Shown piece after piece: positions 1-64,000 of a stretch of DNA of 64,000 nt. Source of the stretch: Eubacteriales bacterium (GTDB lineage: Bacteria; Bacillota; Clostridia; Oscillospirales; CAG-272). Where the stretch lies: positions 50,109 to 114,108 of the forward strand of contig JAZQGU010000042.1 in assembly GCA_045540175.1 (NCBI GenBank), read 5' to 3'. The notes below the pieces were generated by a model. It saw nothing but the letters and a program-made list of their open reading frames with translations. It was not told the origin of the DNA and did no database searches. How positions within the stretch are numbered: position 1 is the first letter of the stretch; every line of letters begins with the position of its first letter. The translations under genes were made by a program, and so were the position numbers.

Positions 1-109
1 CCCTGTCTGCGCGGAAACGGCTGACAGTCGCTTTTTCGAGAATGTATCTGTTCTCGTTTCCGGGAAAATACTTATTAAATTTTGTCAGAAAAGCGACCTT
101 CGTCTCCAT
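1..109 (-). CDS. 5' end of a CDS that runs off the window (METKVAFLTKFNKYFPGNENRYILEKATVSRFRAD...). Possibly PolC, judged only from its position after ispG
   Basis: ATG at 109 on the minus strand, 12 nt after the ispG stop, open to the window edge. The identity is a synteny guess only. Confidence 0.35.
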   Translation of the reverse strand, partial: METKVAFLTKFNKYFPGNENRYILEKATVSRFRADR

Positions 110-121
110 TTGTCTTTCCTT

Positions 122-1201
122 TCAGTTTCCGAGCGTCATTATTTCATCAATAAGAGTCGGAATGACCTCGTCCTCTTTAATCTTTCTGATAATCTCACCG
201 TGACGGAAAAGGAGTGCTTCTCCGATTCCGCCCGCAATTCCGACGTCGGCCTCACGCGCCTCGCCGGGTCCGTTAACCGCACAGCCCATGACCGCGACCG
301 TAAGCGGCTTATTAACCTTTATGTCAGCGACCTTTTCTTCAAGCTCCTTTGCAAGAGAAATAAGATCAATTTTCGTTCTACCGCAAGTCGGGCAGGAAAC
401 TATGTTTATCGAGTTATTGTTTTGAAGACCGAGCGCGTGAAGGATTGCTTTGCCCGCTTTAACCTCGGTCACGGGATCGTCGGTAAGAGAAACGCGGAGC
501 GTATCGCCGATACCGCCTAAAAGAAGTCCGCCGATTCCTGCCGCGCTCTTAATTGAGCCGTATTTTTCGGTTCCCGCCTCTGTCACGCCGAGATGAAGCG
601 GATAATCGCACTCCGACGCGATAATGCGCATAGCTTCCTGCATGGTTCTTACATCAGACGACTTGACCGCGACGATTATATCGTTAAAATCGTACTTTTC
701 AAGAAGCGAAATATGAGTCCTTGCACTCTCGGCAAGTGCCTCGGGAGTGGGAGAACCGTATTTTCTCAAAAGCTCTTTTTCAAGAGAACCGCCGTTCACT
801 CCGATCCTTATCGGAACACCCGCACTTTTACAAGCGCTGACAACCTCTTTTACGCGGCTTTCATCGCCTATATTACCGGGATTTATTCTGATCTTATCGG
901 CGCCCGCCTTGGCACTTTCGATAGCGAGACGGTGGCTGAAATGAATATCGGCAACTATAGGCATCGTGATGTCGGAGCTTTTAAGACGGTAAAGCGTCTT
1001 TACCGCATCATCGTCGGGAACGGTCATTCTGATAATATCGCATCCCGCGTCCTGAAGACGCTTCATCTGAGAATAAAGCGCGTCATAATCGGAGCTTGAT
1101 ACGTTCGTCATCGACTGAACCGTTATTGGTGCATCTCCGCCTATATAAAGGTTTCCGACCTTAACTTTTTTGCTTTTTCTTCTGAATTCGTTGTAGTTCA
1201 T
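122..1201 (-). CDS. ispG: 4-hydroxy-3-methylbut-2-en-1-yl diphosphate synthase (IspG/GcpE)
   Basis: 359 aa. N-terminus VKVGNLYIGGDAPITVQSMTN and C-terminal CPTCGR...GCAVNGPGE Fe-S motifs are typical of IspG. Confidence 0.95.
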   Translation of the reverse strand: MNYNEFRRKSKKVKVGNLYIGGDAPITVQSMTNVSSSDYDALYSQMKRLQDAGCDIIRMTVPDDDAVKTLYRLKSSDITMPIVADIHFSHRLAIESAKAGADKIRINPGNIGDESRVKEVVSACKSAGVPIRIGVNGGSLEKELLRKYGSPTPEALAESARTHISLLEKYDFNDIIVAVKSSDVRTMQEAMRIIASECDYPLHLGVTEAGTEKYGSIKSAAGIGGLLLGGIGDTLRVSLTDDPVTEVKAGKAILHALGLQNNNSINIVSCPTCGRTKIDLISLAKELEEKVADIKVNKPLTVAVMGCAVNGPGEAREADVGIAGGIGEALLFRHGEIIRKIKEDEVIPTLIDEIMTLGN

Positions 1202-1222
1202 ATTATCTCCTACAAATACATT

Positions 1223-1291
1223 GTAGGGGCGAACTGTGTTCGCCCGACAGCTTGCATTGTTATTATGCGGGCGAACACAGTTCGCCCCTAC
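1223..1291. repeat. Perfect 24-nt inverted repeat (GTAGGGGCGAACTGTGTTCGCCCG / CGGGCGAACACAGTTCGCCCCTAC). Each arm is itself a hairpin. REP-like intergenic element
   Basis: Arms at 1223-1246 and 1268-1291, read directly. Lies between the rseP stop and the ispG start. Confidence 0.85.
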
Positions 1292-1311
1292 GAGACCAAA
1301 TTGATATAGTA

Positions 1312-2349
1312 TTACCCAAACAGCTTGATTACGTCCTTAAAGCTGACTATAAGCATCAAGAGAAGCAACAGCACCATTCCCGCAAAGTGGATATAACCCT
1401 CAACCTCGGGCTTAAGGGGCTTGCGTCTTATCGCCTCGATAATCAGGAAGAATATTCTTCCTCCGTCAAGTGCGGGAAGCGGCAGAAGGTTCATAACGCC
1501 GAGATTAAGAGCGATGACAGCTGTGAGATTTATAAGGCTAACTCCGCCGTCCTTCGCCTTAGCGGCATTTCCGATCTCGCTTGTGATTCCGACAGGTCCG
1601 GACATCTGGTCAAGACCGTACTTACCCGAAATGAGATCGATAACCGACTCCCATATCATCTCTACAGTCGTAAACGAACGGTTAAATGTATGCTTGAAGA
1701 AGGTTCCAATTCCAAACCTTTCTCTTTCGACGTAGAAGGTGAGGGCCTGATATTCTTTACCGTCATCGTCTTTTAAAGTCTCGTAAAAAGCAACTCCTTT
1801 AAGAGTAACCTTTTTTCCGTTACGTTCAACTACGACGGTATTCGACTTCTTTCCGTCGCGGAACATCGTATAGCTTAGGTCGTATGCGGTGTGAACCTTT
1901 TCGCCGTTGATCGATACGATCTTGTCTCCGACCTCAAGTCCGCCCTCGACATTCTCATAGTTTTCGGAAAGCTTTGATACCGTAGTATTTCCGAGCGAAT
2001 TTGACATCATTCCGACGAGTATTCCGACAAGAATAAAACCGCAGATCAGGTTCATCACAGATCCTGCGACCATTATAAAAAATCTCTGCCATACAGGCTT
2101 TTTGTTAAGGGAATTTTCCGATTCGTTTTCCTCGTCCTCGCCGTCCATACTGACGAAGCCGCCGATCGGTATTGCGCGCAATGAATATGCAATTCCCGTT
2201 TTTTTCGATGTTTTGGATATAAGCTTCGGGCCCATTCCGATAGCAAATTCTTTGATTCCGACCTTAAAGGTGCGTGCCATAATATAATGGCCGAATTCAT
2301 GTATCAAAATAAGGAATCCGAAAATAAGGATAGCTATTACTATGCTCAA
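1312..2349 (-). CDS. rseP: RIP (site-2) zinc metalloprotease RseP/YluC family
   Basis: HEFGHY zinc motif at residues 17-22, central PDZ-like segment, C-terminal LLPLPALDGG motif. TTG start 7 nt after GGAGG. Confidence 0.9.
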   Translation of the reverse strand: MSIVIAILIFGFLILIHEFGHYIMARTFKVGIKEFAIGMGPKLISKTSKKTGIAYSLRAIPIGGFVSMDGEDEENESENSLNKKPVWQRFFIMVAGSVMNLICGFILVGILVGMMSNSLGNTTVSKLSENYENVEGGLEVGDKIVSINGEKVHTAYDLSYTMFRDGKKSNTVVVERNGKKVTLKGVAFYETLKDDDGKEYQALTFYVERERFGIGTFFKHTFNRSFTTVEMIWESVIDLISGKYGLDQMSGPVGITSEIGNAAKAKDGGVSLINLTAVIALNLGVMNLLPLPALDGGRIFFLIIEAIRRKPLKPEVEGYIHFAGMVLLLLLMLIVSFKDVIKLFG

Positions 2350-2351
2350 GA

Positions 2352-3491
2352 TTATGCCTCCGCAATTTCTTTAATTCTGATTCTTGCCCACCTGTCAGCT
2401 TCTTCAATATCGGAAAGCGTAGGTAAAGCAATATTCTCCGCCTCCTCCGTCACGCGGATGACCGCATCGGAAAGTCCGAGATAGGAGAGTTTGCCGCGCA
2501 AGAACAGTTCAACTGCCATTTCGTCTGCGCCGTTCATAACGGCAGGAACGATTCCTCCGCGCTTAAATGCCTGTCTTGCCAAAGGAAGAAGCGGGAAGTT
2601 AATATCGTCAGGCTCGCCGAAGGTGAGCGAACGCAAGGTCTTAAAGTCAAGCTCCTTAACCGGGCTGTCAAAGCGCTCGGGATAGGTCAGCGCGTACTGA
2701 ACGCAAAGACGCATATCGGGTACGCCCATTTCGGCAATTATCGCATTGTCAATATATTCGACCATCGAATGTATTATACTTTCACGGTGAACGGTAACCT
2801 CAACGTCGTCAATATCAACGCCGAAAAGATGAGCAGCTTCGATAACCTCGAAGCCCTTATTCATCATAGTCGAGGAATCGATCGTAATTCGGTTGCCCAT
2901 ATCCCAGGTCGGATGTGCAAGCGCATCGGCAGGGGTTATCTTTTCGAGCTCTTCCCTGCTTTTTCCGTAAAACGGTCCGCCCGACGCCGTAAGAATGAGC
3001 TTCTTTATCTTCTGTGCCGTAAGACACTGGAAAATTGCCGAATGCTCGCTGTCGACGGGGAGAATGTCGACACCGCGCTTTTTCGCCTCCGACATAACGA
3101 ACGTGCCGTAGGTAACAAGCGACTCCTTATTCGCAAGCGCGAGCTTCTTGCCGCCAATAACCGTTGCGACCGTAGGACGAAGTCCTGCAATTCCCGAAAG
3201 AGAATTAAGAACTGTATCACATTCTGCTATCTCGCAAAGCGTTTCAGATGCTTTTTCGCCCGAGATAATCTTAGTATCGGTATCACGTACAGCAATTTTC
3301 AGCTCGTTTGCCGATTTCTCGTCTGCGACCGCACAGAATAATGGTCTGTATTTTCTAATCTGTTCTTCAAGAGCAGAAATATTCCTTCTGCCCGAAATTC
3401 CGACTACACGGATTCCGAGGTGGTCGCAAACGTCAAGCGCCTGCTTACCGACGGATCCTGTCGAGCCGAGGATAACGAGGTCTTTTGTCAT
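2352..3491 (-). CDS. dxr: 1-deoxy-D-xylulose 5-phosphate reductoisomerase
   Basis: LGSTGSVG NADPH motif and the LANKESLV, DSEHSAIFQC and HPTWDMG motifs. ATG at 3491 preceded by GAGGA (the ORF track begins 12 nt upstream at a TTG). Confidence 0.95.
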   Translation of the reverse strand: MTKDLVILGSTGSVGKQALDVCDHLGIRVVGISGRRNISALEEQIRKYRPLFCAVADEKSANELKIAVRDTDTKIISGEKASETLCEIAECDTVLNSLSGIAGLRPTVATVIGGKKLALANKESLVTYGTFVMSEAKKRGVDILPVDSEHSAIFQCLTAQKIKKLILTASGGPFYGKSREELEKITPADALAHPTWDMGNRITIDSSTMMNKGFEVIEAAHLFGVDIDDVEVTVHRESIIHSMVEYIDNAIIAEMGVPDMRLCVQYALTYPERFDSPVKELDFKTLRSLTFGEPDDINFPLLPLARQAFKRGGIVPAVMNGADEMAVELFLRGKLSYLGLSDAVIRVTEEAENIALPTLSDIEEADRWARIRIKEIAEA

Positions 3492-3499
3492 AATGTTCC

Positions 3500-4330
3500 T
3501 CAATTAAAAAGTGTGAAGGACGAAACGAAGTTCGTCAAAAAGTAAATGCAGGCAGAGGTCACTATAATGCTGTCAAAGCGGTCAAGAACTCCGCCGTGAC
3601 CGGGGAAAAGCTTACCGTAGTCCTTTATCTCATACTTGCGCTTGATTAGCGACATAATAAGGTCGCCGCACTGCGAAAGAATGCTGACGAGGAGCGAAAC
3701 GATAATAAGCGCAAGATAGTTCGGAGCAGCACCGCTGATCTTTCCGACTACGAAGCCGTAAAGAACGGTAAATCCGACCGCGAAAAGCGTTCCGCCGACA
3801 GCGCCCTCAATAGTCTTCTTCGGGCTGACAGCCGGGATAAGCTTGTGCTTACCGAGAAGCATACCCGTAAAGTAAGCGAAGGTATCTGTCATCCAGGAAA
3901 TGATAAAAGGTAAAAAGTAAATATATTGTCCGAACGGCATATCGCGCAGGAGCACCATCGAAGTAAATCCGAATGCAATATAAACCGTAGTCGCGCCCGA
4001 CAGCGCCGCGCGATCAACAGTAAATTTCTCGCCCGAGAATACCGAAACTATAAGCATATAGGTTATGACCGCAAAGGAAATGAGGAAAAGGTATCCGTAA
4101 ATATTGCTTCCGCTGTAATATCTTGCAAGGAACGGAAGCCCTGCGCCGACAATAATAGCCGCAAGCGACGAAAACCAATGCTTCTTGCTTCCGATACAGC
4201 TCTGCATTTCATAGGCTCCGAGGCCTCCGAAAAACGCCATAAGGATCGGAAAAGCCACGGTATCCGACCACACAAAGAACGGCACCATAAGCGCAACCAT
4301 AACTATTGCCGTAATAACTCTTGTTTTCAT
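3500..4330 (-). CDS. cdsA: Phosphatidate cytidylyltransferase
   Basis: Polytopic membrane protein with the C-terminal SLIKRKYEIKDYGKLFPGHGGVLDRFDS signature. Confidence 0.9.
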   Translation of the reverse strand: MKTRVITAIVMVALMVPFFVWSDTVAFPILMAFFGGLGAYEMQSCIGSKKHWFSSLAAIIVGAGLPFLARYYSGSNIYGYLFLISFAVITYMLIVSVFSGEKFTVDRAALSGATTVYIAFGFTSMVLLRDMPFGQYIYFLPFIISWMTDTFAYFTGMLLGKHKLIPAVSPKKTIEGAVGGTLFAVGFTVLYGFVVGKISGAAPNYLALIIVSLLVSILSQCGDLIMSLIKRKYEIKDYGKLFPGHGGVLDRFDSIIVTSACIYFLTNFVSSFTLFN

Positions 4331-4341
4331 ACTGATCTCCG

Positions 4342-5064
4342 TTATACACCGCCATAGCGGCGCTTTCTTTTGTAAAATTCAAAGACGCATTCGTCAACGC
4401 TTTTTTCGTCGAAATCGGGCCAAAGCGTCGAGGTGAAATACAATTCCGAATAAGCCGAGTCCCAAAGGAGGAAGTTGCTTAAACGCGTCTCAGCGCCCGT
4501 TCTTACTATAAGGTCGGGAGCGGGACTGTCTTTGGTATAAAGATGCGAGGTTATATCGTCCTCGGTGATCTCGGTCTTACCCTCTTTTATCAGCGCGTTG
4601 ACTGCGTGAACGATATCGTCGCGTCCTCCGTAGTTTACTGCGATATTAAGTATCTTTTCACGGTCGAAGGAGTCTTGCTCCAGCTTTACCATTCGCTCTG
4701 ATATCTCGGGCGGGAAAACGCTCTTGTCGCCGAGAAAATGAACCTGAATGTTCCGTTCTCTCCAGCTCTGCTCGGCGTCGCTGAGATAATCGGTGAAAAG
4801 CGAAAGGATCGTGTCGACCTCTTCCTTTGGACGCTTCCAATTTTCGGTGGAAAACGCGTAAACGGTTACTGCCTTGATACCCGAATCTCCGCAATACTCG
4901 ATTATCTTCTTAAAGACCTTTGCGCCGACAGAATGGCCGTATGTACGCGGCATACCGCGTTTTTTTGCCCATCTTCCGTTGCCGTCCATAATAAAAGCAA
5001 TATGCTGTAAACGGCCGTCTTTATTCGTTTCAACAGCCTTCGGAAGCTTCTTTTTTCCAAACAT
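4342..5064 (-). CDS. uppS: Undecaprenyl (isoprenyl) diphosphate synthase
   Basis: HIAFIMDGNGRWAKKRG and FSTENWKRP motifs. C-terminal RLSNFLLWDSAYSELYF. Confidence 0.95.
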   Translation of the reverse strand: MFGKKKLPKAVETNKDGRLQHIAFIMDGNGRWAKKRGMPRTYGHSVGAKVFKKIIEYCGDSGIKAVTVYAFSTENWKRPKEEVDTILSLFTDYLSDAEQSWRERNIQVHFLGDKSVFPPEISERMVKLEQDSFDREKILNIAVNYGGRDDIVHAVNALIKEGKTEITEDDITSHLYTKDSPAPDLIVRTGAETRLSNFLLWDSAYSELYFTSTLWPDFDEKSVDECVFEFYKRKRRYGGV

Positions 5065-5132
5065 AATTAGTCCTATTTCTGCACAATAAGGCTGACGCTT
5101 ATGCGCCAGCCTATCAGTACTTGATGTTATAA

Positions 5133-5687
5133 TCAGATTGCCATTATCTCGGAAGACTTCTTCGCGGTAACGTTGTCGACTTCCTTGATATACTTATCGG
5201 TAAGGTCCTGAACGTTCTTTTCGGAAGCCTTCTGCTCGTCCTCGGTCATCTCGGACTTCTTCTTCATATCCTTGCACTTGTCTATAGCATCGCGGCGAAT
5301 GTTACGGATAGCGACCTTTGCATCCTCGCCCATCTTTGCTACCTGCTTGGTAAGCTCCTTACGGCGATCCTCGGTAAGAGCCGGGAAGGAAAGGCGGATG
5401 ACCTTACCGTCGTTCTGCGGATTGATTCCGAGATCAGATGTGAGAATTGCCTTTTCGATTGCCTTAAGCGTAGTTGCATCCCAGGGCTGAATAGCAAGGG
5501 TGCGTGCATCGGGAGTGGTGATCTGCGCGACCGCGCTGATCTGTGTGGGAGAACCGTAGTATTCAACGGTGATCTTGTTGAGCACGTTAGCGTTAGCTCT
5601 GCCAACACGGACAGATTCAAGCTCGGTCTGGTAAGACGCGATGCTCTTCTTCATTTTTTCTTCATAAGCTTTGGTATCAAGTTTCAT
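5133..5687 (-). CDS. frr: Ribosome recycling factor
   Basis: 184 aa with typical Frr sequence (VRVGRANANVL, LTEDRRKELTKQ). Confidence 0.95.
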   Translation of the reverse strand: MKLDTKAYEEKMKKSIASYQTELESVRVGRANANVLNKITVEYYGSPTQISAVAQITTPDARTLAIQPWDATTLKAIEKAILTSDLGINPQNDGKVIRLSFPALTEDRRKELTKQVAKMGEDAKVAIRNIRRDAIDKCKDMKKKSEMTEDEQKASEKNVQDLTDKYIKEVDNVTAKKSSEIMAI

Positions 5688-5712
5688 ATCTAATAACCTT
5701 TCTCTGTTTAAA

Positions 5713-6426
5713 TTACTTTACTATCGTACCGATCTTTTCGCCCTTGATCGCGCGGATGATATTCTGAGGATCGTCGAGACCGAAAATGTGAAGCGGGATC
5801 TTGTTTTCCTTACCGAAGGAAGCAGCAGTTGCGTCGATGACCTTCATATCGTGGCTGAGGATATCCATGTAGCTGATCTCGTCAAGCTTGACGGCAGTCG
5901 GATCAAGACGGGGGTCTGCCGTATATACGCCGTCGATATTTTTCGCCATCATAACGACGTCCGCGTTTATCTCCGCCGCGCGGAGCATAGCGGTCGTATC
6001 GGTTGAGAAGAAGGGACATCCGGTACCGCATCCGAAGATGACGATCTTACCCTTTTCAAGGTGATGTACCGCCTTATTTCTGATATAAGGCTCAGCAACC
6101 TCATGCATTGCGATAGCCGTCATAACACGGCAGTCAACTCCAAGCTGAACGAATGCGTCCTGGATTGCAAGAGCGTTAATAACGGTTGCGATCATACCCA
6201 TATGGTCAGCACGCGTTCTGTCCATATCGCCGCCCTGACGTCCACGCCAGATATTACCTGCACCGACGACGAGCGCGACCTCAACGCCAAGCTCGTTACA
6301 TTCCTTGATAGCAAGGCAAATTTCTCTTACGAAATTATAATTGAGAATACCGTCCTTCTGACCTGCGGCAAGCGCCTCGCCCGAAAGCTTAATAAGTACT
6401 CTCTTATACCGTGTCTTTGTCTCCAT
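5713..6426 (-). CDS. pyrH: UMP kinase
   Basis: RVLIKLSGEAL N-terminus, VVGAGNIWRG, FGCGTGCPFFSTDTTA. Confidence 0.95.
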   Translation of the reverse strand: METKTRYKRVLIKLSGEALAAGQKDGILNYNFVREICLAIKECNELGVEVALVVGAGNIWRGRQGGDMDRTRADHMGMIATVINALAIQDAFVQLGVDCRVMTAIAMHEVAEPYIRNKAVHHLEKGKIVIFGCGTGCPFFSTDTTAMLRAAEINADVVMMAKNIDGVYTADPRLDPTAVKLDEISYMDILSHDMKVIDATAASFGKENKIPLHIFGLDDPQNIIRAIKGEKIGTIVK

Positions 6427-6512
6427 AAAACCTCCTCGCCCGAAGGCATAAATTTGTCAGCATTTTATGCCCTTCGCCCCATCACACGAGATACGCATAA
6501 AATCACATAGTA

Positions 6513-6541
6513 ATTTTACCACCTTTTGACTGATTTGTAAA
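6513..6541 (-). promoter_or_regulatory. Candidate sigmaA promoter for pyrH operon (TTTACA-17-TAAAAT with TG extension)
   Basis: Minus-strand hexamers at 6541-6536 and 6518-6513, with a 17-nt spacer. Confidence 0.5.
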
Positions 6542-6600
6542 CAGTAATTTTGCAATTTCGGCAAATTTTCCGTTACTTTTTTTAATTTGTAAACTAATTC

Positions 6601-6629
6601 TTGACAAATGAAGAAAATAAGGTTATAAT
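6601..6629 (+). promoter_or_regulatory. Candidate sigmaA promoter for valS leader (TTGACA-17-TATAAT)
   Basis: Consensus hexamers at 6601-6606 and 6624-6629. Confidence 0.65.
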
Positions 6630-6636
6630 AACCCTA

Positions 6637-6870
6637 TAAATGCGATAATGGTGAAGAGTATCCGTTAAATAGCTTACAGAGAGCCGCAGGCAGCTGAAAA
6701 TGCGGCAGCGAAAGGACGGAGAAGGTCGCACCGTAGCAGCGGAAAGAAAGCTTAGGCAAGTAGACTCCGCCGTGAATCTGCGTAAATGATAAAAGAGTGC
6801 GTGCTATGGCACGAATTCAGGTGGTACCGCGCTTACGGCGTCCTGTTTTTTACGGGGCGTTTTATTTTTT
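6637..6870 (+). promoter_or_regulatory. T-box riboswitch leader (tRNA-Val specific) with intrinsic terminator/antiterminator
   Basis: AGAGAG box. Conserved T-box sequence AATTCAGGTGGTACCGCG at 6814-6831. Terminator stem GCGTCCTGT/ACGGGGCGT at 6838-6860, followed by TTTATTTTTT. Candidate specifier GTC at 6725-6727. Confidence 0.85.
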
Positions 6871-6907
6871 GCTCCGATTAAAACGAAAACTATTAAGGAG
6901 AAATGTT

Positions 6908-9553
6908 ATGACAAACGAACTTCCGAAGAATTATAACCCTGCGGAATTTGAAGACCGTCTTTACAAGTTTTGGGAAGAAAACGGCTACTTCCGCCCCTCG
7001 GGTGATAAGAGCGCACCGACGTTCTCGATGGTTATTCCACCTCCGAACGTAACGGGCCAGCTTCACATGGGTCACGCGCTTGACGAGACTCTTCAGGACA
7101 TTCTCGTCCGCTACAAGAGAATGCAGGGCTTCGATACCCTTTGGGTACCCGGAACCGACCACGCGGGAATCGCAACTCAGATAAAGGTCGAGGAGCGCCT
7201 CCGCGTTGACGAAAATCTTACCAGATACGACCTCGGACGCGAAAAGTTCCTCGAGCGCGTTTGGGGCTGGAAGGATATGTACGAAAACCGTATCACCAGT
7301 CAGCTCCGCAAGCTCGGCGCATCCTGCGACTGGTCGCATCAGCGCTTCACTATGGACGAGGGCTGCTCGAAGAGCGTCCGCGAGGTATTCGTAAACCTCT
7401 ATGAAAAGGGACTTATATACCGCGGCTACCGTATTATAAACTGGTGTCCCCGCTGCCTCACCGCCCTCTCCGACGCAGAGGTCGAATATAAAGATCAGCC
7501 CGGATTCTTCTGGCACATCAAGTACCCGATAATCGGTGAAGACGGATACGTTGAGGTTGCTACAACCCGTCCCGAGACGATGTTCGGTGATACTGCTATC
7601 GCAGTTAACCCCGATGACGAGAACACCAAGCATCTTATCGGTAAAAAGGTACTTCTTCCTATCGTAAACCGCGAGATACCCGTTATCGCAGACGATTACG
7701 TTGAGATCGGCTTTGGTACGGGATGCGTTAAGATAACACCTGCACACGACCCGAACGACTTCCTTGTCGGTCAGCGTCATAACCTTGAGCAGATCAAGGT
7801 CATGAACGACGACGCAACTATGAATGCGTACGCAGGAAAATACGAGGGAATGGACCGTTACGCTTGCCGTAAAGCACTTGTAGCTGATCTTGAAGCAGAG
7901 GGCTACCTCGTCAAGACCGAGCCGCACGACCACAACGTCGGCGTTTGCTACCGTTGCGGAACTACCGTTGAGCCGATGACGAGCGATCAGTGGTTCGTTA
8001 AGATGAAGCCCCTCGCTGAACCCGCAATCAAGGCAGTTGAGGACGGAAGCATCAATTTTGTTCCCGAGCGCTTCTCCAAAAACTACTTCAACTGGATGAA
8101 CAACATCCTTGACTGGTGTATCTCCCGTCAGCTCTGGTGGGGACACCGCATTCCCGCGTTCTACTGCGACGAGTGCGGCGAAATGACCGTATCGAAGACC
8201 GATATCGACACCTGTCCGAAATGCGGAGCAAAGGTCCGCCAGGACGAGGACGTTCTCGACACCTGGTTTTCAAGCGCTCTTTGGCCCTTCTCTACCCTCG
8301 GTTGGCCAGAAACAACTGAGGATCTCAAGAGATACTATCCGACCGATGTTCTCGTTACGGGCTACGACATCATCACGTTCTGGGTATCGAGAATGATATT
8401 CTCGGGTCTTGAGCATATGGGAGAAAAGCCCTTCTCTACCGTATTCATTCACGGTCTCGTCCGCGACGCGCAGGGCAGAAAGATGTCGAAGTCTCTCGGA
8501 AACGGTATAGATCCCCTTGAAATAATCGAAAAATACGGCGCAGACGCGCTCCGTTTCGCGCTTGCAACCGGTAACTCCCCCGGAAACGATATGCGTTTCT
8601 CCGATGAGAAGATCGAGAGTGCAAGAAACTTTGCAAACAAGCTCTGGAACGCTTCGCGTTTCGTTCGTATGAACCTCACGATCGACAAGATCGAGCTTCC
8701 GAGTATTGACAAGCTTTCTCTTGAAGACAAGTGGATACTCAACGAGTATAACAACCTCGTAAACAACGTAGTTTACAACCTTGATAAGTTCGAGATAGGC
8801 GTTGCTCTCGGCGCGATCTACTCCTTTACTTGGGACATCTATTGCGACTGGTACATCGAAATTGCAAAGTCGCGTCTTAACGAAAAGGATACAGAGGCAA
8901 ACCTCACCTGCCAGAACGTGATCGCATACGTTCTCTACGGAACTCTCAAGCTTCTCCATCCCTTCATGCCCTTCATCACAGAGGAGATCTACGCATCGCT
9001 TCCTCACGAATGCGACAGCATTATGATCTCGGCATATCCGAAGTATGACGAGTCGCTTTCTTTCCCGACCGACGCCGAGAAAATGAATAAGATCATCGAC
9101 GCGATCAAGGCAATAAGAGCACGCCGCAGCGAAATGAACGTTCCGCCCTCCAAGAAGGCGACAGTTTATATCGCAACTAAATATACAGACATCTTCGGAG
9201 CAAACAGCGAGCCGTTCTTTATGCGTCTTGCATCGGCTTCCTCCGTCGTTGTGGCAGAGTCGTTCAACGAAAATGACATAAGCGCGGATAACGCAGTTCA
9301 AATCGTAACCGACTCGGCATCCATCTTCCTTCCCCTTTCCGATATTATTGACTTTGAAAAGGAAAGAGCGCGCCTTGAGGGTGAGAAGACCAAGGTCGAG
9401 GGCGAGATCGAAAGAATCGTAAAGAAGCTGTCGAACGAGGGCTTCGTATCGAAGGCGCCTACTGCAGTCGTTGAAGGCGAAAAGGCAAAGATGGCAAAAT
9501 ACCGCGAAACTCTTGACGGTATAATCTCGGCTCTTAACGCTCTTCCGAGGTAA
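6908..9553 (+). CDS. valS: Valine--tRNA ligase
   Basis: [13 protein letters not shown] (HIGH) and KMSKS motifs, plus a C-terminal coiled coil. ATG at 6908 after AAGGAG. ORF-track residues 1-37 are translated T-box leader. Confidence 0.95.
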
Positions 9554-9556
9554 GAT

Positions 9557-10105
9557 ATGAAGCGCTTTGAGATAAACAACTTTTTGTGGTCCGATAACGG
9601 CTACGAGCCGAAGGCATGGGCAGAGCTTCAGCTGACCGACGATAGGCTTTATATCAAGCTTACCGCCTGCGAAAAGGACCCCTGCGCGCGCTTTGCGTAC
9701 GGCCCCGACGCTCACGTTTATTGGGACAGCTGTCTTGAATGCTTCCTTTCGTTCAACGGAAGCGAGTATTATATCAACCTTGAGGTAAATTCGATAGGTG
9801 GATACTATTCCGCCTATCGCACGGGTATGGACAACTGCCGAATCGTCGATATTTTCGCCGATGGCGGCAAGCCCAAGCCGACTGTGCTCGACGAAAAGTG
9901 GTACGTCGAGATAACACTTGATATGGCAAAGGTAAAGGAACTCTTCGGAATCGAAAAGATCGAAAGCATACGCGGCAATTTCTATAAGTGCGGAGACGAA
10001 ACTCCGCTTCCCCATTTCGGTATGTGGAGCGTTATCAAGTCAGACGAGCCCGCATTCCATAAGCCCGAATTTTTCGGAGATATTGATATCGCGGAGATAA
10101 GCTGA
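9557..10105 (+). CDS. Small cytoplasmic protein, CBM9/DOMON-like fold suspected
   Basis: 182 aa with no signal peptide. The pattern GNFYKCGD...HF..W....P.FH.PE.FG resembles carbohydrate-binding family 9-like proteins. Starts 3 nt after the valS stop. Confidence 0.45.
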
Positions 10106-10106
10106 T

Positions 10107-10310
10107 ATGGAGCAAAGCAAGATCGACAGAATAAACGAGCTCGCAAAAAAAGCTAAGACCGGGGAGCTTACTCCCGAGGAAAAAGTCGAGCAAAAACAGC
10201 TCCGCGAGGAGTACATTCTCGAATTCCGCGCGGGAATGAGAGGGATCCTCGATAATACCTATATTCAGTATCCCGACGGAACAAAGGTCAAGGTCGAGAA
10301 GAAGAAATAA
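10107..10310 (+). CDS. DUF896 (UPF0291, YnzC-like) small protein
   Basis: 67 aa. [21 protein letters not shown]...R matches the DUF896 pattern. Confidence 0.8.
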
Positions 10311-10316
10311 CAAAAA

Positions 10317-10346
10317 GTGACGAGCAGTTTTGCTCGTCATTTTTGC
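10317..10346 (+). terminator. Intrinsic terminator of valS operon
   Basis: GTGACGAGCA-GTTT-TGCTCGTCAT followed by TTTTGC. Confidence 0.7.
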
Positions 10347-10388
10347 TATTATGTCAACGGTCTTTATGAAATAACCACCACGTTGTTT

Positions 10389-10438
10389 TACCTTCTCCAG
10401 CGGGAGAAGGTGGCTGAGCGTAGCGAAGTCGGATGAGG
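10389..10438. repeat. Left inverted flank of DUF559 cassette (hairpin CCTTCTCC-AGCG-GGAGAAGG, then GCGAAGTCGGATGAGG)
   Basis: Read directly. The reverse complement of 10825-10919 carries the same two blocks in the same order. Confidence 0.6.
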
Positions 10439-10440
10439 TG

Positions 10441-10815
10441 TCATTTTGAAGGTTTTAGATCGTCAAATGTCAAATCCAGTTTTCTTAAAATATCCCTCAC
10501 AACCCCGTCCAAGTTCCTATTTACATCGGAATTAGAATACCTCAAAACCGTAATGTTCCAAAGAGATAATTTGTGATCCCTTTCTGCATCATTATTTCTG
10601 TGCTCGGGGCTGAAATGCTGTGCGCCGTCAATTTCGATAACAGTTTTCTTTTCTGCAATATAAAAATCAACAATATAGTCGCAGATATTATGTTGTCGCC
10701 TGACGTTGAACGGCAGGCGTTTCAAAAACTTATACCACAACTCCTTTTCTTCCGGAGTCATGTTTTTTCGAAGCGTTCTTGCGTTCTCAACAAGCTTTTT
10801 GTTATAGGGTATCAC
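10441..10815 (-). CDS. DUF559 endonuclease-like protein (Vsr/restriction-endonuclease-like fold)
   Basis: 124 aa. ARTLRKNMTPEEKELWYKFL...YIVDFY....K.VIEIDG..H is the typical DUF559 pattern. Confidence 0.85.
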   Translation of the reverse strand: MIPYNKKLVENARTLRKNMTPEEKELWYKFLKRLPFNVRRQHNICDYIVDFYIAEKKTVIEIDGAQHFSPEHRNNDAERDHKLSLWNITVLRYSNSDVNRNLDGVVRDILRKLDLTFDDLKPSK

Positions 10816-10824
10816 TTAATTACT

Positions 10825-10919
10825 CCTCATCCACCACTTCGCCGGAACCCCCAAAGCTCGACAAGCTCGCTTCGGGGAACCCCTGCGCCGTGGTCCCCCT
10901 TCTCCCTCAGGAGAAGGTA
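10825..10919. repeat. Right inverted flank of DUF559 cassette (CCTCATCCACCACTTCGC ... CCTTCTCC-CTCA-GGAGAAGG), with about 45 nt of extra internal sequence
   Basis: Read directly. It is the inverted counterpart of 10389-10438. Confidence 0.6.
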
Positions 10920-10922
10920 TTC

Positions 10923-11702
10923 TTACGGCTCGAATCCTTCAAAAATAAATGTTCTGTAAAGCTTTTTTGCCTTATTTACGTCGTCTGCGCTTTGAGGCGT
11001 CCAGCAGACCATATGTGCGCCGAGAAGCGCGCAGAGGCGGACAGAGACGCTATCGTACTTATATTCATAGGCAACAAAATGGGGGCGGGAAAGGAAATTG
11101 AGCAGCATATGTCGGAGAAGCTGATGAAGCAACCCCTTTTTATCGTCACGCTTTCCGAATGCGGTCGAGAGCTGACCTCTTACTACCTTCGGGCGGTTCT
11201 TTTTAAACCAACGCATATGCAACGGATTAAACGATTCAACACAGTATAAGCCGTCGTAATCATCAAGGAGCTCAGCAGCTTTTTTGCAAACCTCAGTATC
11301 AGCGTTTTCGCCCTTTATTTCGGTTACGAGCGGAACCTTTCCGCCGATTATATCAAGCACCTCTTTAAAGGTAGGAACGCCGATTTCATTAAGCTCCTTT
11401 GAAGTAAGCTCCGATACCTTTTTATCAACTCCGAACACCCTTTTCAAGGTATAGTCGTGGTTAATAACTGCGACCTTGTCGCTCGAGAGCTGAACGTCAA
11501 GCTCGATTCCGTATCCAAGCTCGACCGCCTTCTTGAATGCGGGGATCGTATTTTCCTTGATGCCTTCGCCGTGAAAACCGCGGTGAGCAATATATTTTCC
11601 GTCAAACGCCGCCGCCTTGCGTCCGTTCGCAGGACATATTGCGAAGAAGTATAAAAACACGATCGCGCCAATAACGGCAAGAATTATATACAGGGCTAAC
11701 AT
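10923..11702 (-). CDS. Membrane-anchored glycerophosphodiester phosphodiesterase (GDPD family)
   Basis: N-terminal TM helix, then HRGFHG...ENTIPAFKKAVELGYGIELDVQLS.D....INHD. Confidence 0.85.
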   Translation of the reverse strand: MLALYIILAVIGAIVFLYFFAICPANGRKAAAFDGKYIAHRGFHGEGIKENTIPAFKKAVELGYGIELDVQLSSDKVAVINHDYTLKRVFGVDKKVSELTSKELNEIGVPTFKEVLDIIGGKVPLVTEIKGENADTEVCKKAAELLDDYDGLYCVESFNPLHMRWFKKNRPKVVRGQLSTAFGKRDDKKGLLHQLLRHMLLNFLSRPHFVAYEYKYDSVSVRLCALLGAHMVCWTPQSADDVNKAKKLYRTFIFEGFEP

Positions 11703-11704
11703 TT

Positions 11705-13108
11705 TCAGTCCTCCACGTCAAGATGCTCGAGGAGTGATTTCTTCGCGGGCATCTTGCTGTCGCCGTGCTTGACGAACAGCATAGTAACAAAGGAAATACC
11801 CGCAAAGATCGTTGCATACGGGAACAGCGTTTTGTAGCTTACGTTAAGAAGATATCCCGAAAGAATCGGAGTGATTACCTGTGCTGCCATCGAGAAGGTA
11901 TAGTATAGACCGGTGTATTTACCGATATCGCTTCCTCGGCTCATTTCAACGACCATAGGATAAGAGTTCACGTTTATCGCCGCCCAAGCAATGCCGACGA
12001 GGGCAAAAACGAGATTTACCGCAACGTGAGGCTTTGTAAAGAGGAACGCGACGCCGAACATAGAAGTAAGAAGCGCGCATCCGATAAGGATCATCTTCTT
12101 GCGTCCGATCTTGCTCGAAATGATACCGATCGGGATATAAGAAACCGCCGCAGCCGCCATTGCGATCATAAGGCAATTAGCAAATCCGCCGTCCTTCAGG
12201 CCCCAAATTGTTATAACGTACTTTGCAAAGCTCGTCGTAACAGCGTTATACGCCATATACCAGAACGCAACCGAAAGAAGCAGGAACACAAGACTGCGTT
12301 TAACCTCAGGACGGAGCTTTTCGTTTCCGCCGAGATTATTTTCGCCGTCATCGTCGCTTATACCGTACTCTCGCTCGACCGCCTCGCGCTCCTTAACGAA
12401 GCGGTTTTCGCGGACGAAGAACAGAAGCGCCGCCAGGCATATAAGCATTATTCCGGCAGTTATCGCAAAGAGCGGAAGATAGCTGTCGTGGATAAGTCCG
12501 AGGTTCTTTTCTCCGACCTTGAACGTCTCGGAGCAGCTGTCGCATACCGCGCTTTCAACTGTCGCCTTATCAATTAATACCCTGTGGCCGTCGGGGCAAA
12601 TTGCGTAGTACTGTGTCTTCATGAGAAGCGATACCGCGACAAGAACGACGAGACCGCCAATAGTACCCATGAGATTGATTATCGCGTTTGCCTTTGAGCG
12701 TAGAGGCTTGGGAGTTATATCGGGCATCAGCGATACTGCAGGAGAACGGTAGGTTCCCATGCCGACAAGCGCGCAAAGGAGCAGACCCATAAAGAGCGGC
12801 AGGTTCTTCATATCGGCAGATATCGGAAGAAGAGTAAATGCCGTTCCCGCAAAAAGTGTGCCGAAGATAATGTACGGCATTCTCTTGCCTATTTTCGTAT
12901 TCGTCTTATCGGAAAAAGCTCCGAAAAGCGGAAGGAGGAAGAGCGCGAAGATATTGTCAAGCGACATTATCCAGCCCGATGCCGCATCGCTTATGCCAAA
13001 ATCGAATTTCAGCATAAGGGATATGAGGTTATCGTATAACTGCCAGAATGCAGTTATTCCGAAAAATGCAAATCCGCACAGAAGTGTGCGCTTGTAGTTC
13101 AGTTTCAT
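11705..13108 (-). CDS. MFS transporter with Cys/His-containing insertion in loop 5-6
   Basis: 467 aa with about 12 predicted TM segments and an MFS-like N-terminus. Insertion CPDGH-x13-CDSC at residues 171-192. Confidence 0.8.
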   Translation of the reverse strand: MKLNYKRTLLCGFAFFGITAFWQLYDNLISLMLKFDFGISDAASGWIMSLDNIFALFLLPLFGAFSDKTNTKIGKRMPYIIFGTLFAGTAFTLLPISADMKNLPLFMGLLLCALVGMGTYRSPAVSLMPDITPKPLRSKANAIINLMGTIGGLVVLVAVSLLMKTQYYAICPDGHRVLIDKATVESAVCDSCSETFKVGEKNLGLIHDSYLPLFAITAGIMLICLAALLFFVRENRFVKEREAVEREYGISDDDGENNLGGNEKLRPEVKRSLVFLLLSVAFWYMAYNAVTTSFAKYVITIWGLKDGGFANCLMIAMAAAAVSYIPIGIISSKIGRKKMILIGCALLTSMFGVAFLFTKPHVAVNLVFALVGIAWAAINVNSYPMVVEMSRGSDIGKYTGLYYTFSMAAQVITPILSGYLLNVSYKTLFPYATIFAGISFVTMLFVKHGDSKMPAKKSLLEHLDVED

Positions 13109-13518
13109 ACTTTATCCGCCTTTTCTTTTTTTGAAAATATAAGCTTACCGAGGAAGTAGTTCGTTATTACAACTATGACCGAAGCGGCAATTTTCGTTAT
13201 TTCCTTATCAAAGCTCAGTATGTCGACGGAAAGAACGAATACGCCCTCCTGCAAAAGCAGAGACAGCACGCGGCTTCCGGCAAACGCCGCAAATTCCATC
13301 ATAAGTGCCTTGACGCCTCTCCGTTTGCTTTCGAATACGAATATTTTGTTGACGACGTATGCAAATATCACCGCCCCGCACCACGCGGCGACATTCGCAA
13401 TATGGTGGTTCGTGACCTTGTACAGAAGGAACGATATCACGAAGTCGACGAGCGTTGTCATCACTCCGAATATCAGATACTTTATCTGCATTTTATATCT
13501 TGCCAGAATGCTTTTCAT
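13105..13518 (-). CDS. GtrA family membrane protein
   Basis: 137 aa, 4 TM segments, typical GtrA pattern (YLIFGVMTTLVDF...NKIFVF). Overlaps the MFS start by 4 nt. Confidence 0.8.
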   Translation of the reverse strand: MKSILARYKMQIKYLIFGVMTTLVDFVISFLLYKVTNHHIANVAAWCGAVIFAYVVNKIFVFESKRRGVKALMMEFAAFAGSRVLSLLLQEGVFVLSVDILSFDKEITKIAASVIVVITNYFLGKLIFSKKEKADKV

Positions 13519-13520
13519 AT

Positions 13521-14129
13521 TTATTCTATCTCGTTTATTATTTCCTTATAGCGCTCGTAGGTATACAAAAGGTTTATCGCTTCAAGAAGTGCGTTTGTTG
13601 ATATGTTGTCGGGAAGAGAACATTTTTCGGAGAGCCTTTTACGTTTATCACTGCTTCCCTCTCCGCCAAGTAAACCGTCGCAAAACAGGTCAGTTTTGGT
13701 CACTTTTCGGCACGATTTTAGCGTTTTTTCGCCGTTTTCGAGCTCATTTTGAACCGAAAAAGGAGCCAAGAGCGAATACAAAAGCCCGCTTTCCATTCCC
13801 TCAACTCCGATAAGCCCTTCCTTCGACATTTCGTCCTTACGCTTCTCTTTTCCCTCAAGCTTCGGAATATAAAGATGCGTCAGGCGGTCGCTCGGCACGA
13901 GGGCACGAAGGTGGTTGCGGATTACCAATCCTCCGCCGTCGCTGTCGGTCAAAACGATAAGCCCGTGCTTATCCGCGATACATTTAAGCATATCGCGTTT
14001 TTTTTCGTCCTTGAATATACCAAAGCCGTTCAGGACGATTATTTCACTTTCGACTATCGACGACAGCTTGATCTTATCGTACTTTCCTTCGACGATTATC
14101 GGACTTACGAGCTTCAGCTTTTTTTGCAC
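13521..14129 (-). CDS. Toprim-domain protein, RNase M5 (RnmV)/DUF4093-like
   Basis: IIVEGKYDKIKL ... LTDSDGGG (Toprim E and DxD). I prefer GTG at 14129 after GGAGG. The ORF track extends to 14180. Confidence 0.6.
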   Translation of the reverse strand: MQKKLKLVSPIIVEGKYDKIKLSSIVESEIIVLNGFGIFKDEKKRDMLKCIADKHGLIVLTDSDGGGLVIRNHLRALVPSDRLTHLYIPKLEGKEKRKDEMSKEGLIGVEGMESGLLYSLLAPFSVQNELENGEKTLKSCRKVTKTDLFCDGLLGGEGSSDKRKRLSEKCSLPDNISTNALLEAINLLYTYERYKEIINEIE

Positions 14130-14649
14130 GTTCTGCCTCCAGCTTTTTCTGCTTTTTGATGATGTATACCGTTGCGGCAACCGATACCGCCGTGATTACC
14201 AGCGCAATTATCAGCGGCGCTATGTGAGTGGTACCGTTTCCTATTCCGGTGACTGATATGAACGATATTATCGGAAGAATAAACGTCGACAGCAACATAT
14301 CGAAGAAGCCGTCGTCAAGAACGTCGGTAGTGCCGCATATCATTACTATCCCGTAGCTTACCGATGCGAGCCCGAAAAGCATCGAAATAGCAAGCGTTAC
14401 AAACGTTTTATTATACATGACTGCAAGCGCAAGCGCTCCGGCAACCGTTATAAGTGAAAGCCAACCCAAGACAACTCCCGGCTCACTCGCAAGGGCAATT
14501 TTCGTCGAGCTGAAGGACTGATACATAACCGACAGTATCATTACCGACAGCACGGGTGCCAGCATAAACGCGACCACAAATTTATCCTTGAATGCGCGGT
14601 CGAAGCGCTCTATTCTGTTGCGTTGCTCATCTCTTTGTTTTTTGTTCAT
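14074..14649 (-). CDS. Hypothetical polytopic membrane protein with basic C-terminal tail
   Basis: 191 aa with 4-5 hydrophobic segments. No recognisable family. Confidence 0.55.
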   Translation of the reverse strand: MNKKQRDEQRNRIERFDRAFKDKFVVAFMLAPVLSVMILSVMYQSFSSTKIALASEPGVVLGWLSLITVAGALALAVMYNKTFVTLAISMLFGLASVSYGIVMICGTTDVLDDGFFDMLLSTFILPIISFISVTGIGNGTTHIAPLIIALVITAVSVAATVYIIKKQKKLEAERAKKAEARKSDNRRRKVR

Positions 14650-14664
14650 TACCGTTTTTCAACC

Positions 14665-15687
14665 TTATCTTCTCGTCGCTTCGACGACGAGTCTTTCGAG
14701 AATTACGTAATTATCGAGCTTTGACGATTTAATAAGCAGATCCGCCTCGTAACACTTTTCCGACAGCGCGCGCAGGCGCTCGACAGTAGTTCTCGACGCG
14801 CTTTTGGCGTATAGACCCGCCTTATACTCGTGGAACTTAAGCTTTTTTGCGACATCTGCAAGCGGTATGCCGTTTTCGGTAGAATATTTGATGATCTCAA
14901 GATCACAAACGACTCTTGAAATTCCGCTTAAAATGATCTCAGGCTTTTCCTTTTGCTTTTTCATTTCACCGAGAACCGAGAAAGCCTTTTCGGTATTGAG
15001 GTCAAGTATGGCATTTGCAAAGTCAAAAGCAGCAATCTCTTTTCTTTCGCCGCAGACCTTTATTACGTCGTCGATAGTCAGCTTTTCCCTGCCCTGCGTT
15101 TTCAGGTAACAGGAGAGCTTATCTATTTCGTTTGAGAGGGCGTACATATCGCATCCGCATCTGTCGATCAGAAGCGCAACGGTATCGGGCGGGGCTATTA
15201 TAAGCTCCGATGCAAAGTGCTTTGCGACCCACGAAGAGAGGCGCGCAGGCGTTTCCCTTTCGAAAATGACGGGGGTCAGACACTCACTCAACGCCTTTAG
15301 CTCCTTTGACGGAGCTTTTTTATTACCGATATCAAGCTCGTCGGGCTCGGTATACATAACAAGTATATTGTATTCATATTCCGGCAGGCATTTAAGCACC
15401 GAAACAAGCCCATCGAGCTCGCCTTCCGACATTGAGGAAATATAAAGCGAATTTATCTCGATCAGCTTTCTTTCCGCCATCATCGGAAGAGCCTCGATAG
15501 CGGCAAACAGGCGCTCCGGAGAATATGTGTCGCCCGTCAGGATTATATGATTAAACGCGTCACCCTCATCGACGGACGCGCTTCGGAGCGCAGAGAGGTA
15601 ATGCCTTTTAAGGTAGTCCTCTTCGCCGCAGAAAAGATAACCGCCCTTCAGCTTTTTCAGCTCTGTGCGAAATTCGTTAGGTGTCAT
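14665..15687 (-). CDS. holA: DNA polymerase III delta subunit
   Basis: 340 aa. N-terminal YLFCGEEDYL pattern and overall delta-like layout. Confidence 0.8.
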   Translation of the reverse strand: MTPNEFRTELKKLKGGYLFCGEEDYLKRHYLSALRSASVDEGDAFNHIILTGDTYSPERLFAAIEALPMMAERKLIEINSLYISSMSEGELDGLVSVLKCLPEYEYNILVMYTEPDELDIGNKKAPSKELKALSECLTPVIFERETPARLSSWVAKHFASELIIAPPDTVALLIDRCGCDMYALSNEIDKLSCYLKTQGREKLTIDDVIKVCGERKEIAAFDFANAILDLNTEKAFSVLGEMKKQKEKPEIILSGISRVVCDLEIIKYSTENGIPLADVAKKLKFHEYKAGLYAKSASRTTVERLRALSEKCYEADLLIKSSKLDNYVILERLVVEATRR

Positions 15688-16196
15688 ATCGGTGTCACCT
15701 TTATAAAGAGTCTGTTTCTTTCGGTATTAACGCCTCGTATTTCGATGCAATAATCAAGCACCATTGCCCCTCCCTTATCGGACACCGTATTTGCAACCTT
15801 TTTAGTGTTTACGGTAAATTCGACGGGCATATATGGGGTTTCGTAAGTGCATCTCTGACGCTTTACCTCGGGATCGAAGCAGAATGCGGCACTTAGCTCT
15901 CCGCTTCTTGTCATGGTTACCGAATTTTTCTTCGCGGTATCGAATATAAGCGTCGTAACGCAGTCAAGCCCGATCTCGTCGGGTTCCTTGTACGTTATAT
16001 ACGCTTTTCCGTTTTCCTCGCGGTATTCGCCGCGAACGGTGTATTCGATCACCTCGTCGCATTCCTCATTCATCATCTCGTAAGGAAGGCGTTCACCGTT
16101 ATCGGAACGGAAATATCCGTCCTTTAAGGTTGAGGTGTACTTTTCGGCAAGAGCAAGGTCTGTTACCGTTGATTTAATCTTGATTCTGACGTCCAC
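15684..16196 (-). CDS. DUF1934 (YwiB-like) beta-barrel protein
   Basis: 170 aa with a GTG start. Typical DUF1934 layout. Overlaps the holA start by 4 nt. Confidence 0.7.
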   Translation of the reverse strand: MDVRIKIKSTVTDLALAEKYTSTLKDGYFRSDNGERLPYEMMNEECDEVIEYTVRGEYREENGKAYITYKEPDEIGLDCVTTLIFDTAKKNSVTMTRSGELSAAFCFDPEVKRQRCTYETPYMPVEFTVNTKKVANTVSDKGGAMVLDYCIEIRGVNTERNRLFIKVTPI

Positions 16197-16233
16197 TGTT
16201 TGATCCGTTTCTTTATATATTTATACAGAGTAA

Positions 16234-16262
16234 AGTATAACATATTAACGCACGCTTGTCAA
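16234..16262 (-). promoter_or_regulatory. Candidate sigmaA promoter for DUF1934-holA operon (TTGACA-17-TATACT)
   Basis: Minus-strand hexamers at 16262-16257 and 16239-16234. Confidence 0.5.
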
Positions 16263-16341
16263 CCGCGGTGAAATTTTCTGATAAACTTATATCTTTCAAG
16301 GGGAGAAACAGTTTAAGCTCCGGAAAACACTTTAGTTTTTT

Positions 16342-16384
16342 AAGAAAAAACAGTGCCGACGCAATTCAGCTTGCGTCGGCACTG
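16342..16384 (-). terminator. Intrinsic terminator after GH2 gene
   Basis: 14-bp stem CAGTGCCGACGCAA/TTGCGTCGGCACTG. On the minus strand it is followed by TTTTTTCTT. Confidence 0.75.
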
Positions 16385-16394
16385 TTTTGCTGTT

Positions 16395-18749
16395 TTATTC
16401 GACCATAATATTAACTGAATTTTCAAGCTCACCCGAGGTAACTTTAAGAGTAACGTCTGATCCGACAGTTGTCTTTATAATCGCAAGCGCCTGACCTCTG
16501 AAGGTGTGGCAGGTTGACGCGGTATAATCGTCATCACAGCAGGGACGCGCGCAGAAAATTGCTTCAAGAGAGCCACCGACAACCTCGGCAGAAAGCGTCT
16601 CATCATAATCTCTTATGATATTTCCGTCACAGTCAGTTACCGTAATATCAACGTAGATAAGGCGTCTGTCTTCCCAGGTGTAGCCGTTGTTCTCCACGTT
16701 CATTAGGAGCTTTGACGGCTTTGAGCAGGTATAAAGCGTTGCTCTTGACTGTTCCTTACCGTCCTTTATGGCAACTGCGGTTATTGTTCCCTTTTCATAT
16801 ACCGCATCAAGGGTAGCAATTGCTTTGACCGGCTTGGTTTCGGCTACGAGCTTATCGTTTATGTACCATTTTACCAAGTCGGCTTTGGTATATGCCTCGG
16901 CAACAAACGGCTTGCCTTCATATTCGTCTCCAAAAGTCCAGGTCTCTTCAACGTCATGCCAGTGCCAGCGAGTGCCGTAATGCTGCTTTCCGTAATGCTT
17001 TGGATGGGTCACAAAAATTCTTATAGGGGTATCGTCAAACCAAACTGCCTCGCGGTAATAGGACTGAGGTCTACGCATACCGCAAAGGTCAAGGTCACCC
17101 TGGAAACAGCTCTTCCACGGATATTTTATGGGGTGAACCTTAGCAACCTCGTCTTCCCAATAGGAAATGCCCATTCCAACCTCTCCGAGATTGTCGATAG
17201 CTGTCCAGGTGAAGTCGCCAATGTTATAAGAATTATTTATAACGTTGTTCCAATAGTCGTAAATATTTGAAGTCGAGCCGATATTCCAGTTTTCAGAGCC
17301 CCAGATGACCTTGTCGGGATTTGCTTTATGGAACTGCTCATATTTCGAATGATAATAGTTGCATCCGATGATATCAAGCGGCGCCTCGATCGGCTTTGTG
17401 ATCTCGATGATCTTTTCGACATCTCCGTTTCCGGTGCGAGATGCCATATATTCCTTATAATCTTCCGTGTCGATGTCCTCTGAGTGATATTCAGCCAAGG
17501 AAATCTTTTGAATTGCGGCGGTTACAAGTTTCGTATCATCGTACTTTTTCACCTCGGCAACCATTTCCGCCGAAAGCCGGGCTCCGCCCGAGGTACCGTC
17601 GATTTCGTATATCTCGTTTCCTATGGAATAGGAGAGAACGCAGGGGTGGTTTCGGTCGCGTCTTACCATAAGGGCAAGATCTTCACGCCACTTGTCGGTA
17701 AAGAAAATGTGATAATCGTGTGTAACGAATTTTCTCTTTCTCCAAACGTCAAACGCCTCGTCCATCAAGAACATTCCAAGCTCGTCGCAGGCGTTAAGAA
17801 GGGCAAGAGACGGCGGGTTATGTGCAATTCTTACCGCATTAAAGCCCGCTTCCTTCAAAAGTCGAATCTTTCTTATTTCGCTTTCCGCGTATGCCTTTGC
17901 GCCCAACGCACCGTGGTCGTGATGAATGCATCCGCCCCTGAGCTTGATGCTTTTGCCGTTTACAACAAGACCGTTTTCGGCAGAAACCTCGATGGTCTTA
18001 ATACCGAAATTCTCTATGGTCGTGTCGGTTAAACTGTTGTTTGTGAAAATCTCTGTTTTCAGCGTGTAAAGGTTTGGAGCGTCGACGTCCCAAAGCTTCG
18101 GATTCAAAACAGTGAGTCTTGTTTCAAGCTCGTTTTTGCCCTTATTAAGGTGAACTTCTATGGTATCCGTCAAAACATCATTACCGTTTTTTTCGCTTAC
18201 TGTAAAGGCGATCTTAGCAGTAACATCCTCGTCCGAGCTTACCGTATAGGAGAGCTTGATCTCTGCCGTATTGTCCTTAACTTTAGAAGTGGAAACAAAC
18301 ATGTCCCACGGCTCAATTCTTACAGCACCGCCCTCATACAAAAATACATCGCGATAGAGTCCGGATCCGCTATACCAACGGGTAGAGCGATCAAGGGGAT
18401 TTGTTGTGATCACAAGCTTGTTATTTATGCCGTAAACGATGCTATCCGTCAGATCAACCAGATACGGAGTGTAGCCGTGCGGATGAATTTTAAGAACATT
18501 CTCGTTCAAGCTTGTCTCGGAGATACTGTATGCACCGTCGACGTGAAGAATGTAGTGCTTGTTTTCTTCAAAGGTCAAAAACTTCGCATATTTTCCGCAG
18601 CCAAGACGGAAATAACCGTTGTTTGGATCACCGTTTTCATCTCTTTCTTTAAGAACGGAGTAATCGTGAGGAAGGTCAACGTCTTGATACCCGTTATTCA
18701 TTGGTATTTCCGTGAACTTCCAGTTTTTGCTGATACAGGTTTTAATCAT
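16395..18749 (-). CDS. Glycoside hydrolase family 2 (beta-galactosidase/beta-glucuronidase-like), cytoplasmic
   Basis: GH2 sugar-binding, Ig-like and TIM architecture, including RDRNHPCVLSYSIGNE (acid/base region). ATG at 18749 after AGGAG. The ORF track starts 57 nt upstream. Confidence 0.85.
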   Translation of the reverse strand: MIKTCISKNWKFTEIPMNNGYQDVDLPHDYSVLKERDENGDPNNGYFRLGCGKYAKFLTFEENKHYILHVDGAYSISETSLNENVLKIHPHGYTPYLVDLTDSIVYGINNKLVITTNPLDRSTRWYSGSGLYRDVFLYEGGAVRIEPWDMFVSTSKVKDNTAEIKLSYTVSSDEDVTAKIAFTVSEKNGNDVLTDTIEVHLNKGKNELETRLTVLNPKLWDVDAPNLYTLKTEIFTNNSLTDTTIENFGIKTIEVSAENGLVVNGKSIKLRGGCIHHDHGALGAKAYAESEIRKIRLLKEAGFNAVRIAHNPPSLALLNACDELGMFLMDEAFDVWRKRKFVTHDYHIFFTDKWREDLALMVRRDRNHPCVLSYSIGNEIYEIDGTSGGARLSAEMVAEVKKYDDTKLVTAAIQKISLAEYHSEDIDTEDYKEYMASRTGNGDVEKIIEITKPIEAPLDIIGCNYYHSKYEQFHKANPDKVIWGSENWNIGSTSNIYDYWNNVINNSYNIGDFTWTAIDNLGEVGMGISYWEDEVAKVHPIKYPWKSCFQGDLDLCGMRRPQSYYREAVWFDDTPIRIFVTHPKHYGKQHYGTRWHWHDVEETWTFGDEYEGKPFVAEAYTKADLVKWYINDKLVAETKPVKAIATLDAVYEKGTITAVAIKDGKEQSRATLYTCSKPSKLLMNVENNGYTWEDRRLIYVDITVTDCDGNIIRDYDETLSAEVVGGSLEAIFCARPCCDDDYTASTCHTFRGQALAIIKTTVGSDVTLKVTSGELENSVNIMVE

Positions 18750-18996
18750 ATTGGCGCTCCTTTCGCTTGTTGATTCAATATTATCACACAAAATAAAAAA
18801 AGTCAACGAATGTTTTGAAATACTTTTAACACTCAGTTATAGCACGACAGTATCTGCATAATCCGGAATTTCAAAAACAGATATGGAGTACATCTGTTGA
18901 CATTTCTTTGTAATTATGTTATCATTTTAGGTGCAACTGATCGATGCTACTACCGGATCAGTTGCGTCAACCTCCTATATCGAAAGGAATTTAATT

Positions 18997-20343
18997 ATGA
19001 AACAAGAACTTTACAACTTTGAAGTCTTTCCTATGGTATTTCCTGCCGAACGTGAAGTAGAATTGACGGTACGCTCTTTGGGCGGAAGAGATGAGTTCAG
19101 CGCTTCGTCTTATCGGATAGAAATCATAGCGATAGATACGTATCCTCCCGTATGTAACGTTTCGTTGACAGTGTCTCCCGAAGCAGACAATTGCTTGCGA
19201 TTCTCTAATGTATTCCATGGAGAAAAGGAGCACTATATCCGTATTTACGACGGCGAACGACGCATCGTACAGCTGTCGGTATACTCTCTCGGCTCGGATA
19301 TGGCTTGCCGTTTACCTTTCCGTGGAGATCTGCATATGCATACCTGTCGATCCGACGGCGGTGAGATACCTGCGGTTGTCGCTGCCAATTATCGTGCTAA
19401 AGGTTATGATTTCCTCTCCATAACCGATCATGAGCGGTATTATCCCTCTCTGGAAGCCATTGAAGCATTCTCCTCACTTGATACAACGTATACTTTGGTC
19501 CCGGGTGAAGAGGTTCATCTTCCTTTGACAAACGTACACATCGTTAATTTCGGCGGATTGCACAGTATCAATGGGCTTCTGAACGATATCCAATCATATA
19601 CTGAGGTGGACGGCGATCCAAACCGTTTGTCTGCTGTCGGCAAACCGGGCAGAGTGCGAACACGCGAAGAATACTGCGAAGAAATCCGAAAATTTGCCGA
19701 TGAACTGACCGTTCCGCAGGATGTTGATCCCTTAAGCTACGCGACATGTGTTTGGGCATTCAATCATATTCGTGAAGCCGATGGTCTTGGCATTTTTGCT
19801 CATCCTTATTGGTTGGCCAATGTATTCCATGTTTCCGAGCCGCTGACCCGTTATCTTATGGAGACTCATCCTTTTGATGCGTTCGAGGTATTGGGCGGCG
19901 AAAACTACTATCAGCAGAATGGATACCAAACAGTTCTGTACTACGAGGAATGGAAACGTGGACGTGTCCATGCCATCGTCGGATCCACCGACAGCCATAA
20001 TTCTACAGAACATAATCGTGATGCCGATATTTGTTCGACGATTGTATTCAGTCCGGCAAATGAGAGAAAGGCTTTGATTGATTCCATCAAAAATCGGTAC
20101 AGTGTAGCTGTTGATACAATTTCAAAGGAATACCGTTTGGTTGGTGAGGAGCGCTTCCAGCGATACGCCCGTTTCTTGATGGACAACTGGTATCCTCGAC
20201 ACGATGCAGTTTGTCAGCAGGAAGGATATTGGATGAAAGCCTACGTAACCCATAGCGATGAAGAAGCCGAAACTGTTTTGAAAGCTATCTCGCCCCGCGT
20301 CAAAGCTTTGTTTGATAAATTTTTCCTGCTTGCAGACAATTGA
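18997..20343 (+). CDS. PHP-domain metallohydrolase (CehA/McbA-like)
   Basis: GDLHMHTCRSDG...FLSITDH motif. ATG at 18997. The codon usage looks atypical for this window. Confidence 0.65.
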   Translation: MKQELYNFEVFPMVFPAEREVELTVRSLGGRDEFSASSYRIEIIAIDTYPPVCNVSLTVSPEADNCLRFSNVFHGEKEHYIRIYDGERRIVQLSVYSLGSDMACRLPFRGDLHMHTCRSDGGEIPAVVAANYRAKGYDFLSITDHERYYPSLEAIEAFSSLDTTYTLVPGEEVHLPLTNVHIVNFGGLHSINGLLNDIQSYTEVDGDPNRLSAVGKPGRVRTREEYCEEIRKFADELTVPQDVDPLSYATCVWAFNHIREADGLGIFAHPYWLANVFHVSEPLTRYLMETHPFDAFEVLGGENYYQQNGYQTVLYYEEWKRGRVHAIVGSTDSHNSTEHNRDADICSTIVFSPANERKALIDSIKNRYSVAVDTISKEYRLVGEERFQRYARFLMDNWYPRHDAVCQQEGYWMKAYVTHSDEEAETVLKAISPRVKALFDKFFLLADN

Positions 20344-20441
20344 GTTTGTGAAATACTGATCTTGTTATCAAATAAAGACATTCGGCAAATAATCAATATC
20401 ACATAATACACAAATTAACAACATTTTTTGTGAAATTATAT

Positions 20442-20470
20442 GTTGACAAAGTCAATTATGGGTGGTACAA
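20442..20470 (+). promoter_or_regulatory. sigmaA promoter (TTGACA-17-TACAAT with TG extension) for yerC-like operon
   Basis: Hexamers at 20442-20447 and 20465-20470. Confidence 0.65.
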
Positions 20471-20555
20471 TATGTGTAGCAGGCTCGCCGAGGTCGTTAT
20501 CGGCGCAGCCATACAAAAACGTTCGCATTTTGCGAATGAAAATTGGGAGGACACC

Positions 20556-20849
20556 ATGTCTGACAAAATAAGAGACGAACAGACCGACTATCTGTTTAAA
20601 GCCATTCTCACCCTGAGCGACCTTGATGAGTGCTACGCATTTTTTGAGGATCTTTGTACGGTTTCCGAAATACGCGAAATGGCAAAACGCCTTACTGCCG
20701 CCAGGATGCTCAACAAAAACTACATCTATTCCGAAATCGCAGAACAGACGGGTCTCAGCACGGCGACGATCAGCCGCGTTAACCGCTGTCTCAAATACGG
20801 AAGCGACGGTTATGCCGCTGTAATTCCGCGCCTCGAAAAGCGCAGATGA
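20556..20849 (+). CDS. TrpR-like YerC/YecD family protein
   Basis: 97 aa. FFEDLCT..E...MA.R......L......Y.EI...TG.S.ATISRV.R.L..G fits the YerC/YecD pattern. ATG after GGGAGG. Confidence 0.8.
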   Translation: MSDKIRDEQTDYLFKAILTLSDLDECYAFFEDLCTVSEIREMAKRLTAARMLNKNYIYSEIAEQTGLSTATISRVNRCLKYGSDGYAAVIPRLEKRR

Positions 20850-21589
20850 GCTATTCCGCGATAGCCGAGTGCTACGATGCGCTCAATTCTCATATTGATT
20901 ACAAATCATTTGCAAACTTCTTGAATAAAGAAATAAGAGCCGGCGGTATTTCCGACGGCTCTCTTGTTCTTGACCTCGCATGCGGTACGGGTAATATCAC
21001 TCTTCCCCTGCTTAAATGCGGTTACGATATGATCGGCGTTGACCTTTCGGGAGAAATGCTCAATATCGCAAGAAACAAAAAAGACGGTGACAAAGTACTG
21101 TGGCTTTGTCAGGATATGCGCTCATTTGAGCTTTACGGAACGGTCGGTGCAGTCGTTTGCTGTCTTGACAGTATAAATTATCTTACGACCAGAAACGGGC
21201 TTGACAAGTGCTTTTCCCTTGTTCACAACTATCTTGACCCGAACGGTATTTTTATTTTTGACGTCAATACTCCATACAAATTTGAAAATGTCTACGGAAA
21301 CAATCACTATATCCTAGAGGACGACGGAATATACTGCGGCTGGCAGAATTATTTTGATAAAAAGTCGGGGCTATGCGATTTCGAGCTTTCATTCTTTTAT
21401 GAAAACGAGGACGGAACCTACACCCGCCTTGACGAAACGCAGACAGAGCGTTGCTGGAGTATTAGGACTATTAATAATCTACTTGTCAAAAACGGATTCG
21501 AAGTTCTTAAGATAGTTTCCGACTTTAACGGTTCTGCCCTTAAAGATACAGACGAGCGTGCTTTTTTCGTCTGCCGCGCGATAAAATAG
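20846..21589 (+). CDS. Class I SAM-dependent methyltransferase
   Basis: VLDLACGTGN motif I. Overlaps the yerC-like stop by 4 nt (ATGA). Confidence 0.8.
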   Translation: MSYSAIAECYDALNSHIDYKSFANFLNKEIRAGGISDGSLVLDLACGTGNITLPLLKCGYDMIGVDLSGEMLNIARNKKDGDKVLWLCQDMRSFELYGTVGAVVCCLDSINYLTTRNGLDKCFSLVHNYLDPNGIFIFDVNTPYKFENVYGNNHYILEDDGIYCGWQNYFDKKSGLCDFELSFFYENEDGTYTRLDETQTERCWSIRTINNLLVKNGFEVLKIVSDFNGSALKDTDERAFFVCRAIK

Positions 21590-21656
21590 GGCTTTATTCT
21601 TGATTTGTTCATTTATCTGTGATATCATATATTCAGTTTCTTTTAGGAGTTTGTAA

Positions 21657-22613
21657 ATGAAAAAGATTATATCTCTTGTTTTATCCCTTGTTATGGTTTC
21701 GGCGCTTTTCCTTTGCGCTATGCCTGTATCGGCTAAGGCAATACACAAAAGCACCGTTAACCTCATCGGAATCAATAAAAGTGAGTCCGGCTCGGGATAT
21801 AAATGGAATAACTATGACAGTATTCTGACTCTCGACGGTCTCAATATCGAAACGAAAGACGATTACGGTCTTAAGATCCCCGACGGCGCAACCGTCGTTT
21901 TGAAAGGCGACAACTACATCGAAGCCAAAAAGGCTGCTGTATTGATCGAAGCCAAAGTCGTTTTTAAGGGAAGCGGTACCTTAACGCTCGTCAGTGAGAT
22001 CGGAATCTTCTGCAGCTCTGTTGACAAAACCGATTCTCTCAGTATTCTCGGCGGAACTTATAAGATAAAAAGCAGCGGGGTCGGTATCGTATCCGACTTC
22101 CATCGCGTGTCGTTTTCAAACTCCAAGCTGACGTTTAAAACCTCGGGCGAATACGCTGTAAAAGCTCAGAGTATTACGACAGGTGCAAAGACCGTTATTA
22201 AGGCTGATGCTCCGCTTTACGGCAAGGACAAGATCCTCATTGAATCGTCATCTATCACCGTAAATACCGACAGCAAGGCTCTCATTTCCGATAATCCCGT
22301 GACCTTCTCCAAGGTGACCCTGAAGGCGGGCGACAGCGCAAAGAGTCTTTCAAAGATCGACCTCGAAAAGGCTTCTTATGACGGTCAGAAGTGCATTAAA
22401 ACGATCTCAAAGTATGATGGGCAGAAGAAAAGTCTCTTCTTCGGAGACGGAGTTCCGAGATACGTTGACGTTATCGTGCTGATCCTCGGTATCGGCGGTC
22501 TTGTTGCCGCAGTAGTCGTTCCTGTCCTTTATAAGAAGAAAAAGGCTATGCTCGCCATTGCGCTTCGTGATGCCGAACAAAACGAAAAGAAGCCTTCAGC
22601 AAATAAAAAGTAA
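21657..22613 (+). CDS. Secreted, C-terminally TM-anchored protein with beta-helix-like repeats
   Basis: Signal peptide ending in VSAKA, repeated G-T/S-hydrophobic strands, and a C-terminal TM helix plus KKKK. Confidence 0.55.
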   Translation: MKKIISLVLSLVMVSALFLCAMPVSAKAIHKSTVNLIGINKSESGSGYKWNNYDSILTLDGLNIETKDDYGLKIPDGATVVLKGDNYIEAKKAAVLIEAKVVFKGSGTLTLVSEIGIFCSSVDKTDSLSILGGTYKIKSSGVGIVSDFHRVSFSNSKLTFKTSGEYAVKAQSITTGAKTVIKADAPLYGKDKILIESSSITVNTDSKALISDNPVTFSKVTLKAGDSAKSLSKIDLEKASYDGQKCIKTISKYDGQKKSLFFGDGVPRYVDVIVLILGIGGLVAAVVVPVLYKKKKAMLAIALRDAEQNEKKPSANKK

Positions 22614-22617
22614 CTTG

Positions 22618-22646
22618 ATTCCCCGCTTCGGCGGGGAATTTTATAT
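22618..22646 (+). terminator. Intrinsic terminator
   Basis: ATTCCCCGC-TTCG-GCGGGGAAT followed by TTTATATAT. Confidence 0.75.
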
Positions 22647-22754
22647 ATAAACAAAATTTTCTATGTAAATACTGTAAATTCCCACATATTGTTTATTGAC
22701 TTTTCCGCTGTGATACTATATCATAATTATAGATGATATCAGGAGAAATCTATT

Positions 22755-24491
22755 ATGAAGCTTCTAAAGAAAATATCCATATTTCTCCTTACCGCCGCCA
22801 TTTTTATGTCGGCGCTTGTTGTCTTTGCGGAAGAAGCTCACGCCGAGACTCCGAATTGGCCGTATCTTGAGATTTCTGTTCCCGTTTCAGCCAAAAACAA
22901 GATCACAGATACCGATGAGGCGGCTTTCAAGGAGAAGATCACGTCTGCCGCAAGTATTCCCTTCTTCGCTCTGATAAGAGACTATCCCGATCTTACAATG
23001 TGGACGAACCGTTTTGAGTTCAAGACCGCATACAGAATAACGACCTACGGTACCAGCAAAAAATATGAGCTCACCAAGGTCGATTACACGCTTCACGGAT
23101 ATTCTAATTATACCGACCCGCGCGGCATGCTCGCTCAGATAAACAAGGTTGTTGACAGCTTCATTCCATCAGGAGAGACGATGTATGATAATCTTCTCTC
23201 GATCCATAACTTTATCTGTAAAATAAACTCATACGTCAGAGAGAGCGAGGGCGCGCTCTACTGCTACTCCGCTTACGGCTCGCTTGTTAACCGCAAATCG
23301 GTATGCGAGGGATACGCCGAGGCGTTCAAGCTTCTTTGCGACAAGGTGGGAATCGACTGTATTCTCGTAACCGGAATGTCCAAGCCCGCTTCCGAAAAGC
23401 CTATGGAAGCTCATATGTGGAACCTCGTTCGCATGGACGATGACGTCTGGTACGCGGTTGACGTTACCTGGGACGATGCGGGTGACATTGAGGGCAATTT
23501 AAACTATTTCCTCGTAGGCGCTGATACCGTTGTCAAAGGCAAGAAGTTCACGGAAAGCCATTTAACAAGCTATGATTTCATTAATATTCAGGGCTCCGGA
23601 AAAACTATTCCGAATCTCGAATATCCTTCCCTTTCAAGCGTTGCTTACGACAAGGAAAACGGCAAAACCGATTATTCTTACAGCGGTGGAAGATTTCATT
23701 ATTCCTTTTTGAGCGACATTGAAAAGGAAATATATGACGCTATGCTTGAAAAGCTCATCTCCGATATGCCGTCCGATCCGACCAAAACACCCGAGCCTGT
23801 GCCAACCGATGATCTCGTGGTTACTACTCCCGATCAAACAACGCCTCCCCCGGTTGTGACGACCCCTGAGATCACGACTACCGAAGAGGAAACGACGACC
23901 GAAAAGGTCACCACGACTGAGGAAGAAACAACCGAAGAGGTCACAACAACCGAAAAAGTCACAACGACGGAAGAGGTTACTACAACCGAAAAGGTCACCA
24001 CGACCGAAAAGGTGACAACAACGGAAAAGGTCACTACAACGGAAAAGGAAACCACAAAAGAGATCACAACTACGAAGCCTACGGTTACTACTCCCGTTCA
24101 GACGACGGAATCCGAAACCACAAAGCCGACTGTGACGACCACAAATCCCGTTACCACCCCTAACACAACCAAGCCGGTCACAACGACTCCGGGTTCAACT
24201 ACTCCGCCACCCGAATCTTCGAGCTCGGAAAATGAGACCGAATCCGACTCCGAAACTGATACCACGAAGCCCGATACGACAAAGCCCGATACCTCGGACA
24301 GCGATACCACATCGAAGCCCGACACCTCCGTTGGTACAACGACTTCGGGAAGTAACGGCAAAAATGACAAATCCGACATTTCCGGTCTCTACAGAACTCT
24401 TACTGTCGTGCTCATTGCAAGCGCGATAACCTGTATGTCGGTAATTCTCGGAATCGTTATTATCAGATACGCAAAAAAGCATAACGGATAA
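22755..24491 (+). CDS. Surface-anchored transglutaminase-like cysteine protease-fold protein with Thr/Glu/Pro-rich stalk
   Basis: Signal peptide. Cys-His-Asp triad context (SVCEGYAEAF, EAHMWNLV, AVDVTWDD). Long T/E/P repeats and a C-terminal TM anchor. Confidence 0.75.
   Translation: MKLLKKISIFLLTAAIFMSALVVFAEEAHAETPNWPYLEISVPVSAKNKITDTDEAAFKEKITSAASIPFFALIRDYPDLTMWTNRFEFKTAYRITTYGTSKKYELTKVDYTLHGYSNYTDPRGMLAQINKVVDSFIPSGETMYDNLLSIHNFICKINSYVRESEGALYCYSAYGSLVNRKSVCEGYAEAFKLLCDKVGIDCILVTGMSKPASEKPMEAHMWNLVRMDDDVWYAVDVTWDDAGDIEGNLNYFLVGADTVVKGKKFTESHLTSYDFINIQGSGKTIPNLEYPSLSSVAYDKENGKTDYSYSGGRFHYSFLSDIEKEIYDAMLEKLISDMPSDPTKTPEPVPTDDLVVTTPDQTTPPPVVTTPEITTTEEETTTEKVTTTEEETTEEVTTTEKVTTTEEVTTTEKVTTTEKVTTTEKVTTTEKETTKEITTTKPTVTTPVQTTESETTKPTVTTTNPVTTPNTTKPVTTTPGSTTPPPESSSSENETESDSETDTTKPDTTKPDTSDSDTTSKPDTSVGTTTSGSNGKNDKSDISGLYRTLTVVLIASAITCMSVILGIVIIRYAKKHNG
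23872..24075 (+). repeat. In-frame tandem 18-nt (TTTEKV/TTTEEV) repeats
   Basis: About 10 consecutive variants of ACNACNACNGAAAAGGTC, read directly. Confidence 0.85.
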
Positions 24492-24495
24492 GCAA

Positions 24496-24531
24496 ATCAC
24501 CGCAGGAAAACCTGCGGTGATCTTTTTATTT
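24496..24531 (+). terminator. Terminator shared by convergent genes
   Basis: ATCACCGCAGG-AAAA-CCTGCGGTGAT followed by CTTTTTATTT. Confidence 0.75.
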
Positions 24532-25797
24532 GCGGTTTATTACCTCGGCGAGCATTTCCGCGCAGTCGGCACGCGTAAGAACGTCAGTCGGGGAGATACC
24601 GCCGTTTTCTGTCTTTATAACGCCTATTTCGATAAGCGAGCAGACGGCGTCAAGGGCGTAATTCGGGACCTCATCAATATCGTCGAAAACCGGCAAGATT
24701 CTCGGATCATCCGCTCCGATAAGTGCATCAATTATAACGCAAGCCTCTGCTTTCGTGAGTGTTTTATTGCAGTCAAGACCCTTCAACTCATCTTCCAATA
24801 TAAGAGACAGATCGTATGCCGTCAGGACATAGGACCTGTATTCCGACGGGAGGGCCATTATATCCTCAGCGATATCCTGCGGAGCTGCAGTTTTGAGCGT
24901 TACGGATGCCGCAGTCATTGAAGCCTTCAAAAACTCGCCGTACGATACCTCCTTATCGGGCATAAAGACCTTCTCGCCGTCATCGGTTCTTCCCGTCATA
25001 ATCCCCTTTGAGTGGAGCAATATTGCGCCGTAGTGACCCGGATCAAAGATCATATCCTTGAATACTATCCCGCTTTCGCTTCTCTTTACGGTAATATCAA
25101 CTGTGATCTTTTCCGATCTGTTGCCGTACTTGTCGGTTGCAACGTACGAAAAGCTGTCGCGTCCGACGTAATTTTTCATCGGAGTATAGGTATATTCGCC
25201 GTCTTCTCTATTCTTCACGCTGAGAAGTCCTTTATCGGGGTAGGAAACGATCTCGTATTTTACCGAATCCCCCTCGGGATCTGCGCTTTTCATTGTTCCG
25301 TTTACGGCGATGTTTTTATAGGTTGTGATCTTAAAAAAGCTTTCGTCTATTCCTGCCGAGGTCGGCGAATAGTTTTTTGCATCGAGGAAGTACATTACGG
25401 TTTTATAATTATACTGTCCGTCGACGGTGAAGGTAAATTCCGCGCTTTCGGTATCGCTGTTTGGGGTAAACGTGAGGGACGAAAGACTTGATGATGATAT
25501 TTTTTGTCCCTTGGTTACGGTGAGCGAACCGAGAGTGAGCCTTCCCGCGCTGATACTCGGAAGTGAGGTTATTACTATACTCTTCGGGGTTGTGCCGAGA
25601 ACCGTTTTGAATTCCGATTTTGTAAAGCTGATCGCTTCACCGCTTCCTGCAGAAAGGATCATCGGATTCGATGCGGCGATGACATCAAATGCAGGCGAAA
25701 GGTTTTTTTTACTTTTTGCAGAGGTTGACGGCGTGAGAATACCGACAATGCAAACGGCTGTCATAATCAGTGTTATGATCTTTTTTATCTTATTCAT
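24526..25797 (-). CDS. Secreted cell-surface protein with Ig/cadherin-like module and two SLH-like C-terminal modules
   Basis: Signal peptide. DPEGDSVKYEIVSYPDKGLL...YTYTP..NYVGRDSFSYVATD (cadherin-like). F.D......A...L...GI..G modules. ATG at 25797 after GGAGG. Confidence 0.55.
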   Translation of the reverse strand: MNKIKKIITLIMTAVCIVGILTPSTSAKSKKNLSPAFDVIAASNPMILSAGSGEAISFTKSEFKTVLGTTPKSIVITSLPSISAGRLTLGSLTVTKGQKISSSSLSSLTFTPNSDTESAEFTFTVDGQYNYKTVMYFLDAKNYSPTSAGIDESFFKITTYKNIAVNGTMKSADPEGDSVKYEIVSYPDKGLLSVKNREDGEYTYTPMKNYVGRDSFSYVATDKYGNRSEKITVDITVKRSESGIVFKDMIFDPGHYGAILLHSKGIMTGRTDDGEKVFMPDKEVSYGEFLKASMTAASVTLKTAAPQDIAEDIMALPSEYRSYVLTAYDLSLILEDELKGLDCNKTLTKAEACVIIDALIGADDPRILPVFDDIDEVPNYALDAVCSLIEIGVIKTENGGISPTDVLTRADCAEMLAEVINRK

Positions 25798-25911
25798 TTT
25801 TGCCTCCGTAACAGATAATTTCAAGTGTTTACAAAATACACTTGTATGTTTTCGGTTTTTAACTTATAATATCATTATGCCGTGAGTGCAAACTATATGA
25901 CGGAGGCGCGT

Positions 25912-26814
25912 ATGATTACTGTTATTTCAACTGAATACGACGGTATGATATTGCGCGAATATCTGAGAAACGTTCTGCGCTTATCCCGTGCGGAGCTTAC
26001 CGAGTTGAAGAAGCGCGACGATGGAATTATGCTGAACGGGGTGCGCGTGACGGTACGCGCAGTGCTTAAAGAGGGAGACGAGCTTATTCTTTCACGTGAC
26101 GATATTGCGTCGAGCGGGGGGATAGCTCCCGTTGAGCTTCCGATTGAAATTCTATACGAGGACGATGACGTGATCGCCATTAACAAGCCGCCATTTATGC
26201 CGACTCATCCGTCGCACGAGCATCAGTCCGACACGCTTGCAAACGCACTCGCCTTTTACTTCAAAAACAAGGGCGTTAACTTCGTATTCCGCGCTGTAAA
26301 CCGTCTTGACCGCGATACGAGCGGAATCGTTCTCGTTGCAAAAAATAAAAATTCCGCCTTCGTGCTCGCAAGGCAGATCTCGGAATTCAAGGTAACGAAG
26401 AGGTATATCGCACTTGCCTGCGGTGAGATTATCGGCAAGGGAGAAATCGAGGGGAATATAAGACGGATCGAGGACGGAAGGATGAATCGCGGTGTTTTTC
26501 CCGACGGGCAATACGCCTTGACGGAATACGAAGCTTTGTGCTTCAAAAACGGCATTTCAACTCTGCTCGTTACACCGAAAACAGGCCGAACGCATCAGAT
26601 ACGAGTACATCTTTCTCATATAGGACACCCGATTCTCGGCGACACTCTTTACGGTGACGAAAACGGAAGCAATTTGATTAGCCGTCAGGCACTTCACGCA
26701 TATTCACTTACGTTTTCACATCCGACAACCAATAAAAAAATTACGGTCACAGCGCCGATACCGAACGATATGGCGGCTTTGACCGATTACAAGGATAATT
26801 TATGCAAAAAGTAA
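25912..26814 (+). CDS. rluD: RluA-family 23S rRNA pseudouridine synthase (RluD-like, with S4 domain)
   Basis: HRLDRDTSG-type motif (NRLDRDTSGIVL) and TGRTHQIRVH. ATG at 25912 after GGAGG. Confidence 0.85.
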   Translation: MITVISTEYDGMILREYLRNVLRLSRAELTELKKRDDGIMLNGVRVTVRAVLKEGDELILSRDDIASSGGIAPVELPIEILYEDDDVIAINKPPFMPTHPSHEHQSDTLANALAFYFKNKGVNFVFRAVNRLDRDTSGIVLVAKNKNSAFVLARQISEFKVTKRYIALACGEIIGKGEIEGNIRRIEDGRMNRGVFPDGQYALTEYEALCFKNGISTLLVTPKTGRTHQIRVHLSHIGHPILGDTLYGDENGSNLISRQALHAYSLTFSHPTTNKKITVTAPIPNDMAALTDYKDNLCKK

Positions 26815-27914
26815 GATCGTTTTTCAAGAAGGCTATCGGAATAACTCCGATATGGGCACGCATATCGCTTTGCCTCGGAGCTTTTTCGGCGGTTATGTAC
26901 GTCGTTTTTCTTCTTTCTCCGAGCTTTTCGGATTTCTTTAACCGCTATCCTGCGGCGTTTTTACGGGCGGTTCTGGCAAAGATCACGGGAATACTTCCAT
27001 TTTCGCTTGCCGAAACGGCTATTATGCTTTTGCCGATTATCATTACCGTTGTCATAATAAAGATCGTAAAAGCGGCTAAGGGAGAATTGCGCGACACGGC
27101 GCGGATGCTTGTTTGCATGCTATCTGTGCTGTCGCTGTTTTTCAGCAGCTTTTCGCTTCTTTTTGCCTCGGGATATCGCGGCACGACCCTTGATAAAAAG
27201 CTTGGGCTTGAAAGAACTGCCGTCAGCGCAAAGGACCTGGAATCGACGGCAAGAATACTGCTTTCCGAGCTGAAGGAATTGACAGGCGAAATCACGTTTG
27301 CGCCGAGCGGAGCATCGATGATGCCGCATTCTCTCTTCGAGATGAACGACGAGCTTCAGGACGCCTACAAAAAAGCGGCGAAAAAATACGATTTCTTACC
27401 GAATTTCAAGAGCTCTGTTAAGCCGATTATTCTGAGCGAGCCGATGACCTACACCCACATTTCGGGCATTTACACTTTCTTTACGGGGGAAAGCAACATA
27501 AACACGAATTTTCCCGATTACACCCTTCCCTACACCGCCGCGCATGAGCTTGCTCATCAGAGAGGAATCGCGCGCGAGGACGAGGCGAATTTCGTTGCTT
27601 TCCTTGTCTGCATCGAGAGTGACGACCCGTATATCCGTTACAGTGGATATATGAACCTTTACGAATACGTTCTTTCGGCGCTTTACGAGGCGGATAGCAA
27701 GGCGTATTCTGCGATTATAAACGAGACGGGCAATGCTCTCGTCGGAGAGATCGTTGCGTATAACAAATTCTTCGACAAATACCGCGACAACGTCGTTGCT
27801 GACGTCAGCGGCTCGATGAACGATAATTACCTGCAGTCGCAGGGACAGGCGGCGGGTTCTCACAGCTACGGAATGGTAGTTGATCTTGCGGTGGCGTATT
27901 ATAAGAAAAAATGA
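26802..27914 (+). CDS. DUF3810-family membrane zinc-metalloprotease-like protein
   Basis: N-terminal TM helices and an HELAHQRG (HExxH) motif. Confidence 0.7.
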   Translation: MQKVRSFFKKAIGITPIWARISLCLGAFSAVMYVVFLLSPSFSDFFNRYPAAFLRAVLAKITGILPFSLAETAIMLLPIIITVVIIKIVKAAKGELRDTARMLVCMLSVLSLFFSSFSLLFASGYRGTTLDKKLGLERTAVSAKDLESTARILLSELKELTGEITFAPSGASMMPHSLFEMNDELQDAYKKAAKKYDFLPNFKSSVKPIILSEPMTYTHISGIYTFFTGESNINTNFPDYTLPYTAAHELAHQRGIAREDEANFVAFLVCIESDDPYIRYSGYMNLYEYVLSALYEADSKAYSAIINETGNALVGEIVAYNKFFDKYRDNVVADVSGSMNDNYLQSQGQAAGSHSYGMVVDLAVAYYKKK

Positions 27915-27920
27915 GCATAA

Positions 27921-27948
27921 AAAAGCGACCGTGAGGTCGCTTTTCTTG
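27921..27948. terminator. Bidirectional terminator between convergent genes
   Basis: AAAAGCGACC-GTGA-GGTCGCTTTT, with A-rich and T-rich flanks on both sides. Confidence 0.7.
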
Positions 27949-27967
27949 TATTCGTTTACAAAACCTA

Positions 27968-29434
27968 TCAGGATTTAAATATTACAGCCGCGTTTGCAAA
28001 GCATTCGTCGTCACTATAATCCTTTGCTTCCCATTCTGCCTTAGTGCCGACGAAGTTAACGGTTTGAATGTCGGTACCTCCAAACGCTGTCTCAACAATT
28101 TTCTCAACGCTGTTTGGAATAGTAATACTCGTCAAGCTTGTGCAATTGGAGAACGCACTCTTTTCAATGCTCGCAACACTATCGGGGATAGTTACGTTAG
28201 TCAAGCTTGTGCAACCGTATAGCGCACTCTCTCCAATACTCGTAACACTATCGGGGATAGTTATGTTAGTTAAGCTTGTGCAACGTGAGAACACACTCTC
28301 TTCAATACTAGTAACACCGTTAGGAATCGTTATACTCGTCAAGCTTGCGCAACGTGAGAACGCATGATTACCGACAACCGTAACGCTGTCAGGAATAGTT
28401 ATACTCGTCAAGCTTGTGCAATGTGAGAACGCATAATTACCGACAACCGTAACGCTGTCAGGAATAGTTATACTCGTCAAGCTTGTGCAACCGGCAAACG
28501 TAGATGATTCAATGCTCGTGACGCTATCGGAAATAGTTATACTCGCTAAGCTTTTGCAATCAGAGAACGCACTATATCCAACACTGGTAACGCTGTCTGG
28601 AATAGTTATGCTTGTCAAGCTTGTGCATTCGGAGAATGCACTATATCCAACACTGGTAACGCTGTCTGGAATAGTTATGCTCGTCAAACTCGTACATAAA
28701 TAGAACGCACCCGCTCCAATACTCGTAACGTTATCCGGGATAGTTATATCCTTTAAGCTTGAACAATTATAGAACAAATAAAAATCAATGCTGGTGACGC
28801 TATCAGGAATAGTTATGCTCGTCAAGCTTGTACAATGGGAGAACGCATGCGATTCAATGCTCGTAACGCTATTCGGGATAGTAATGCTCGCTAAGTTTTT
28901 GCAATCGGAGAACGCACTCAATCCGATGCTTGTAACGCTATCGGGGATGGTTACACTCTTTAAGCTTGAGCAACAGGAAAACGCTTCCTCTTCAATGCTC
29001 GTAACACCATCGGGGATAGTTATACTCCTTAAGCTTGAGCAAGAGAAGAACGCATGCGATTCAATTCTCGTTACGCTATCGGGGATCGTTATGCTCTTTA
29101 AGCTTGAGCAAAAGGAAAACGCGTCCTCTTCAATGCTCGTAACACTGTTCGGGATGGTTACGCTCTTTAACTTTGAGCAAAGTAAGAACGCACCCTTTCC
29201 GATGTCAGTAACGCCGTCTTTGATTATTACTTTTGTGATGTCCACACCCCACGGCTGCGGAGAACGGGTACTATATTCGCCCATCTTTCCGTTACCGCTG
29301 ATAGTGAGTTCGGTTCCTCTGAGCGTCCAAGTGCAGTCACCGGTCGTACCGCTTTTTGATGCAGAACCGTTACTGCATGCAACAAAAGTCATAAATGCGG
29401 AAATAATTAAAATAAATACAAGTAATCGTTTCAT
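27968..29434 (-). CDS. BspA-type leucine-rich-repeat (LRR_5) surface lipoprotein
   Basis: Lipobox FVAC|S. About 18 repeats of 23 aa (SLTSITIPDSVTSIG..AFS.C). Confidence 0.85.
   Translation of the reverse strand: MKRLLVFILIISAFMTFVACSNGSASKSGTTGDCTWTLRGTELTISGNGKMGEYSTRSPQPWGVDITKVIIKDGVTDIGKGAFLLCSKLKSVTIPNSVTSIEEDAFSFCSSLKSITIPDSVTRIESHAFFSCSSLRSITIPDGVTSIEEEAFSCCSSLKSVTIPDSVTSIGLSAFSDCKNLASITIPNSVTSIESHAFSHCTSLTSITIPDSVTSIDFYLFYNCSSLKDITIPDNVTSIGAGAFYLCTSLTSITIPDSVTSVGYSAFSECTSLTSITIPDSVTSVGYSAFSDCKSLASITISDSVTSIESSTFAGCTSLTSITIPDSVTVVGNYAFSHCTSLTSITIPDSVTVVGNHAFSRCASLTSITIPNGVTSIEESVFSRCTSLTNITIPDSVTSIGESALYGCTSLTNVTIPDSVASIEKSAFSNCTSLTSITIPNSVEKIVETAFGGTDIQTVNFVGTKAEWEAKDYSDDECFANAAVIFKS
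28090..29210 (-). repeat. Intragenic 69-nt periodic repeats encoding the LRR units
   Basis: Adjacent units 28355-28423/28424-28492 and 28561-28629/28630-28698 are nearly identical at the nucleotide level. Confidence 0.85.
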
Positions 29435-29632
29435 TTCTTACCTCCAAATATTTTATAAAATGTGCAAACAGAACAGGCGTATTCATCCACCACTTTAATT
29501 GTATCATGGTAAAGAGGATTTGTCAATATTGATGCGTTCGCATTGCGGAAAGGCAAGTGGGCGTTCAATATTCGCCTAATGCGGATAACAGAAAGAGCGT
29601 AGGAACCTGCTGCAAGCGCCTACACCTCGGGC

Positions 29633-29661
29633 TTGACTTTATATCGGGAATGTGTTACAAT
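29633..29661 (+). promoter_or_regulatory. sigmaA promoter (TTGACT-17-TACAAT, TG-extended) for ABC-F gene
   Basis: Hexamers at 29633-29638 and 29656-29661. Confidence 0.6.
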
Positions 29662-29696
29662 AGCCAGGTGTGTAAAAAAGGAAATGAGGAAAAATA

Positions 29697-31310
29697 ATGA
29701 TTACAGTATCAGATTTGAGCTTTCAGTTTGGCGGACAGCTTCTTTTTAAGGACGTTGACCTAAAATTTACCCCCGGAAACTGCTACGGTATAATCGGCGC
29801 TAACGGTGCGGGCAAGTCGACCTTTCTTAAGATCCTTTGCGGTGAACTTGATCCGACTAAGGGTGCTGTCACAATTCCCGACACGGTCAGAATGTCGGTG
29901 CTTCGCCAGGACCACTTCGCTTTTGACGAATTTACAGTTCTTGACACCGTAATTCAGGGAAACAAGCGTCTTTACGACATTATGATAGAAAAGGACGCTA
30001 TATACGCAAAAGAGGATTTTACCGATGAGGACGGCATTCGTGCTTCCGAGCTTGAAGGCGAATTTGCCGAGCTTAACGGCTGGGAAGCGGAGTCCGACGC
30101 GTCAAAACTTCTTCAGGGACTCGGACTTTCGGAAACCATTCTTTACGATCTTATGTCGACCCTGAAGGAGAGCGAAAAGGTCAAGGTTCTTCTTGCACAG
30201 GCGCGTTTCGGAAACCCCGATATCATTCTTCTCGACGAGCCTACGAACGGTCTTGATATTGACGCGGTCAGATGGCTTGAGGACTTCCTTGCAGACTATT
30301 TCGGTACGGTTCTTGTCGTTTCTCACGACCGTCACTTCCTAAATAACGTTTGTACAAATATCGTCGATATCGACTACGGTTCTATAAAGATGTACGTCGG
30401 TAACTACGAGTTCTGGTATGAGTCCAGCCAGCTTATGCAGAGACTCATAAAACAGCAGAACAAGAAGAACGAGGACAAGATCCGCGAGCTTCAGGCGTTT
30501 ATTTCGCGCTTCTCTGCGAACAAGAGTAAGTCACGCCAGGCGACGGCGCGCAGAAAGCTTCTTGACAAGATCGCGCTTGAAGAGATCCCCGCGTCGAGCA
30601 GACGCTATCCGTTTATCGGCTTTGATATGGACCGCGAGGCGGGTAAGGATATTCTTTTCGTCACCGATCTCACAAAGACCGAGAACGGCGAGATCATGTT
30701 CAAGGATCTGACTTTCACAGTCAACAAGGGCGATAAGATCGCTTTCGTCGGTAACGAGCAGGCGATCACTTCCCTTTTCCGTGTTCTTATGGAGGAAACA
30801 GAGCCGGACAGCGGTTCGTTCAAGTGGGGTATCAGCATCACGAAGTCCTACTTCCCTCACGACAACAGCGAATATTTTAACGGCTGTCACGACTCTATTC
30901 TCGACTGGATGCGCCGTTATTCAAAGGATCAGACCGAGACTTATCTGCGCGGCTTCCTCGGCAGAATGCTCTTCTCGAACGAAAGCGTTTTCAAGGAAGT
31001 AAACGTTCTTTCTGGCGGTGAAAAGGTCAGATGTATGTTCTCGCGCATGATGCTTTTCGGCTCGAACGTACTTCTTCTCGACCAGCCGACAGACCATCTC
31101 GATCTTGAATCCATCACCGCCGTCAACCACGGTCTTGACAATTTCAAGGGCAACGTCCTCTTTACTTCTCACGACTACGAGATCGTGAACACCGTTGCTA
31201 ACAGAATTATTGAGATCAGAGATGACGGCACCTACGTCGACCGTCAGGGCAACTACGACGATTTCGTCGAGTACAAGAAGGCACAGGGAATTCTCAATAT
31301 TACGCTTTGA
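29697..31310 (+). CDS. ABC-F family ATPase (YbiT/YkpA-like)
   Basis: Two ABC cassettes (GANGAGKST; LSGGEKVR), no TM domain, 537 aa. Confidence 0.9.
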   Translation: MITVSDLSFQFGGQLLFKDVDLKFTPGNCYGIIGANGAGKSTFLKILCGELDPTKGAVTIPDTVRMSVLRQDHFAFDEFTVLDTVIQGNKRLYDIMIEKDAIYAKEDFTDEDGIRASELEGEFAELNGWEAESDASKLLQGLGLSETILYDLMSTLKESEKVKVLLAQARFGNPDIILLDEPTNGLDIDAVRWLEDFLADYFGTVLVVSHDRHFLNNVCTNIVDIDYGSIKMYVGNYEFWYESSQLMQRLIKQQNKKNEDKIRELQAFISRFSANKSKSRQATARRKLLDKIALEEIPASSRRYPFIGFDMDREAGKDILFVTDLTKTENGEIMFKDLTFTVNKGDKIAFVGNEQAITSLFRVLMEETEPDSGSFKWGISITKSYFPHDNSEYFNGCHDSILDWMRRYSKDQTETYLRGFLGRMLFSNESVFKEVNVLSGGEKVRCMFSRMMLFGSNVLLLDQPTDHLDLESITAVNHGLDNFKGNVLFTSHDYEIVNTVANRIIEIRDDGTYVDRQGNYDDFVEYKKAQGILNITL

Positions 31311-31327
31311 TAAAACCGTTACAAATC

Positions 31328-31360
31328 GGCGCACCTGAAAAAGCAGGTGCGCCTTTTTAT
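31328..31360 (+). terminator. Intrinsic terminator
   Basis: GGCGCACCTG-AAAAAG-CAGGTGCGCC followed by TTTTTAT. Confidence 0.8.
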
Positions 31361-31460
31361 ATTCATCGTTTTTCGTCAAGACAAACGGAAATCAGTATGA
31401 TATAATATTGTCACAAGCAGTAGGCCGACCGCTTAATTTATCCATTTCAGGAGGTAAGAT

Positions 31461-32684
31461 ATGGAAAACAATGATTTGATAAGAAAAGCCGTAAAATATA
31501 TCAACAACTTGGGCTCAAATGCGACCACGCTTGATGACGTAGCAAAGAACGCAGGCTTTTGCACCGACTACTTCAACCGTATATTCCGGAACCACACGGG
31601 ATTTAACGTTATGGAATACGTAAAATTCAGAAGACTAAATCGTGCCGCACGAATGCTTCGTACATCTCCTGAACGTGACATTCTGTCGATTGCCTTGGAT
31701 TGCGGTTATGAAAGCCACGAGGGATTTGCACGCGCATTTAAAGAACAATACGGCAAATCCCCCAGCGAATACCGTAAAACAATGAAAAACCAACCGGTTG
31801 TTTGGGCTGACAACGAATTAAACGCTACCGCTGTTTCTGAATTTCGCCACGTTCTTTCCGATTTTCTTGAAAAAGATGCTGATGAGGCCATAGATTGGCT
31901 TCTTGAAAAAGATGCAAAGCGTTACGGATATACGGCTATAACCATTGCCATTAACGGCTCAAAAATCGTTTCGGACAAAGACTCATTTGAAAAGGGTTTT
32001 GTTACGATAGACAATTTTTTTGAAAACCCTTATTTAACACTTGTTCTTGATGATTTGAGCAATCTAAGAGATTACATTGATAAGCTCATGCTTTTCAAAC
32101 CCGGAAATATTGATTTCATGTTCCATAATGATGTATCATTTGAAGATGTAAAAACGACTCTTGAGGGAGTCAATTTCAAAGGAATAAGAGAAAGAAATGA
32201 AACAATGTATTTCGGAGAACCTTTCGTTCTGCCTAAGGAAGCACAAAAGTATGACATTCATATGTTGGAGCTTCAAGATTCGGAAGCGATTGATGAATTT
32301 ATTGAAGGATACTCAAATGAAATGTTCAAGAGATCTGGTGGATACGGTCTTAAAAACTTGCTAAAAAAGCCGCTTGAGCAAAGACCGCTTTCGCAACCCT
32401 TTGGCGTTTTTGATGGCAAAAAGCTGCTTGCTATATCCTATGACGGACTGCAGAGCGCGCACGGATTTTGTCTGAATAACTGTGTTTCTACTCCTAATTT
32501 ATCCGACGCTACTAATGATGCGATCAAATATCTTTATCTAACTGCTACAAATGCAGCAATGAAAAAAGGATATATTCCTTTCGAAGATACTCAATTTGAT
32601 AAATACGCCGAAGCACACGGAGGATTTGATGCATTTGAATTGGGATTTGAAAAAGTTAATACCGTGTATTCTATTGATTTTTAA
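31461..32684 (+). CDS. AraC-family regulator with N-terminal HTH and large C-terminal GNAT-like/unknown domain
   Basis: Residues 20-105 carry the AraC double HTH (GYESHEGFARAFKEQYGKSPSEYR). About 300 aa follow. Confidence 0.75.
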   Translation: MENNDLIRKAVKYINNLGSNATTLDDVAKNAGFCTDYFNRIFRNHTGFNVMEYVKFRRLNRAARMLRTSPERDILSIALDCGYESHEGFARAFKEQYGKSPSEYRKTMKNQPVVWADNELNATAVSEFRHVLSDFLEKDADEAIDWLLEKDAKRYGYTAITIAINGSKIVSDKDSFEKGFVTIDNFFENPYLTLVLDDLSNLRDYIDKLMLFKPGNIDFMFHNDVSFEDVKTTLEGVNFKGIRERNETMYFGEPFVLPKEAQKYDIHMLELQDSEAIDEFIEGYSNEMFKRSGGYGLKNLLKKPLEQRPLSQPFGVFDGKKLLAISYDGLQSAHGFCLNNCVSTPNLSDATNDAIKYLYLTATNAAMKKGYIPFEDTQFDKYAEAHGGFDAFELGFEKVNTVYSIDF

Positions 32685-32768
32685 ATCTACTCAGCGCCTA
32701 GTTCCGCTTTTGTGTTTACAAATACGATACTACGCGGAATACTAACTCGCTTTCGCGGCACATCAAAA

Positions 32769-32796
32769 AAGGACAGAGACGATAATCTCTGTCCTT
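32769..32796. terminator. Terminator (mainly minus-strand) after the GH cluster
   Basis: AAGGACAGAG-8 nt-CTCTGTCCTT. On the minus strand it is followed by TTTTTTGATG. Confidence 0.65.
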
Positions 32797-32807
32797 TTCC
32801 TATAATT

Positions 32808-33749
32808 TTAGAACGAATCGGGGTAAAATTTCTTTCTGCCGAGGTAGAACTGGTGCGCGTCGTTATAGAGCGAATAGAGCATACGGTCGGTCGTTGCTTC
32901 CCATGATGCCGTCATAATTCCTTTGAGATGAGACTGATCGAGGTTTTTCTTACAGTATGCGATAGTACCGATCGTGTTTTGATTCGTGTCCCAGGTCGAG
33001 CAGGTCGGGATCTGATCGAAGCCGTGCTTATCAAGTACGTCGTATGCGTGGATCATTTTATAGGCGTGTGAATCGGTCGGGTAATCGCGGAGGTGTCCGT
33101 AGAACCAGTTTGACTGAAGGATCGACTTAGGCATCTTCTTCAAGAACGTTTCCTCGTGATTCCACATATAGTCCGACCATATCCACGGGCGTGCGCCGTG
33201 CTTTTCACATTCGCCTGCCAGATAGTAAAGGTCGTTCCACCAGAGGTCGCCGTTACGCACTATCGTCATTTCGTAGTGTTTCTGCATATGTGCTTCTTCC
33301 TCGTCGAAGCCGAGATGGAAGAGCTCAGGGTTGCCGAACAGCTCACAGACCTCAGAGATGACATCGGCTGCGACCTTATAGTATATCGGAGTCGAGATCA
33401 TTCTTCGGTATTCCTTAAGCCACGTGTCGTGGCAGGTCGAGAAATTGAGCTTCGGTATCGGCGTGATTCCGAGTGCGCGCATTTCGTCGAACTTTTTCTT
33501 TGCGTAATCCTTATCCCACGCATTCGGTGCGGAGATCTCGGGGTGGCTTTCGTACTTGATTCCGTCGCCGACGTCGACAAGTACTGCGTTGAAGCCTCTT
33601 TCCGCAATGAAAGAGAGCGTTTTGTCCCACGCGTTCTCGCTGAATTCGATCTCGTCCGTATACTGCGGAACAAGATTCCAGCCGCGAAGCGGTGAGCTTT
33701 CGTCCTCCCACTGGTGGTCGGACAGCATTAACATGTATGCCCAGATCAT
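32808..33749 (-). CDS. Putative TIM-barrel glycoside hydrolase (GH20-like catalytic core?)
   Basis: 313 aa with no signal peptide. FHLGFDEEE resembles the GH20 H-x-G-x-DE motif. The assignment is tentative. Confidence 0.4.
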   Translation of the reverse strand: MIWAYMLMLSDHQWEDESSPLRGWNLVPQYTDEIEFSENAWDKTLSFIAERGFNAVLVDVGDGIKYESHPEISAPNAWDKDYAKKKFDEMRALGITPIPKLNFSTCHDTWLKEYRRMISTPIYYKVAADVISEVCELFGNPELFHLGFDEEEAHMQKHYEMTIVRNGDLWWNDLYYLAGECEKHGARPWIWSDYMWNHEETFLKKMPKSILQSNWFYGHLRDYPTDSHAYKMIHAYDVLDKHGFDQIPTCSTWDTNQNTIGTIAYCKKNLDQSHLKGIMTASWEATTDRMLYSLYNDAHQFYLGRKKFYPDSF

Positions 33750-33772
33750 ATTTATTTTCCTCCGTAAAAAAA

Positions 33773-35971
33773 TTATTTACTTAGTGATACTGTGATCTCA
33801 CACGGCTTTTCGGCATGTGAGACGATGACTCCGTCAACGTAGACGGTAAAACCGCTTCCATTTCCGTAACGTGTGCCGTCTTTATCGTATACGAGGGTGA
33901 CGTTCTTTCCTCTGTACGGCAGGTTTTCAAGGCAGAAGTATTCCCAATCCGAAGGGACAAGCGGGGATATCTTTAAGGTATCGCTATTCTCGGGCGTGAT
34001 TCCGAAAAGACCTGTGATTATAAGGTTCGGATACTGTGAATGATTATAATACGAGCTTCTTTCGGTTATCTGTATCCATTCTCCGCTATCGGGGAGCAGG
34101 CTTTCGCCTATCCACGGAGTTTCTCTTATTCCGTCGCCGTCGGTATCGTTATAGTGTGTCAATGTGTAATTTTTAAGGAGCGTATAATAATCTTCTGCAG
34201 TTACGTAGCTCTGATTTTTGTAATTTCTTACAGCATTTGCCATAGCGATGAGGGTCTGCGTCGTTGCGAAAGGCCACGACGGGCCGTTCCATTTACAAGC
34301 CCTGTCAAAGAGTTCAAGAACAGCTTTTTCTCTTTCGGCGGTAAGCGGGCCGTATTGTCCGTAGAAATAATCGGGGTCCATAAGATATTTCCATATCTCT
34401 GCGTGCTCGGCGTCGTCGTCCGGCATATTGAACATCCACGGTGCAAATCCGACAAGCTCACGCACATCTGAGTAATTATCCGCGCTGTCGTGCCACACGC
34501 GGTAAAACGATCCGTCCCAAAGCTTTTCCATTGACTCCTTGATAGCCGCAGCCTTTGCTTTATACTCATCGTATGCTGCGGTATCGCCCTTTAGTTTTGC
34601 TATTTCCGCAATTGCGAGGGCATTTGCGTACATATAGCTGTTAAAGGTCGGGCGGAAAGTCCTTTTTGAATTGTCGGGGTCGCTTACCGACGTTTCCATT
34701 CCCTCTGAGCCGCCGTTGATCTTGTACAGACCTATGCTTGGATCAAAGTGAGTTGACGTGAAACGTGAGTAAAAACCTTTTAGCTGAATATAGTGATCTA
34801 ATATTTTATCATCAGCCGTTACAAGATATCTTTGATAATATGCATCGGCAAGCCAGCTCGAATAGAGATAGATAGCGCTCTGTCCTCTTCCAAACCAGAA
34901 GCTCATATAATCGTCTAAGTATTTTCCGTCGCGGATCCATCTTCCGTCGTATATATGGTGTCCTGCGGCACAAACGATTGCGTTATCGGAGCGAGCCCAG
35001 GCAACGTTCGGAAGAAACTCCGTAATTACGTACGAATCGGTTGACGAGAGCCTTATCTGGCTTCTGTAAGTATGCCAGCGATAATAGTATATTTCCTTCA
35101 GGCTTTCGTCCGGCATATCTGCGTATGGAATATTGTATTCAAACCACGCGTTAAAATTCTTTTTCTGAGTTGAGATCGGGTCTTTATCCTTAAAGAAAGA
35201 CTTCAGCAGTTTCGTATCCGCTTTTTGTCTGTCGAACGAAGCGCCGAGCTTGAAAGTATGCTCTTTGCCCGGTGCTATTTCAGCTGAGGCGTCAAGGAAT
35301 CTGTCCGTCACCTTGAATCCGTCACCCGATGCAACTATATCGAGGACGGGTTTATTCTCTCTCATATATGTGGCACAAAGACTGCCGTCTTTTTCTTCCA
35401 CCTTCGTAAGATTTCCGGTAAGAAGTGATCTCAGCGACACGTTTATCGGCTCGGACGATCCGTTATTCACCTTGATTATGACGGCGATCATATTCTCGGT
35501 CGAGACGTATTTATAGCCCGTTATACTGACTCCGTCTTTGCCCTCATAGTGAGAAGTGACACAGCTTGGCGTAAATTCCGCTTCCCTTACCGACACTCCC
35601 GATCCGTTTACCTTTACAGTAACCGGCATTCCCCATCCTGTATTAATCAGCTTACTGTCGCTGTACTCAGGGGTGTTCAGCGTAATATTTGCGTGGATCG
35701 AACGGTCGTCAAAGCCCCAGCCCGACTGGTGAAAGGAAAAGACCAGCTCGTTATATCCAAGCGGTATTCCGTCCGTATATTTCATCGTCAAAAGCGAATC
35801 TATATCAGTTTTGGTTCTGACGATATCGGTAAAGGTTTCATCGAATTTATACATATCGTTCATTCCGTTGTCCTCCTTTTTACCTGTTACTTCTGTTTTT
35901 TTACAGCTGATAAGATTTAACACGGTCAAAACAGTCAGTACCGCGCTCAACATTCGGTGAAATTTATTCAC
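33773..35971 (-). CDS. Lipoprotein (alpha/alpha)6-barrel glycoside hydrolase (GH63/MGH1/trehalase-like)
   Basis: GTG at 35971 after GGAGA gives MNKFHRMLSAVLTVLTVLNLISC| (lipobox). C-terminal WNGPSWPFATTQ is typical of six-hairpin GHs. The longer ORF-track start would span the upstream terminator. Confidence 0.6.
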   Translation of the reverse strand: MNKFHRMLSAVLTVLTVLNLISCKKTEVTGKKEDNGMNDMYKFDETFTDIVRTKTDIDSLLTMKYTDGIPLGYNELVFSFHQSGWGFDDRSIHANITLNTPEYSDSKLINTGWGMPVTVKVNGSGVSVREAEFTPSCVTSHYEGKDGVSITGYKYVSTENMIAVIIKVNNGSSEPINVSLRSLLTGNLTKVEEKDGSLCATYMRENKPVLDIVASGDGFKVTDRFLDASAEIAPGKEHTFKLGASFDRQKADTKLLKSFFKDKDPISTQKKNFNAWFEYNIPYADMPDESLKEIYYYRWHTYRSQIRLSSTDSYVITEFLPNVAWARSDNAIVCAAGHHIYDGRWIRDGKYLDDYMSFWFGRGQSAIYLYSSWLADAYYQRYLVTADDKILDHYIQLKGFYSRFTSTHFDPSIGLYKINGGSEGMETSVSDPDNSKRTFRPTFNSYMYANALAIAEIAKLKGDTAAYDEYKAKAAAIKESMEKLWDGSFYRVWHDSADNYSDVRELVGFAPWMFNMPDDDAEHAEIWKYLMDPDYFYGQYGPLTAEREKAVLELFDRACKWNGPSWPFATTQTLIAMANAVRNYKNQSYVTAEDYYTLLKNYTLTHYNDTDGDGIRETPWIGESLLPDSGEWIQITERSSYYNHSQYPNLIITGLFGITPENSDTLKISPLVPSDWEYFCLENLPYRGKNVTLVYDKDGTRYGNGSGFTVYVDGVIVSHAEKPCEITVSLSK

Positions 35972-35987
35972 GGCTTTTTCTCCATAA

Positions 35988-36016
35988 AGCAAAAGATCGG
36001 CTCCGAGGAGCCGATC
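35988..36016 (-). terminator. Intrinsic terminator after M23 peptidase gene
   Basis: GATCGGCTCC/GGAGCCGATC stem. On the minus strand it is followed by TTTTGCTTT. Confidence 0.65.
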
Positions 36017-36023
36017 CTGTTTT

Positions 36024-37679
36024 TTACTTAAGTCCGATCGCCTCGGCAACTGTGCTGTTGACCGAGACACCCTCGGTCTCATAATTGTAATAGCGTACGG
36101 GGGTATCGTAAACGTAAAGTCCGAAGTGGAGAGTCGTTCCCGTGCAGAAGCCTGTGTCTCCCACGATTCCGAGAACCGTTCCCTTCGTGATCTCCTGACC
36201 GACAGTTACGCTGATAGAACTCATATGTGCGTAAAGCGATTTGAGTCCTCCACCGTGTTCAACAATGACTGTCTTACCGGAAAGCGTCGTTTCGCCGACA
36301 TATACCACCTTGCCGGGCAAGCACACCTTAACGGAATCTCCGTCCTTGACGTAGTAGTTTACGCCCTCGTGCTCATAAACTGTATTTGCATAGGAGAGGA
36401 TTATGTCGATACCGAAGCCGCTTCTGATCTTTCTCGTCGTCGGGTCGATTATCTTATTATCCTCCATCCAGTAGAGCTTATCCTCGTGAGCGCTAAGATA
36501 CGGTGCTACCGTATTATTAAATGCTTCAATGGTGCTCTTATTTCGGAGCTGCTCGATCGTTTCCTTGGGGATGTTCTGAGAGTCTTTACCGTAGCCTCTT
36601 TGAGTAAGAGTTATCGGAATGTCACGCGATACGTCACCGTATGTAAAGGTAAAAGTGTAATTGAGAGCTTTATTATTGGTCTTTTCATCCTTAAGGGAGA
36701 ACGGAATGATTGCGTGGTAGTATCCGCCGTATTCAAAGAATACGGGCTTTGCGCTGATTGCAGGCTTCGACGAGAAGCTGATCTGTGTCGGGTCGATAAT
36801 ATTCTTAGCGGACACGATGACGAAATCTCCGTATCGGAGCGTTGCGTGCTCGCTGACATAGAACACCGCAGGAGACTGGACGTTTGCAGTAAACAGGTAT
36901 TCGCCCTCTCCGTAGTTATTTTTATTATCAGCCTTATACCATTTTGCCGTGACCTTTACGTCATATACCGTATTGTCTGCAAAGAGGCTCGGGTCGATAT
37001 TTTCATACACGTCGTCAAAAACTGTCTGTCCCGCTTCTGTTTTGATCACTGCGTAGACATAGTCGGGCTTGATATTGAATGAAAGCTGGAGACCGCCCGA
37101 AACGACGCAGGTGGGCTTGCTTTCTGCCTTATTTACGTTTCCGTCGACATATCCGCCGTTAATTCCGACGTATTTCCAGGTCATCTCTGAGGGCAGGACG
37201 TTATTTGACGTACCGACGTTAAGTACCGGCTGTGCAGCATCGGGGAACACCTCGGTTGCATATACTGTTTTTAGGAACGATCTTGCATTACTCTTAGCTA
37301 TTCTGTAAAGCTTTCCGTTACCGTCGCGGAAGAAGCAGTTCGACGGATCTGAGGTAATATAATACGTATATTCCGAAACCTTATTGTAGCTCGAATACGC
37401 GACCTTATATACTGCATAATTTGATGCGTCTGTCGGAAGCGACGACATTTTCTTTGCATCTTCGTGCATACCGATGAGTGCTTTGAAGAGCGCCTTGCTT
37501 CCCTTTTCGTTTTTGAGATGTGTCTCGGTTTCTCCATTGGGCGCCGTAAAGACGAGCTTTGAGACCGATCCCTCGGTTACGGGATTGTTCACCGAGTATA
37601 TATATGACGACAGCGCTATCAGCGTCGGCATTATCAGTACCGCCACAACTATCGCAAGAGTTATTATTCTGTTCTTCAT
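36024..37679 (-). CDS. Membrane-anchored M23 (LytM-domain) peptidase with large N-terminal extracellular region
   Basis: N-terminal TM helix. C-terminal VEHGGGLKSLYAHMS...GDTGFCTGTTLHF (M23 HxxxD/HxH context). Confidence 0.8.
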   Translation of the reverse strand: MKNRIITLAIVVAVLIMPTLIALSSYIYSVNNPVTEGSVSKLVFTAPNGETETHLKNEKGSKALFKALIGMHEDAKKMSSLPTDASNYAVYKVAYSSYNKVSEYTYYITSDPSNCFFRDGNGKLYRIAKSNARSFLKTVYATEVFPDAAQPVLNVGTSNNVLPSEMTWKYVGINGGYVDGNVNKAESKPTCVVSGGLQLSFNIKPDYVYAVIKTEAGQTVFDDVYENIDPSLFADNTVYDVKVTAKWYKADNKNNYGEGEYLFTANVQSPAVFYVSEHATLRYGDFVIVSAKNIIDPTQISFSSKPAISAKPVFFEYGGYYHAIIPFSLKDEKTNNKALNYTFTFTYGDVSRDIPITLTQRGYGKDSQNIPKETIEQLRNKSTIEAFNNTVAPYLSAHEDKLYWMEDNKIIDPTTRKIRSGFGIDIILSYANTVYEHEGVNYYVKDGDSVKVCLPGKVVYVGETTLSGKTVIVEHGGGLKSLYAHMSSISVTVGQEITKGTVLGIVGDTGFCTGTTLHFGLYVYDTPVRYYNYETEGVSVNSTVAEAIGLK

Positions 37680-37880
37680 ATTTATTCGCCTTTCGGTTTG
37701 AAATTCGTTATATATGTATATATTTCGACAAATATATTATACACCAAAGCTACCCGTCGGTCAAGACATATAGAAAAAATCCTGACAAAAAATATATTGA
37801 AGAATTTTCGGTTTTTCTGTTGGATTTATTGCTGAAGTATGATATAATATTATGAATACCTGTATACGGAGTGCCGTTTT

Positions 37881-38714
37881 ATGACTAAAAGCATAACCTT
37901 TACGCGTCCCGATCATTTTGATCTTGATCTTATTTTCGACTGCGGTCAGTCTTTTCGCTTTGTAAAAAGCAGCGACTGCTCGTATTCGGGAATTGCATTC
38001 GGGCGCGCTGTGGATTTCATTCAGAAGGAAAATGAGATCACTATAGTCGGTGCCGATGAAAGTGATTTTGAGAACATTTGGAAAAGCTATCTTGCCCTCG
38101 ATATTGATTATCCCGCTTTAAGACAAGAGATCGTTTTATCGCGTCCCGATGACGCCGTTCTTAAAAGCGCAATGGAATACGGGTCGGGAATACGCCTGCT
38201 TCGCCAGGAAAAGTGGGAAACGCTTTGCTCGTTTATTATTTCGCAGAATAATAATATTCCCCGTATCCGTTCGCTTGTAGAGGCGATTTCGCGCGAATAC
38301 GGAGACAAAATTGATTCTTACAGTATTGGTGAATTCTATTCTTTTCCGTCTGCCGAAAAGGTTGCTTCGATCGGCATAGATAAGCTCAGAGAGTTGAAGG
38401 TCGGATTCCGCGCCCCCTACATACATGATGCTGCTACCAAAGTCGCTTCGGGAGAAATTGATCTTGAGGCTCTTGATGAGCTCTCAACCGACGAGCTTCT
38501 GAATGCCCTTATGAGCATAAAGGGCGTCGGACTTAAGGTCGCTTCCTGTGTTGCGCTGTTCGCTTACGGGCGGCTTGACTGCTTCCCCATCGACGTTTGG
38601 GTCAAGCGCGTGCTTGAAAAATACTATCCCGAGGGATTTGATCACACGGCTCTGCCGAATACCGCGGGACTCGTTCAGCAGTATCTTTTCTATTACGAAA
38701 GGTTTAAGCAATGA
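37881..38714 (+). CDS. ogg: 8-oxoguanine DNA glycosylase / HhH-GPD family (Ogg-type)
   Basis: OGG-like N-terminus (FDCGQSFRF) and an HhH-GPD element (IKGVGLKVASCVALF...FPIDVW). Confidence 0.8.
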   Translation: MTKSITFTRPDHFDLDLIFDCGQSFRFVKSSDCSYSGIAFGRAVDFIQKENEITIVGADESDFENIWKSYLALDIDYPALRQEIVLSRPDDAVLKSAMEYGSGIRLLRQEKWETLCSFIISQNNNIPRIRSLVEAISREYGDKIDSYSIGEFYSFPSAEKVASIGIDKLRELKVGFRAPYIHDAATKVASGEIDLEALDELSTDELLNALMSIKGVGLKVASCVALFAYGRLDCFPIDVWVKRVLEKYYPEGFDHTALPNTAGLVQQYLFYYERFKQ

Positions 38715-39886
38715 TAAAGCTTTTGGCTAAAATTTTCATAAAGGACAAAAACTATTCGGATTCTGCAGTGCGCTCGAAATACGGCGTTCTTTGCGGAATT
38801 GTCGGAATAATCCTTAATATTCTGCTTTGTTGTGCCAAGCTTGCGGTTTCGTTTATCACAGGTTCTGTTGCGATAAGCGCCGACGCATTCAATAACCTCG
38901 GCGATGCCGGTTCATCAGTTATTACGCTTATCGGCTTCAAGCTCGCCGATCAGAAGCCCGACGAGGGACACCCCTTCGGTCACGGAAGAATGGAGTATCT
39001 TTCGGCTCTCGTCGTATCGATGCTCATAATGCTTATGGGCTTTGAGCTCGGCAAAACCTCCGTATCGAAGATCGCAGATGGCGGAAGCCCTGTTTTCAGC
39101 TACGTTGCGATCATCGTTCTCGGAATGTCGGTTCTTGTCAAGCTGTATATTTTCCTTTACAACAGAAGCGTCGGCAAGAAGATAAATTCTCAGGCGATGA
39201 AGGCAACTGCCGTTGATTCGCTTACCGACTGCATTTCGACAGGTGCAGTTCTTATCTGTACAGTTCTTTCCCGATTCGTTGATTTCAACTTCGACGGATG
39301 GTGCGGACTCGTAATTTCCGCTTTCATTATTTTCTCGGGAATAAAGGCGGCAAAAGAGACGATCGATCCGCTTCTCGGCACCCCTCCGGATTCGGAATTT
39401 GTAAATGAGGTTCAGAGAATAGTTTTGACGTATCCCGAGATCGTAGGTATTCACGATCTCATCGTGCATAATTACGGTCCCGGAAGAATAATGCTAAGTC
39501 TTCACGCTGAGGTTTCGGAATCGATCGACATTCTCGTCGCTCACGACATTATCGATAATGCCGAGCAAAAGCTCAGCCGAGAGCTTAAGTGCAGTGCCGT
39601 TATACATCTTGACCCCATCGCAACCGACGACGAGGCTGTCGTTGACGTTCGTATGCGCGTAAGCGAGCTCGCAAAGGCAATTCACCCCGCCATTTCCATT
39701 CACGATTTCAGAATGGTTATCGGCGACAGTCACACAAATCTGATCTTTGATATGGCTGTTCCATATTCCGTTAAACGCGATGACGACGAACTTAAAGCTG
39801 AGATGGCAAGGCTTGTGAAAATTATTGATGATAAATATCTTACCGTGATCTGTATCGACAGAGAATTTGTAAAGGACGAGGAGTAA
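38711..39886 (+). CDS. Cation diffusion facilitator (CDF) family transporter
   Basis: 6 TM segments, SVAISADAFNNLGD and a HPFGHGRMEY-type motif, plus a C-terminal cytoplasmic domain. Confidence 0.9.
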   Translation: MIKLLAKIFIKDKNYSDSAVRSKYGVLCGIVGIILNILLCCAKLAVSFITGSVAISADAFNNLGDAGSSVITLIGFKLADQKPDEGHPFGHGRMEYLSALVVSMLIMLMGFELGKTSVSKIADGGSPVFSYVAIIVLGMSVLVKLYIFLYNRSVGKKINSQAMKATAVDSLTDCISTGAVLICTVLSRFVDFNFDGWCGLVISAFIIFSGIKAAKETIDPLLGTPPDSEFVNEVQRIVLTYPEIVGIHDLIVHNYGPGRIMLSLHAEVSESIDILVAHDIIDNAEQKLSRELKCSAVIHLDPIATDDEAVVDVRMRVSELAKAIHPAISIHDFRMVIGDSHTNLIFDMAVPYSVKRDDDELKAEMARLVKIIDDKYLTVICIDREFVKDEE

Positions 39887-39890
39887 TACC

Positions 39891-40247
39891 GTGGACTTTT
39901 GGAAGGAATTTTCTAAAACCGTATCCAGTGCGGCGGAGGGTACCGTCAAGGGTGCCGAAAAGCTGACAGATATGGCAAAGCTGAAATACAAATTATCGTC
40001 GCTCAATACTAAATTGACCGACGCTTACACCGAGGTCGGAAAATTAAAGTATTCCGAGAAAAACGGTGACGCCGTTTCAGGTGATACTTATTCGGAGCTT
40101 TTTAGCAGGATAGACGAGCTGAATCTGCAGATCACGGAGGCAGAAACTGAGCTTTACGACCTTATGTGCTTCGTTTCTTGTCCGAAATGCGGCACGAGAA
40201 TGAAGAAGGACTGCCGTTACTGCCCCAAATGTGGTGAGAGGCGTTAA
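39891..40247 (+). CDS. Small coiled-coil protein with C-terminal zinc ribbon
   Basis: GTG start after GAGGAG. C-terminal CPKCG-x9-CRYCPKCG. Confidence 0.55.
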   Translation: MDFWKEFSKTVSSAAEGTVKGAEKLTDMAKLKYKLSSLNTKLTDAYTEVGKLKYSEKNGDAVSGDTYSELFSRIDELNLQITEAETELYDLMCFVSCPKCGTRMKKDCRYCPKCGERR

Positions 40248-40253
40248 TACGAA

Positions 40254-42155
40254 ATGATTGCTCTCAACTGTGAAAACATCTCTCTTTCCTTTGGCGTTGA
40301 CGCTGTTTTGACCGACGTTTCTTTCTCTGTTCAGGAGGGGGAAAAGCTGGGCATCATTGGCGTGAACGGCGCGGGGAAGTCGTCACTCTTCTCGATAATA
40401 TCGGGAAAGCGTGAGCCGAGCAGCGGTGCTTATTATATTGCGAAAAACCATACAGTCGGTATGCTTGAGCAGAATATTGCTTACGAAAGCTCAAAAACGA
40501 TTCTTGAAGAAGCATATTCGGCTTTTTCCGATCTGATTGAGGACGAAAAAAAGCTTGAAGAGCTGAGAATAAAGGCTCAAAGTAGCGGAAGCGAAGAGGA
40601 TGCAAGGCGCTTTTCTTCTCTTCAGGAAAGCTTTACTCAGCGCGGCGGATACGAATTCAGAGGCAGATGCAAGGGTATTCTTAAAAACCTCGGCCTCCCC
40701 GAGCAGATCTGGGACAAGCCCGTTTCTTCTCTCAGCGGAGGACAAAAAACGAGGCTTTCGCTCACCTGCCTGCTTCTTACAGATCCCGATATTCTTATGC
40801 TCGACGAGCCTACAAACCATCTTGACGTCTCGGCTCTCTTTTGGCTTGAAAGCTATCTTAAGGCAAGCAAAAAGACGGTTCTTATTATTTCGCACGACCG
40901 TTATTTTCTTGACAGCATCGTCGATTCCGTGCTTGAAATCGAAAACTGCAAGGGCAAGGTATATAAGGGAAATTACACCGATTACGTCAAGCAAAAAGAA
41001 GTCGACCGCGAGCTCGAGGAGCGTCACTACCGAAATCAACAGAAGGAAATAAAGCGAATTGAGGCGTATATTGAGCAGCAGAGGCGCTGGAACCGCGAGC
41101 GAAACATAATTGCCGCAGAGAGCCGTCAGAAGCAGCTTGATAAGATGGAAAAGCTTGATAAGCCCGAGGCGCTTCCCGATACAGTCCGCATGCGTTTTGA
41201 GCTTTCGGGCGAAAGCGGGAACGACGTGATGTCGGTAAGCCGACTTCGCAAGGCATATCCTTCAAGACCGCTTTTTGACAACGTGACGTTTCAGGTAAAA
41301 AAGCACGACCGTCTTTTCATCACGGGAGAAAACGGATGCGGAAAGTCAACGCTCATCAAGATCCTCGCAGGACGGCTTGGTGCTGATTTCGGATCCGTGC
41401 TTCTTGGCTCAAACGTGAAGATCGGTTACTACGATCAGGAAAACCAGGATCTTCATCCGTCAAGCACCGTTCTTGATGAGCTTTGGAACACTTATCCGAC
41501 AATGACAGAAACGCTTCTTCGCAACACGCTTGCATTGTTTCTCTTCAAGGGCGACGACGTTTACAAACGCGTGTCGCTTCTCAGCGGCGGCGAAAAGGCG
41601 CGCTTGACCCTTGCAAAGCTGATGCTCTCGAAAATGAATCTGCTCATTCTCGACGAGCCGACGAACCACCTTGACATCGTTTCGCGTGAGCGTCTTGAAA
41701 AGGCGATAGCCGAGTTTGAGGGAACGGTAATTGCCGTCTCGCACGACCGTTATTTTGTTAACAAGCTTGCAACTCGAATTGCCGATTTCGGAACCTTTGA
41801 AAGCGGCAGCGTATACGTCTACGAGGGCAACTATCAGTCGTTCCTTGATTACAAAAAGTCTCTTCAGGCAGGCGACGGTAAAACCGCCAAGGTCGAGGTA
41901 ATGACTGCCTCGAAGGAGCAATATCTGAGCGCCAAGCGCGACCTTGCTGACAAGAGAAAACAGGAGCGCAAGATAAATAAAGCCAAAGAAGATATTGAAA
42001 AGCTTGAAAAACGCATTGAGGAAATTAACGATGAAATGTCGGGAGATGCGGCGTTTGACCACGTCAAGCTCGCTTCCCTTTCGACTGAGCTCGAGGAATG
42101 CGAAGAAAAATTGATGGAGCTATACGAGCTTCTTGACGGCTTATCCGAGCTGTAA
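40254..42155 (+). CDS. ABC-F family ATPase (Uup/YfmR-like) with C-terminal coiled coil
   Basis: Two ABC cassettes (GVNGAGKSS; GENGCGKST; LSGGQK/LSGGEK), 633 aa, Lys/Glu-rich C-terminus. Confidence 0.9.
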   Translation: MIALNCENISLSFGVDAVLTDVSFSVQEGEKLGIIGVNGAGKSSLFSIISGKREPSSGAYYIAKNHTVGMLEQNIAYESSKTILEEAYSAFSDLIEDEKKLEELRIKAQSSGSEEDARRFSSLQESFTQRGGYEFRGRCKGILKNLGLPEQIWDKPVSSLSGGQKTRLSLTCLLLTDPDILMLDEPTNHLDVSALFWLESYLKASKKTVLIISHDRYFLDSIVDSVLEIENCKGKVYKGNYTDYVKQKEVDRELEERHYRNQQKEIKRIEAYIEQQRRWNRERNIIAAESRQKQLDKMEKLDKPEALPDTVRMRFELSGESGNDVMSVSRLRKAYPSRPLFDNVTFQVKKHDRLFITGENGCGKSTLIKILAGRLGADFGSVLLGSNVKIGYYDQENQDLHPSSTVLDELWNTYPTMTETLLRNTLALFLFKGDDVYKRVSLLSGGEKARLTLAKLMLSKMNLLILDEPTNHLDIVSRERLEKAIAEFEGTVIAVSHDRYFVNKLATRIADFGTFESGSVYVYEGNYQSFLDYKKSLQAGDGKTAKVEVMTASKEQYLSAKRDLADKRKQERKINKAKEDIEKLEKRIEEINDEMSGDAAFDHVKLASLSTELEECEEKLMELYELLDGLSEL

Positions 42156-42157
42156 AA

Positions 42158-42187
42158 AATAACCTGCGGTTTTTTCCGCAGGTTATT
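42158..42187 (+). terminator. Hairpin after ABC-F gene (weak U-tract)
   Basis: AATAACCTGCGG-TTTTTT-CCGCAGGTTATT. Confidence 0.45.
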
Positions 42188-42208
42188 AAAATATTTTGCA
42201 AAAAACAC

Positions 42209-42237
42209 TTGACAAATCGGTTTTTATCTGTTATAAT
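42209..42237 (+). promoter_or_regulatory. Consensus sigmaA promoter (TTGACA-17-TATAAT) for tRNA-Thr
   Basis: Hexamers at 42209-42214 and 42232-42237. The tRNA begins 14 nt downstream. Confidence 0.75.
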
Positions 42238-42250
42238 ATCAACCGTTGAC

Positions 42251-42326
42251 GCTGCTATGGCTCAGTTGGTAGAGCACATCCTTGGTAAGGATGAGGTCAT
42301 CAGTTCGACTCTGATTAGCAGCTCCA
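42251..42326 (+). tRNA. tRNA-Thr (anticodon GGT), CCA encoded
   Basis: Manual cloverleaf: acceptor GCTGCTA/TAGCAGC, D-arm GCTC..GAGC, anticodon stem CATCC/GGATG with loop TTGGTAA, T-arm ATCAG-TTCGACT-CTGAT. Confidence 0.9.
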
Positions 42327-42327
42327 G

Positions 42328-42357
42328 CCCCGCACAATTGTGCGGGGTTTTGTTTTT
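42328..42357 (+). terminator. Intrinsic terminator after tRNA-Thr
   Basis: CCCCGCACAA/TTGTGCGGGG palindrome followed by TTTTGTTTTT. Confidence 0.8.
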
Positions 42358-42422
42358 GCCTTATTGACATCTATCGTTTTTTGCTTTATAATTATAGCAT
42401 ACTATATAAAGGCGGTTATATT

Positions 42423-42920
42423 ATGGACAACAACGTTACTGAAAACAATTCCCGCGAAAACCTGCTTCTCGGTATTGTAGGCGCTCTTCTTTTCTCGCTT
42501 ATCGGCGGAGTCGTTTATTTTTTGCTTAATTATGTCGGATACATTGCGGCGATCAGCGGATTCGTAACCGTTTACTGCGCGATCTTAGGTTATAAGCTCT
42601 TCGCAAAAGGACTGAGCAAAAAGGGCATTATCGTCTCCGTTATTATTGCGGCGCTGATAATTGTCGTTTCCTGGTATTTATGCTTCTGCTGCGATATGCT
42701 GAATGTTTATGAAGATCTCATCAAACAGGGAGAGCTCATTGGCGAGCCTCCTACGTTCTTTGAATATCTCCCTTACGGCTTTTATGATCTCACCGTCAAT
42801 CCCACCGTATTTGTCGATCTCGTGCTGAGCCTCGTACTCGGTGCAGTTGGCTGCTTTAGCTACGTTAAGGGGCTTTGGGGCACCGTGAAGACAGTTAAGA
42901 AGGAAGATAATAACGCTTAA
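42423..42920 (+). CDS. Hypothetical 4-TM membrane protein
   Basis: ATG at 42423 (MDNNVTENN...). Hydrophobic segments throughout. No family recognised. Confidence 0.55.
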   Translation: MDNNVTENNSRENLLLGIVGALLFSLIGGVVYFLLNYVGYIAAISGFVTVYCAILGYKLFAKGLSKKGIIVSVIIAALIIVVSWYLCFCCDMLNVYEDLIKQGELIGEPPTFFEYLPYGFYDLTVNPTVFVDLVLSLVLGAVGCFSYVKGLWGTVKTVKKEDNNA

Positions 42921-42921
42921 C

Positions 42922-43293
42922 ATGGCATCACTGCGAAAACCTGCTCTTGAGTATGCCTTGAATGAATACGGAACATCTGCCGAATACCCTTGGGAAAGCG
43001 CTCCCGAATATGCGGTACTGCGCCACGAAAACGGCAAATGGTATGCTGTTATAATGAACATTTCCCCGAGCAAGCTCGGGCTTAAGGACGACGGGTATAT
43101 TGACGTGATGAACGTAAAATGCGATCCGTTTCTACTCAGCACGTTTCTTTCCCGTAACGGATTTTTCCCGCCTTATCACATGGCGAAGAACAGCAACTGG
43201 ATAACAGTCTCACTTGACGGCAGTATCGATATTGAACAGGTCAAATTTATGCTCGATATGAGCTATGAGATAATTGATAAAAAGAAAAAATGA
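42922..43293 (+). CDS. MmcQ/YjbR family DNA-binding protein
   Basis: 123 aa. YPWE......LRH..NGKWYA pattern. Confidence 0.75.
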   Translation: MASLRKPALEYALNEYGTSAEYPWESAPEYAVLRHENGKWYAVIMNISPSKLGLKDDGYIDVMNVKCDPFLLSTFLSRNGFFPPYHMAKNSNWITVSLDGSIDIEQVKFMLDMSYEIIDKKKK

Positions 43294-43326
43294 CCGTCGC
43301 GCGAATAGCGCGACGGTCATTTTTTA
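43291..43326. terminator. Bidirectional terminator between convergent genes
   Basis: TGACCGTCGCGC-GAAT-(A)GCGCGACGGTCA, with T-runs on both strands. Confidence 0.75.
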
Positions 43327-43668
43327 CTGCTCTGTATTCTGCTTTTTCTCGGAAAGACCGACGACCTTATCAACGGGAAGCGCAAAAGCTATTCCCTGCC
43401 CGGGCGTATTAAGACCGACCTCTTTATAGAGCGCGTGGAGGATCGCGTCGCGGTTTTCCTTATTCACGATTATCATAACGATCTCCTTATCCGGCTCGAT
43501 CGTTATATTAAACATTTTTTCGGCTTCCGCGCCTGCGGTTCCGCGGGCGTGGATAACCGTTCCGCCGCCTGCGCCCTGCGCTCTTGCCGCGTCCATAGCG
43601 GTCTCGGAGAAGCCCGCATTTACTATACATAAAATTACTTCATGTGTATTTTTCATTGTCTTTCTCAC
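43324..43668 (-). CDS. PII-like signalling protein (paralog B)
   Basis: About 110 aa with a beta-alpha-beta layout. The T-loop-like segment is ARGTAGAEAEKMF. C-terminal GQGIAFALPV echoes the GlnB B-loop GDGKIFV. GTG at 43668 overlaps the upstream stop (GTGA). An alternative ATG lies at 43656. Confidence 0.7.
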   Translation of the reverse strand: MRKTMKNTHEVILCIVNAGFSETAMDAARAQGAGGGTVIHARGTAGAEAEKMFNITIEPDKEIVMIIVNKENRDAILHALYKEVGLNTPGQGIAFALPVDKVVGLSEKKQNTEQ

Positions 43669-44051
43669 TTTCCGCTGTTCGATAGGAACTGATATATTGC
43701 GACGCCGATAACTCCTGTCATCGGAACCGTGTATGCGATTCCCTTGCCGTTTTTAACGGTATTGAACTTATCTTCAAGGAAACGGAGCGCCATATCTTCC
43801 TTATCTTCTCTTATGACACTGAATATTACCGTTTTATCGGTGTCGGTAAGTCCGAGATACGTGAGCATATCGGAGCTTGCCGTCCCCGACGCCGCCATCG
43901 ACATCTGCATATTAACTTCAAAACCGCTTAAATAATCGAGAAAAAGCTCGGTCTTTGAACGGTTTATGATAGTAACCAGCAATTTGAGCTTCGGTGGAAG
44001 GAGCTTCTTTTGTCTTGGCGCAGAGGGCCTTTTAGTTTGTTTTTTATCCAT
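43665..44051 (-). CDS. PII-like signalling protein (paralog A) with basic N-terminal extension
   Basis: ATG at 44051 after GAGGGGGG. Core LLVTIINRSK...GKGIAYTVPM. Confidence 0.7.
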   Translation of the reverse strand: MDKKQTKRPSAPRQKKLLPPKLKLLVTIINRSKTELFLDYLSGFEVNMQMSMAASGTASSDMLTYLGLTDTDKTVIFSVIREDKEDMALRFLEDKFNTVKNGKGIAYTVPMTGVIGVAIYQFLSNSGK

Positions 44052-44064
44052 TTCAGTTCCCCCC

Positions 44065-45591
44065 TCACACAAAATTGATTATCTGCTCGTCATCGGAGCT
44101 GAGAATGCGCTTCATCGCTATCTTTTCTCTTACGCGCTTGCTGAGTATCGCTCTGAAGCCGAGCGCCTGGATCGTGATAAGGGGCGTCATTGCTACCATT
44201 GCGACGATACCGAAGGCGTCTGTCATTACCTTATCTCCGCCCTGGAGAGTCATACATACACCGACTGCGAACGGTAGAATGAAGGTTGACGTAAGCGGAC
44301 CGCTTGCGACTCCGCCCGAGTCGAACGCGATTGCAGAATAAAGTCCGGGAACGAAGAAGGAAAGGCCGAGAGCGATAAAGTATCCCGGGATCATATAGTA
44401 AAGGATACTGAAATCGAATACTATTCTTATCATCGAAAGTCCGATAGACACACCGACACCGATAGACAGCGCGAGCATCATCGACTTTTTGCTGACCGCG
44501 CCACTCGTCACTTCCTCGACCTGACGGTTAAGAACGTGTACTGCCGGCTCGGCAAGGACTACGACCATTCCGATAATAAAGCCGAAGACTATTACGAATG
44601 CGGGATTTGACTTTGCAAGCTCTGTTCCCATCTTATAACCGATTGGCATAAAACCGATCGTTACTGCTGTGAGGAACACTACTAGTCCGAGAACTGTATA
44701 GAATATACCGACTGCTATCGTCAGAAGCTTCTTCTTCGGTAGCTTGAGAACGAATATCTGAAGGACGATAAAGAAGAGGACGACAAGTCCTATTGCGATC
44801 GCAACCTCCTCCGTTACCGAAAGCAGCGTTTTGAAGATATTGCCTCCGAGGTTATCCGCAACCGTCGAATAGGACGGCGCGGGCGGCATTTCGTTCTTTG
44901 CGAAGATGCCGAGGGTCATAACCGCGAGGATTGGTCCGATCGAACACATCGCTATAAGACCGAAGCTGTTTTCACCTACGTTTTTACCACCGAGAGTCGC
45001 CGCGATACCGACGCCGAGCGCCATTATGAACGGTACCGTTATCGGTCCCGTCGTTACTCCGCCCGAATCGAACGCAAGTGCGAGGAAGCCGTTATTACCG
45101 TTTATTATAACAAGCGAGGTTATCGCAAAAAGAAGCATATAGAAGAATATGAGCAGAGAGGAAAGCGGCTTATGGAATATTATTTTCAGCACCGAGAGGA
45201 CAAGGAATATTCCGACGCCGATTCCGACAGTAACTATTAGCAGGGTCGGGTTTATCATTTTTTCGACCTGCCCTGCGAGCACCGAAAGATCGGGCTCTGC
45301 GACCGTTATAAGCAGTCCCATTGCGAAGCAGACCGAAAGGAGCAGAGCTATCTTCTTTGACTTAGCAAGGCCCGCACCGATATGCTCGCCCATCGGCGTC
45401 ATTGCGATATCGGCACCGAGGTTAAAGAGACCTATCCCGAGAATAAGAAAAGCTGACGATATCAGAAATACCGTCATTTCGGTGCTTGTGAAATTTACAA
45501 TAGGCGTCAGGTTCAAAAGAAAAACGATCACACTTACCGGAAGTACCGATACGAGTGCTTCGTTCAGCTTTTTCAAAAGTATTTTATGCAC
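44065..45591 (-). CDS. Fused double DUF1538 integral membrane protein
   Basis: About 508 aa. Two homologous halves each contain AFDSGGVTTGPITVPF / AFDSGGVASGPLTSTF. GTG at 45591 after AGGAG. Confidence 0.8.
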   Translation of the reverse strand: MHKILLKKLNEALVSVLPVSVIVFLLNLTPIVNFTSTEMTVFLISSAFLILGIGLFNLGADIAMTPMGEHIGAGLAKSKKIALLLSVCFAMGLLITVAEPDLSVLAGQVEKMINPTLLIVTVGIGVGIFLVLSVLKIIFHKPLSSLLIFFYMLLFAITSLVIINGNNGFLALAFDSGGVTTGPITVPFIMALGVGIAATLGGKNVGENSFGLIAMCSIGPILAVMTLGIFAKNEMPPAPSYSTVADNLGGNIFKTLLSVTEEVAIAIGLVVLFFIVLQIFVLKLPKKKLLTIAVGIFYTVLGLVVFLTAVTIGFMPIGYKMGTELAKSNPAFVIVFGFIIGMVVVLAEPAVHVLNRQVEEVTSGAVSKKSMMLALSIGVGVSIGLSMIRIVFDFSILYYMIPGYFIALGLSFFVPGLYSAIAFDSGGVASGPLTSTFILPFAVGVCMTLQGGDKVMTDAFGIVAMVAMTPLITIQALGFRAILSKRVREKIAMKRILSSDDEQIINFV

Positions 45592-45631
45592 TTTTCTTCT
45601 CTCCTTCGGCTTTACTTGATTACTGTAATAA

Positions 45632-45660
45632 ATTATATCATAATGACAGAAAAAATGCAA
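45632..45660 (-). promoter_or_regulatory. Candidate sigmaA promoter (TTGCAT-17-TATAAT, TG-extended) for DUF1538/PII operon
   Basis: Minus-strand hexamers at 45660-45655 and 45637-45632. Confidence 0.55.
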
Positions 45661-45680
45661 ATGATATCAGTTAACAATTT

Positions 45681-45715
45681 GTAAAGAATAAGCGCCTTCA
45701 AAGTGGAAGGCGCTT
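45681..45715 (-). terminator. Probable terminator after anti-sigma gene
   Basis: AAGCGCCTTC/GAAGGCGCTT stem. On the minus strand it is followed by ATTCTTTAC. Confidence 0.5.
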
Positions 45716-45719
45716 ATAT

Positions 45720-46973
45720 TTATTCTTCTATACGGACTCTGCCGAGTATTTCGTCAAACAAATATGTCATTCCTGCTGACGAATTGACGTCGATTATTTC
45801 GCCGCCTGCTATGCGAAGCTCGATCGAGTATCTTCTCTCGACCTCTTCTCCCCTCTCGTTGAAGCGCTCAACACAGCTGATTTCTACTACCCAGCCGTCC
45901 TTTTTATAGACGTCCTTGACCTTATTGTACTCGAACTTATAGCCGCGCTCGTTATAGAGCTCCATTCTCTTCACGAAATCCTCGCGGCGGTGTTCGTTAT
46001 ACTCCTTGCAAGTCATTTTCAGCTCTTCTTCGTAGAATTCAAGGAAGTTTTCCTTCGCCTTTTCAGCATTGTCTTCTATATAAGATTTTGCGTCGTCGTA
46101 GATTTCTTTATTAACGACTGCTGACACGCCAATTATCATAGGTGCATTAAATGTAAGATCGGCACCGATAGGCGTGCTGTTTACTGAATAATAAACACCG
46201 TACTCGGTTTCGTGGCGGTAGAAGAACCAAACTCTATCGCACTCAATTCCGTTTATTTTTCCGGGAATGATCGCGTTTTCTTCAAGATCCGCCATTTGGT
46301 AGTACTCCGTGACAAGCTCGTTCCAAATATGCTCGGGAATAAACGCCTCGGTCGGGAAATTCATCATTATCACAGACCAGAATTGCTTTTCGTTAAAGTT
46401 CGTTCTCCAACCGGTATACCCTGCTCTGTCAAGGATCTTGGCAAAGTCGCCCGAGATCGCGTAAACGTCATCGTTCTTGTCTATTACGACGGCGTCATCG
46501 TACCAGGTCGTGCCAAGACCTTCTTTTGCATTCATTATATCGCGGTAATCCTTTGTAAAGTCGAGATACTTTGCCGCTTTCTCGTACTCCCCTTTTTCGA
46601 TATGCTTGGCGAATGCGCGGGCAAGGTTTATTTCGTCGATATTGGAAAAGCAAATACCCTCTTGGTCTATCTCGTTTTTGATTAAGAACGAAGACAGAAT
46701 GATCGGAACGAGAAGGATAAGCGCAACCGTCGTGACCACAAAGCGCTTTCTTATCTTTTTAAAGCCCTTTTTAAGCACCTTTTCGCTTTGGATCGGCTCG
46801 GTATTCACGGTCTCGCTTACAAGCTCGTCGGTCTTTTTTATGCTTTCGAAAAGCTCACGGCAGTCTTCACATTCCTTAATATGCTCTTCGATAAACTCCT
46901 TCGTTTCGGGAGAGCATTCGCCCTCCGCGTATTGCCACATCAGGTCTTTTACTATCGCACAATACTTGCTCAT
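45720..46973 (-). CDS. zf-HC2 anti-sigma factor with single TM and about 300-aa extracellular domain of unknown family
   Basis: N-terminal H-x3-C-x2-C (HIKECEDC), TM helix at about residues 80-100. Overlaps the sigma gene stop by 4 nt. Confidence 0.75.
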   Translation of the reverse strand: MSKYCAIVKDLMWQYAEGECSPETKEFIEEHIKECEDCRELFESIKKTDELVSETVNTEPIQSEKVLKKGFKKIRKRFVVTTVALILLVPIILSSFLIKNEIDQEGICFSNIDEINLARAFAKHIEKGEYEKAAKYLDFTKDYRDIMNAKEGLGTTWYDDAVVIDKNDDVYAISGDFAKILDRAGYTGWRTNFNEKQFWSVIMMNFPTEAFIPEHIWNELVTEYYQMADLEENAIIPGKINGIECDRVWFFYRHETEYGVYYSVNSTPIGADLTFNAPMIIGVSAVVNKEIYDDAKSYIEDNAEKAKENFLEFYEEELKMTCKEYNEHRREDFVKRMELYNERGYKFEYNKVKDVYKKDGWVVEISCVERFNERGEEVERRYSIELRIAGGEIIDVNSSAGMTYLFDEILGRVRIEE

Positions 46974-47452
46974 TTTTCCACCTCTTTGATTATTTTTTCC
47001 TTTGCTCTGTAATAGGTAACTCTTGCCCAGCTTTCGGTCTTTCCGTAGACACCGCCAATGTCCTTGTAGCTTTGCTCACCGAATACGCGGAGCGAAAATA
47101 CGCCTCGGTAGGGCTCGTCAAGATTTCTAAGTATCGTTCGGATACGGTTACATTCGTCTTTTCTTATTACAATCTCCTCGGGCGATGGCGACGCTTCGTT
47201 CAGCGTTTGCTCGGTCGGGAGATCGGTTATACGCTTTTTCCTTTTATACTCCTTAAAATAGGCGTTTTTGCCTATCTGACAGAGCCAGGTCACAAGAGAC
47301 GACCGTCTTTCGAAACGGTCGATATTCATCAGCGCGCGGTAGAAGGTCTCCTGCAAAAGCTCCGATGCAAGCTCCCCGTCACCGCTTAGAGAAAGAAGAA
47401 ACTTATAGACCGTTTCGCTATATTCTTTATACACTTCATGAAACTGTGCCAT
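46970..47452 (-). CDS. ECF-type RNA polymerase sigma-70 family factor
   Basis: 160 aa with region 2 (LLQETFYRAL) and region 4 (SYKDIGGVYGKTESWARVTYYRAKEKI). Confidence 0.9.
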   Translation of the reverse strand: MAQFHEVYKEYSETVYKFLLSLSGDGELASELLQETFYRALMNIDRFERRSSLVTWLCQIGKNAYFKEYKRKKRITDLPTEQTLNEASPSPEEIVIRKDECNRIRTILRNLDEPYRGVFSLRVFGEQSYKDIGGVYGKTESWARVTYYRAKEKIIKEVEK

Positions 47453-48413
47453 CGCGTATTCTTTCTCCTTTCCTTTCTCTTACGGCGTAAAGCTTACCGC
47501 TGAAGATAAATATTCTGTGTAAAAGATAGATCATCACCGCGCTCATTATGAATGAGACGGGTACATACAAGCTGTTTTCCGAATATCTGCGCAGCCATTC
47601 CACTATCGGACCGTGCAGGATATATATCATAAGAGTGTCTGCGCCTATTTTCGTTATCGTCAGGCGCTTATTGGGTGATAGATAATAAATGCCGAGGGTA
47701 ATTAAAATGCCTATTACATAGCAGAGGGCACGTAGGATCGCACCTTTAACACCAAGCTCTCCAAACGGGGTTGCGTGGTACATAAAGGATATTGGAATCG
47801 TATCCTTAAAAACAAAATACAGAACGAGTCCCGAGACAAGAAACACGCTCCCGCGCTTTATTCTGCCCTGCTCTTTTAGGTTTTTCGGCATCATTATACC
47901 GATCAGAAAATACGGCAGAAGTACGATGCCTCTCGACAGCGAAAGCGTTCGGTCGATCCCGTTCACGAGTCCGGCCGTAATTCCTGCAATGAGCGTGATA
48001 ATGAGAACCGAAACGGATATTATATTTTTTCGCTTAAAAAATGAGGACAAGTAATTATATCCCGCGCCGATAAGGCACCAATACGAAAGCGCCAAGAGAT
48101 ACCAGATATGCCAATACGGCGTTATGAGGTCGATTTTGCCAAGGTATACCGCCGTAAAGCATATATTTGCTATAGCGTATCTGATGATTGAGGATCTTGC
48201 CCCCTTTATACAGGACACGGTATTTTTCATATAGATTCCCGATATGAACGCAAACGCAGGCATATGAAAGGAATATATAAAGTGGTATATTTCATGCGCC
48301 GCCTTACTGCCGTAGATACAGGGGCGTATGAGGTGTGCAAGCACAACGAAATACAAAAGCATCAGCTTAAGATTGCAGACCGATGCGTCTCTTTGCTTTA
48401 CTTTTACTTCCAT
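47436..48413 (-). CDS. Acyltransferase-3 family membrane O-acyltransferase
   Basis: About 10 TM segments and an early conserved His (VVLAHL). ATG at 48413 after GGAGGA. The 3' end overlaps the sigma gene start by 17 nt. Confidence 0.8.
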   Translation of the reverse strand: MEVKVKQRDASVCNLKLMLLYFVVLAHLIRPCIYGSKAAHEIYHFIYSFHMPAFAFISGIYMKNTVSCIKGARSSIIRYAIANICFTAVYLGKIDLITPYWHIWYLLALSYWCLIGAGYNYLSSFFKRKNIISVSVLIITLIAGITAGLVNGIDRTLSLSRGIVLLPYFLIGIMMPKNLKEQGRIKRGSVFLVSGLVLYFVFKDTIPISFMYHATPFGELGVKGAILRALCYVIGILITLGIYYLSPNKRLTITKIGADTLMIYILHGPIVEWLRRYSENSLYVPVSFIMSAVMIYLLHRIFIFSGKLYAVRERKGERIRDGTVS

Positions 48414-48471
48414 CGTTTTTTCCTCCGACACCCGTTAGAGTCGGAAAAATGAAAAACGTTACAGATTTTAT

Positions 48472-48510
48472 CGAAAAAAACCGCACAAGCTATTTTTCAG
48501 CTTATGCGGT
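48472..48510 (-). terminator. Intrinsic terminator after TPM gene
   Basis: ACCGCATAAGCT/AGCTTGTGCGGT stem with one mismatch. On the minus strand it is followed by TTTTTTTCG. Confidence 0.7.
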
Positions 48511-48516
48511 CATTTT

Positions 48517-49251
48517 TCAGAATTTTCCGCCTCTTCCGCCTCCGCGCGAGCCGCCGCGTGAGCCGGAGCTCGTATCGGCACGCTTTACGCGGGTGATCGT
48601 GCGGTATAAGTACAGGTCGAGGTCCTTTGTCAGCATAAAGCTTCCCTGTCGGACGTAATTTGACGCCGTTCTTTGAGGACGGACGCTTTTGAGCTTACTT
48701 TTCATCGAATAGACAACGGCAAAAGACACTACCGCTCCTATAATAACGGCGATCAGCAGGCTTCCGAAAATATCAAACGAAAGCGCGCTGTCACACGCGT
48801 CGGCGTATGCCATAAAGCCGTCGTAAAACTCGTCGTCACCAAAATGAGGAAGCATTGCGTCCTCAAGCTCGTCAAGCTCGCTGTCTCCGAATTTATTCTC
48901 TGCTTCGCCATAGGTGTATATGTAATAATCTCTTGAGCTCATAGCAAGAAGCAAAAGGATTCCGCTTTTTTCTTTGCCGTAGCCTATACCGTTATTATGG
49001 TAATAGCCGTCGGCGTAGTAATACGGCGTTTTTGTTCCGAGGTCATCGATTATCACGATGACAAAGTGCATCTTATGCTCTTTGAAAAGTGCGATAAGCT
49101 TATTTGCTATTTGGTCTTCCTCGTAGTCTGACAGAACGTCTGCTTCGTCGACAACGGTATAAGGAGGCATTTCGGGGGATGCAAAGGAAATGATCGGCAT
49201 AATAAGCGACAAAATTATCGCAAATACCGTTATTATCAGTGATTTCTTCAT
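48517..49251 (-). CDS. TPM-domain (YgcG/YdjH-like) membrane protein with Gly/Arg-rich tail
   Basis: Signal/TM segment, TPM-like core (VVDEADVLSDYEEDQI...), a second TM helix, and a C-terminal SSGSRGGSRGGGRGGKF tail. Confidence 0.75.
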   Translation of the reverse strand: MKKSLIITVFAIILSLIMPIISFASPEMPPYTVVDEADVLSDYEEDQIANKLIALFKEHKMHFVIVIIDDLGTKTPYYYADGYYHNNGIGYGKEKSGILLLLAMSSRDYYIYTYGEAENKFGDSELDELEDAMLPHFGDDEFYDGFMAYADACDSALSFDIFGSLLIAVIIGAVVSFAVVYSMKSKLKSVRPQRTASNYVRQGSFMLTKDLDLYLYRTITRVKRADTSSGSRGGSRGGGRGGKF

Positions 49252-49264
49252 ATCCGCCACCGCC

Positions 49265-50347
49265 TCACATCAGCCACAACAGGTACAAAAGCGCCATTAC
49301 GGCGGCAGATATACCGGCAAACCAAAGGCTGAGATATGCAAAGAATGCCTTTTTATCCATTGGAAGATCACCGACGAATTTTCCCGTTTGACCGTTCATA
49401 GCAAAGACGTAATTTTTGCCTTTCCATTCGGTCGTCAAAAGCCACACGGGAAGAAGCGCGTAGCGTATCCTGCCCGATTTGGTCTTCACATAGGAGCGCT
49501 CGGGAACTACGGTAGCGTAGCCGACCGCCGTCGACATAAATGCGTTTTCCGTGCTTCTCTTTATGCGCTCGTTTGCTCTCGGCTGGCTTTGGTCCGACGT
49601 TACGTCGTATTTATCCGCAAGGAAGCCCGAGAGATACGCGGTCTTGAAGTCGACCGCTTCCGCGAAGTTATACGGCTCGATAGATTCCATCAAGGTATCG
49701 TCGAGCTTCTCCGAGCCGTCAACGGGGACGTTATCAAAGGATAGCATTCCCTCTCTGATAAGCGCGTAATGGCTCGTTTCGGTATACGTATAGTTACTGT
49801 CGCTCCAGAAACGCGTGCGTGTTGCGCGGTATCGAATCTTTGCGTCAGCATCTGTATCGAACAGCCAGAACGGCGCATATATACCCTTGACCTCATTTAT
49901 GCGGTTCTCATCCTTGAAGACCTTAGGAAGCAGCTTTTTGCCGCTCAAATGGCGCTTTAAGCCTTCTTTTGCTGCATTTTTATCGAGCTTAAAGGGAATG
50001 ACAAGGTCGGGCATAAGATCACCGCTCAGGTTTCCGACGAACACGACGGGGTTTCCGCAATATGGGCAAGAGGTTGCGGCGGTAACGTCCTCACAAACTA
50101 TTTCTCCGCCGCAGGAATTGCAGGAATAGACTGCCATTCCGTCGTCCTCGTTCCATTTATTGTCGCTCTCGGTTTTCCAGTCGAACTCGTCCTCTTTATC
50201 GTCAATACTGTCTTCCGCGAGGTTTTTTACGCTTTCAACGTCAAACTCTGTGTCGCAGTAGGGACATTTCATGTTCTGTCCCTCTGTATTAAACTCTAAT
50301 TTGCCGCCGCAGGACGGACATTTATATTCGAGAATTTCGTTTTCCAC
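49265..50347 (-). CDS. Double zinc-ribbon membrane protein (YdjG-like)
   Basis: CPSCG-x17-CPYC and CNSCG-x14-CPYCG ribbons, plus a C-terminal TM helix. GTG start after GGAG. Confidence 0.65.
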   Translation of the reverse strand: MENEILEYKCPSCGGKLEFNTEGQNMKCPYCDTEFDVESVKNLAEDSIDDKEDEFDWKTESDNKWNEDDGMAVYSCNSCGGEIVCEDVTAATSCPYCGNPVVFVGNLSGDLMPDLVIPFKLDKNAAKEGLKRHLSGKKLLPKVFKDENRINEVKGIYAPFWLFDTDADAKIRYRATRTRFWSDSNYTYTETSHYALIREGMLSFDNVPVDGSEKLDDTLMESIEPYNFAEAVDFKTAYLSGFLADKYDVTSDQSQPRANERIKRSTENAFMSTAVGYATVVPERSYVKTKSGRIRYALLPVWLLTTEWKGKNYVFAMNGQTGKFVGDLPMDKKAFFAYLSLWFAGISAAVMALLYLLWLM

Positions 50348-50363
50348 TTGTTACTCCGTGACG

Positions 50364-51662
50364 TCAGATCATATCGGATGAGTTAAAGGGGTCTCCGCAT
50401 TCGGGACAGAACTTGGGAGGATTTGATTTATCCTCAGGCTCCCAGCCGCACTTATTGCAACGGTAGGATGCTGACGGCTTCTTTGCTCCGCAGTTTGAGC
50501 AGAAATTGCCCTGATTTACGTTTCCGCAAGCACATTCCCAGCCGTTATCGGGCTTTTTTGAACCGCAATTTACGCAGAAGTTTCCGCTGTTTTCCTGTCC
50601 GCAGGTACATTTCCAGCCGTTTGCGGGAGTCGTCTTGGGGGCTGCTGCCTGCTGACTTTGACCCATTGCGAAAAGGTTGCCTGCGTTATTACCGCCCGCG
50701 TTCATCGCCATTCCCATACCGACAAAGCCGTTCATTGCGCCACCGTCGTTATTTGCCGCCGCCTTCATAGCGTCTGCCTGTGCGCCGACGAGAGTTGCCG
50801 CCGCCATAGTGGGATCGCGCATAATAGCAACGCGCTGTGCGTCCTGAATAAGCTTTTCCTCGTCCTCGGGAAGGGTTATCGGATTGAGAGCTATGCTCTT
50901 CACCTTAAGTCCGCGAAGGTCTGCCCATTTAGCGGAAAGGGCTTCGTTTATCGCATTTTCAAGCTCTGTAGTATATGCAACGATCTGATTCGGGCGTATA
51001 CCGAGAACCGAAAGCTTTGCAAGCGCGGGTGCAAGCGAGCTGATAAATTCCGTCTTAAGCTGTGTGTCGAGCTCACTTCTTCTGAATTCGCGCTCTACGT
51101 TTCCGCATACGTTCGTATAGAAAAGAAGCGGGTTTACGATGCAGTAGGAATAGATTCCCGAGCAACGGACGGACACATCGATATCAAGACCGATCTTATT
51201 GTCGACTACCCTGAAGGGAATCGGGTTCGGTGTTCCGAACTTATTATCATAAAGCTCCTTGGTGTTGAAATAGTAGACTCTCTGGTCCTTGGCGGTATCG
51301 CCGCCGAAGGTGAAACGTCTGCCTATAGTCTTGAAGGTATCAAGAATGCTCTGACCGAGATTACCGGCAAATATGCTCGGCTCGCTTGAGGTATCGTAGG
51401 TATACTGACCGGGCTCGGCACATACCTCAACCACCTTTCCCTGCTCGACGATCATCATGCACTGTCCGTCAGCAACAGCGATTCCCGAGCCGTTTGAAAT
51501 TACGTTATCGCTTCCCTTCTTATTTGAGGAGCGTCCGCTCGTCTTCTTCTGTCCCTTTACGACGAGAACGTCGCTTTCGAGCGCATCGCAATAGAAAAAC
51601 TCCTTCCACTGATCGGCAAGAGTGCTGCCGAGTGCGCCTATACCTGCTTTGATAAGTCCCAT
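50364..51662 (-). CDS. SPFH/band-7-like protein (YdjI-like) with triple C-terminal zinc-ribbon tail
   Basis: The N-terminal 330 aa resemble the YdjI ('virion core protein'-like) SPFH family. An A/G/M/N-rich linker follows. The C-terminus has three CxxC...CxxC units. Confidence 0.7.
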   Translation of the reverse strand: MGLIKAGIGALGSTLADQWKEFFYCDALESDVLVVKGQKKTSGRSSNKKGSDNVISNGSGIAVADGQCMMIVEQGKVVEVCAEPGQYTYDTSSEPSIFAGNLGQSILDTFKTIGRRFTFGGDTAKDQRVYYFNTKELYDNKFGTPNPIPFRVVDNKIGLDIDVSVRCSGIYSYCIVNPLLFYTNVCGNVEREFRRSELDTQLKTEFISSLAPALAKLSVLGIRPNQIVAYTTELENAINEALSAKWADLRGLKVKSIALNPITLPEDEEKLIQDAQRVAIMRDPTMAAATLVGAQADAMKAAANNDGGAMNGFVGMGMAMNAGGNNAGNLFAMGQSQQAAAPKTTPANGWKCTCGQENSGNFCVNCGSKKPDNGWECACGNVNQGNFCSNCGAKKPSASYRCNKCGWEPEDKSNPPKFCPECGDPFNSSDMI

Positions 51663-51707
51663 ATTATTTTCTCCTTTTCGGATTTATTTCGGTTGACCGT
51701 TTATTTT

Positions 51708-51736
51708 ATTATATCAAATACTTCATGCTTTTTCAA
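51708..51736 (-). promoter_or_regulatory. Candidate sigmaA promoter (TTGAAA-17-TATAAT, TG-extended) for SPFH operon
   Basis: Minus-strand hexamers at 51736-51731 and 51713-51708. Confidence 0.55.
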
Positions 51737-51879
51737 TGGCAATGTACGCTTTTTTAAATCAATTTCGGGCGCTGACGGGGGAAAATTATGGTTTTTTTGA
51801 TCTGTTTTGAATATTTTTGAGTCATTTCTACGATTTTTGATAAATTGCAAAAAACTTTATCGGCTTTTTTTCAAAATCT

Positions 51880-51909
51880 ATTTATTTTTTTATATATTTA
51901 TGATATAAT
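51880..51909 (+). promoter_or_regulatory. Candidate extended -10 promoter (TGATATAAT) for tdk operon
   Basis: TATAAT at 51904-51909 with an upstream TG. The -35 element is weak. Confidence 0.4.
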
Positions 51910-51939
51910 ATAATACTAAAAAGAATTTCGGAGGACGGC

Positions 51940-52521
51940 ATGGCTAAGCTCTATTTTAAGTACGGCGCGATGGGCTCATCAAAAACGGCACAGGCCCTTA
52001 TTACCAAATTTAATTACGAGGAGCGCTCGATGAAGGTTTGGCTTATCAAGCCCGCGATCGACAACCGCGACGGTGAGAGGATAATCCGTTCGAGAATAGG
52101 TCTGAGCGCCACCTGCGAGATAATTTTCGACGGCGAAAATATTTTTGACATTTTCGCATCAAGCCATTCCGACTGCGACGTTATCATCGCTGACGAGTGT
52201 CAGTTCTTCACAAGCGAGCACATTGATCAGCTTCGCAAGATAGTTGACGAGCTCAATATTCCCGTTATGTGCTTCGGTCTGCGTGCCGACTTTATGTGCA
52301 AGCTCTTTACGGGAAGCAAGCGTCTTTTTGAGCTTGCAGATTCGATATCAGAGATTAAGACGATCTGCTCCTGCGGTGCGAAGGCTACCGTAAACGCTCG
52401 TCTTGACGAGAATATGAACGTTGTCACCGAGGGCGCCCAGGTGCTTCTCGGCGGTAACGACCTTTATATAGCAATGTGCCACAAATGCTGGCAGGAAAAA
52501 ATCAGAAATCAAAACAAGTAA
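51940..52521 (+). CDS. tdk: Thymidine kinase
   Basis: GAMGSSKT P-loop, DECQFF, and a C-terminal C-x2-C...C-x2-C zinc site. Confidence 0.95.
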
Positions 52522-52543
52522 ACATACAAGCGAGGTAAAAACA

Positions 52544-53209
52544 ATGGAACTTTCAAAAATTCTTTCTAAATGCGATCATACTCTCCTCTCTCAGGGTGCT
52601 ACCTGGAATGAGATCAAGGCAATTTGCGACGACGGTATCAAATTCGGTACTGCGTCTGTATGTATTCCAGCTTCCTACGTTAAGCGTGCAAAGGAATACG
52701 TGGGCGACAAGCTTGCTATCTGCACCGTTATCGGCTTCCCGAACGGCTACTCGACTACCGCTACCAAGGTTTTTGAGTGCAAGGACGCACTTATGAACGG
52801 CGCTGACGAGATCGACACCGTTATCAATATAGGCGACCTCAAGGACTGCCGTTACGACGAAATTCTTAACGAGCTCAAGGCGCTTAAGGAAGCTTGCGGA
52901 GAGAAGATACTCAAGGTCATTATTGAGACCTGCCTTCTTACCGACGAGGAAAAGATCAAGATGTGTCAGATCGTAACCGAATCAGGCGCTGACTACATCA
53001 AGACCTCTACCGGATTCTCGACAGGCGGTGCTACCCGTGAGGATGTTAAGCTTTTCGCTGAAAACGTTGGCGAGGGCGTTAAGATCAAGGCTGCAGGCGG
53101 TATCGCTTCTCTTACCGACGCTGAGGATTTCATCAACCTCGGCGCAGACCGTCTCGGCACAAGCCGTATCGTGAAGATCGCAAAAAACGAGCAGCACAGC
53201 GGATATTAA
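52544..53209 (+). CDS. deoC: Deoxyribose-phosphate aldolase
   Basis: IDHTLL-type N-terminus (CDHTLL) and the Schiff-base lysine context DYIKTSTGF. Confidence 0.95.
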
Positions 53210-53233
53210 TTGAAAACACAGGAGAACAAAAAT

Positions 53234-53956
53234 ATGTCTAATAATCATACCCCTCATATTAAAGCTACCCCTGCGGATTTTGCAAAAACCGTTCTTATGC
53301 CGGGCGACCCGCTTCGTTCGAAGTTCGTTGCCGAGACATTCCTTGAAAATCCCGTACTCGTAAACAACGTGCGCGGTATTCAGGGCTACACGGGTACCTA
53401 CAAGGGCGTTCCCGTAAGCGTTATGGCAAGCGGTATGGGTATGCCGTCCATCGGTATATACTCCTACGAGCTTTACAATTTCTTCGGCGTTGAGAACATT
53501 ATCCGTATCGGCTCAGCAGGCGGTCTTGCCGAAAACGTACAGCTTCGTGATATTCTTATCGGAATGGGCGCTTGCACAAACTCTTCTTATCAGGAGCAGT
53601 ATAACCTCGGCGGAAACTTCGCTCCCATTGCAGACTTCGGGCTTCTCCGCAAGGCGGTAAACGAGGCGGAGGCGTTTGGAGTACGTTATCAGGTCGGTAA
53701 CCTTCTCTCCTCCGACGTCTTCTACAATGCGAATCCGTCCTTCAACGACGGCTGGCACCGCATGGGCGTTCTCGGCGTTGAAATGGAAGCTGCCGCCCTT
53801 TATATGAACGCGGCTTACGCGGGCAAAAAGGCACTCGCTATCTGCACCGTTTCCGATCACATCATAAGAGGCGAGGCACTTGACGCTGACGCGCGTCAGA
53901 GCACCTTTACCGACATGATGACTATTGCACTCAATATCGCGGCTTCCGAAAATTGA
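53234..53956 (+). CDS. deoD: Purine nucleoside phosphorylase, DeoD type
   Basis: TPHI.A...DFA..VLMPGDPLR, GMGMPSIGIYSYEL, VEMEAAALY. ATG at 53234 after AGGAG. Confidence 0.95.
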   Translation: MSNNHTPHIKATPADFAKTVLMPGDPLRSKFVAETFLENPVLVNNVRGIQGYTGTYKGVPVSVMASGMGMPSIGIYSYELYNFFGVENIIRIGSAGGLAENVQLRDILIGMGACTNSSYQEQYNLGGNFAPIADFGLLRKAVNEAEAFGVRYQVGNLLSSDVFYNANPSFNDGWHRMGVLGVEMEAAALYMNAAYAGKKALAICTVSDHIIRGEALDADARQSTFTDMMTIALNIAASEN

Positions 53957-53972
53957 TTTTTAGGGGTAATAT

Positions 53973-55214
53973 ATGCCTAAATACGAAGAAGTAAAAAAAG
54001 AAATTGCCGATCAGATCGAAAGAGCTAAAAGAGAGCACTGCTATCCCGGCACGGCGTTCCCCGATTCGGGAGCGATCCGCCGCCGTGACGTTGCGCGCGA
54101 CCGCGGAAGCGTTTGGCGCCCGACATTCGTTCACGACGTTGACAAGATAATGCATTGCCCTTACTACAACCGCTATTCCGATAAGACCCAGGTATTTTCT
54201 CTGACAAAAAACGACGATATTACAAGACGTGCTCTGCACGTTCAGCTCGTATCGCGCATTTCCCGCACCATCGGTGCGGCGCTTCACCTTAATCTTGACC
54301 TGATAGAAGCGATTTCCCTCGGTCACGATATAGGCCACACGCCCTTCGGTCACACGGGTGAGCATTATCTTGACGGGCTTTATAATTCTTACACGGGCCG
54401 TCATTTCTACCACAATATTCACTCTGTACGAGTTCTCGACGGAATATTCCCCTACAACATCAGTCTTCAGACGCTTAACGGCATTGCCGCGCACAACGGA
54501 GAAATTGAGGTTGAGGAATACCATCCGGTTCCAATATCGTCTTTTGACGAATTTGACAAGATGATCGAGCGTTGCTACTGCGATCCTGCGGCAGCCGCAG
54601 AGCTTATGCCCTGTACGCTTGAAGGAAGCGTAGTTCGTCTTGCCGATATTATTGCTTATCTCGGTAAAGACCGCCAGGACGCTATAATCCGTGCTAAGCT
54701 TGCAGACGAGAGCATGTTTATAAACGAGGAGATAGGCTCGATAAATTCCGAGATAATCAATAACCTCGTCGTAAACGTCATTGAAAGCAGCTACGGCAAG
54801 CCGTATATCAGTCTTGACGCAAAGCATTTCAAGGCATTAAGCAAATCTAAGATGGACAACTATGCCCGCATCTACAACCGCGCGGCGGCGCTTGCTCACC
54901 TTGATACTACAATCAAACCGATGATGGCGGAGATTTACGGACAGATGCTTGACGACCTCAAGAACGGCGTCAAGACCTCGCCGATCTTCACTCATCACAT
55001 TGACTACGTCAATGCAGTCTACTACAAGAAGCGCAAGATTCCTTACGAGAACAGCGAACCGAACCAGATCGTAGTTGACTACATTGCAAGTATGACTGAC
55101 AACTATTTTATCGAGCTTCACAATTACCTTTTCCCCGAAAGCGATCTGAAGGTCGAATATGCGGGCTACTTTGACGAGGAGCTTCGCGCAAGAGAGGAAA
55201 AGAAAAATGTTTGA
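53973..55214 (+). CDS. HD-domain dNTP triphosphohydrolase-like protein (dGTPase family)
   Basis: TRRALHVQLVS, LGHDIGHTPFGH and ADIIAYLGKD motifs. Confidence 0.8.
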   Translation: MPKYEEVKKEIADQIERAKREHCYPGTAFPDSGAIRRRDVARDRGSVWRPTFVHDVDKIMHCPYYNRYSDKTQVFSLTKNDDITRRALHVQLVSRISRTIGAALHLNLDLIEAISLGHDIGHTPFGHTGEHYLDGLYNSYTGRHFYHNIHSVRVLDGIFPYNISLQTLNGIAAHNGEIEVEEYHPVPISSFDEFDKMIERCYCDPAAAAELMPCTLEGSVVRLADIIAYLGKDRQDAIIRAKLADESMFINEEIGSINSEIINNLVVNVIESSYGKPYISLDAKHFKALSKSKMDNYARIYNRAAALAHLDTTIKPMMAEIYGQMLDDLKNGVKTSPIFTHHIDYVNAVYYKKRKIPYENSEPNQIVVDYIASMTDNYFIELHNYLFPESDLKVEYAGYFDEELRAREEKKNV

Positions 55215-56154
55215 TAAGATACTTGATTTAATTAAGAAATACCCCGTTATCGTTATTCACCGTCACAAGAATCCCGACGGTGACGCGCTCGGGAGCCAGA
55301 TCGGTCTTAAGCATATTATACGCGACAGTTTCCCTGACAAGACGGTTTATGCTGTCGGTGATATGACACCCAGATACGCTTTTATGGCTGACGAGCCGAT
55401 GGACGAGATCTCAGACGACGTTTACAGCGGCGCGCTCGCAATCGTCCTCGATACCTCTGCAAAAGCACTAATAAGCGACGAAAGATACACTCTCGCGCCC
55501 GAAAATGCGCGTTTTGACCATCACCTTTTCGTTGAAACGATATGTACCGAGGAGCACGTTGACACAAGTTTCGAAAGCTGTTGCGGTCTTATTGCTTCCT
55601 TTGCAAAGGAATGCTCTCTCACCGTCTCAGATACTGCCGCAAAGGCACTATACACGGGTATGGTCACTGATTCGGGACGCTTCCGTTATGATTCGACGAC
55701 CTCGCAGACCTTCGAGATGGCTTCTTTTCTTATGGAAAGAAAATTCGATACGAACGAGATCTTCAGAAATCTTTATACGGACGAGCTTTCGTCCATTCAG
55801 CTCCGTGCGTCCTTTACTCTTAAGATAAATATTGCAGAAAACGGAGTTGCCTACATATACACGACTCTCGACGAAGCAAAGAGCTACGGAGTTGACAATT
55901 TCACCATCTCGCGCGGAATGGTAAACACCATGGCGGAGATCAAGGGAATTGACCGTTGGGTCAATTTCACCGAAACGGATAGCGGTGTGCTTTGCGAGAT
56001 CCGTTCGTCAAAAATGAACATAAATCCCATTGCCGTTAAGTACGGCGGCGGAGGTCATAAGAAGGCAAGCGGTGCTACGCTCAAGGACAAAAATGAGGCG
56101 ATGGCGCTCCTTTCTGACCTTATTTCCCTATCGGAGGACAATAATGAAGCTTGA
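55207..56154 (+). CDS. nrnA: DHH/DHHA1 phosphoesterase, NrnA-like (paralog 1)
   Basis: HRHKNPDGDALGS, DHH (FDHH) and a C-terminal GGGHKKASG motif. Overlaps the previous gene by 8 nt. Confidence 0.8.
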   Translation: MFDKILDLIKKYPVIVIHRHKNPDGDALGSQIGLKHIIRDSFPDKTVYAVGDMTPRYAFMADEPMDEISDDVYSGALAIVLDTSAKALISDERYTLAPENARFDHHLFVETICTEEHVDTSFESCCGLIASFAKECSLTVSDTAAKALYTGMVTDSGRFRYDSTTSQTFEMASFLMERKFDTNEIFRNLYTDELSSIQLRASFTLKINIAENGVAYIYTTLDEAKSYGVDNFTISRGMVNTMAEIKGIDRWVNFTETDSGVLCEIRSSKMNINPIAVKYGGGGHKKASGATLKDKNEAMALLSDLISLSEDNNEA

Positions 56155-57124
56155 AAATATGACTGCTATACTTAACAAAATAAAGGAATATGATTCTATC
56201 GTCATATTCCGCCACAAGCGCCCCGACGGTGACGCGGTCGGGTCAACAAAAGGACTTCAGAGAATTTTGCGTCTCTCCTTCCCCGAAAAGACGATTCTGC
56301 TTTCGAACGCCGATTATTCCGATTACGTAAGCTTTCTCGGTGAGGAGGACGGCGTTATTTCCGACGACGTTCTCGGCAAGTCACTCGGAATCGTTATAGA
56401 TACCGCGACGACCGACAGAATTTCCGACAAGCGTTTTAATCTCTGCCATGAGCTTATCAAGATCGACCATCACATCAGCGTCGATAATTACGGAGATCCT
56501 TCCTGGGTCGTTGAGGAAAAGTCGTCGTCCTGTGAGATGATCGCGGAGTTTTACTATGCTTTCCGCGATGAGCTTAAAATCGACACCGAAGCCGCTACCT
56601 ATATTTACGCCGGAATGGTTACCGACTCGGGCCGATTCCGTTTCCGTTCGGTTTCGGGAGATACGATGAGATATGCAGGCATGCTTCTCGATCTAGGCGT
56701 TGACACAGATCATCTTTACGCGAACCTTTATATGAAGGATTTTCACGAGTTCAAGTTCCACGGCTACGTTCTTGACAACATCAAGATAACGGAAAACGGC
56801 GTGACTTACGTCGTTATTACTGCCGAAACGCGCAAGGAATTCGGTCTTACCTATGAGGAAGCAAGCGCGTGTGTTTCTTATATGGATTCTATCAAGAATT
56901 CGCTTATCTGGATCGCGTTCATTGAAGCCGATGACGGCGAGATCAGAGTTCGTCTGCGCTCGCGCTTCGTTACCGTAAACGAGATCGCGGAAAACTACCG
57001 CGGCGGCGGTCACGACTGTGCAAGCGGTGCGACTGTTTACAACAATGATGAGATCACAGCACTTCTCAGCGAAGCCGATGCTCGTCTGCGCGATTACAAG
57101 GAAAATAACGAGGGCTGGTTATGA
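56144..57124 (+). CDS. DHH/DHHA1 phosphoesterase, NrnA-like (paralog 2)
   Basis: FRHKRPDGDAVGS, IDHH and GGGHDCASG. Overlaps paralog 1 by 11 nt. Confidence 0.8.
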   Translation: MKLENMTAILNKIKEYDSIVIFRHKRPDGDAVGSTKGLQRILRLSFPEKTILLSNADYSDYVSFLGEEDGVISDDVLGKSLGIVIDTATTDRISDKRFNLCHELIKIDHHISVDNYGDPSWVVEEKSSSCEMIAEFYYAFRDELKIDTEAATYIYAGMVTDSGRFRFRSVSGDTMRYAGMLLDLGVDTDHLYANLYMKDFHEFKFHGYVLDNIKITENGVTYVVITAETRKEFGLTYEEASACVSYMDSIKNSLIWIAFIEADDGEIRVRLRSRFVTVNEIAENYRGGGHDCASGATVYNNDEITALLSEADARLRDYKENNEGWL

Positions 57125-57837
57125 AAATACTTATTGTAAACGACGACAGTATGTCGTCCCCCGCGCTTCCCCATCTTGTTCATTGGGCAAGAACTCGCGG
57201 TGAGGTAACCGTCGTTGTTCCTAAGGTCGAGCAGAGCGGAATGAGTCAGTCGCTTGAGTTTGTAAAGCCTGTTGCACTTTCAAAGGAATATATTGCCGAC
57301 GATATTGAGGTATATGCTCTCGATTCTACGCCTGCAGACTGCGTTCGATACGGAGTGACAGGACTTAAAACTAAATACGATCTTATTATTTCAGGTATCA
57401 ACAAGGGGTATAACCTTGGAGACGATATTGCATATTCGGGTACTGTCGGAGCGATCCTTGAAGGCTCGCGTCTCGGTATCAAGGGCATTGCACTTTCTGC
57501 CGGTCATGATAGATTTGTCACTGCTGCCGAGGAGCTTGACCGCATCTTCGATTACGTTCTCGAAAAGGATCTCCTATCAAATGGTGATCTCTACAACATT
57601 AATATTCCGCATGAGATCAAGGGCTTCAAGATCACGAAGCAAGGCGGCGAATTCTACACCGACGAGTTTATCGACTGCGGTGACGGAACGGTACTTCAGA
57701 CGGGCAACCCCGTTGAACGCGAATTTAACGATCTGACTGTCGATATTGACGCGGTAAGAAACGGTTACGTTTCTATTACGCCGATAACGGCTTGTAAGAC
57801 CGACCTTGCGGTTTTTGAAAACATTAAAGACATATAA
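57121..57837 (+). CDS. surE: 5'/3'-nucleotidase SurE
   Basis: MKILIVNDDS N-terminus, GINKGYNLGDDIAYSGTVGA. Overlaps the previous gene by 4 nt. Confidence 0.9.
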   Translation: MKILIVNDDSMSSPALPHLVHWARTRGEVTVVVPKVEQSGMSQSLEFVKPVALSKEYIADDIEVYALDSTPADCVRYGVTGLKTKYDLIISGINKGYNLGDDIAYSGTVGAILEGSRLGIKGIALSAGHDRFVTAAEELDRIFDYVLEKDLLSNGDLYNINIPHEIKGFKITKQGGEFYTDEFIDCGDGTVLQTGNPVEREFNDLTVDIDAVRNGYVSITPITACKTDLAVFENIKDI

Positions 57838-57845
57838 CAAAACGA

Positions 57846-57873
57846 AAAGCACCGAGTGATCGGTGCTTTTTTA
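57846..57873 (+). terminator. Intrinsic terminator of tdk-surE operon
   Basis: AAAGCACCGA-GTGA-TCGGTGCTTT followed by TTTAAT. Confidence 0.8.
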
Positions 57874-57876
57874 ATA

Positions 57877-57927
57877 TACCCTCTCCGTCGGCTGCGCCGA
57901 CACCTCTCCCAAAGGGCGAGGCGTGAT
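57877..57927. repeat. GC-rich hairpin-containing intergenic element (CCCTCTCC-GTCGGC-TGC-GCCGAC-ACCTCTCCC-AAA-GGGCGAGG)
   Basis: Read directly between two convergent terminators. It is stylistically similar to the hairpins flanking the DUF559 gene. Confidence 0.5.
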
Positions 57928-57957
57928 AAAAGAAAAGACTCCCGAGGGAGTCTTTTC
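57925..57957 (-). terminator. Intrinsic terminator of ABC/nuclease operon
   Basis: GACTCC-CGAG-GGAGTC extended by A/T pairs. On the minus strand it is followed by TTTTCTTTTATC. Confidence 0.7.
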
Positions 57958-57975
57958 GATTTTACCGTGAATTGA

Positions 57976-59142
57976 TTAAGCAGCAGTTACGCTCTTAAGA
58001 GTACCCTGGTTAACCTGTACCTTGCCCTTGTATGCGGAAACAGGACCTTCAACAGTGATGGTGTCGCCAACCTTGATGGTGTCAGCACCGTCGCCCTTAA
58101 GACGGAAGCACTGGAACGCCTTACCCTCAACGTCGATGGTAACGGTTACGTTCTTATAATCAGCACTGTACTCAGTGTCGATAGAGGTGATAGTACCGGT
58201 AAGAGTGTACTGGTGTCCGCCGGAGAGAAGAGCGTTGTCAGCGAGCTTTGCAGCTTCGTCGTAGATCTCAGCGATAGTATCGTAGATAACTACTTCGTCA
58301 GCGGGCTGAAGCTTTGCAACGTTTTCCTTAGTGATGAGGTTACCGGGGAACTGGGTTACGCCGGTAGTATCGGGCTTCATATAAGAGCCTTCAGAGATAC
58401 AGAAGGTATTGAAGGAGCTGTAGGTGCCGAGAACGTACTCGCCGCCGCTGATCATGGTGAACCATGCCTTGCAGTCTGCCTTGTAGTACCAAACGGTGCC
58501 TTCTGCTGCGTCATACTTAAGACGCTTGGAGGTGCCATCCTGGAGGTATGCGAGAACGTAGGACTTAACGCCGTCGATCATGGTGTAGAACTTGTAGCCG
58601 CCTTCTACCTTTTCAGCGAAGAAGTCGGGAGCTGCATTTACGTCTTCAGTAGTCGCATAGTACTTGCCGCCGCTGATTTCATGAGTAGCAAAGAGGTTCT
58701 TACCGCCGAGGTTGCCCTGGGTAAGCATAAGCTTGAATGCGGTTTCTGCTGCGGGCTCAGACTCGTAAGGATCGAAGATGATTACGGGAAGAGTAAGGTT
58801 GAATTCCTTAGTCTTGCTCTGCTTGCCCATCTTAACGGTTGCCTTAAGAACGTAAGCAGCCTCAGTATCGTTTACGTCCGGAACGTCGATCTTAACCATC
58901 TTGCCGTCCTTTACGACCTTGATAGCATCGTTGCTGACGGTCCAGGTTACGGTTACGTCCTTGTCGCCGACCTTAACGTTTCCAACGAGCTCGTAGTCAG
59001 CAGGGGTTCTGTTCATGTCCTTGTAGAGGTTAGTAAGAATGGAGATAGCAGAATCAAGATTCTTGCTATTGTCCTCACCGCCACAAGCTACCATGCCGAA
59101 GCAGCAAATTACTGCCAGGATAAGTGCGAGAAGCTTTTTCAT
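57976..59142 (-). CDS. Lipoprotein of unknown function with OB-fold-like C-terminus
   Basis: Lipobox MVAC|GG. The C-terminus YTLTGTITSID...VTVTIDVEGKAFQCFRLKG....IKVGDTITVEG resembles tRNA_anti-type OB barrels (inference). Confidence 0.55.
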   Translation of the reverse strand: MKKLLALILAVICCFGMVACGGEDNSKNLDSAISILTNLYKDMNRTPADYELVGNVKVGDKDVTVTWTVSNDAIKVVKDGKMVKIDVPDVNDTEAAYVLKATVKMGKQSKTKEFNLTLPVIIFDPYESEPAAETAFKLMLTQGNLGGKNLFATHEISGGKYYATTEDVNAAPDFFAEKVEGGYKFYTMIDGVKSYVLAYLQDGTSKRLKYDAAEGTVWYYKADCKAWFTMISGGEYVLGTYSSFNTFCISEGSYMKPDTTGVTQFPGNLITKENVAKLQPADEVVIYDTIAEIYDEAAKLADNALLSGGHQYTLTGTITSIDTEYSADYKNVTVTIDVEGKAFQCFRLKGDGADTIKVGDTITVEGPVSAYKGKVQVNQGTLKSVTAA

Positions 59143-59185
59143 TGTGATTTCTCCTTGTATATTTATATTATTTTGGAATCAATGT

Positions 59186-60538
59186 TCAGTGTACTACCAC
59201 GTCGTTTACCGAGAAGAGCTTGATCTGATAATCGTCAGAGAAGAATGTGATAATGCCCTTAACGTCGATCGTTTTGCCCATGAAGTAATCCTCGGTTATA
59301 AGCTCGTTATTGTCGTTGTATAGAACTATGGTACGAACCTGAACCGATTTACCGTCGGGGGTAGTACAGGTAAGAGTGATAGCACCCTTGGAGGAGCTGT
59401 CCTCTTTAGTTGTAGTATAGCAGTCTGTAACGACGAGTCCCTTCATTTCGATCGTGGTATCGAGCGCGAGAGCTGCAAACTTTACAGTCTTAGGCTCTGC
59501 GTCCTCAATCTCAACCGTAACGTCGGACTTATAGGTTTCGCCGTCAACAAGCTTGAATGCGGGAGCGTGACCGGTGCTGATAAGTTTAAGGTTATTCGGG
59601 TTATTGGGTCTCATTGCCGAATACTCAACGCCCGATACCTGATAGTACCCGCCTGTCTCGTAGTAGGTTACAGTTCCGACTATGCGAACACGGTTTCCTA
59701 CGTTGAGAATTTCAAGTCCGTCGCCTACGAGGCCGTAGCCGTAGTAAACGGAGATACCGTAATAAAGACCTGTTTCCTCGTCGTATTCCTCGATGTATGC
59801 AGTATTGCTGCTGTTCATCGTAACGACGCCCTCAAATGCTACCTTTGCGTTATCGTATTCGGTAACGTTGACGCGAAGCTCTTTAAGAGTTATTTCTGCC
59901 GCTTCTCCATATGGGAAGAGCGGGTCTTTTTCGGTAGAATGGGAATGAAGCGCTTCCCTCTTAGCCTGTGCGATCGCTTCCATACAGGTATCTCCGTAAC
60001 GGTTGTTAGCGGAATTGGACGCGATTGCGAGACCGAGCTGAAGTATTTCGATATTGAGGTTACGGTAAGTATCGCTGTCTGCGGTCTTATACCAGACCCA
60101 AACGAGATATCTTCCGCCTGTGGAATCGGCGTTCCACTTATTGTCGTCGCTCTCAATAACGATAGAAGTAGCGTTCTTAAGCGTATTTTTCGTATATTCC
60201 GCCGCGGTCTTGCCCCAAGGCTCGATCTTACCGGTTGATTCGGGGGTATTTATTGCAAGGTATCTTGCTTTAAGAACTCCGCCCGGCATAACGGATTCGG
60301 GAACGTTGAAATGTGTTGTGTCACCGTCTATATATGCGTGTACGGTAACCTCTTGCTTAAGGGTTGCGCTTGACGCCATATCAAGCTTGACGGAAGCGGC
60401 ATAGTCCTTGTGCTCGTTCTTCGGCTCTTTGCCGCCGTCATTCTTGCCTACGCAGGACACGCAAGCAAGGACGACAGTTACGATAACGAGCGCAAGCGCC
60501 GTAATTTTCGTAATATTCTTTATGAATCTTTTATTCAT
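59186..60538 (-). CDS. Secreted/lipid-anchored thermonuclease (SNase) family nuclease with about 270-aa C-terminal extension
   Basis: IDGDTTHF, ARYLAINTPES and GGRYLVWVW match the staphylococcal nuclease catalytic and Ca-site pattern (DGDT / R..DTPE / R). LAC|VSC lipobox-like N-terminus. Confidence 0.8.
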   Translation of the reverse strand: MNKRFIKNITKITALALVIVTVVLACVSCVGKNDGGKEPKNEHKDYAASVKLDMASSATLKQEVTVHAYIDGDTTHFNVPESVMPGGVLKARYLAINTPESTGKIEPWGKTAAEYTKNTLKNATSIVIESDDNKWNADSTGGRYLVWVWYKTADSDTYRNLNIEILQLGLAIASNSANNRYGDTCMEAIAQAKREALHSHSTEKDPLFPYGEAAEITLKELRVNVTEYDNAKVAFEGVVTMNSSNTAYIEEYDEETGLYYGISVYYGYGLVGDGLEILNVGNRVRIVGTVTYYETGGYYQVSGVEYSAMRPNNPNNLKLISTGHAPAFKLVDGETYKSDVTVEIEDAEPKTVKFAALALDTTIEMKGLVVTDCYTTTKEDSSSKGAITLTCTTPDGKSVQVRTIVLYNDNNELITEDYFMGKTIDVKGIITFFSDDYQIKLFSVNDVVVH

Positions 60539-60544
60539 AGAAAT

Positions 60545-61984
60545 TTACTTACCTATCTGGTAATTACATTCTTTTACAGCCTTAGCAAACTCATCCTTAA
60601 GCTTTGCATCAACCTCGGAATCCTTCCAGTTCGCAACGAGACAGGTCTGAATAAGGTATCCAACCTGGTCACGGGCAACGGAAGAACCGTTGAATGCGGG
60701 AGAGGTGTAGTATGCGTGCTGCTGTTCAAGACAGATCTTTGCAGAGAGAGCCGCGATGCGGTCGCCGCCGTCAGCCTTGTTAAGGAAGTCAGCGTATACG
60801 GGATGTGCCTCAACGCTCTTGATTACCGGAACGTAACCGGATACCATAGAGAACTCAGCCTGGAACTCAACGGTAGTTGTGAGGTACTTAACGAAGAGCC
60901 AAGAAGCGAGGACTTCCTGAGGATCTGCCTTCTTGAAGATGCAGAGAGAAGGACCCTGGGAGATAACCTTGGGGTTATCAGCGTTCACCTGAGGAATGGT
61001 TGCGATGCCTACGTCGAAGGGATACTTTCCGTTTACCTTTTCGGGGCGCTGGTGAGTAGCACCTGCAGAAGAACCGATAGACATATAGCTGTTACCCTCA
61101 TCGGAGGAAGCCATAGTGAAGAGCTCGGAGGTATAACCGCCGGAGATCTCCTGAGTGGTTACGTAACCAAGCTTGTACCACTCTCTGAACTCCTTAACGA
61201 AGTTTCTGTTGGTCTCATTGTTGAAGAGGAAGTTGTTTTTGCCGGTAGCGGTGGTGTAATCGGAGCCGAGCTGTTCGCACATGGTGATAAACCAGTTGGA
61301 CTCGGAGTCGTAGCCGAGCGGGATACAGTCGGGATCGATTGCCTTGATCTGTGCGCAGAGAGCTTTCAGCTCGTCCCAAGTCTTGGGAACCTGGAGGTTG
61401 TTAGCTTCGAAGAAGGTCTTATTGTAGTAGAGGACCTCGGTAGACTTCGAGAGAGGAAGAGTATACATCTTGCCGTCGCCGAACTGCATACCTTCTTCAT
61501 AGTAACCCTTGATGAAGTCGTCCTTCTGAGCCTGGGTAAGTCCGACCACGGTCTCGTTGCCGAGAGCATCCTTAACGGTCTTATCAGCGTCGATGAGAAC
61601 GTCGAGAGTCTGTACTGCCTTGGACATGTTGTAAAGAGCAACGTGGTCGGGATAGCAGTATGCGATGTTAGGCTGGTTGCCAACGGTGATTTCGGTAGAG
61701 ATGGTCTTACGAACGTCATCGTAGCTACCTACCTGCTCGTGCTCGATAGTGATATTCGGATAGAGCTTATTGAACTCCTTGATATACACATCGAGAACTT
61801 CACGAAGGTTTGCACCCATCGTGTGATAGAAGGTGATCGTTACCTTTTTGGAGGTATCGAAGCCGTTTTCCGGCATTACGAAGTCGGGCGCTACCTTGTT
61901 CTTATTGCAGGAGAAGAGCGTGAGCATACTCGAAAGCATTGCAACAACGAGGAGCACCGAGATGAGAATTTTTCTGAGTTTCAC
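60545..61984 (-). CDS. ABC transporter extracellular solute-binding lipoprotein (family 1, CUT1-type)
   Basis: Lipobox LFSC|N. 479 aa with a typical SBP_bac_1 layout. The stop is 6 nt before the nuclease start. Confidence 0.85.
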   Translation of the reverse strand: MKLRKILISVLLVVAMLSSMLTLFSCNKNKVAPDFVMPENGFDTSKKVTITFYHTMGANLREVLDVYIKEFNKLYPNITIEHEQVGSYDDVRKTISTEITVGNQPNIAYCYPDHVALYNMSKAVQTLDVLIDADKTVKDALGNETVVGLTQAQKDDFIKGYYEEGMQFGDGKMYTLPLSKSTEVLYYNKTFFEANNLQVPKTWDELKALCAQIKAIDPDCIPLGYDSESNWFITMCEQLGSDYTTATGKNNFLFNNETNRNFVKEFREWYKLGYVTTQEISGGYTSELFTMASSDEGNSYMSIGSSAGATHQRPEKVNGKYPFDVGIATIPQVNADNPKVISQGPSLCIFKKADPQEVLASWLFVKYLTTTVEFQAEFSMVSGYVPVIKSVEAHPVYADFLNKADGGDRIAALSAKICLEQQHAYYTSPAFNGSSVARDQVGYLIQTCLVANWKDSEVDAKLKDEFAKAVKECNYQIGK

Positions 61985-62037
61985 GGTAAAAAATTCCTTT
62001 CTGTTATTGTTTTATATGATATCGGTTTCCCGAATTA

Positions 62038-62931
62038 TCAACCCTTGATACCGCTGCGGGATACACCCTTCATGATGTACTTGCGGAGGAAAAGGAATAC
62101 GAGGAAGAGAGGGAGAGATACGAGCGCAACTGCTGCCATCTGCACGGGGAAATTCGTATCGCCCGATGCATCTGTGTATGCGTTACGCAGACCGTTCGTT
62201 ATAAGCTCCATCTCAGCGCTCTTGGTAACGAGGTTAGGCCACATATAGGAGTTCCATGCACCCATCATCTTAAGGATCGTGATCGAGATAAGAGTCGGAA
62301 GTGCGAGGGGGATCATAACCTTCCAAAGATACTTGATATCGCTCGTTCCGTCGACCTTTGCGGCAAGATACAGCTCGTTTGGTATCTGCAGGAAGTTCTG
62401 ACGGAGGAGGTAGATATAGAAGATGCTTACAAGGAAGGGTACGATAAGTACCGTATAGGTATCCATCCAGCCGAATTCATTTACGGTCTGGTAGTTCGTA
62501 ATCGTAAAGAGCTCACCGGGGATCATCATCGTTGCAAGGAGTGCTGCAAAGAGCGCGTTTTTACCCTTGAACTCAAGGCGAGCAAATGCAAACGCCGAGA
62601 GGACCGTTATAACAAGGGAAAGAAGCGTAGAAACTACACCTACTATTACGGTGTTCTTAAAGAGCGTTCCAAGGTTTGCCGCGTCGAATGCTTCGACATA
62701 GTTATGCCAAAGGATTTCTCTCGGGAAGAGGGTCGGAACGGAGAGCTTATACTCGGAAAGTGATTTGAGCGAAGATATTATCATCCAGTAGAATGGGAAG
62801 AGGACGATTATTGCGATAAAGAAAAGGAATAAATAGGTGAGCGTTTTGGTGAAGATTTTAGTAACCTTCTGAGCGGCACTTACCTTTTTGAGGTCTTTTT
62901 CCTGAAGGGTAACGTTCATATTATCTGCCAT
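62038..62931 (-). CDS. CUT1-type ABC transporter permease (MalG/UgpE-like)
   Basis: 6 TM segments and the EAA loop LYLAAKVDGTSDIKYLWKVMIPLALP. Confidence 0.9.
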   Translation of the reverse strand: MADNMNVTLQEKDLKKVSAAQKVTKIFTKTLTYLFLFFIAIIVLFPFYWMIISSLKSLSEYKLSVPTLFPREILWHNYVEAFDAANLGTLFKNTVIVGVVSTLLSLVITVLSAFAFARLEFKGKNALFAALLATMMIPGELFTITNYQTVNEFGWMDTYTVLIVPFLVSIFYIYLLRQNFLQIPNELYLAAKVDGTSDIKYLWKVMIPLALPTLISITILKMMGAWNSYMWPNLVTKSAEMELITNGLRNAYTDASGDTNFPVQMAAVALVSLPLFLVFLFLRKYIMKGVSRSGIKG

Positions 62932-62944
62932 TTCGTTTCCCTCC

Positions 62945-63886
62945 TTAATAATGCGTCTTCTTCTTGCTTACTGCAAGGTTGATAAGCGTAACAACAAAGA
63001 TTATACCGAAGAGTATTAGTGCCGCCGCACTTGCTCTTCCCTGCTGGGTGTCGATCGCGTCGTAGATAAATCCGACCATGGTGTTAAGCCGTCCTGCGTC
63101 GCCGGTCGGTCCCATATCTTCGCCGAATATACCGACGATGCTCGAGTATTCCTTGAATCCGCCTATAAAGCCCGTGATAACAACGTATGCGATCATCGGA
63201 GAAAGGAGCGGAACGGTAATTTTGGAGAATACACGGAAACGGCTTGTACCGTCTACCTTTGCGGCGTCGTAGTACTGCTTGTTTACACTCTGAAGTCCTC
63301 CGAGAAGGATGAGTATCTTAAACGGAAGCGCGTTCCATACGATGTATATCGTCATAACCGTGATGTTAGCCCAATAAGAGGAGCCTGCGTTTATCCAGTT
63401 TACAGGATCTCCGCCAAAGAACTCTATTACGTTATTGATTATACCCGCCGTGATAACAAGCTCGTTTTCGTTACCGAAATTGTTTCCGACCATGTTGAAC
63501 ATTGCCGCAAAGACCATACCGATAGCGATAGAGTTGGTTACATACGGAAGGAAGTATATCGTCTGAAGGAATCTGGAGAGAGGTCCTATCGAGTTAAGAC
63601 ATACTGCGATAACGAGTGCGAGGATCGTCGAGATCGGCACGGTAAGTACGCAGAGAAGAATCGTATTGAACAGACAGTCCTTAAAATAGTCGTATTCAAT
63701 AACTTTCGCAAAGTTATCAAAGCCGTAATCGAACTGATGTCCGACATTTGCAAGTGCCTGGTTATATCCTTCCTGAACTGACATATGAAGTGTGTTAAAG
63801 ATAGGCCACACCGTGAATACCAGCAGAAGGATGATGGCCGGTAACAGGTACAGCCATGCTTTCCACTTATGTTTGCTTTCTACCAT
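62945..63886 (-). CDS. CUT1-type ABC transporter permease (MalF/UgpA-like)
   Basis: 6 TM segments and the EAA loop YYDAAKVDGTSRFRVFSKITVPLLSP. Confidence 0.9.
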   Translation of the reverse strand: MVESKHKWKAWLYLLPAIILLLVFTVWPIFNTLHMSVQEGYNQALANVGHQFDYGFDNFAKVIEYDYFKDCLFNTILLCVLTVPISTILALVIAVCLNSIGPLSRFLQTIYFLPYVTNSIAIGMVFAAMFNMVGNNFGNENELVITAGIINNVIEFFGGDPVNWINAGSSYWANITVMTIYIVWNALPFKILILLGGLQSVNKQYYDAAKVDGTSRFRVFSKITVPLLSPMIAYVVITGFIGGFKEYSSIVGIFGEDMGPTGDAGRLNTMVGFIYDAIDTQQGRASAAALILFGIIFVVTLINLAVSKKKTHY

Positions 63887-63897
63887 ATCACGTCACC

Positions 63898-64000
63898 TCA
63901 GAAGTAAATACGGTTCTCGTCTTCTTTGGAGAAGAGGAATACCTTGTGGGGCTTGAGGGAGAATGTGACGGTTTCGCCCATTTCAACCTTGTTATCAGAG
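63898..64000 (-). CDS. 3' end of a CDS entering from the window edge. The C-terminus resembles a MsmX/UgpC/MalK-type ABC ATPase
   Basis: Translation ...SDNKVEMGETVTFSLKPHKVFLFSKEDENRIYF*. The stop is 11 nt before the permease start. Confidence 0.5.
   Translation of the reverse strand, partial: SDNKVEMGETVTFSLKPHKVFLFSKEDENRIYF

Follow-up and report, generated by a model that had tools for sequence, protein, structure and literature searches.

We found two sets of genes that converge within a window of 64,000 nucleotides (the window being the whole stretch of DNA that was analyzed) from an uncultured gut Clostridia bacterium. The cluster on the minus strand joins a nuclease gene to genes for an ABC importer of the CUT1 type. 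In gene order, it contains the 3' end of a gene for a MalK-type ATPase, two CUT1 permease genes, genes for a solute-binding protein (SBP), an SNase-family nuclease and a lipoprotein with an OB fold, and a terminator (Table 1). The five complete open reading frames are separated by 13, 53, 6 and 43 nt. The gene order, the coordinates and the last two spacings agree with a first-pass annotation of this DNA. Pfam searches of the window proteins recovered BPD_transp_1 twice, SBP_bac_8 and SNase. Bases 63898-64000 translate to ...SDNKVEMGETVTFSLKPHKVFLFSKEDENRIYF followed by a stop codon, which corresponds to the C-terminus of the 363-aa MalK-type ATPases of the closest relatives (loci L004-L007). 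The ATPase ortholog from L005 has the domains ABC_tran, OB_MalK, CysA_C and TOBE_2.

A hairpin scan of all the gaps between minus-strand genes found nothing resembling a terminator, and promoter prediction returned no site on that strand. That is, neither type of signal separates the SBP gene from the nuclease gene, a split that the first-pass annotation had named as evidence against its reading. We infer that the ABC-nuclease genes are co-transcribed. The terminator proposed earlier at 57925-57957 is present after the last gene, as an 11-pair hairpin with a run of T, but spans 57932-57957.

The plus-strand operon has seven genes, encoding thymidine kinase, DeoC, DeoD, a dGTPase-like HD protein, two NrnA-like proteins and SurE. 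Successive genes either overlap or have 0-22 nt between them (with the starts of the two NrnA genes re-set), and there is an extended -10-like sequence, TGATATAAT, at 51901-51909, upstream of the thymidine kinase gene. By their domains, both NrnA-like proteins and the HD protein are clear members of their families, and the translation of NrnA copy b has intact DHH and GGGH motifs. The translations of SurE and both NrnA copies have no signal peptide. A second hairpin, between the two operons, is probably the terminator of the plus-strand operon.

Table 1. Features of the two convergent operons, in order of position in the window.
Feature	Position	Strand	Evidence or remark
Thymidine kinase, first gene of plus-strand operon	51940..52521	+	NF003300, 232 bits (cutoff 195)
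DeoC deoxyribose-phosphate aldolase	52544..53209	+	TIGR00126, 232 bits (cutoff 117)
DeoD-type purine nucleoside phosphorylase	53210..53956	+	NF004489, 339 bits (cutoff 230); start codon uncertain
HD-domain dGTP-triphosphohydrolase-like protein	53973..55214	+	HD and HD_assoc; dGTPase models to 4e-54, under cutoffs
NrnA-like DHH/DHHA1 oligonucleotidase / pAp phosphatase, copy a	55207..56154	+	DHH and DHHA1; NrnA model 2e-69, under cutoff
NrnA-like DHH/DHHA1 oligonucleotidase / pAp phosphatase, copy b	56144..57124	+	DHH and DHHA1; NrnA model 4e-72, under equivalog cutoff
SurE 5'/3'-nucleotidase, cytoplasmic	57121..57837	+	PF01975, 4e-48; TIGR00087, 160 bits (cutoff 135)
Second hairpin, between the convergent operons	57845..57870	.	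Hairpin search; flanking A and T runs
Intrinsic-terminator-like hairpin closing ABC-nuclease operon	57932..57957	-	11-bp stem, 4-nt loop, T run
OB-fold surface lipoprotein, 388 aa	57976..59142	-	Lipobox MVAC (Cys20); aBig_2, 4e-6; weak PF01336
Lipoprotein SNase-family nuclease, 450 aa	59186..60538	-	PF00565, 1e-9
Lipoprotein SBP, UgpB/U3GBP-like, 479 aa	60545..61984	-	Lipobox ...LFSC; SBP_bac_8, 1e-38
CUT1 permease 2, UgpE/MalG-like, 297 aa	62038..62931	-	BPD_transp_1, 6e-17; top NCBIfam model UgpE, 3e-32, under cutoff
CUT1 permease 1, UgpA/MalF-like, 313 aa	62945..63886	-	BPD_transp_1, 9e-19; top NCBIfam model UgpA, 3e-20, far under cutoff
MalK/UgpC-type ABC ATPase, 3' end	63898..64000	-	Last 33 codons and stop; remainder beyond window

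The arrangement of the minus-strand cluster is conserved. We compared 80 species-representative genomes, counting only loci where the contig permitted; neighboring genes were found by BLAST with a fixed set of 16 query proteins rather than by full annotation. The SBP gene directly adjoined the nuclease gene in 73/74 relatives, at a spacing of -50 to +64 nt and often with the genes overlapping. A gene for an OB-fold protein followed the nuclease in 72/75. In relatives, the operon begins with a gene for an RDD membrane protein, and all 59 loci with enough contig had the order RDD-ATPase-permease-permease-SBP ahead of the nuclease. The layout was also seen in L001 and L002. Because this arrangement is present in nearly all of the 80 genomes, at nuclease identities of 53-90%, its recurrence far exceeds chance. 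Of 52 genomes, 36 had SurE and both NrnA genes within 10 kb downstream of the cluster; within that distance, the NrnA genes were absent from 15 of the 52 loci and SurE from 16. Genes for DeoC, DeoD and thymidine kinase were also near the locus in L005-L009 and L031.

The nuclease has a signal peptide with a predicted lipidated cysteine (Cys29, invariant in the family), a flexible tether (residues ~27-45), an SNase domain (~58-201) and two OB folds (OB1, ~229-303; OB2, ~362-449). It had been described as secreted. It does appear to be exported, but as a membrane-tethered protein and not one that is freely secreted. Since the SBP, the nuclease and the trailing protein each have a lipoprotein signal peptide, all three are by this criterion anchored at the membrane surface. 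The AF2 model of the nuclease (pLDDT 86) matched staphylococcal nuclease in Foldseek with TM scores of 0.80-0.85. In an alignment, the catalytic residues D21, R35, T41, E43 and R87 of staphylococcal nuclease are kept in the window nuclease and invariant in the family. The Ca2+ ligand Asp40 is replaced by an invariant asparagine (Asn97), so metal dependence or activity could differ from that of staphylococcal nuclease.

The OB folds suggested by the first-pass annotation in the nuclease C-terminus and the trailing lipoprotein are supported by profile matches in relatives, by hhalign and by structure models. PF01336 was found in 30 of 49 nuclease relatives and in 24 of 54 relatives of the trailing lipoprotein (best 2.8e-15), and hhalign connects the OB fold of the lipoprotein with OB1 of the nuclease. 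The window lipoprotein's own match to PF01336 is sub-threshold (E 0.009), so its assignment rests on the relatives and the model. This protein has an Ig-like aBig_2 domain (~50-118), a beta-rich middle of unknown fold (~136-271) and a C-terminal OB fold (~311-386). Its AF2 model (pLDDT 89.6) gave weak Foldseek matches to the OB folds of RPA, CST, KARS and HIN, and the matches to the whole model had low TM scores. The OB-fold partner varies greatly in length among relatives (231-2544 aa), and one relative is labelled with the COG name of YhcR.

Bacillus subtilis YhcR, to which the nuclease had been compared, is also a cell-surface nuclease with OB-fold and SNase domains. The likeness is only partial because a domain search of the window nuclease and its relatives found no 5'-nucleotidase or metallophosphatase domain. 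In addition, the window nuclease has a lipid anchor and not a sortase anchor, and its OB folds come after the SNase domain and not before it. To our knowledge, YhcR is not encoded in any ABC importer operon.

The nearest solved relatives of the SBP are, by sequence comparison, binders of phosphate esters and not of oligosaccharides. The top match in the PDB was the dinucleotide (UpG)-binding protein of Thermus thermophilus (U3GBP; 7C0F; E 6e-19, 71 bits), followed by Escherichia coli UgpB (2e-13, 53 bits); identities are 27% and 24%, respectively. Sugar binders, including those for manno-, chito- and malto-oligosaccharides, gave weaker matches (≤46 bits). Among NCBIfam models, UgpB was on top, with 65 bits against an equivalog cutoff of 411, and the SBP was far under every cutoff. 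There was also a weak, sub-threshold match (2e-9) to a mycoplasma model, "P68 family surface lipoprotein".

Two tyrosines and two serines coordinate phosphate in UgpB and in the binders of GPC and U3G, and these residues are said to be missing from glucose binders (PMC12718374). Their equivalents are conserved in 76 orthologs of the SBP: Y88 (70/76), S181, S305/S306 and Y384 (each 76/76), together with R438. In contrast, Glu66, the glycerol ligand of UgpB, is Pro in 76/76 orthologs, and at the positions of the UgpB Trp clamp (W169/W172) the orthologs have Ala or Ser (65/76) and Phe (76/76), as in U3GBP, which has Ala and Phe. Four residues mutated by the depositors of 7C0F (Y58, S129, T242 and Q276) map to conserved Y88, S181, S305 and Q343, of which Q343 is common to U3GBP and is not found in UgpB. 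The predicted ligand of the SBP is a phosphate ester.

We interpret 51940-64000 as a two-operon locus that would allow the cell to use extracellular nucleic acid, and we assign this reading a probability of about 0.72. At the surface, the OB-fold lipoprotein and the nuclease (through its two OB folds) would hold DNA or RNA, which the SNase domain would cut. Enzymes of the SNase class release 3'-phosphorylated mono-, di- and short oligonucleotides. Such products would be taken up as phosphate esters by the UgpB/U3GBP-like SBP and passed to the CUT1 importer, made of the two permeases and the MalK-type ATPase. Inside the cell, the two NrnA-type DHH enzymes may cleave short oligonucleotides and strip 3'-phosphates, and SurE may dephosphorylate 3'- and 5'-nucleotides. 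DeoD would then free bases and deoxyribose-1-phosphate, DeoC would channel deoxyribose-5-phosphate into glycolysis, and thymidine kinase would salvage thymidine. The conserved gene order, the relatives and residues of the SBP, and the convergent nucleotide operon together give this reading good, if indirect, support.

It is possible that the transporter is an ordinary importer of the Ugp type, for glycerol-3-phosphate (G3P) or glycerophosphodiesters, and that the nuclease and OB protein have a separate role such as phosphate scavenging or remodelling of matrix DNA. The three transporter proteins each have a Ugp subunit (UgpB, UgpA or UgpE) as their best-scoring NCBIfam model, and the window SBP and UgpB have the phosphate-coordinating Tyr and Ser residues in common, as E. 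coli UgpBAEC and the window transporter do their family and subunit set. U3GBP itself reportedly bound G3P and GPC tightly, and its dinucleotide is said to have come from the expression host, so U3GBP is a soft precedent for dinucleotide uptake. Nonetheless, we think a Ugp-type importer improbable. Every Ugp match is far under its equivalog cutoff, all 76 orthologs lack both the Glu that binds glycerol and the Trp clamp, and no UgpQ-type glycerophosphodiesterase gene was among the conserved flanking genes of the 80 loci (16-protein BLAST query set). The SBP-nuclease junction is nearly invariant, and the nearby catabolic genes work on nucleotides and deoxyribose, not glycerol. Even less likely, in our view, is an importer of oligosaccharides or other sugars that is not fed by the nuclease, which would merely clear extracellular DNA (to disperse biofilm, to reach polysaccharide or for defence). 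Most CUT1 systems import sugars, the SBP belongs to SBP_bac_1/8 (mostly sugar binders), and L001 and L002 have glycoside hydrolase genes close by. However, none was conserved within the module in the 80 loci (same query set), where the conserved neighbors process nucleotides, and both the ranking of PDB matches and the retained phosphate ligands point away from sugars.

An alternative that keeps the harvesting of nucleic acid is that dephosphorylation occurs outside the cell, the cargo is nucleosides or free phosphate, and NrnA and SurE serve only internal RNA turnover. NrnA and SurE have housekeeping roles in RNA turnover, and DeoD, DeoC and thymidine kinase act at the level of nucleosides. 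Schemes for use of extracellular DNA in Shewanella and Vibrio, and in Izemoplasmatales (PMC8289736), place nucleotidases outside and import nucleosides, bases and phosphate. In contrast, the conserved module in the 80 loci (same query set) has no gene for a nucleotidase or phosphatase acting outside the cell, the window's SurE and NrnA proteins would remain in the cytoplasm, and the SBP retains its phosphate-binding constellation. Nucleoside ABC importers are, as far as we know, of the CUT2/Bmp type and not CUT1, which also counts against this alternative. We consider it unlikely, and favor import of phosphorylated fragments.

Several known systems resemble this locus. In mycoplasmas, the SNase lipoproteins mhp379, MAG_5040, MGA_0676 and Mpn133 are encoded in operons with sugar-type ABC transporters, and a model of binding, cutting and import of precursors has been proposed (PMC3585158, PMC4045577, PMC9740415). 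These mollicute "nucleotide transporter operons" also encode lipoproteins that are SBP-like or bind polynucleotides (P80/MAG_5030 of M. agalactiae and MslA of M. gallisepticum), and related SNases include MG_186 and MHO_0730 (same sources). By the published descriptions, they have in common with the window locus a sugar-type ABC transporter, an anchored SNase and two further lipoproteins, one SBP-like (and modelled as binding sugar) and one for binding nucleic acid. They differ in that the lipoprotein and nuclease genes are upstream of the ABC genes, and downstream in the window locus, which has in addition the two C-terminal OB folds of the nuclease, the OB partner, the RDD gene at the head of the operon and a linked catabolic operon. 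Moreover, the mollicutes are parasites, whereas the window-type locus is found in walled, free-living Clostridia of gut and rumen. In Izemoplasmatales (Wasmund et al. 2021, PMC8289736; Xianfuyuplasma, PMC8397711) and Hujiaoplasma (PMC10470597), loci for degradation of DNA or nucleic acid have been described as DNA analogues of polysaccharide-utilisation loci, and cultured strains grow on DNA. The descriptions likewise place ABC transporters together with extracellular nucleases, among them a thermonuclease, with a large protein that binds nucleic acid, and with NrnA or phosphohydrolases. Several nucleases are encoded in these loci, along with EddB and a phosphate (Pst) transporter, and the authors assumed transporters for nucleosides or bases; the window module has just one SNase and a compact, fixed layout. 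The T. thermophilus protein that binds uridylyl-3'-5'-phosphoguanosine (U3G; Chandravanshi, Samanta & Kanaujia, FEBS J 2021) is an example of a CUT1 SBP holding a dinucleotide, as described in PMC12718374, which cites it; the window SBP is a lipoprotein and exceeds the Thermus protein by ~70 aa. Transport cargo has been proven for none of the mycoplasma operons, the Izemoplasmatales loci or the CUT1 dinucleotide binder.

The first-pass annotation had coupled a surface nuclease to a CUT1 importer of its products, and this part of its interpretation withstood the three counter-tests that it had named (on the affinities of the SBP, the place of the nuclease gene in relatives, and signals between the two genes) and is strengthened by the convergent nucleotide operon, which it had not seen. 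Its claim of novelty is not supported, since the mycoplasma and Izemoplasmatales systems were already published, as was (going by the citation in PMC12718374) a CUT1 dinucleotide binder; CUT1 systems had been thought to have no known connection to products of DNA breakdown. This cluster, which is widely conserved in these Clostridia, most likely works in a way that has already been proposed for mycoplasmas and their free-living relatives.

We found that the minus-strand cluster at the end of the window, in which a sugar-type (CUT1) ABC importer is joined to a nuclease and a lipoprotein, is a real and highly conserved locus. Its proposed function, which is well supported by inference, would be to capture, cut, import and catabolize extracellular nucleic acid. 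We give this reading a probability of about 0.7.

ORF calls and searches of Pfam and NCBIfam put every minus-strand gene between 57976 and 64000 where the first-pass annotation, made from the sequence alone, had listed it. The best NCBIfam matches of the permeases were UgpA, MalF, UgpE and GlcU. Only the end of the ATPase gene lies in the window; the full-length ATPases of relatives carry ABC_tran, OB_MalK, CysA_C and TOBE_2 (Pfam). With two permeases, an SBP_bac_1/8 binding protein and a MalK-type ATPase, the predicted transporter has the components of the CUT1 class (TC 3.A.1.1).

Positions, in window numbering, of the genes, signals and other features described here
Feature	Position	Strand	Evidence or content
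T-box leader	6636-6848	+	Rfam, 135.6 bits
tRNA gene	42251-42323	+	Rfam
Genes upstream of thymidine kinase operon	45720-51662	-	ECF-type sigma factor, zf-HC2 anti-sigma factor, acyltransferase_3, TPM-domain, zinc-ribbon and SPFH/Band 7 proteins
Nucleotide-catabolism operon	51940-57837	+	thymidine kinase, DeoC, DeoD, dGTPase-like HD protein, two NrnA-like DHH/DHHA1 enzymes, SurE (in this order)
298-aa ORF	53931-54827	-	antisense to HD gene
Spacer with short GC-rich inverted repeats	57871-57931		CCTCGCCC..GGGAGAGG and GTCGGC..GCCGAC
Strong terminator-like hairpin after last gene	57957-57932	-	hairpin prediction
OB-fold lipoprotein, 388 aa	57976-59142	-	ORF; aBig_2 and OB fold
SNase-family nuclease	59186-60538	-	ORF; PF00565
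612-aa ORF	60410-62248	+	antisense to binding-protein and permease genes
Binding protein	60545-61984	-	ORF; SBP_bac_8 1e-38, SBP_bac_1 1.5e-26
CUT1 permease 2	62038-62931	-	ORF; PF00528 (BPD_transp_1) 6e-17
CUT1 permease 1	62945-63886	-	ORF; PF00528 (BPD_transp_1) 9e-19
MalK-type ATPase, 3' end (last 33 codons)	63898-64000	-	matches C-terminus of relatives' 363-aa ATPases

The gaps from permease 1 through the lipoprotein gene are 13, 53, 6 and 43 nt, and a terminator scan of the same strand found no terminator-like site in them; the total number of such sites was within shuffle expectation. No sigma-70-like promoter was called on the minus strand, which may mean little for this organism, and an Rfam search of the locus gave neither a riboswitch nor a leader. 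Across the whole window, Rfam matched just a T-box leader and a tRNA gene, both unrelated to the locus. The short inverted repeats lie between two convergent terminators. Two long antisense ORFs, one in each operon, were taken to be shadow ORFs and not genes.

We asked how far this arrangement is conserved. Of 8000 scored candidates, 6890 belonged to the nuclease family with E ≤ 0.001, and relatives of the nuclease were present in at least 583 species-representative genomes (one genome per species scanned). We called ORFs in the best 80 of these loci (nuclease identity 53-90% to that of the window), compared them with the window's proteins, and counted gene order where the contig leaves room. 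The order RDD-ATPase-permease-permease-binding protein preceded the nuclease in 59 of 59 loci. The binding-protein gene directly abutted the nuclease gene in 73 of 74 (gaps of -50 to +64 nt), and an OB-fold protein followed the nuclease in 72 of 75. That is, the trio of binding protein, nuclease and lipoprotein, whose conservation the first-pass annotation had proposed to check, is indeed conserved. Two metagenome contigs with relatives, L001 and L002, have the cluster layout of the window. Uncultured Clostridia of animal or human gut origin (Oscillospiraceae, Lachnospiraceae, Faecousia and Acutalibacteraceae) make up most of the hosts; the other host labels are a few Bacilli, one 'Mollicutes bacterium' and three Spirochaetes. 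Labels among the genomes of the species scan also include Anaerotruncus, Agathobacter, Ruminococcus and Faecalimonas.

Several features of the relatives extend the picture. A gene for an RDD-family membrane protein (PF06271) came first in the operon in all 59 loci with sufficient upstream sequence. It is at 4710-5498 in L001 and at the same place in L002 and the species-representative loci (L004-L083); in the genome of the window it would lie beyond 64000, past the window's end. Two loci, L050 and L060, have a second, paralogous CUT1 set (permease, permease and a binding protein of 532-540 aa) directly upstream of the RDD gene, and in L060 a thymidine kinase gene lies between this set and the module. 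L001 (13732-14961) and L002 (14500-15693) have, between the OB protein and SurE, an extra gene whose product of ~400 aa starts with a signal peptide; similar genes occur in about 15 of the 80 loci, and the window has none. In L001 the product contains a Big_2 domain and weakly matches the barnase/T1-type 'Ribonuclease' family (E 0.003). The extra gene may encode a second, RNA-directed surface enzyme. The whole module was also found in Sphaerochaetaceae/Spirochaetales from horse faeces and buffalo rumen (L070, L072 and L075; 54-59% nuclease identity), which suggests horizontal transfer across phyla in gut communities, with binning error as another possibility.

Three of the proteins (binding protein, nuclease and trailing lipoprotein) have a lipoprotein signal peptide at the N-terminus, and the lipobox Cys is kept across relatives. 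The nuclease had been described as secreted. It does appear to be an SNase-family enzyme that acts outside the cell, but because of its lipoprotein signal peptide and conserved lipobox Cys it is predicted to be tethered at the membrane surface and not released. Its PF00565 score was 39 bits (cutoff 21), and its AlphaFold model (mean pLDDT 86) superimposed on Staphylococcus aureus nuclease with TM 0.80-0.85 and rmsd 2.5-3 Å (Foldseek). A phmmer search of PDB with the single nuclease sequence gave no match at 1e-5, and matching residues to the S. aureus enzyme needed a family profile. By this profile, the catalytic residues Arg35, Glu43 and Arg87 correspond to R92, E100 and R143, and the Ca2+ ligands Asp21 and Thr41 to D73 and T98, all invariant in the family. 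The third Ca2+ ligand, Asp40, is replaced by Asn97, and this Asn is also invariant. Metal dependence aside, the nuclease is probably active as an enzyme.

The first-pass annotation had also proposed OB-fold barrels in the nuclease extension and in the trailing lipoprotein, and these were supported by Pfam, AlphaFold (AF2) models and hhalign. The nuclease model has two five-strand barrels C-terminal to the SNase domain (~229-303 and ~362-449), with beta1-3, helix, beta4-5 units at 232-302 and 362-441. The Foldseek list for the nuclease was swamped by staphylococcal nuclease entries, and we therefore judged these domains by Pfam on relatives and by hhalign. PF01336 (OB fold) was found in 30 of 49 nuclease relatives (best 2.5e-6), on the last barrel where coordinates were checked (relatives P0077 and P0100), and barrel 1 resembled the C-terminal domain of the lipoprotein (hhalign, probability 73%, E 3e-5). 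In the lipoprotein model (mean pLDDT 89.6), an Ig-like aBig_2 domain is followed by a beta-rich middle domain, and the chain ends in an OB barrel at 311-386 (again beta1-3, helix, beta4-5). PF01336 was present in 24 of 54 lipoprotein relatives (best 2.8e-15) and sub-threshold on the window's own proteins (E 0.009). Whole-model Foldseek searches of PDB with the lipoprotein returned only lysenin, HIN, RPA and CST at a query TM of 0.15-0.26, low because the model is multi-domain; this weakly backs the OB fold and offers nothing for the middle domain. Taking PF01336 or a five-strand barrel as the mark of an OB fold, both proteins have one, as judged from relatives and AF2 models. We infer that the OB domains bind nucleic acid. 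Among the species-representative loci the OB partner is between 231 and 2544 aa long and varies in its number of OB, Ig-like and other domains, and that of the window is among the shortest. The variation suggests a surface capture protein in rapid modular evolution.

If the importer took up sugars, its binding protein might be expected among the oligosaccharide binders. Its top relatives in PDB were 7C0F and related entries (E 6e-19), which represent a single 406-aa protein in ten sequence variants; Escherichia coli UgpB came next (2e-13), and oligosaccharide binders scored lower. The NCBIfam UgpB model scored 65.6 bits against a cutoff of 411, and a match to the mycoplasma P68 lipoprotein model was sub-threshold (2e-9, 36 bits against a cutoff of 200). 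A supplementary table lists 7C0F as a Thermus thermophilus binder of uridylyl-3'-5'-phosphoguanosine (U3G) (PMC12718374). According to the same paper, UgpB and the glycerophosphocholine (GPC) and U3G binders share, with strict conservation, two Tyr and two Ser as phosphate ligands, whereas glucose binders do not (PMC12718374). We compared these and other residues across orthologs of the binding protein.

Ligand-site residues in 76 orthologs aligned with E. coli UgpB and the 7C0F fragment (U3GBP), numbered as in the window's protein
Site	UgpB	U3GBP	Binding-protein family
Phosphate ligand	Y42	Y58	Y88 in 70/76, Trp in 6
Phosphate ligand	S121	S129	S181 in 76/76
Phosphate ligand	S247/S248	T242/S243	S305/S306 in 76/76
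Phosphate ligand	Y323	Tyr of GY motif	Y384 in 76/76
Conserved Arg	R374	outside fragment coverage	R438 in 76/76
Glycerol ligand	E66	Glu	Pro in 76/76
Trp clamp	W169	Ala	Ala or Ser in 65/76; Gly or Asp also occur
Trp clamp	W172	Phe	Phe in 76/76
U3GBP mutant site	Gly	Q276	Q343 in 76/76

By its two Tyr and two Ser, the binding protein falls in the UgpB, GPC and U3G branch. It does not appear to be UgpB proper, as the Trp169/Trp172 clamp and Glu66 are missing. The deposited U3GBP point mutants Y58F, S129A, T242A and Q276A map to the conserved Y88, S181, S305 and Q343, and Gln343 is common to U3GBP and the binding-protein family but not to UgpB. Presumably the residues at these mutant sites contact the ligand. 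The resemblance to the U3GBP residue pattern, at a background of 27% overall identity, is suggestive, not proof. Overall, the protein resembles a binder of phosphate esters, with more room in its pocket than UgpB has, and does not resemble a sugar binder.

The cluster is met by a tightly packed, convergent plus-strand operon that the first-pass annotation had missed. It encodes, among others, deoxyribose-phosphate aldolase (DeoC), purine nucleoside phosphorylase (DeoD) and a 5'/3'-nucleotidase (SurE), and none of its seven proteins has a signal peptide. In 36 of 52 genomes, SurE and both NrnA genes lay no more than 10 kb downstream of the nuclease, usually in convergent orientation, and the HD, thymidine kinase, DeoC and DeoD genes were again near the locus in closer relatives. 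In established enzymology, the products of micrococcal-type nucleases are mono-, di- and oligonucleotides with a 3'-phosphate. The substrates of NrnA are 2-5-mers, which it cleaves, and pAp, from which it takes the 3'-phosphate, and SurE acts on 3'- and 5'-nucleotides. These are the activities that would be needed in the cytoplasm if SNase products enter still phosphorylated. In Mycoplasma genitalium, MG186-MG189 are probably followed by MG190, a DHH phosphoesterase; if this is so, the nuclease-ABC-NrnA linkage extends to minimal genomes. The minus-strand genes upstream of the thymidine kinase operon have no evident link to the locus.

Based on these results we propose that OB-fold proteins would hold extracellular nucleic acid on the cell surface, where the tethered SNase would cut it. 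The binding protein would take up small phosphorylated products and the CUT1 transporter would bring them in. NrnA and SurE would then process them in the cytoplasm, and DeoD and DeoC would catabolize the resulting products, or thymidine kinase would salvage them. It is possible that the transporter is instead a true Ugp glycerophosphodiester system, but glycerol-specific residues are missing from the binding protein, and no UgpQ was among the conserved flanking genes identified in the 80 loci with a set of 16 BLAST queries. Neither the conserved phosphate-ligand residues nor the conserved nucleotide-processing neighbors fit a sugar importer that merely sits beside an unrelated nuclease. Import of nucleosides after external dephosphorylation would call for an external phosphatase, and the module is without one.

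We also rejected two other roles. Competence or transformation would require the passage of long DNA, which is beyond an ABC importer that works with a binding protein. Against escape from host DNA traps stands the origin of the closest carriers, whose samples were from colon, rectum, caecum, rumen and faeces and which are assumed to be commensals, not pathogens. Within the proposed role in nucleic-acid use, we tentatively suggest something more specific: that the transporter is a dedicated importer of 3'-phosphorylated di- or short oligonucleotides, around which a compact 'nucleic-acid utilisation locus' is built. The OB-fold surface proteins would then be capture antennae, and in the cytoplasm two specialized NrnA paralogs and SurE would resolve the unusual 3'-phosphate ends. 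In this way, Clostridia species of gut and rumen would feed on DNA and RNA by the hundreds, as would some Bacilli and Spirochaetes by transfer.

The first-pass annotation knew of no characterized system of this kind, and here it needs correcting: the locus is of a kind already proposed or published for mycoplasma operons and Izemoplasmatales loci (PMC3585158, PMC8289736). The Mycoplasma agalactiae SNase MAG_5040 has the SBP-like lipoprotein P80 on one side and a sugar-type ABC transporter on the other; it is co-transcribed with them, and its authors put forward a bind-cut-import model like ours (PMC3585158). Homologous genes in Mycoplasma bovis were termed a putative nucleotide transporter operon, and reviews extend the model to mhp379, Mpn133, MG_186 and MHO_0730 (PMC9740415, PMC12115388). 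The SNase lipoprotein, SBP-like lipoprotein and sugar-type ABC cluster that define the Mollicute operon (PMC3585158) are also found here. Izemoplasmatales 'DNA-degradation loci' contain a thermonuclease, a large nucleic-acid-binding protein, ABC transporters and phosphohydrolases, and growth of free-living members on DNA has been demonstrated (PMC8289736, PMC8397711, PMC10470597). In contrast, YhcR-type nucleases combine OB, SNase and 5'-nucleotidase/metallophosphatase domains with a sortase anchor. The window nuclease has a lipobox and no LPXTG motif, and Pfam found no nucleotidase or metallophosphatase domain in it or in 49 relatives. What appears to be new, in the literature searched, is the fixed architecture in Clostridia with an RDD membrane protein at its head, the two-OB extension of the nuclease, the modular OB partner, the U3GBP-like traits of the binding protein, and the conserved linkage to two NrnA genes and SurE.

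DNA and RNA are plentiful in gut and rumen contents, and the module, present in at least 583 species-representative genomes, is a concrete and testable candidate for the route by which the dominant Clostridia use them. It could also settle a question asked in mycoplasmas since 2007, namely what cargo a sugar-type ABC transporter beside a surface nuclease carries. To our knowledge, this cargo has never been shown for any such system, and we know of no organism in which intact import of phosphorylated nucleic-acid fragments through a sugar-type ABC transporter has been demonstrated. The family is tractable for this question. Unlike the mycoplasma proteins, the Clostridial ones require no UGA codon correction for expression in E. 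coli, and for the binding protein there is a relative whose structure has been solved with a dinucleotide bound. Should phosphorylated fragments prove to be imported, the usual picture, in which nucleotides must be dephosphorylated outside the cell, would need revising for these bacteria.
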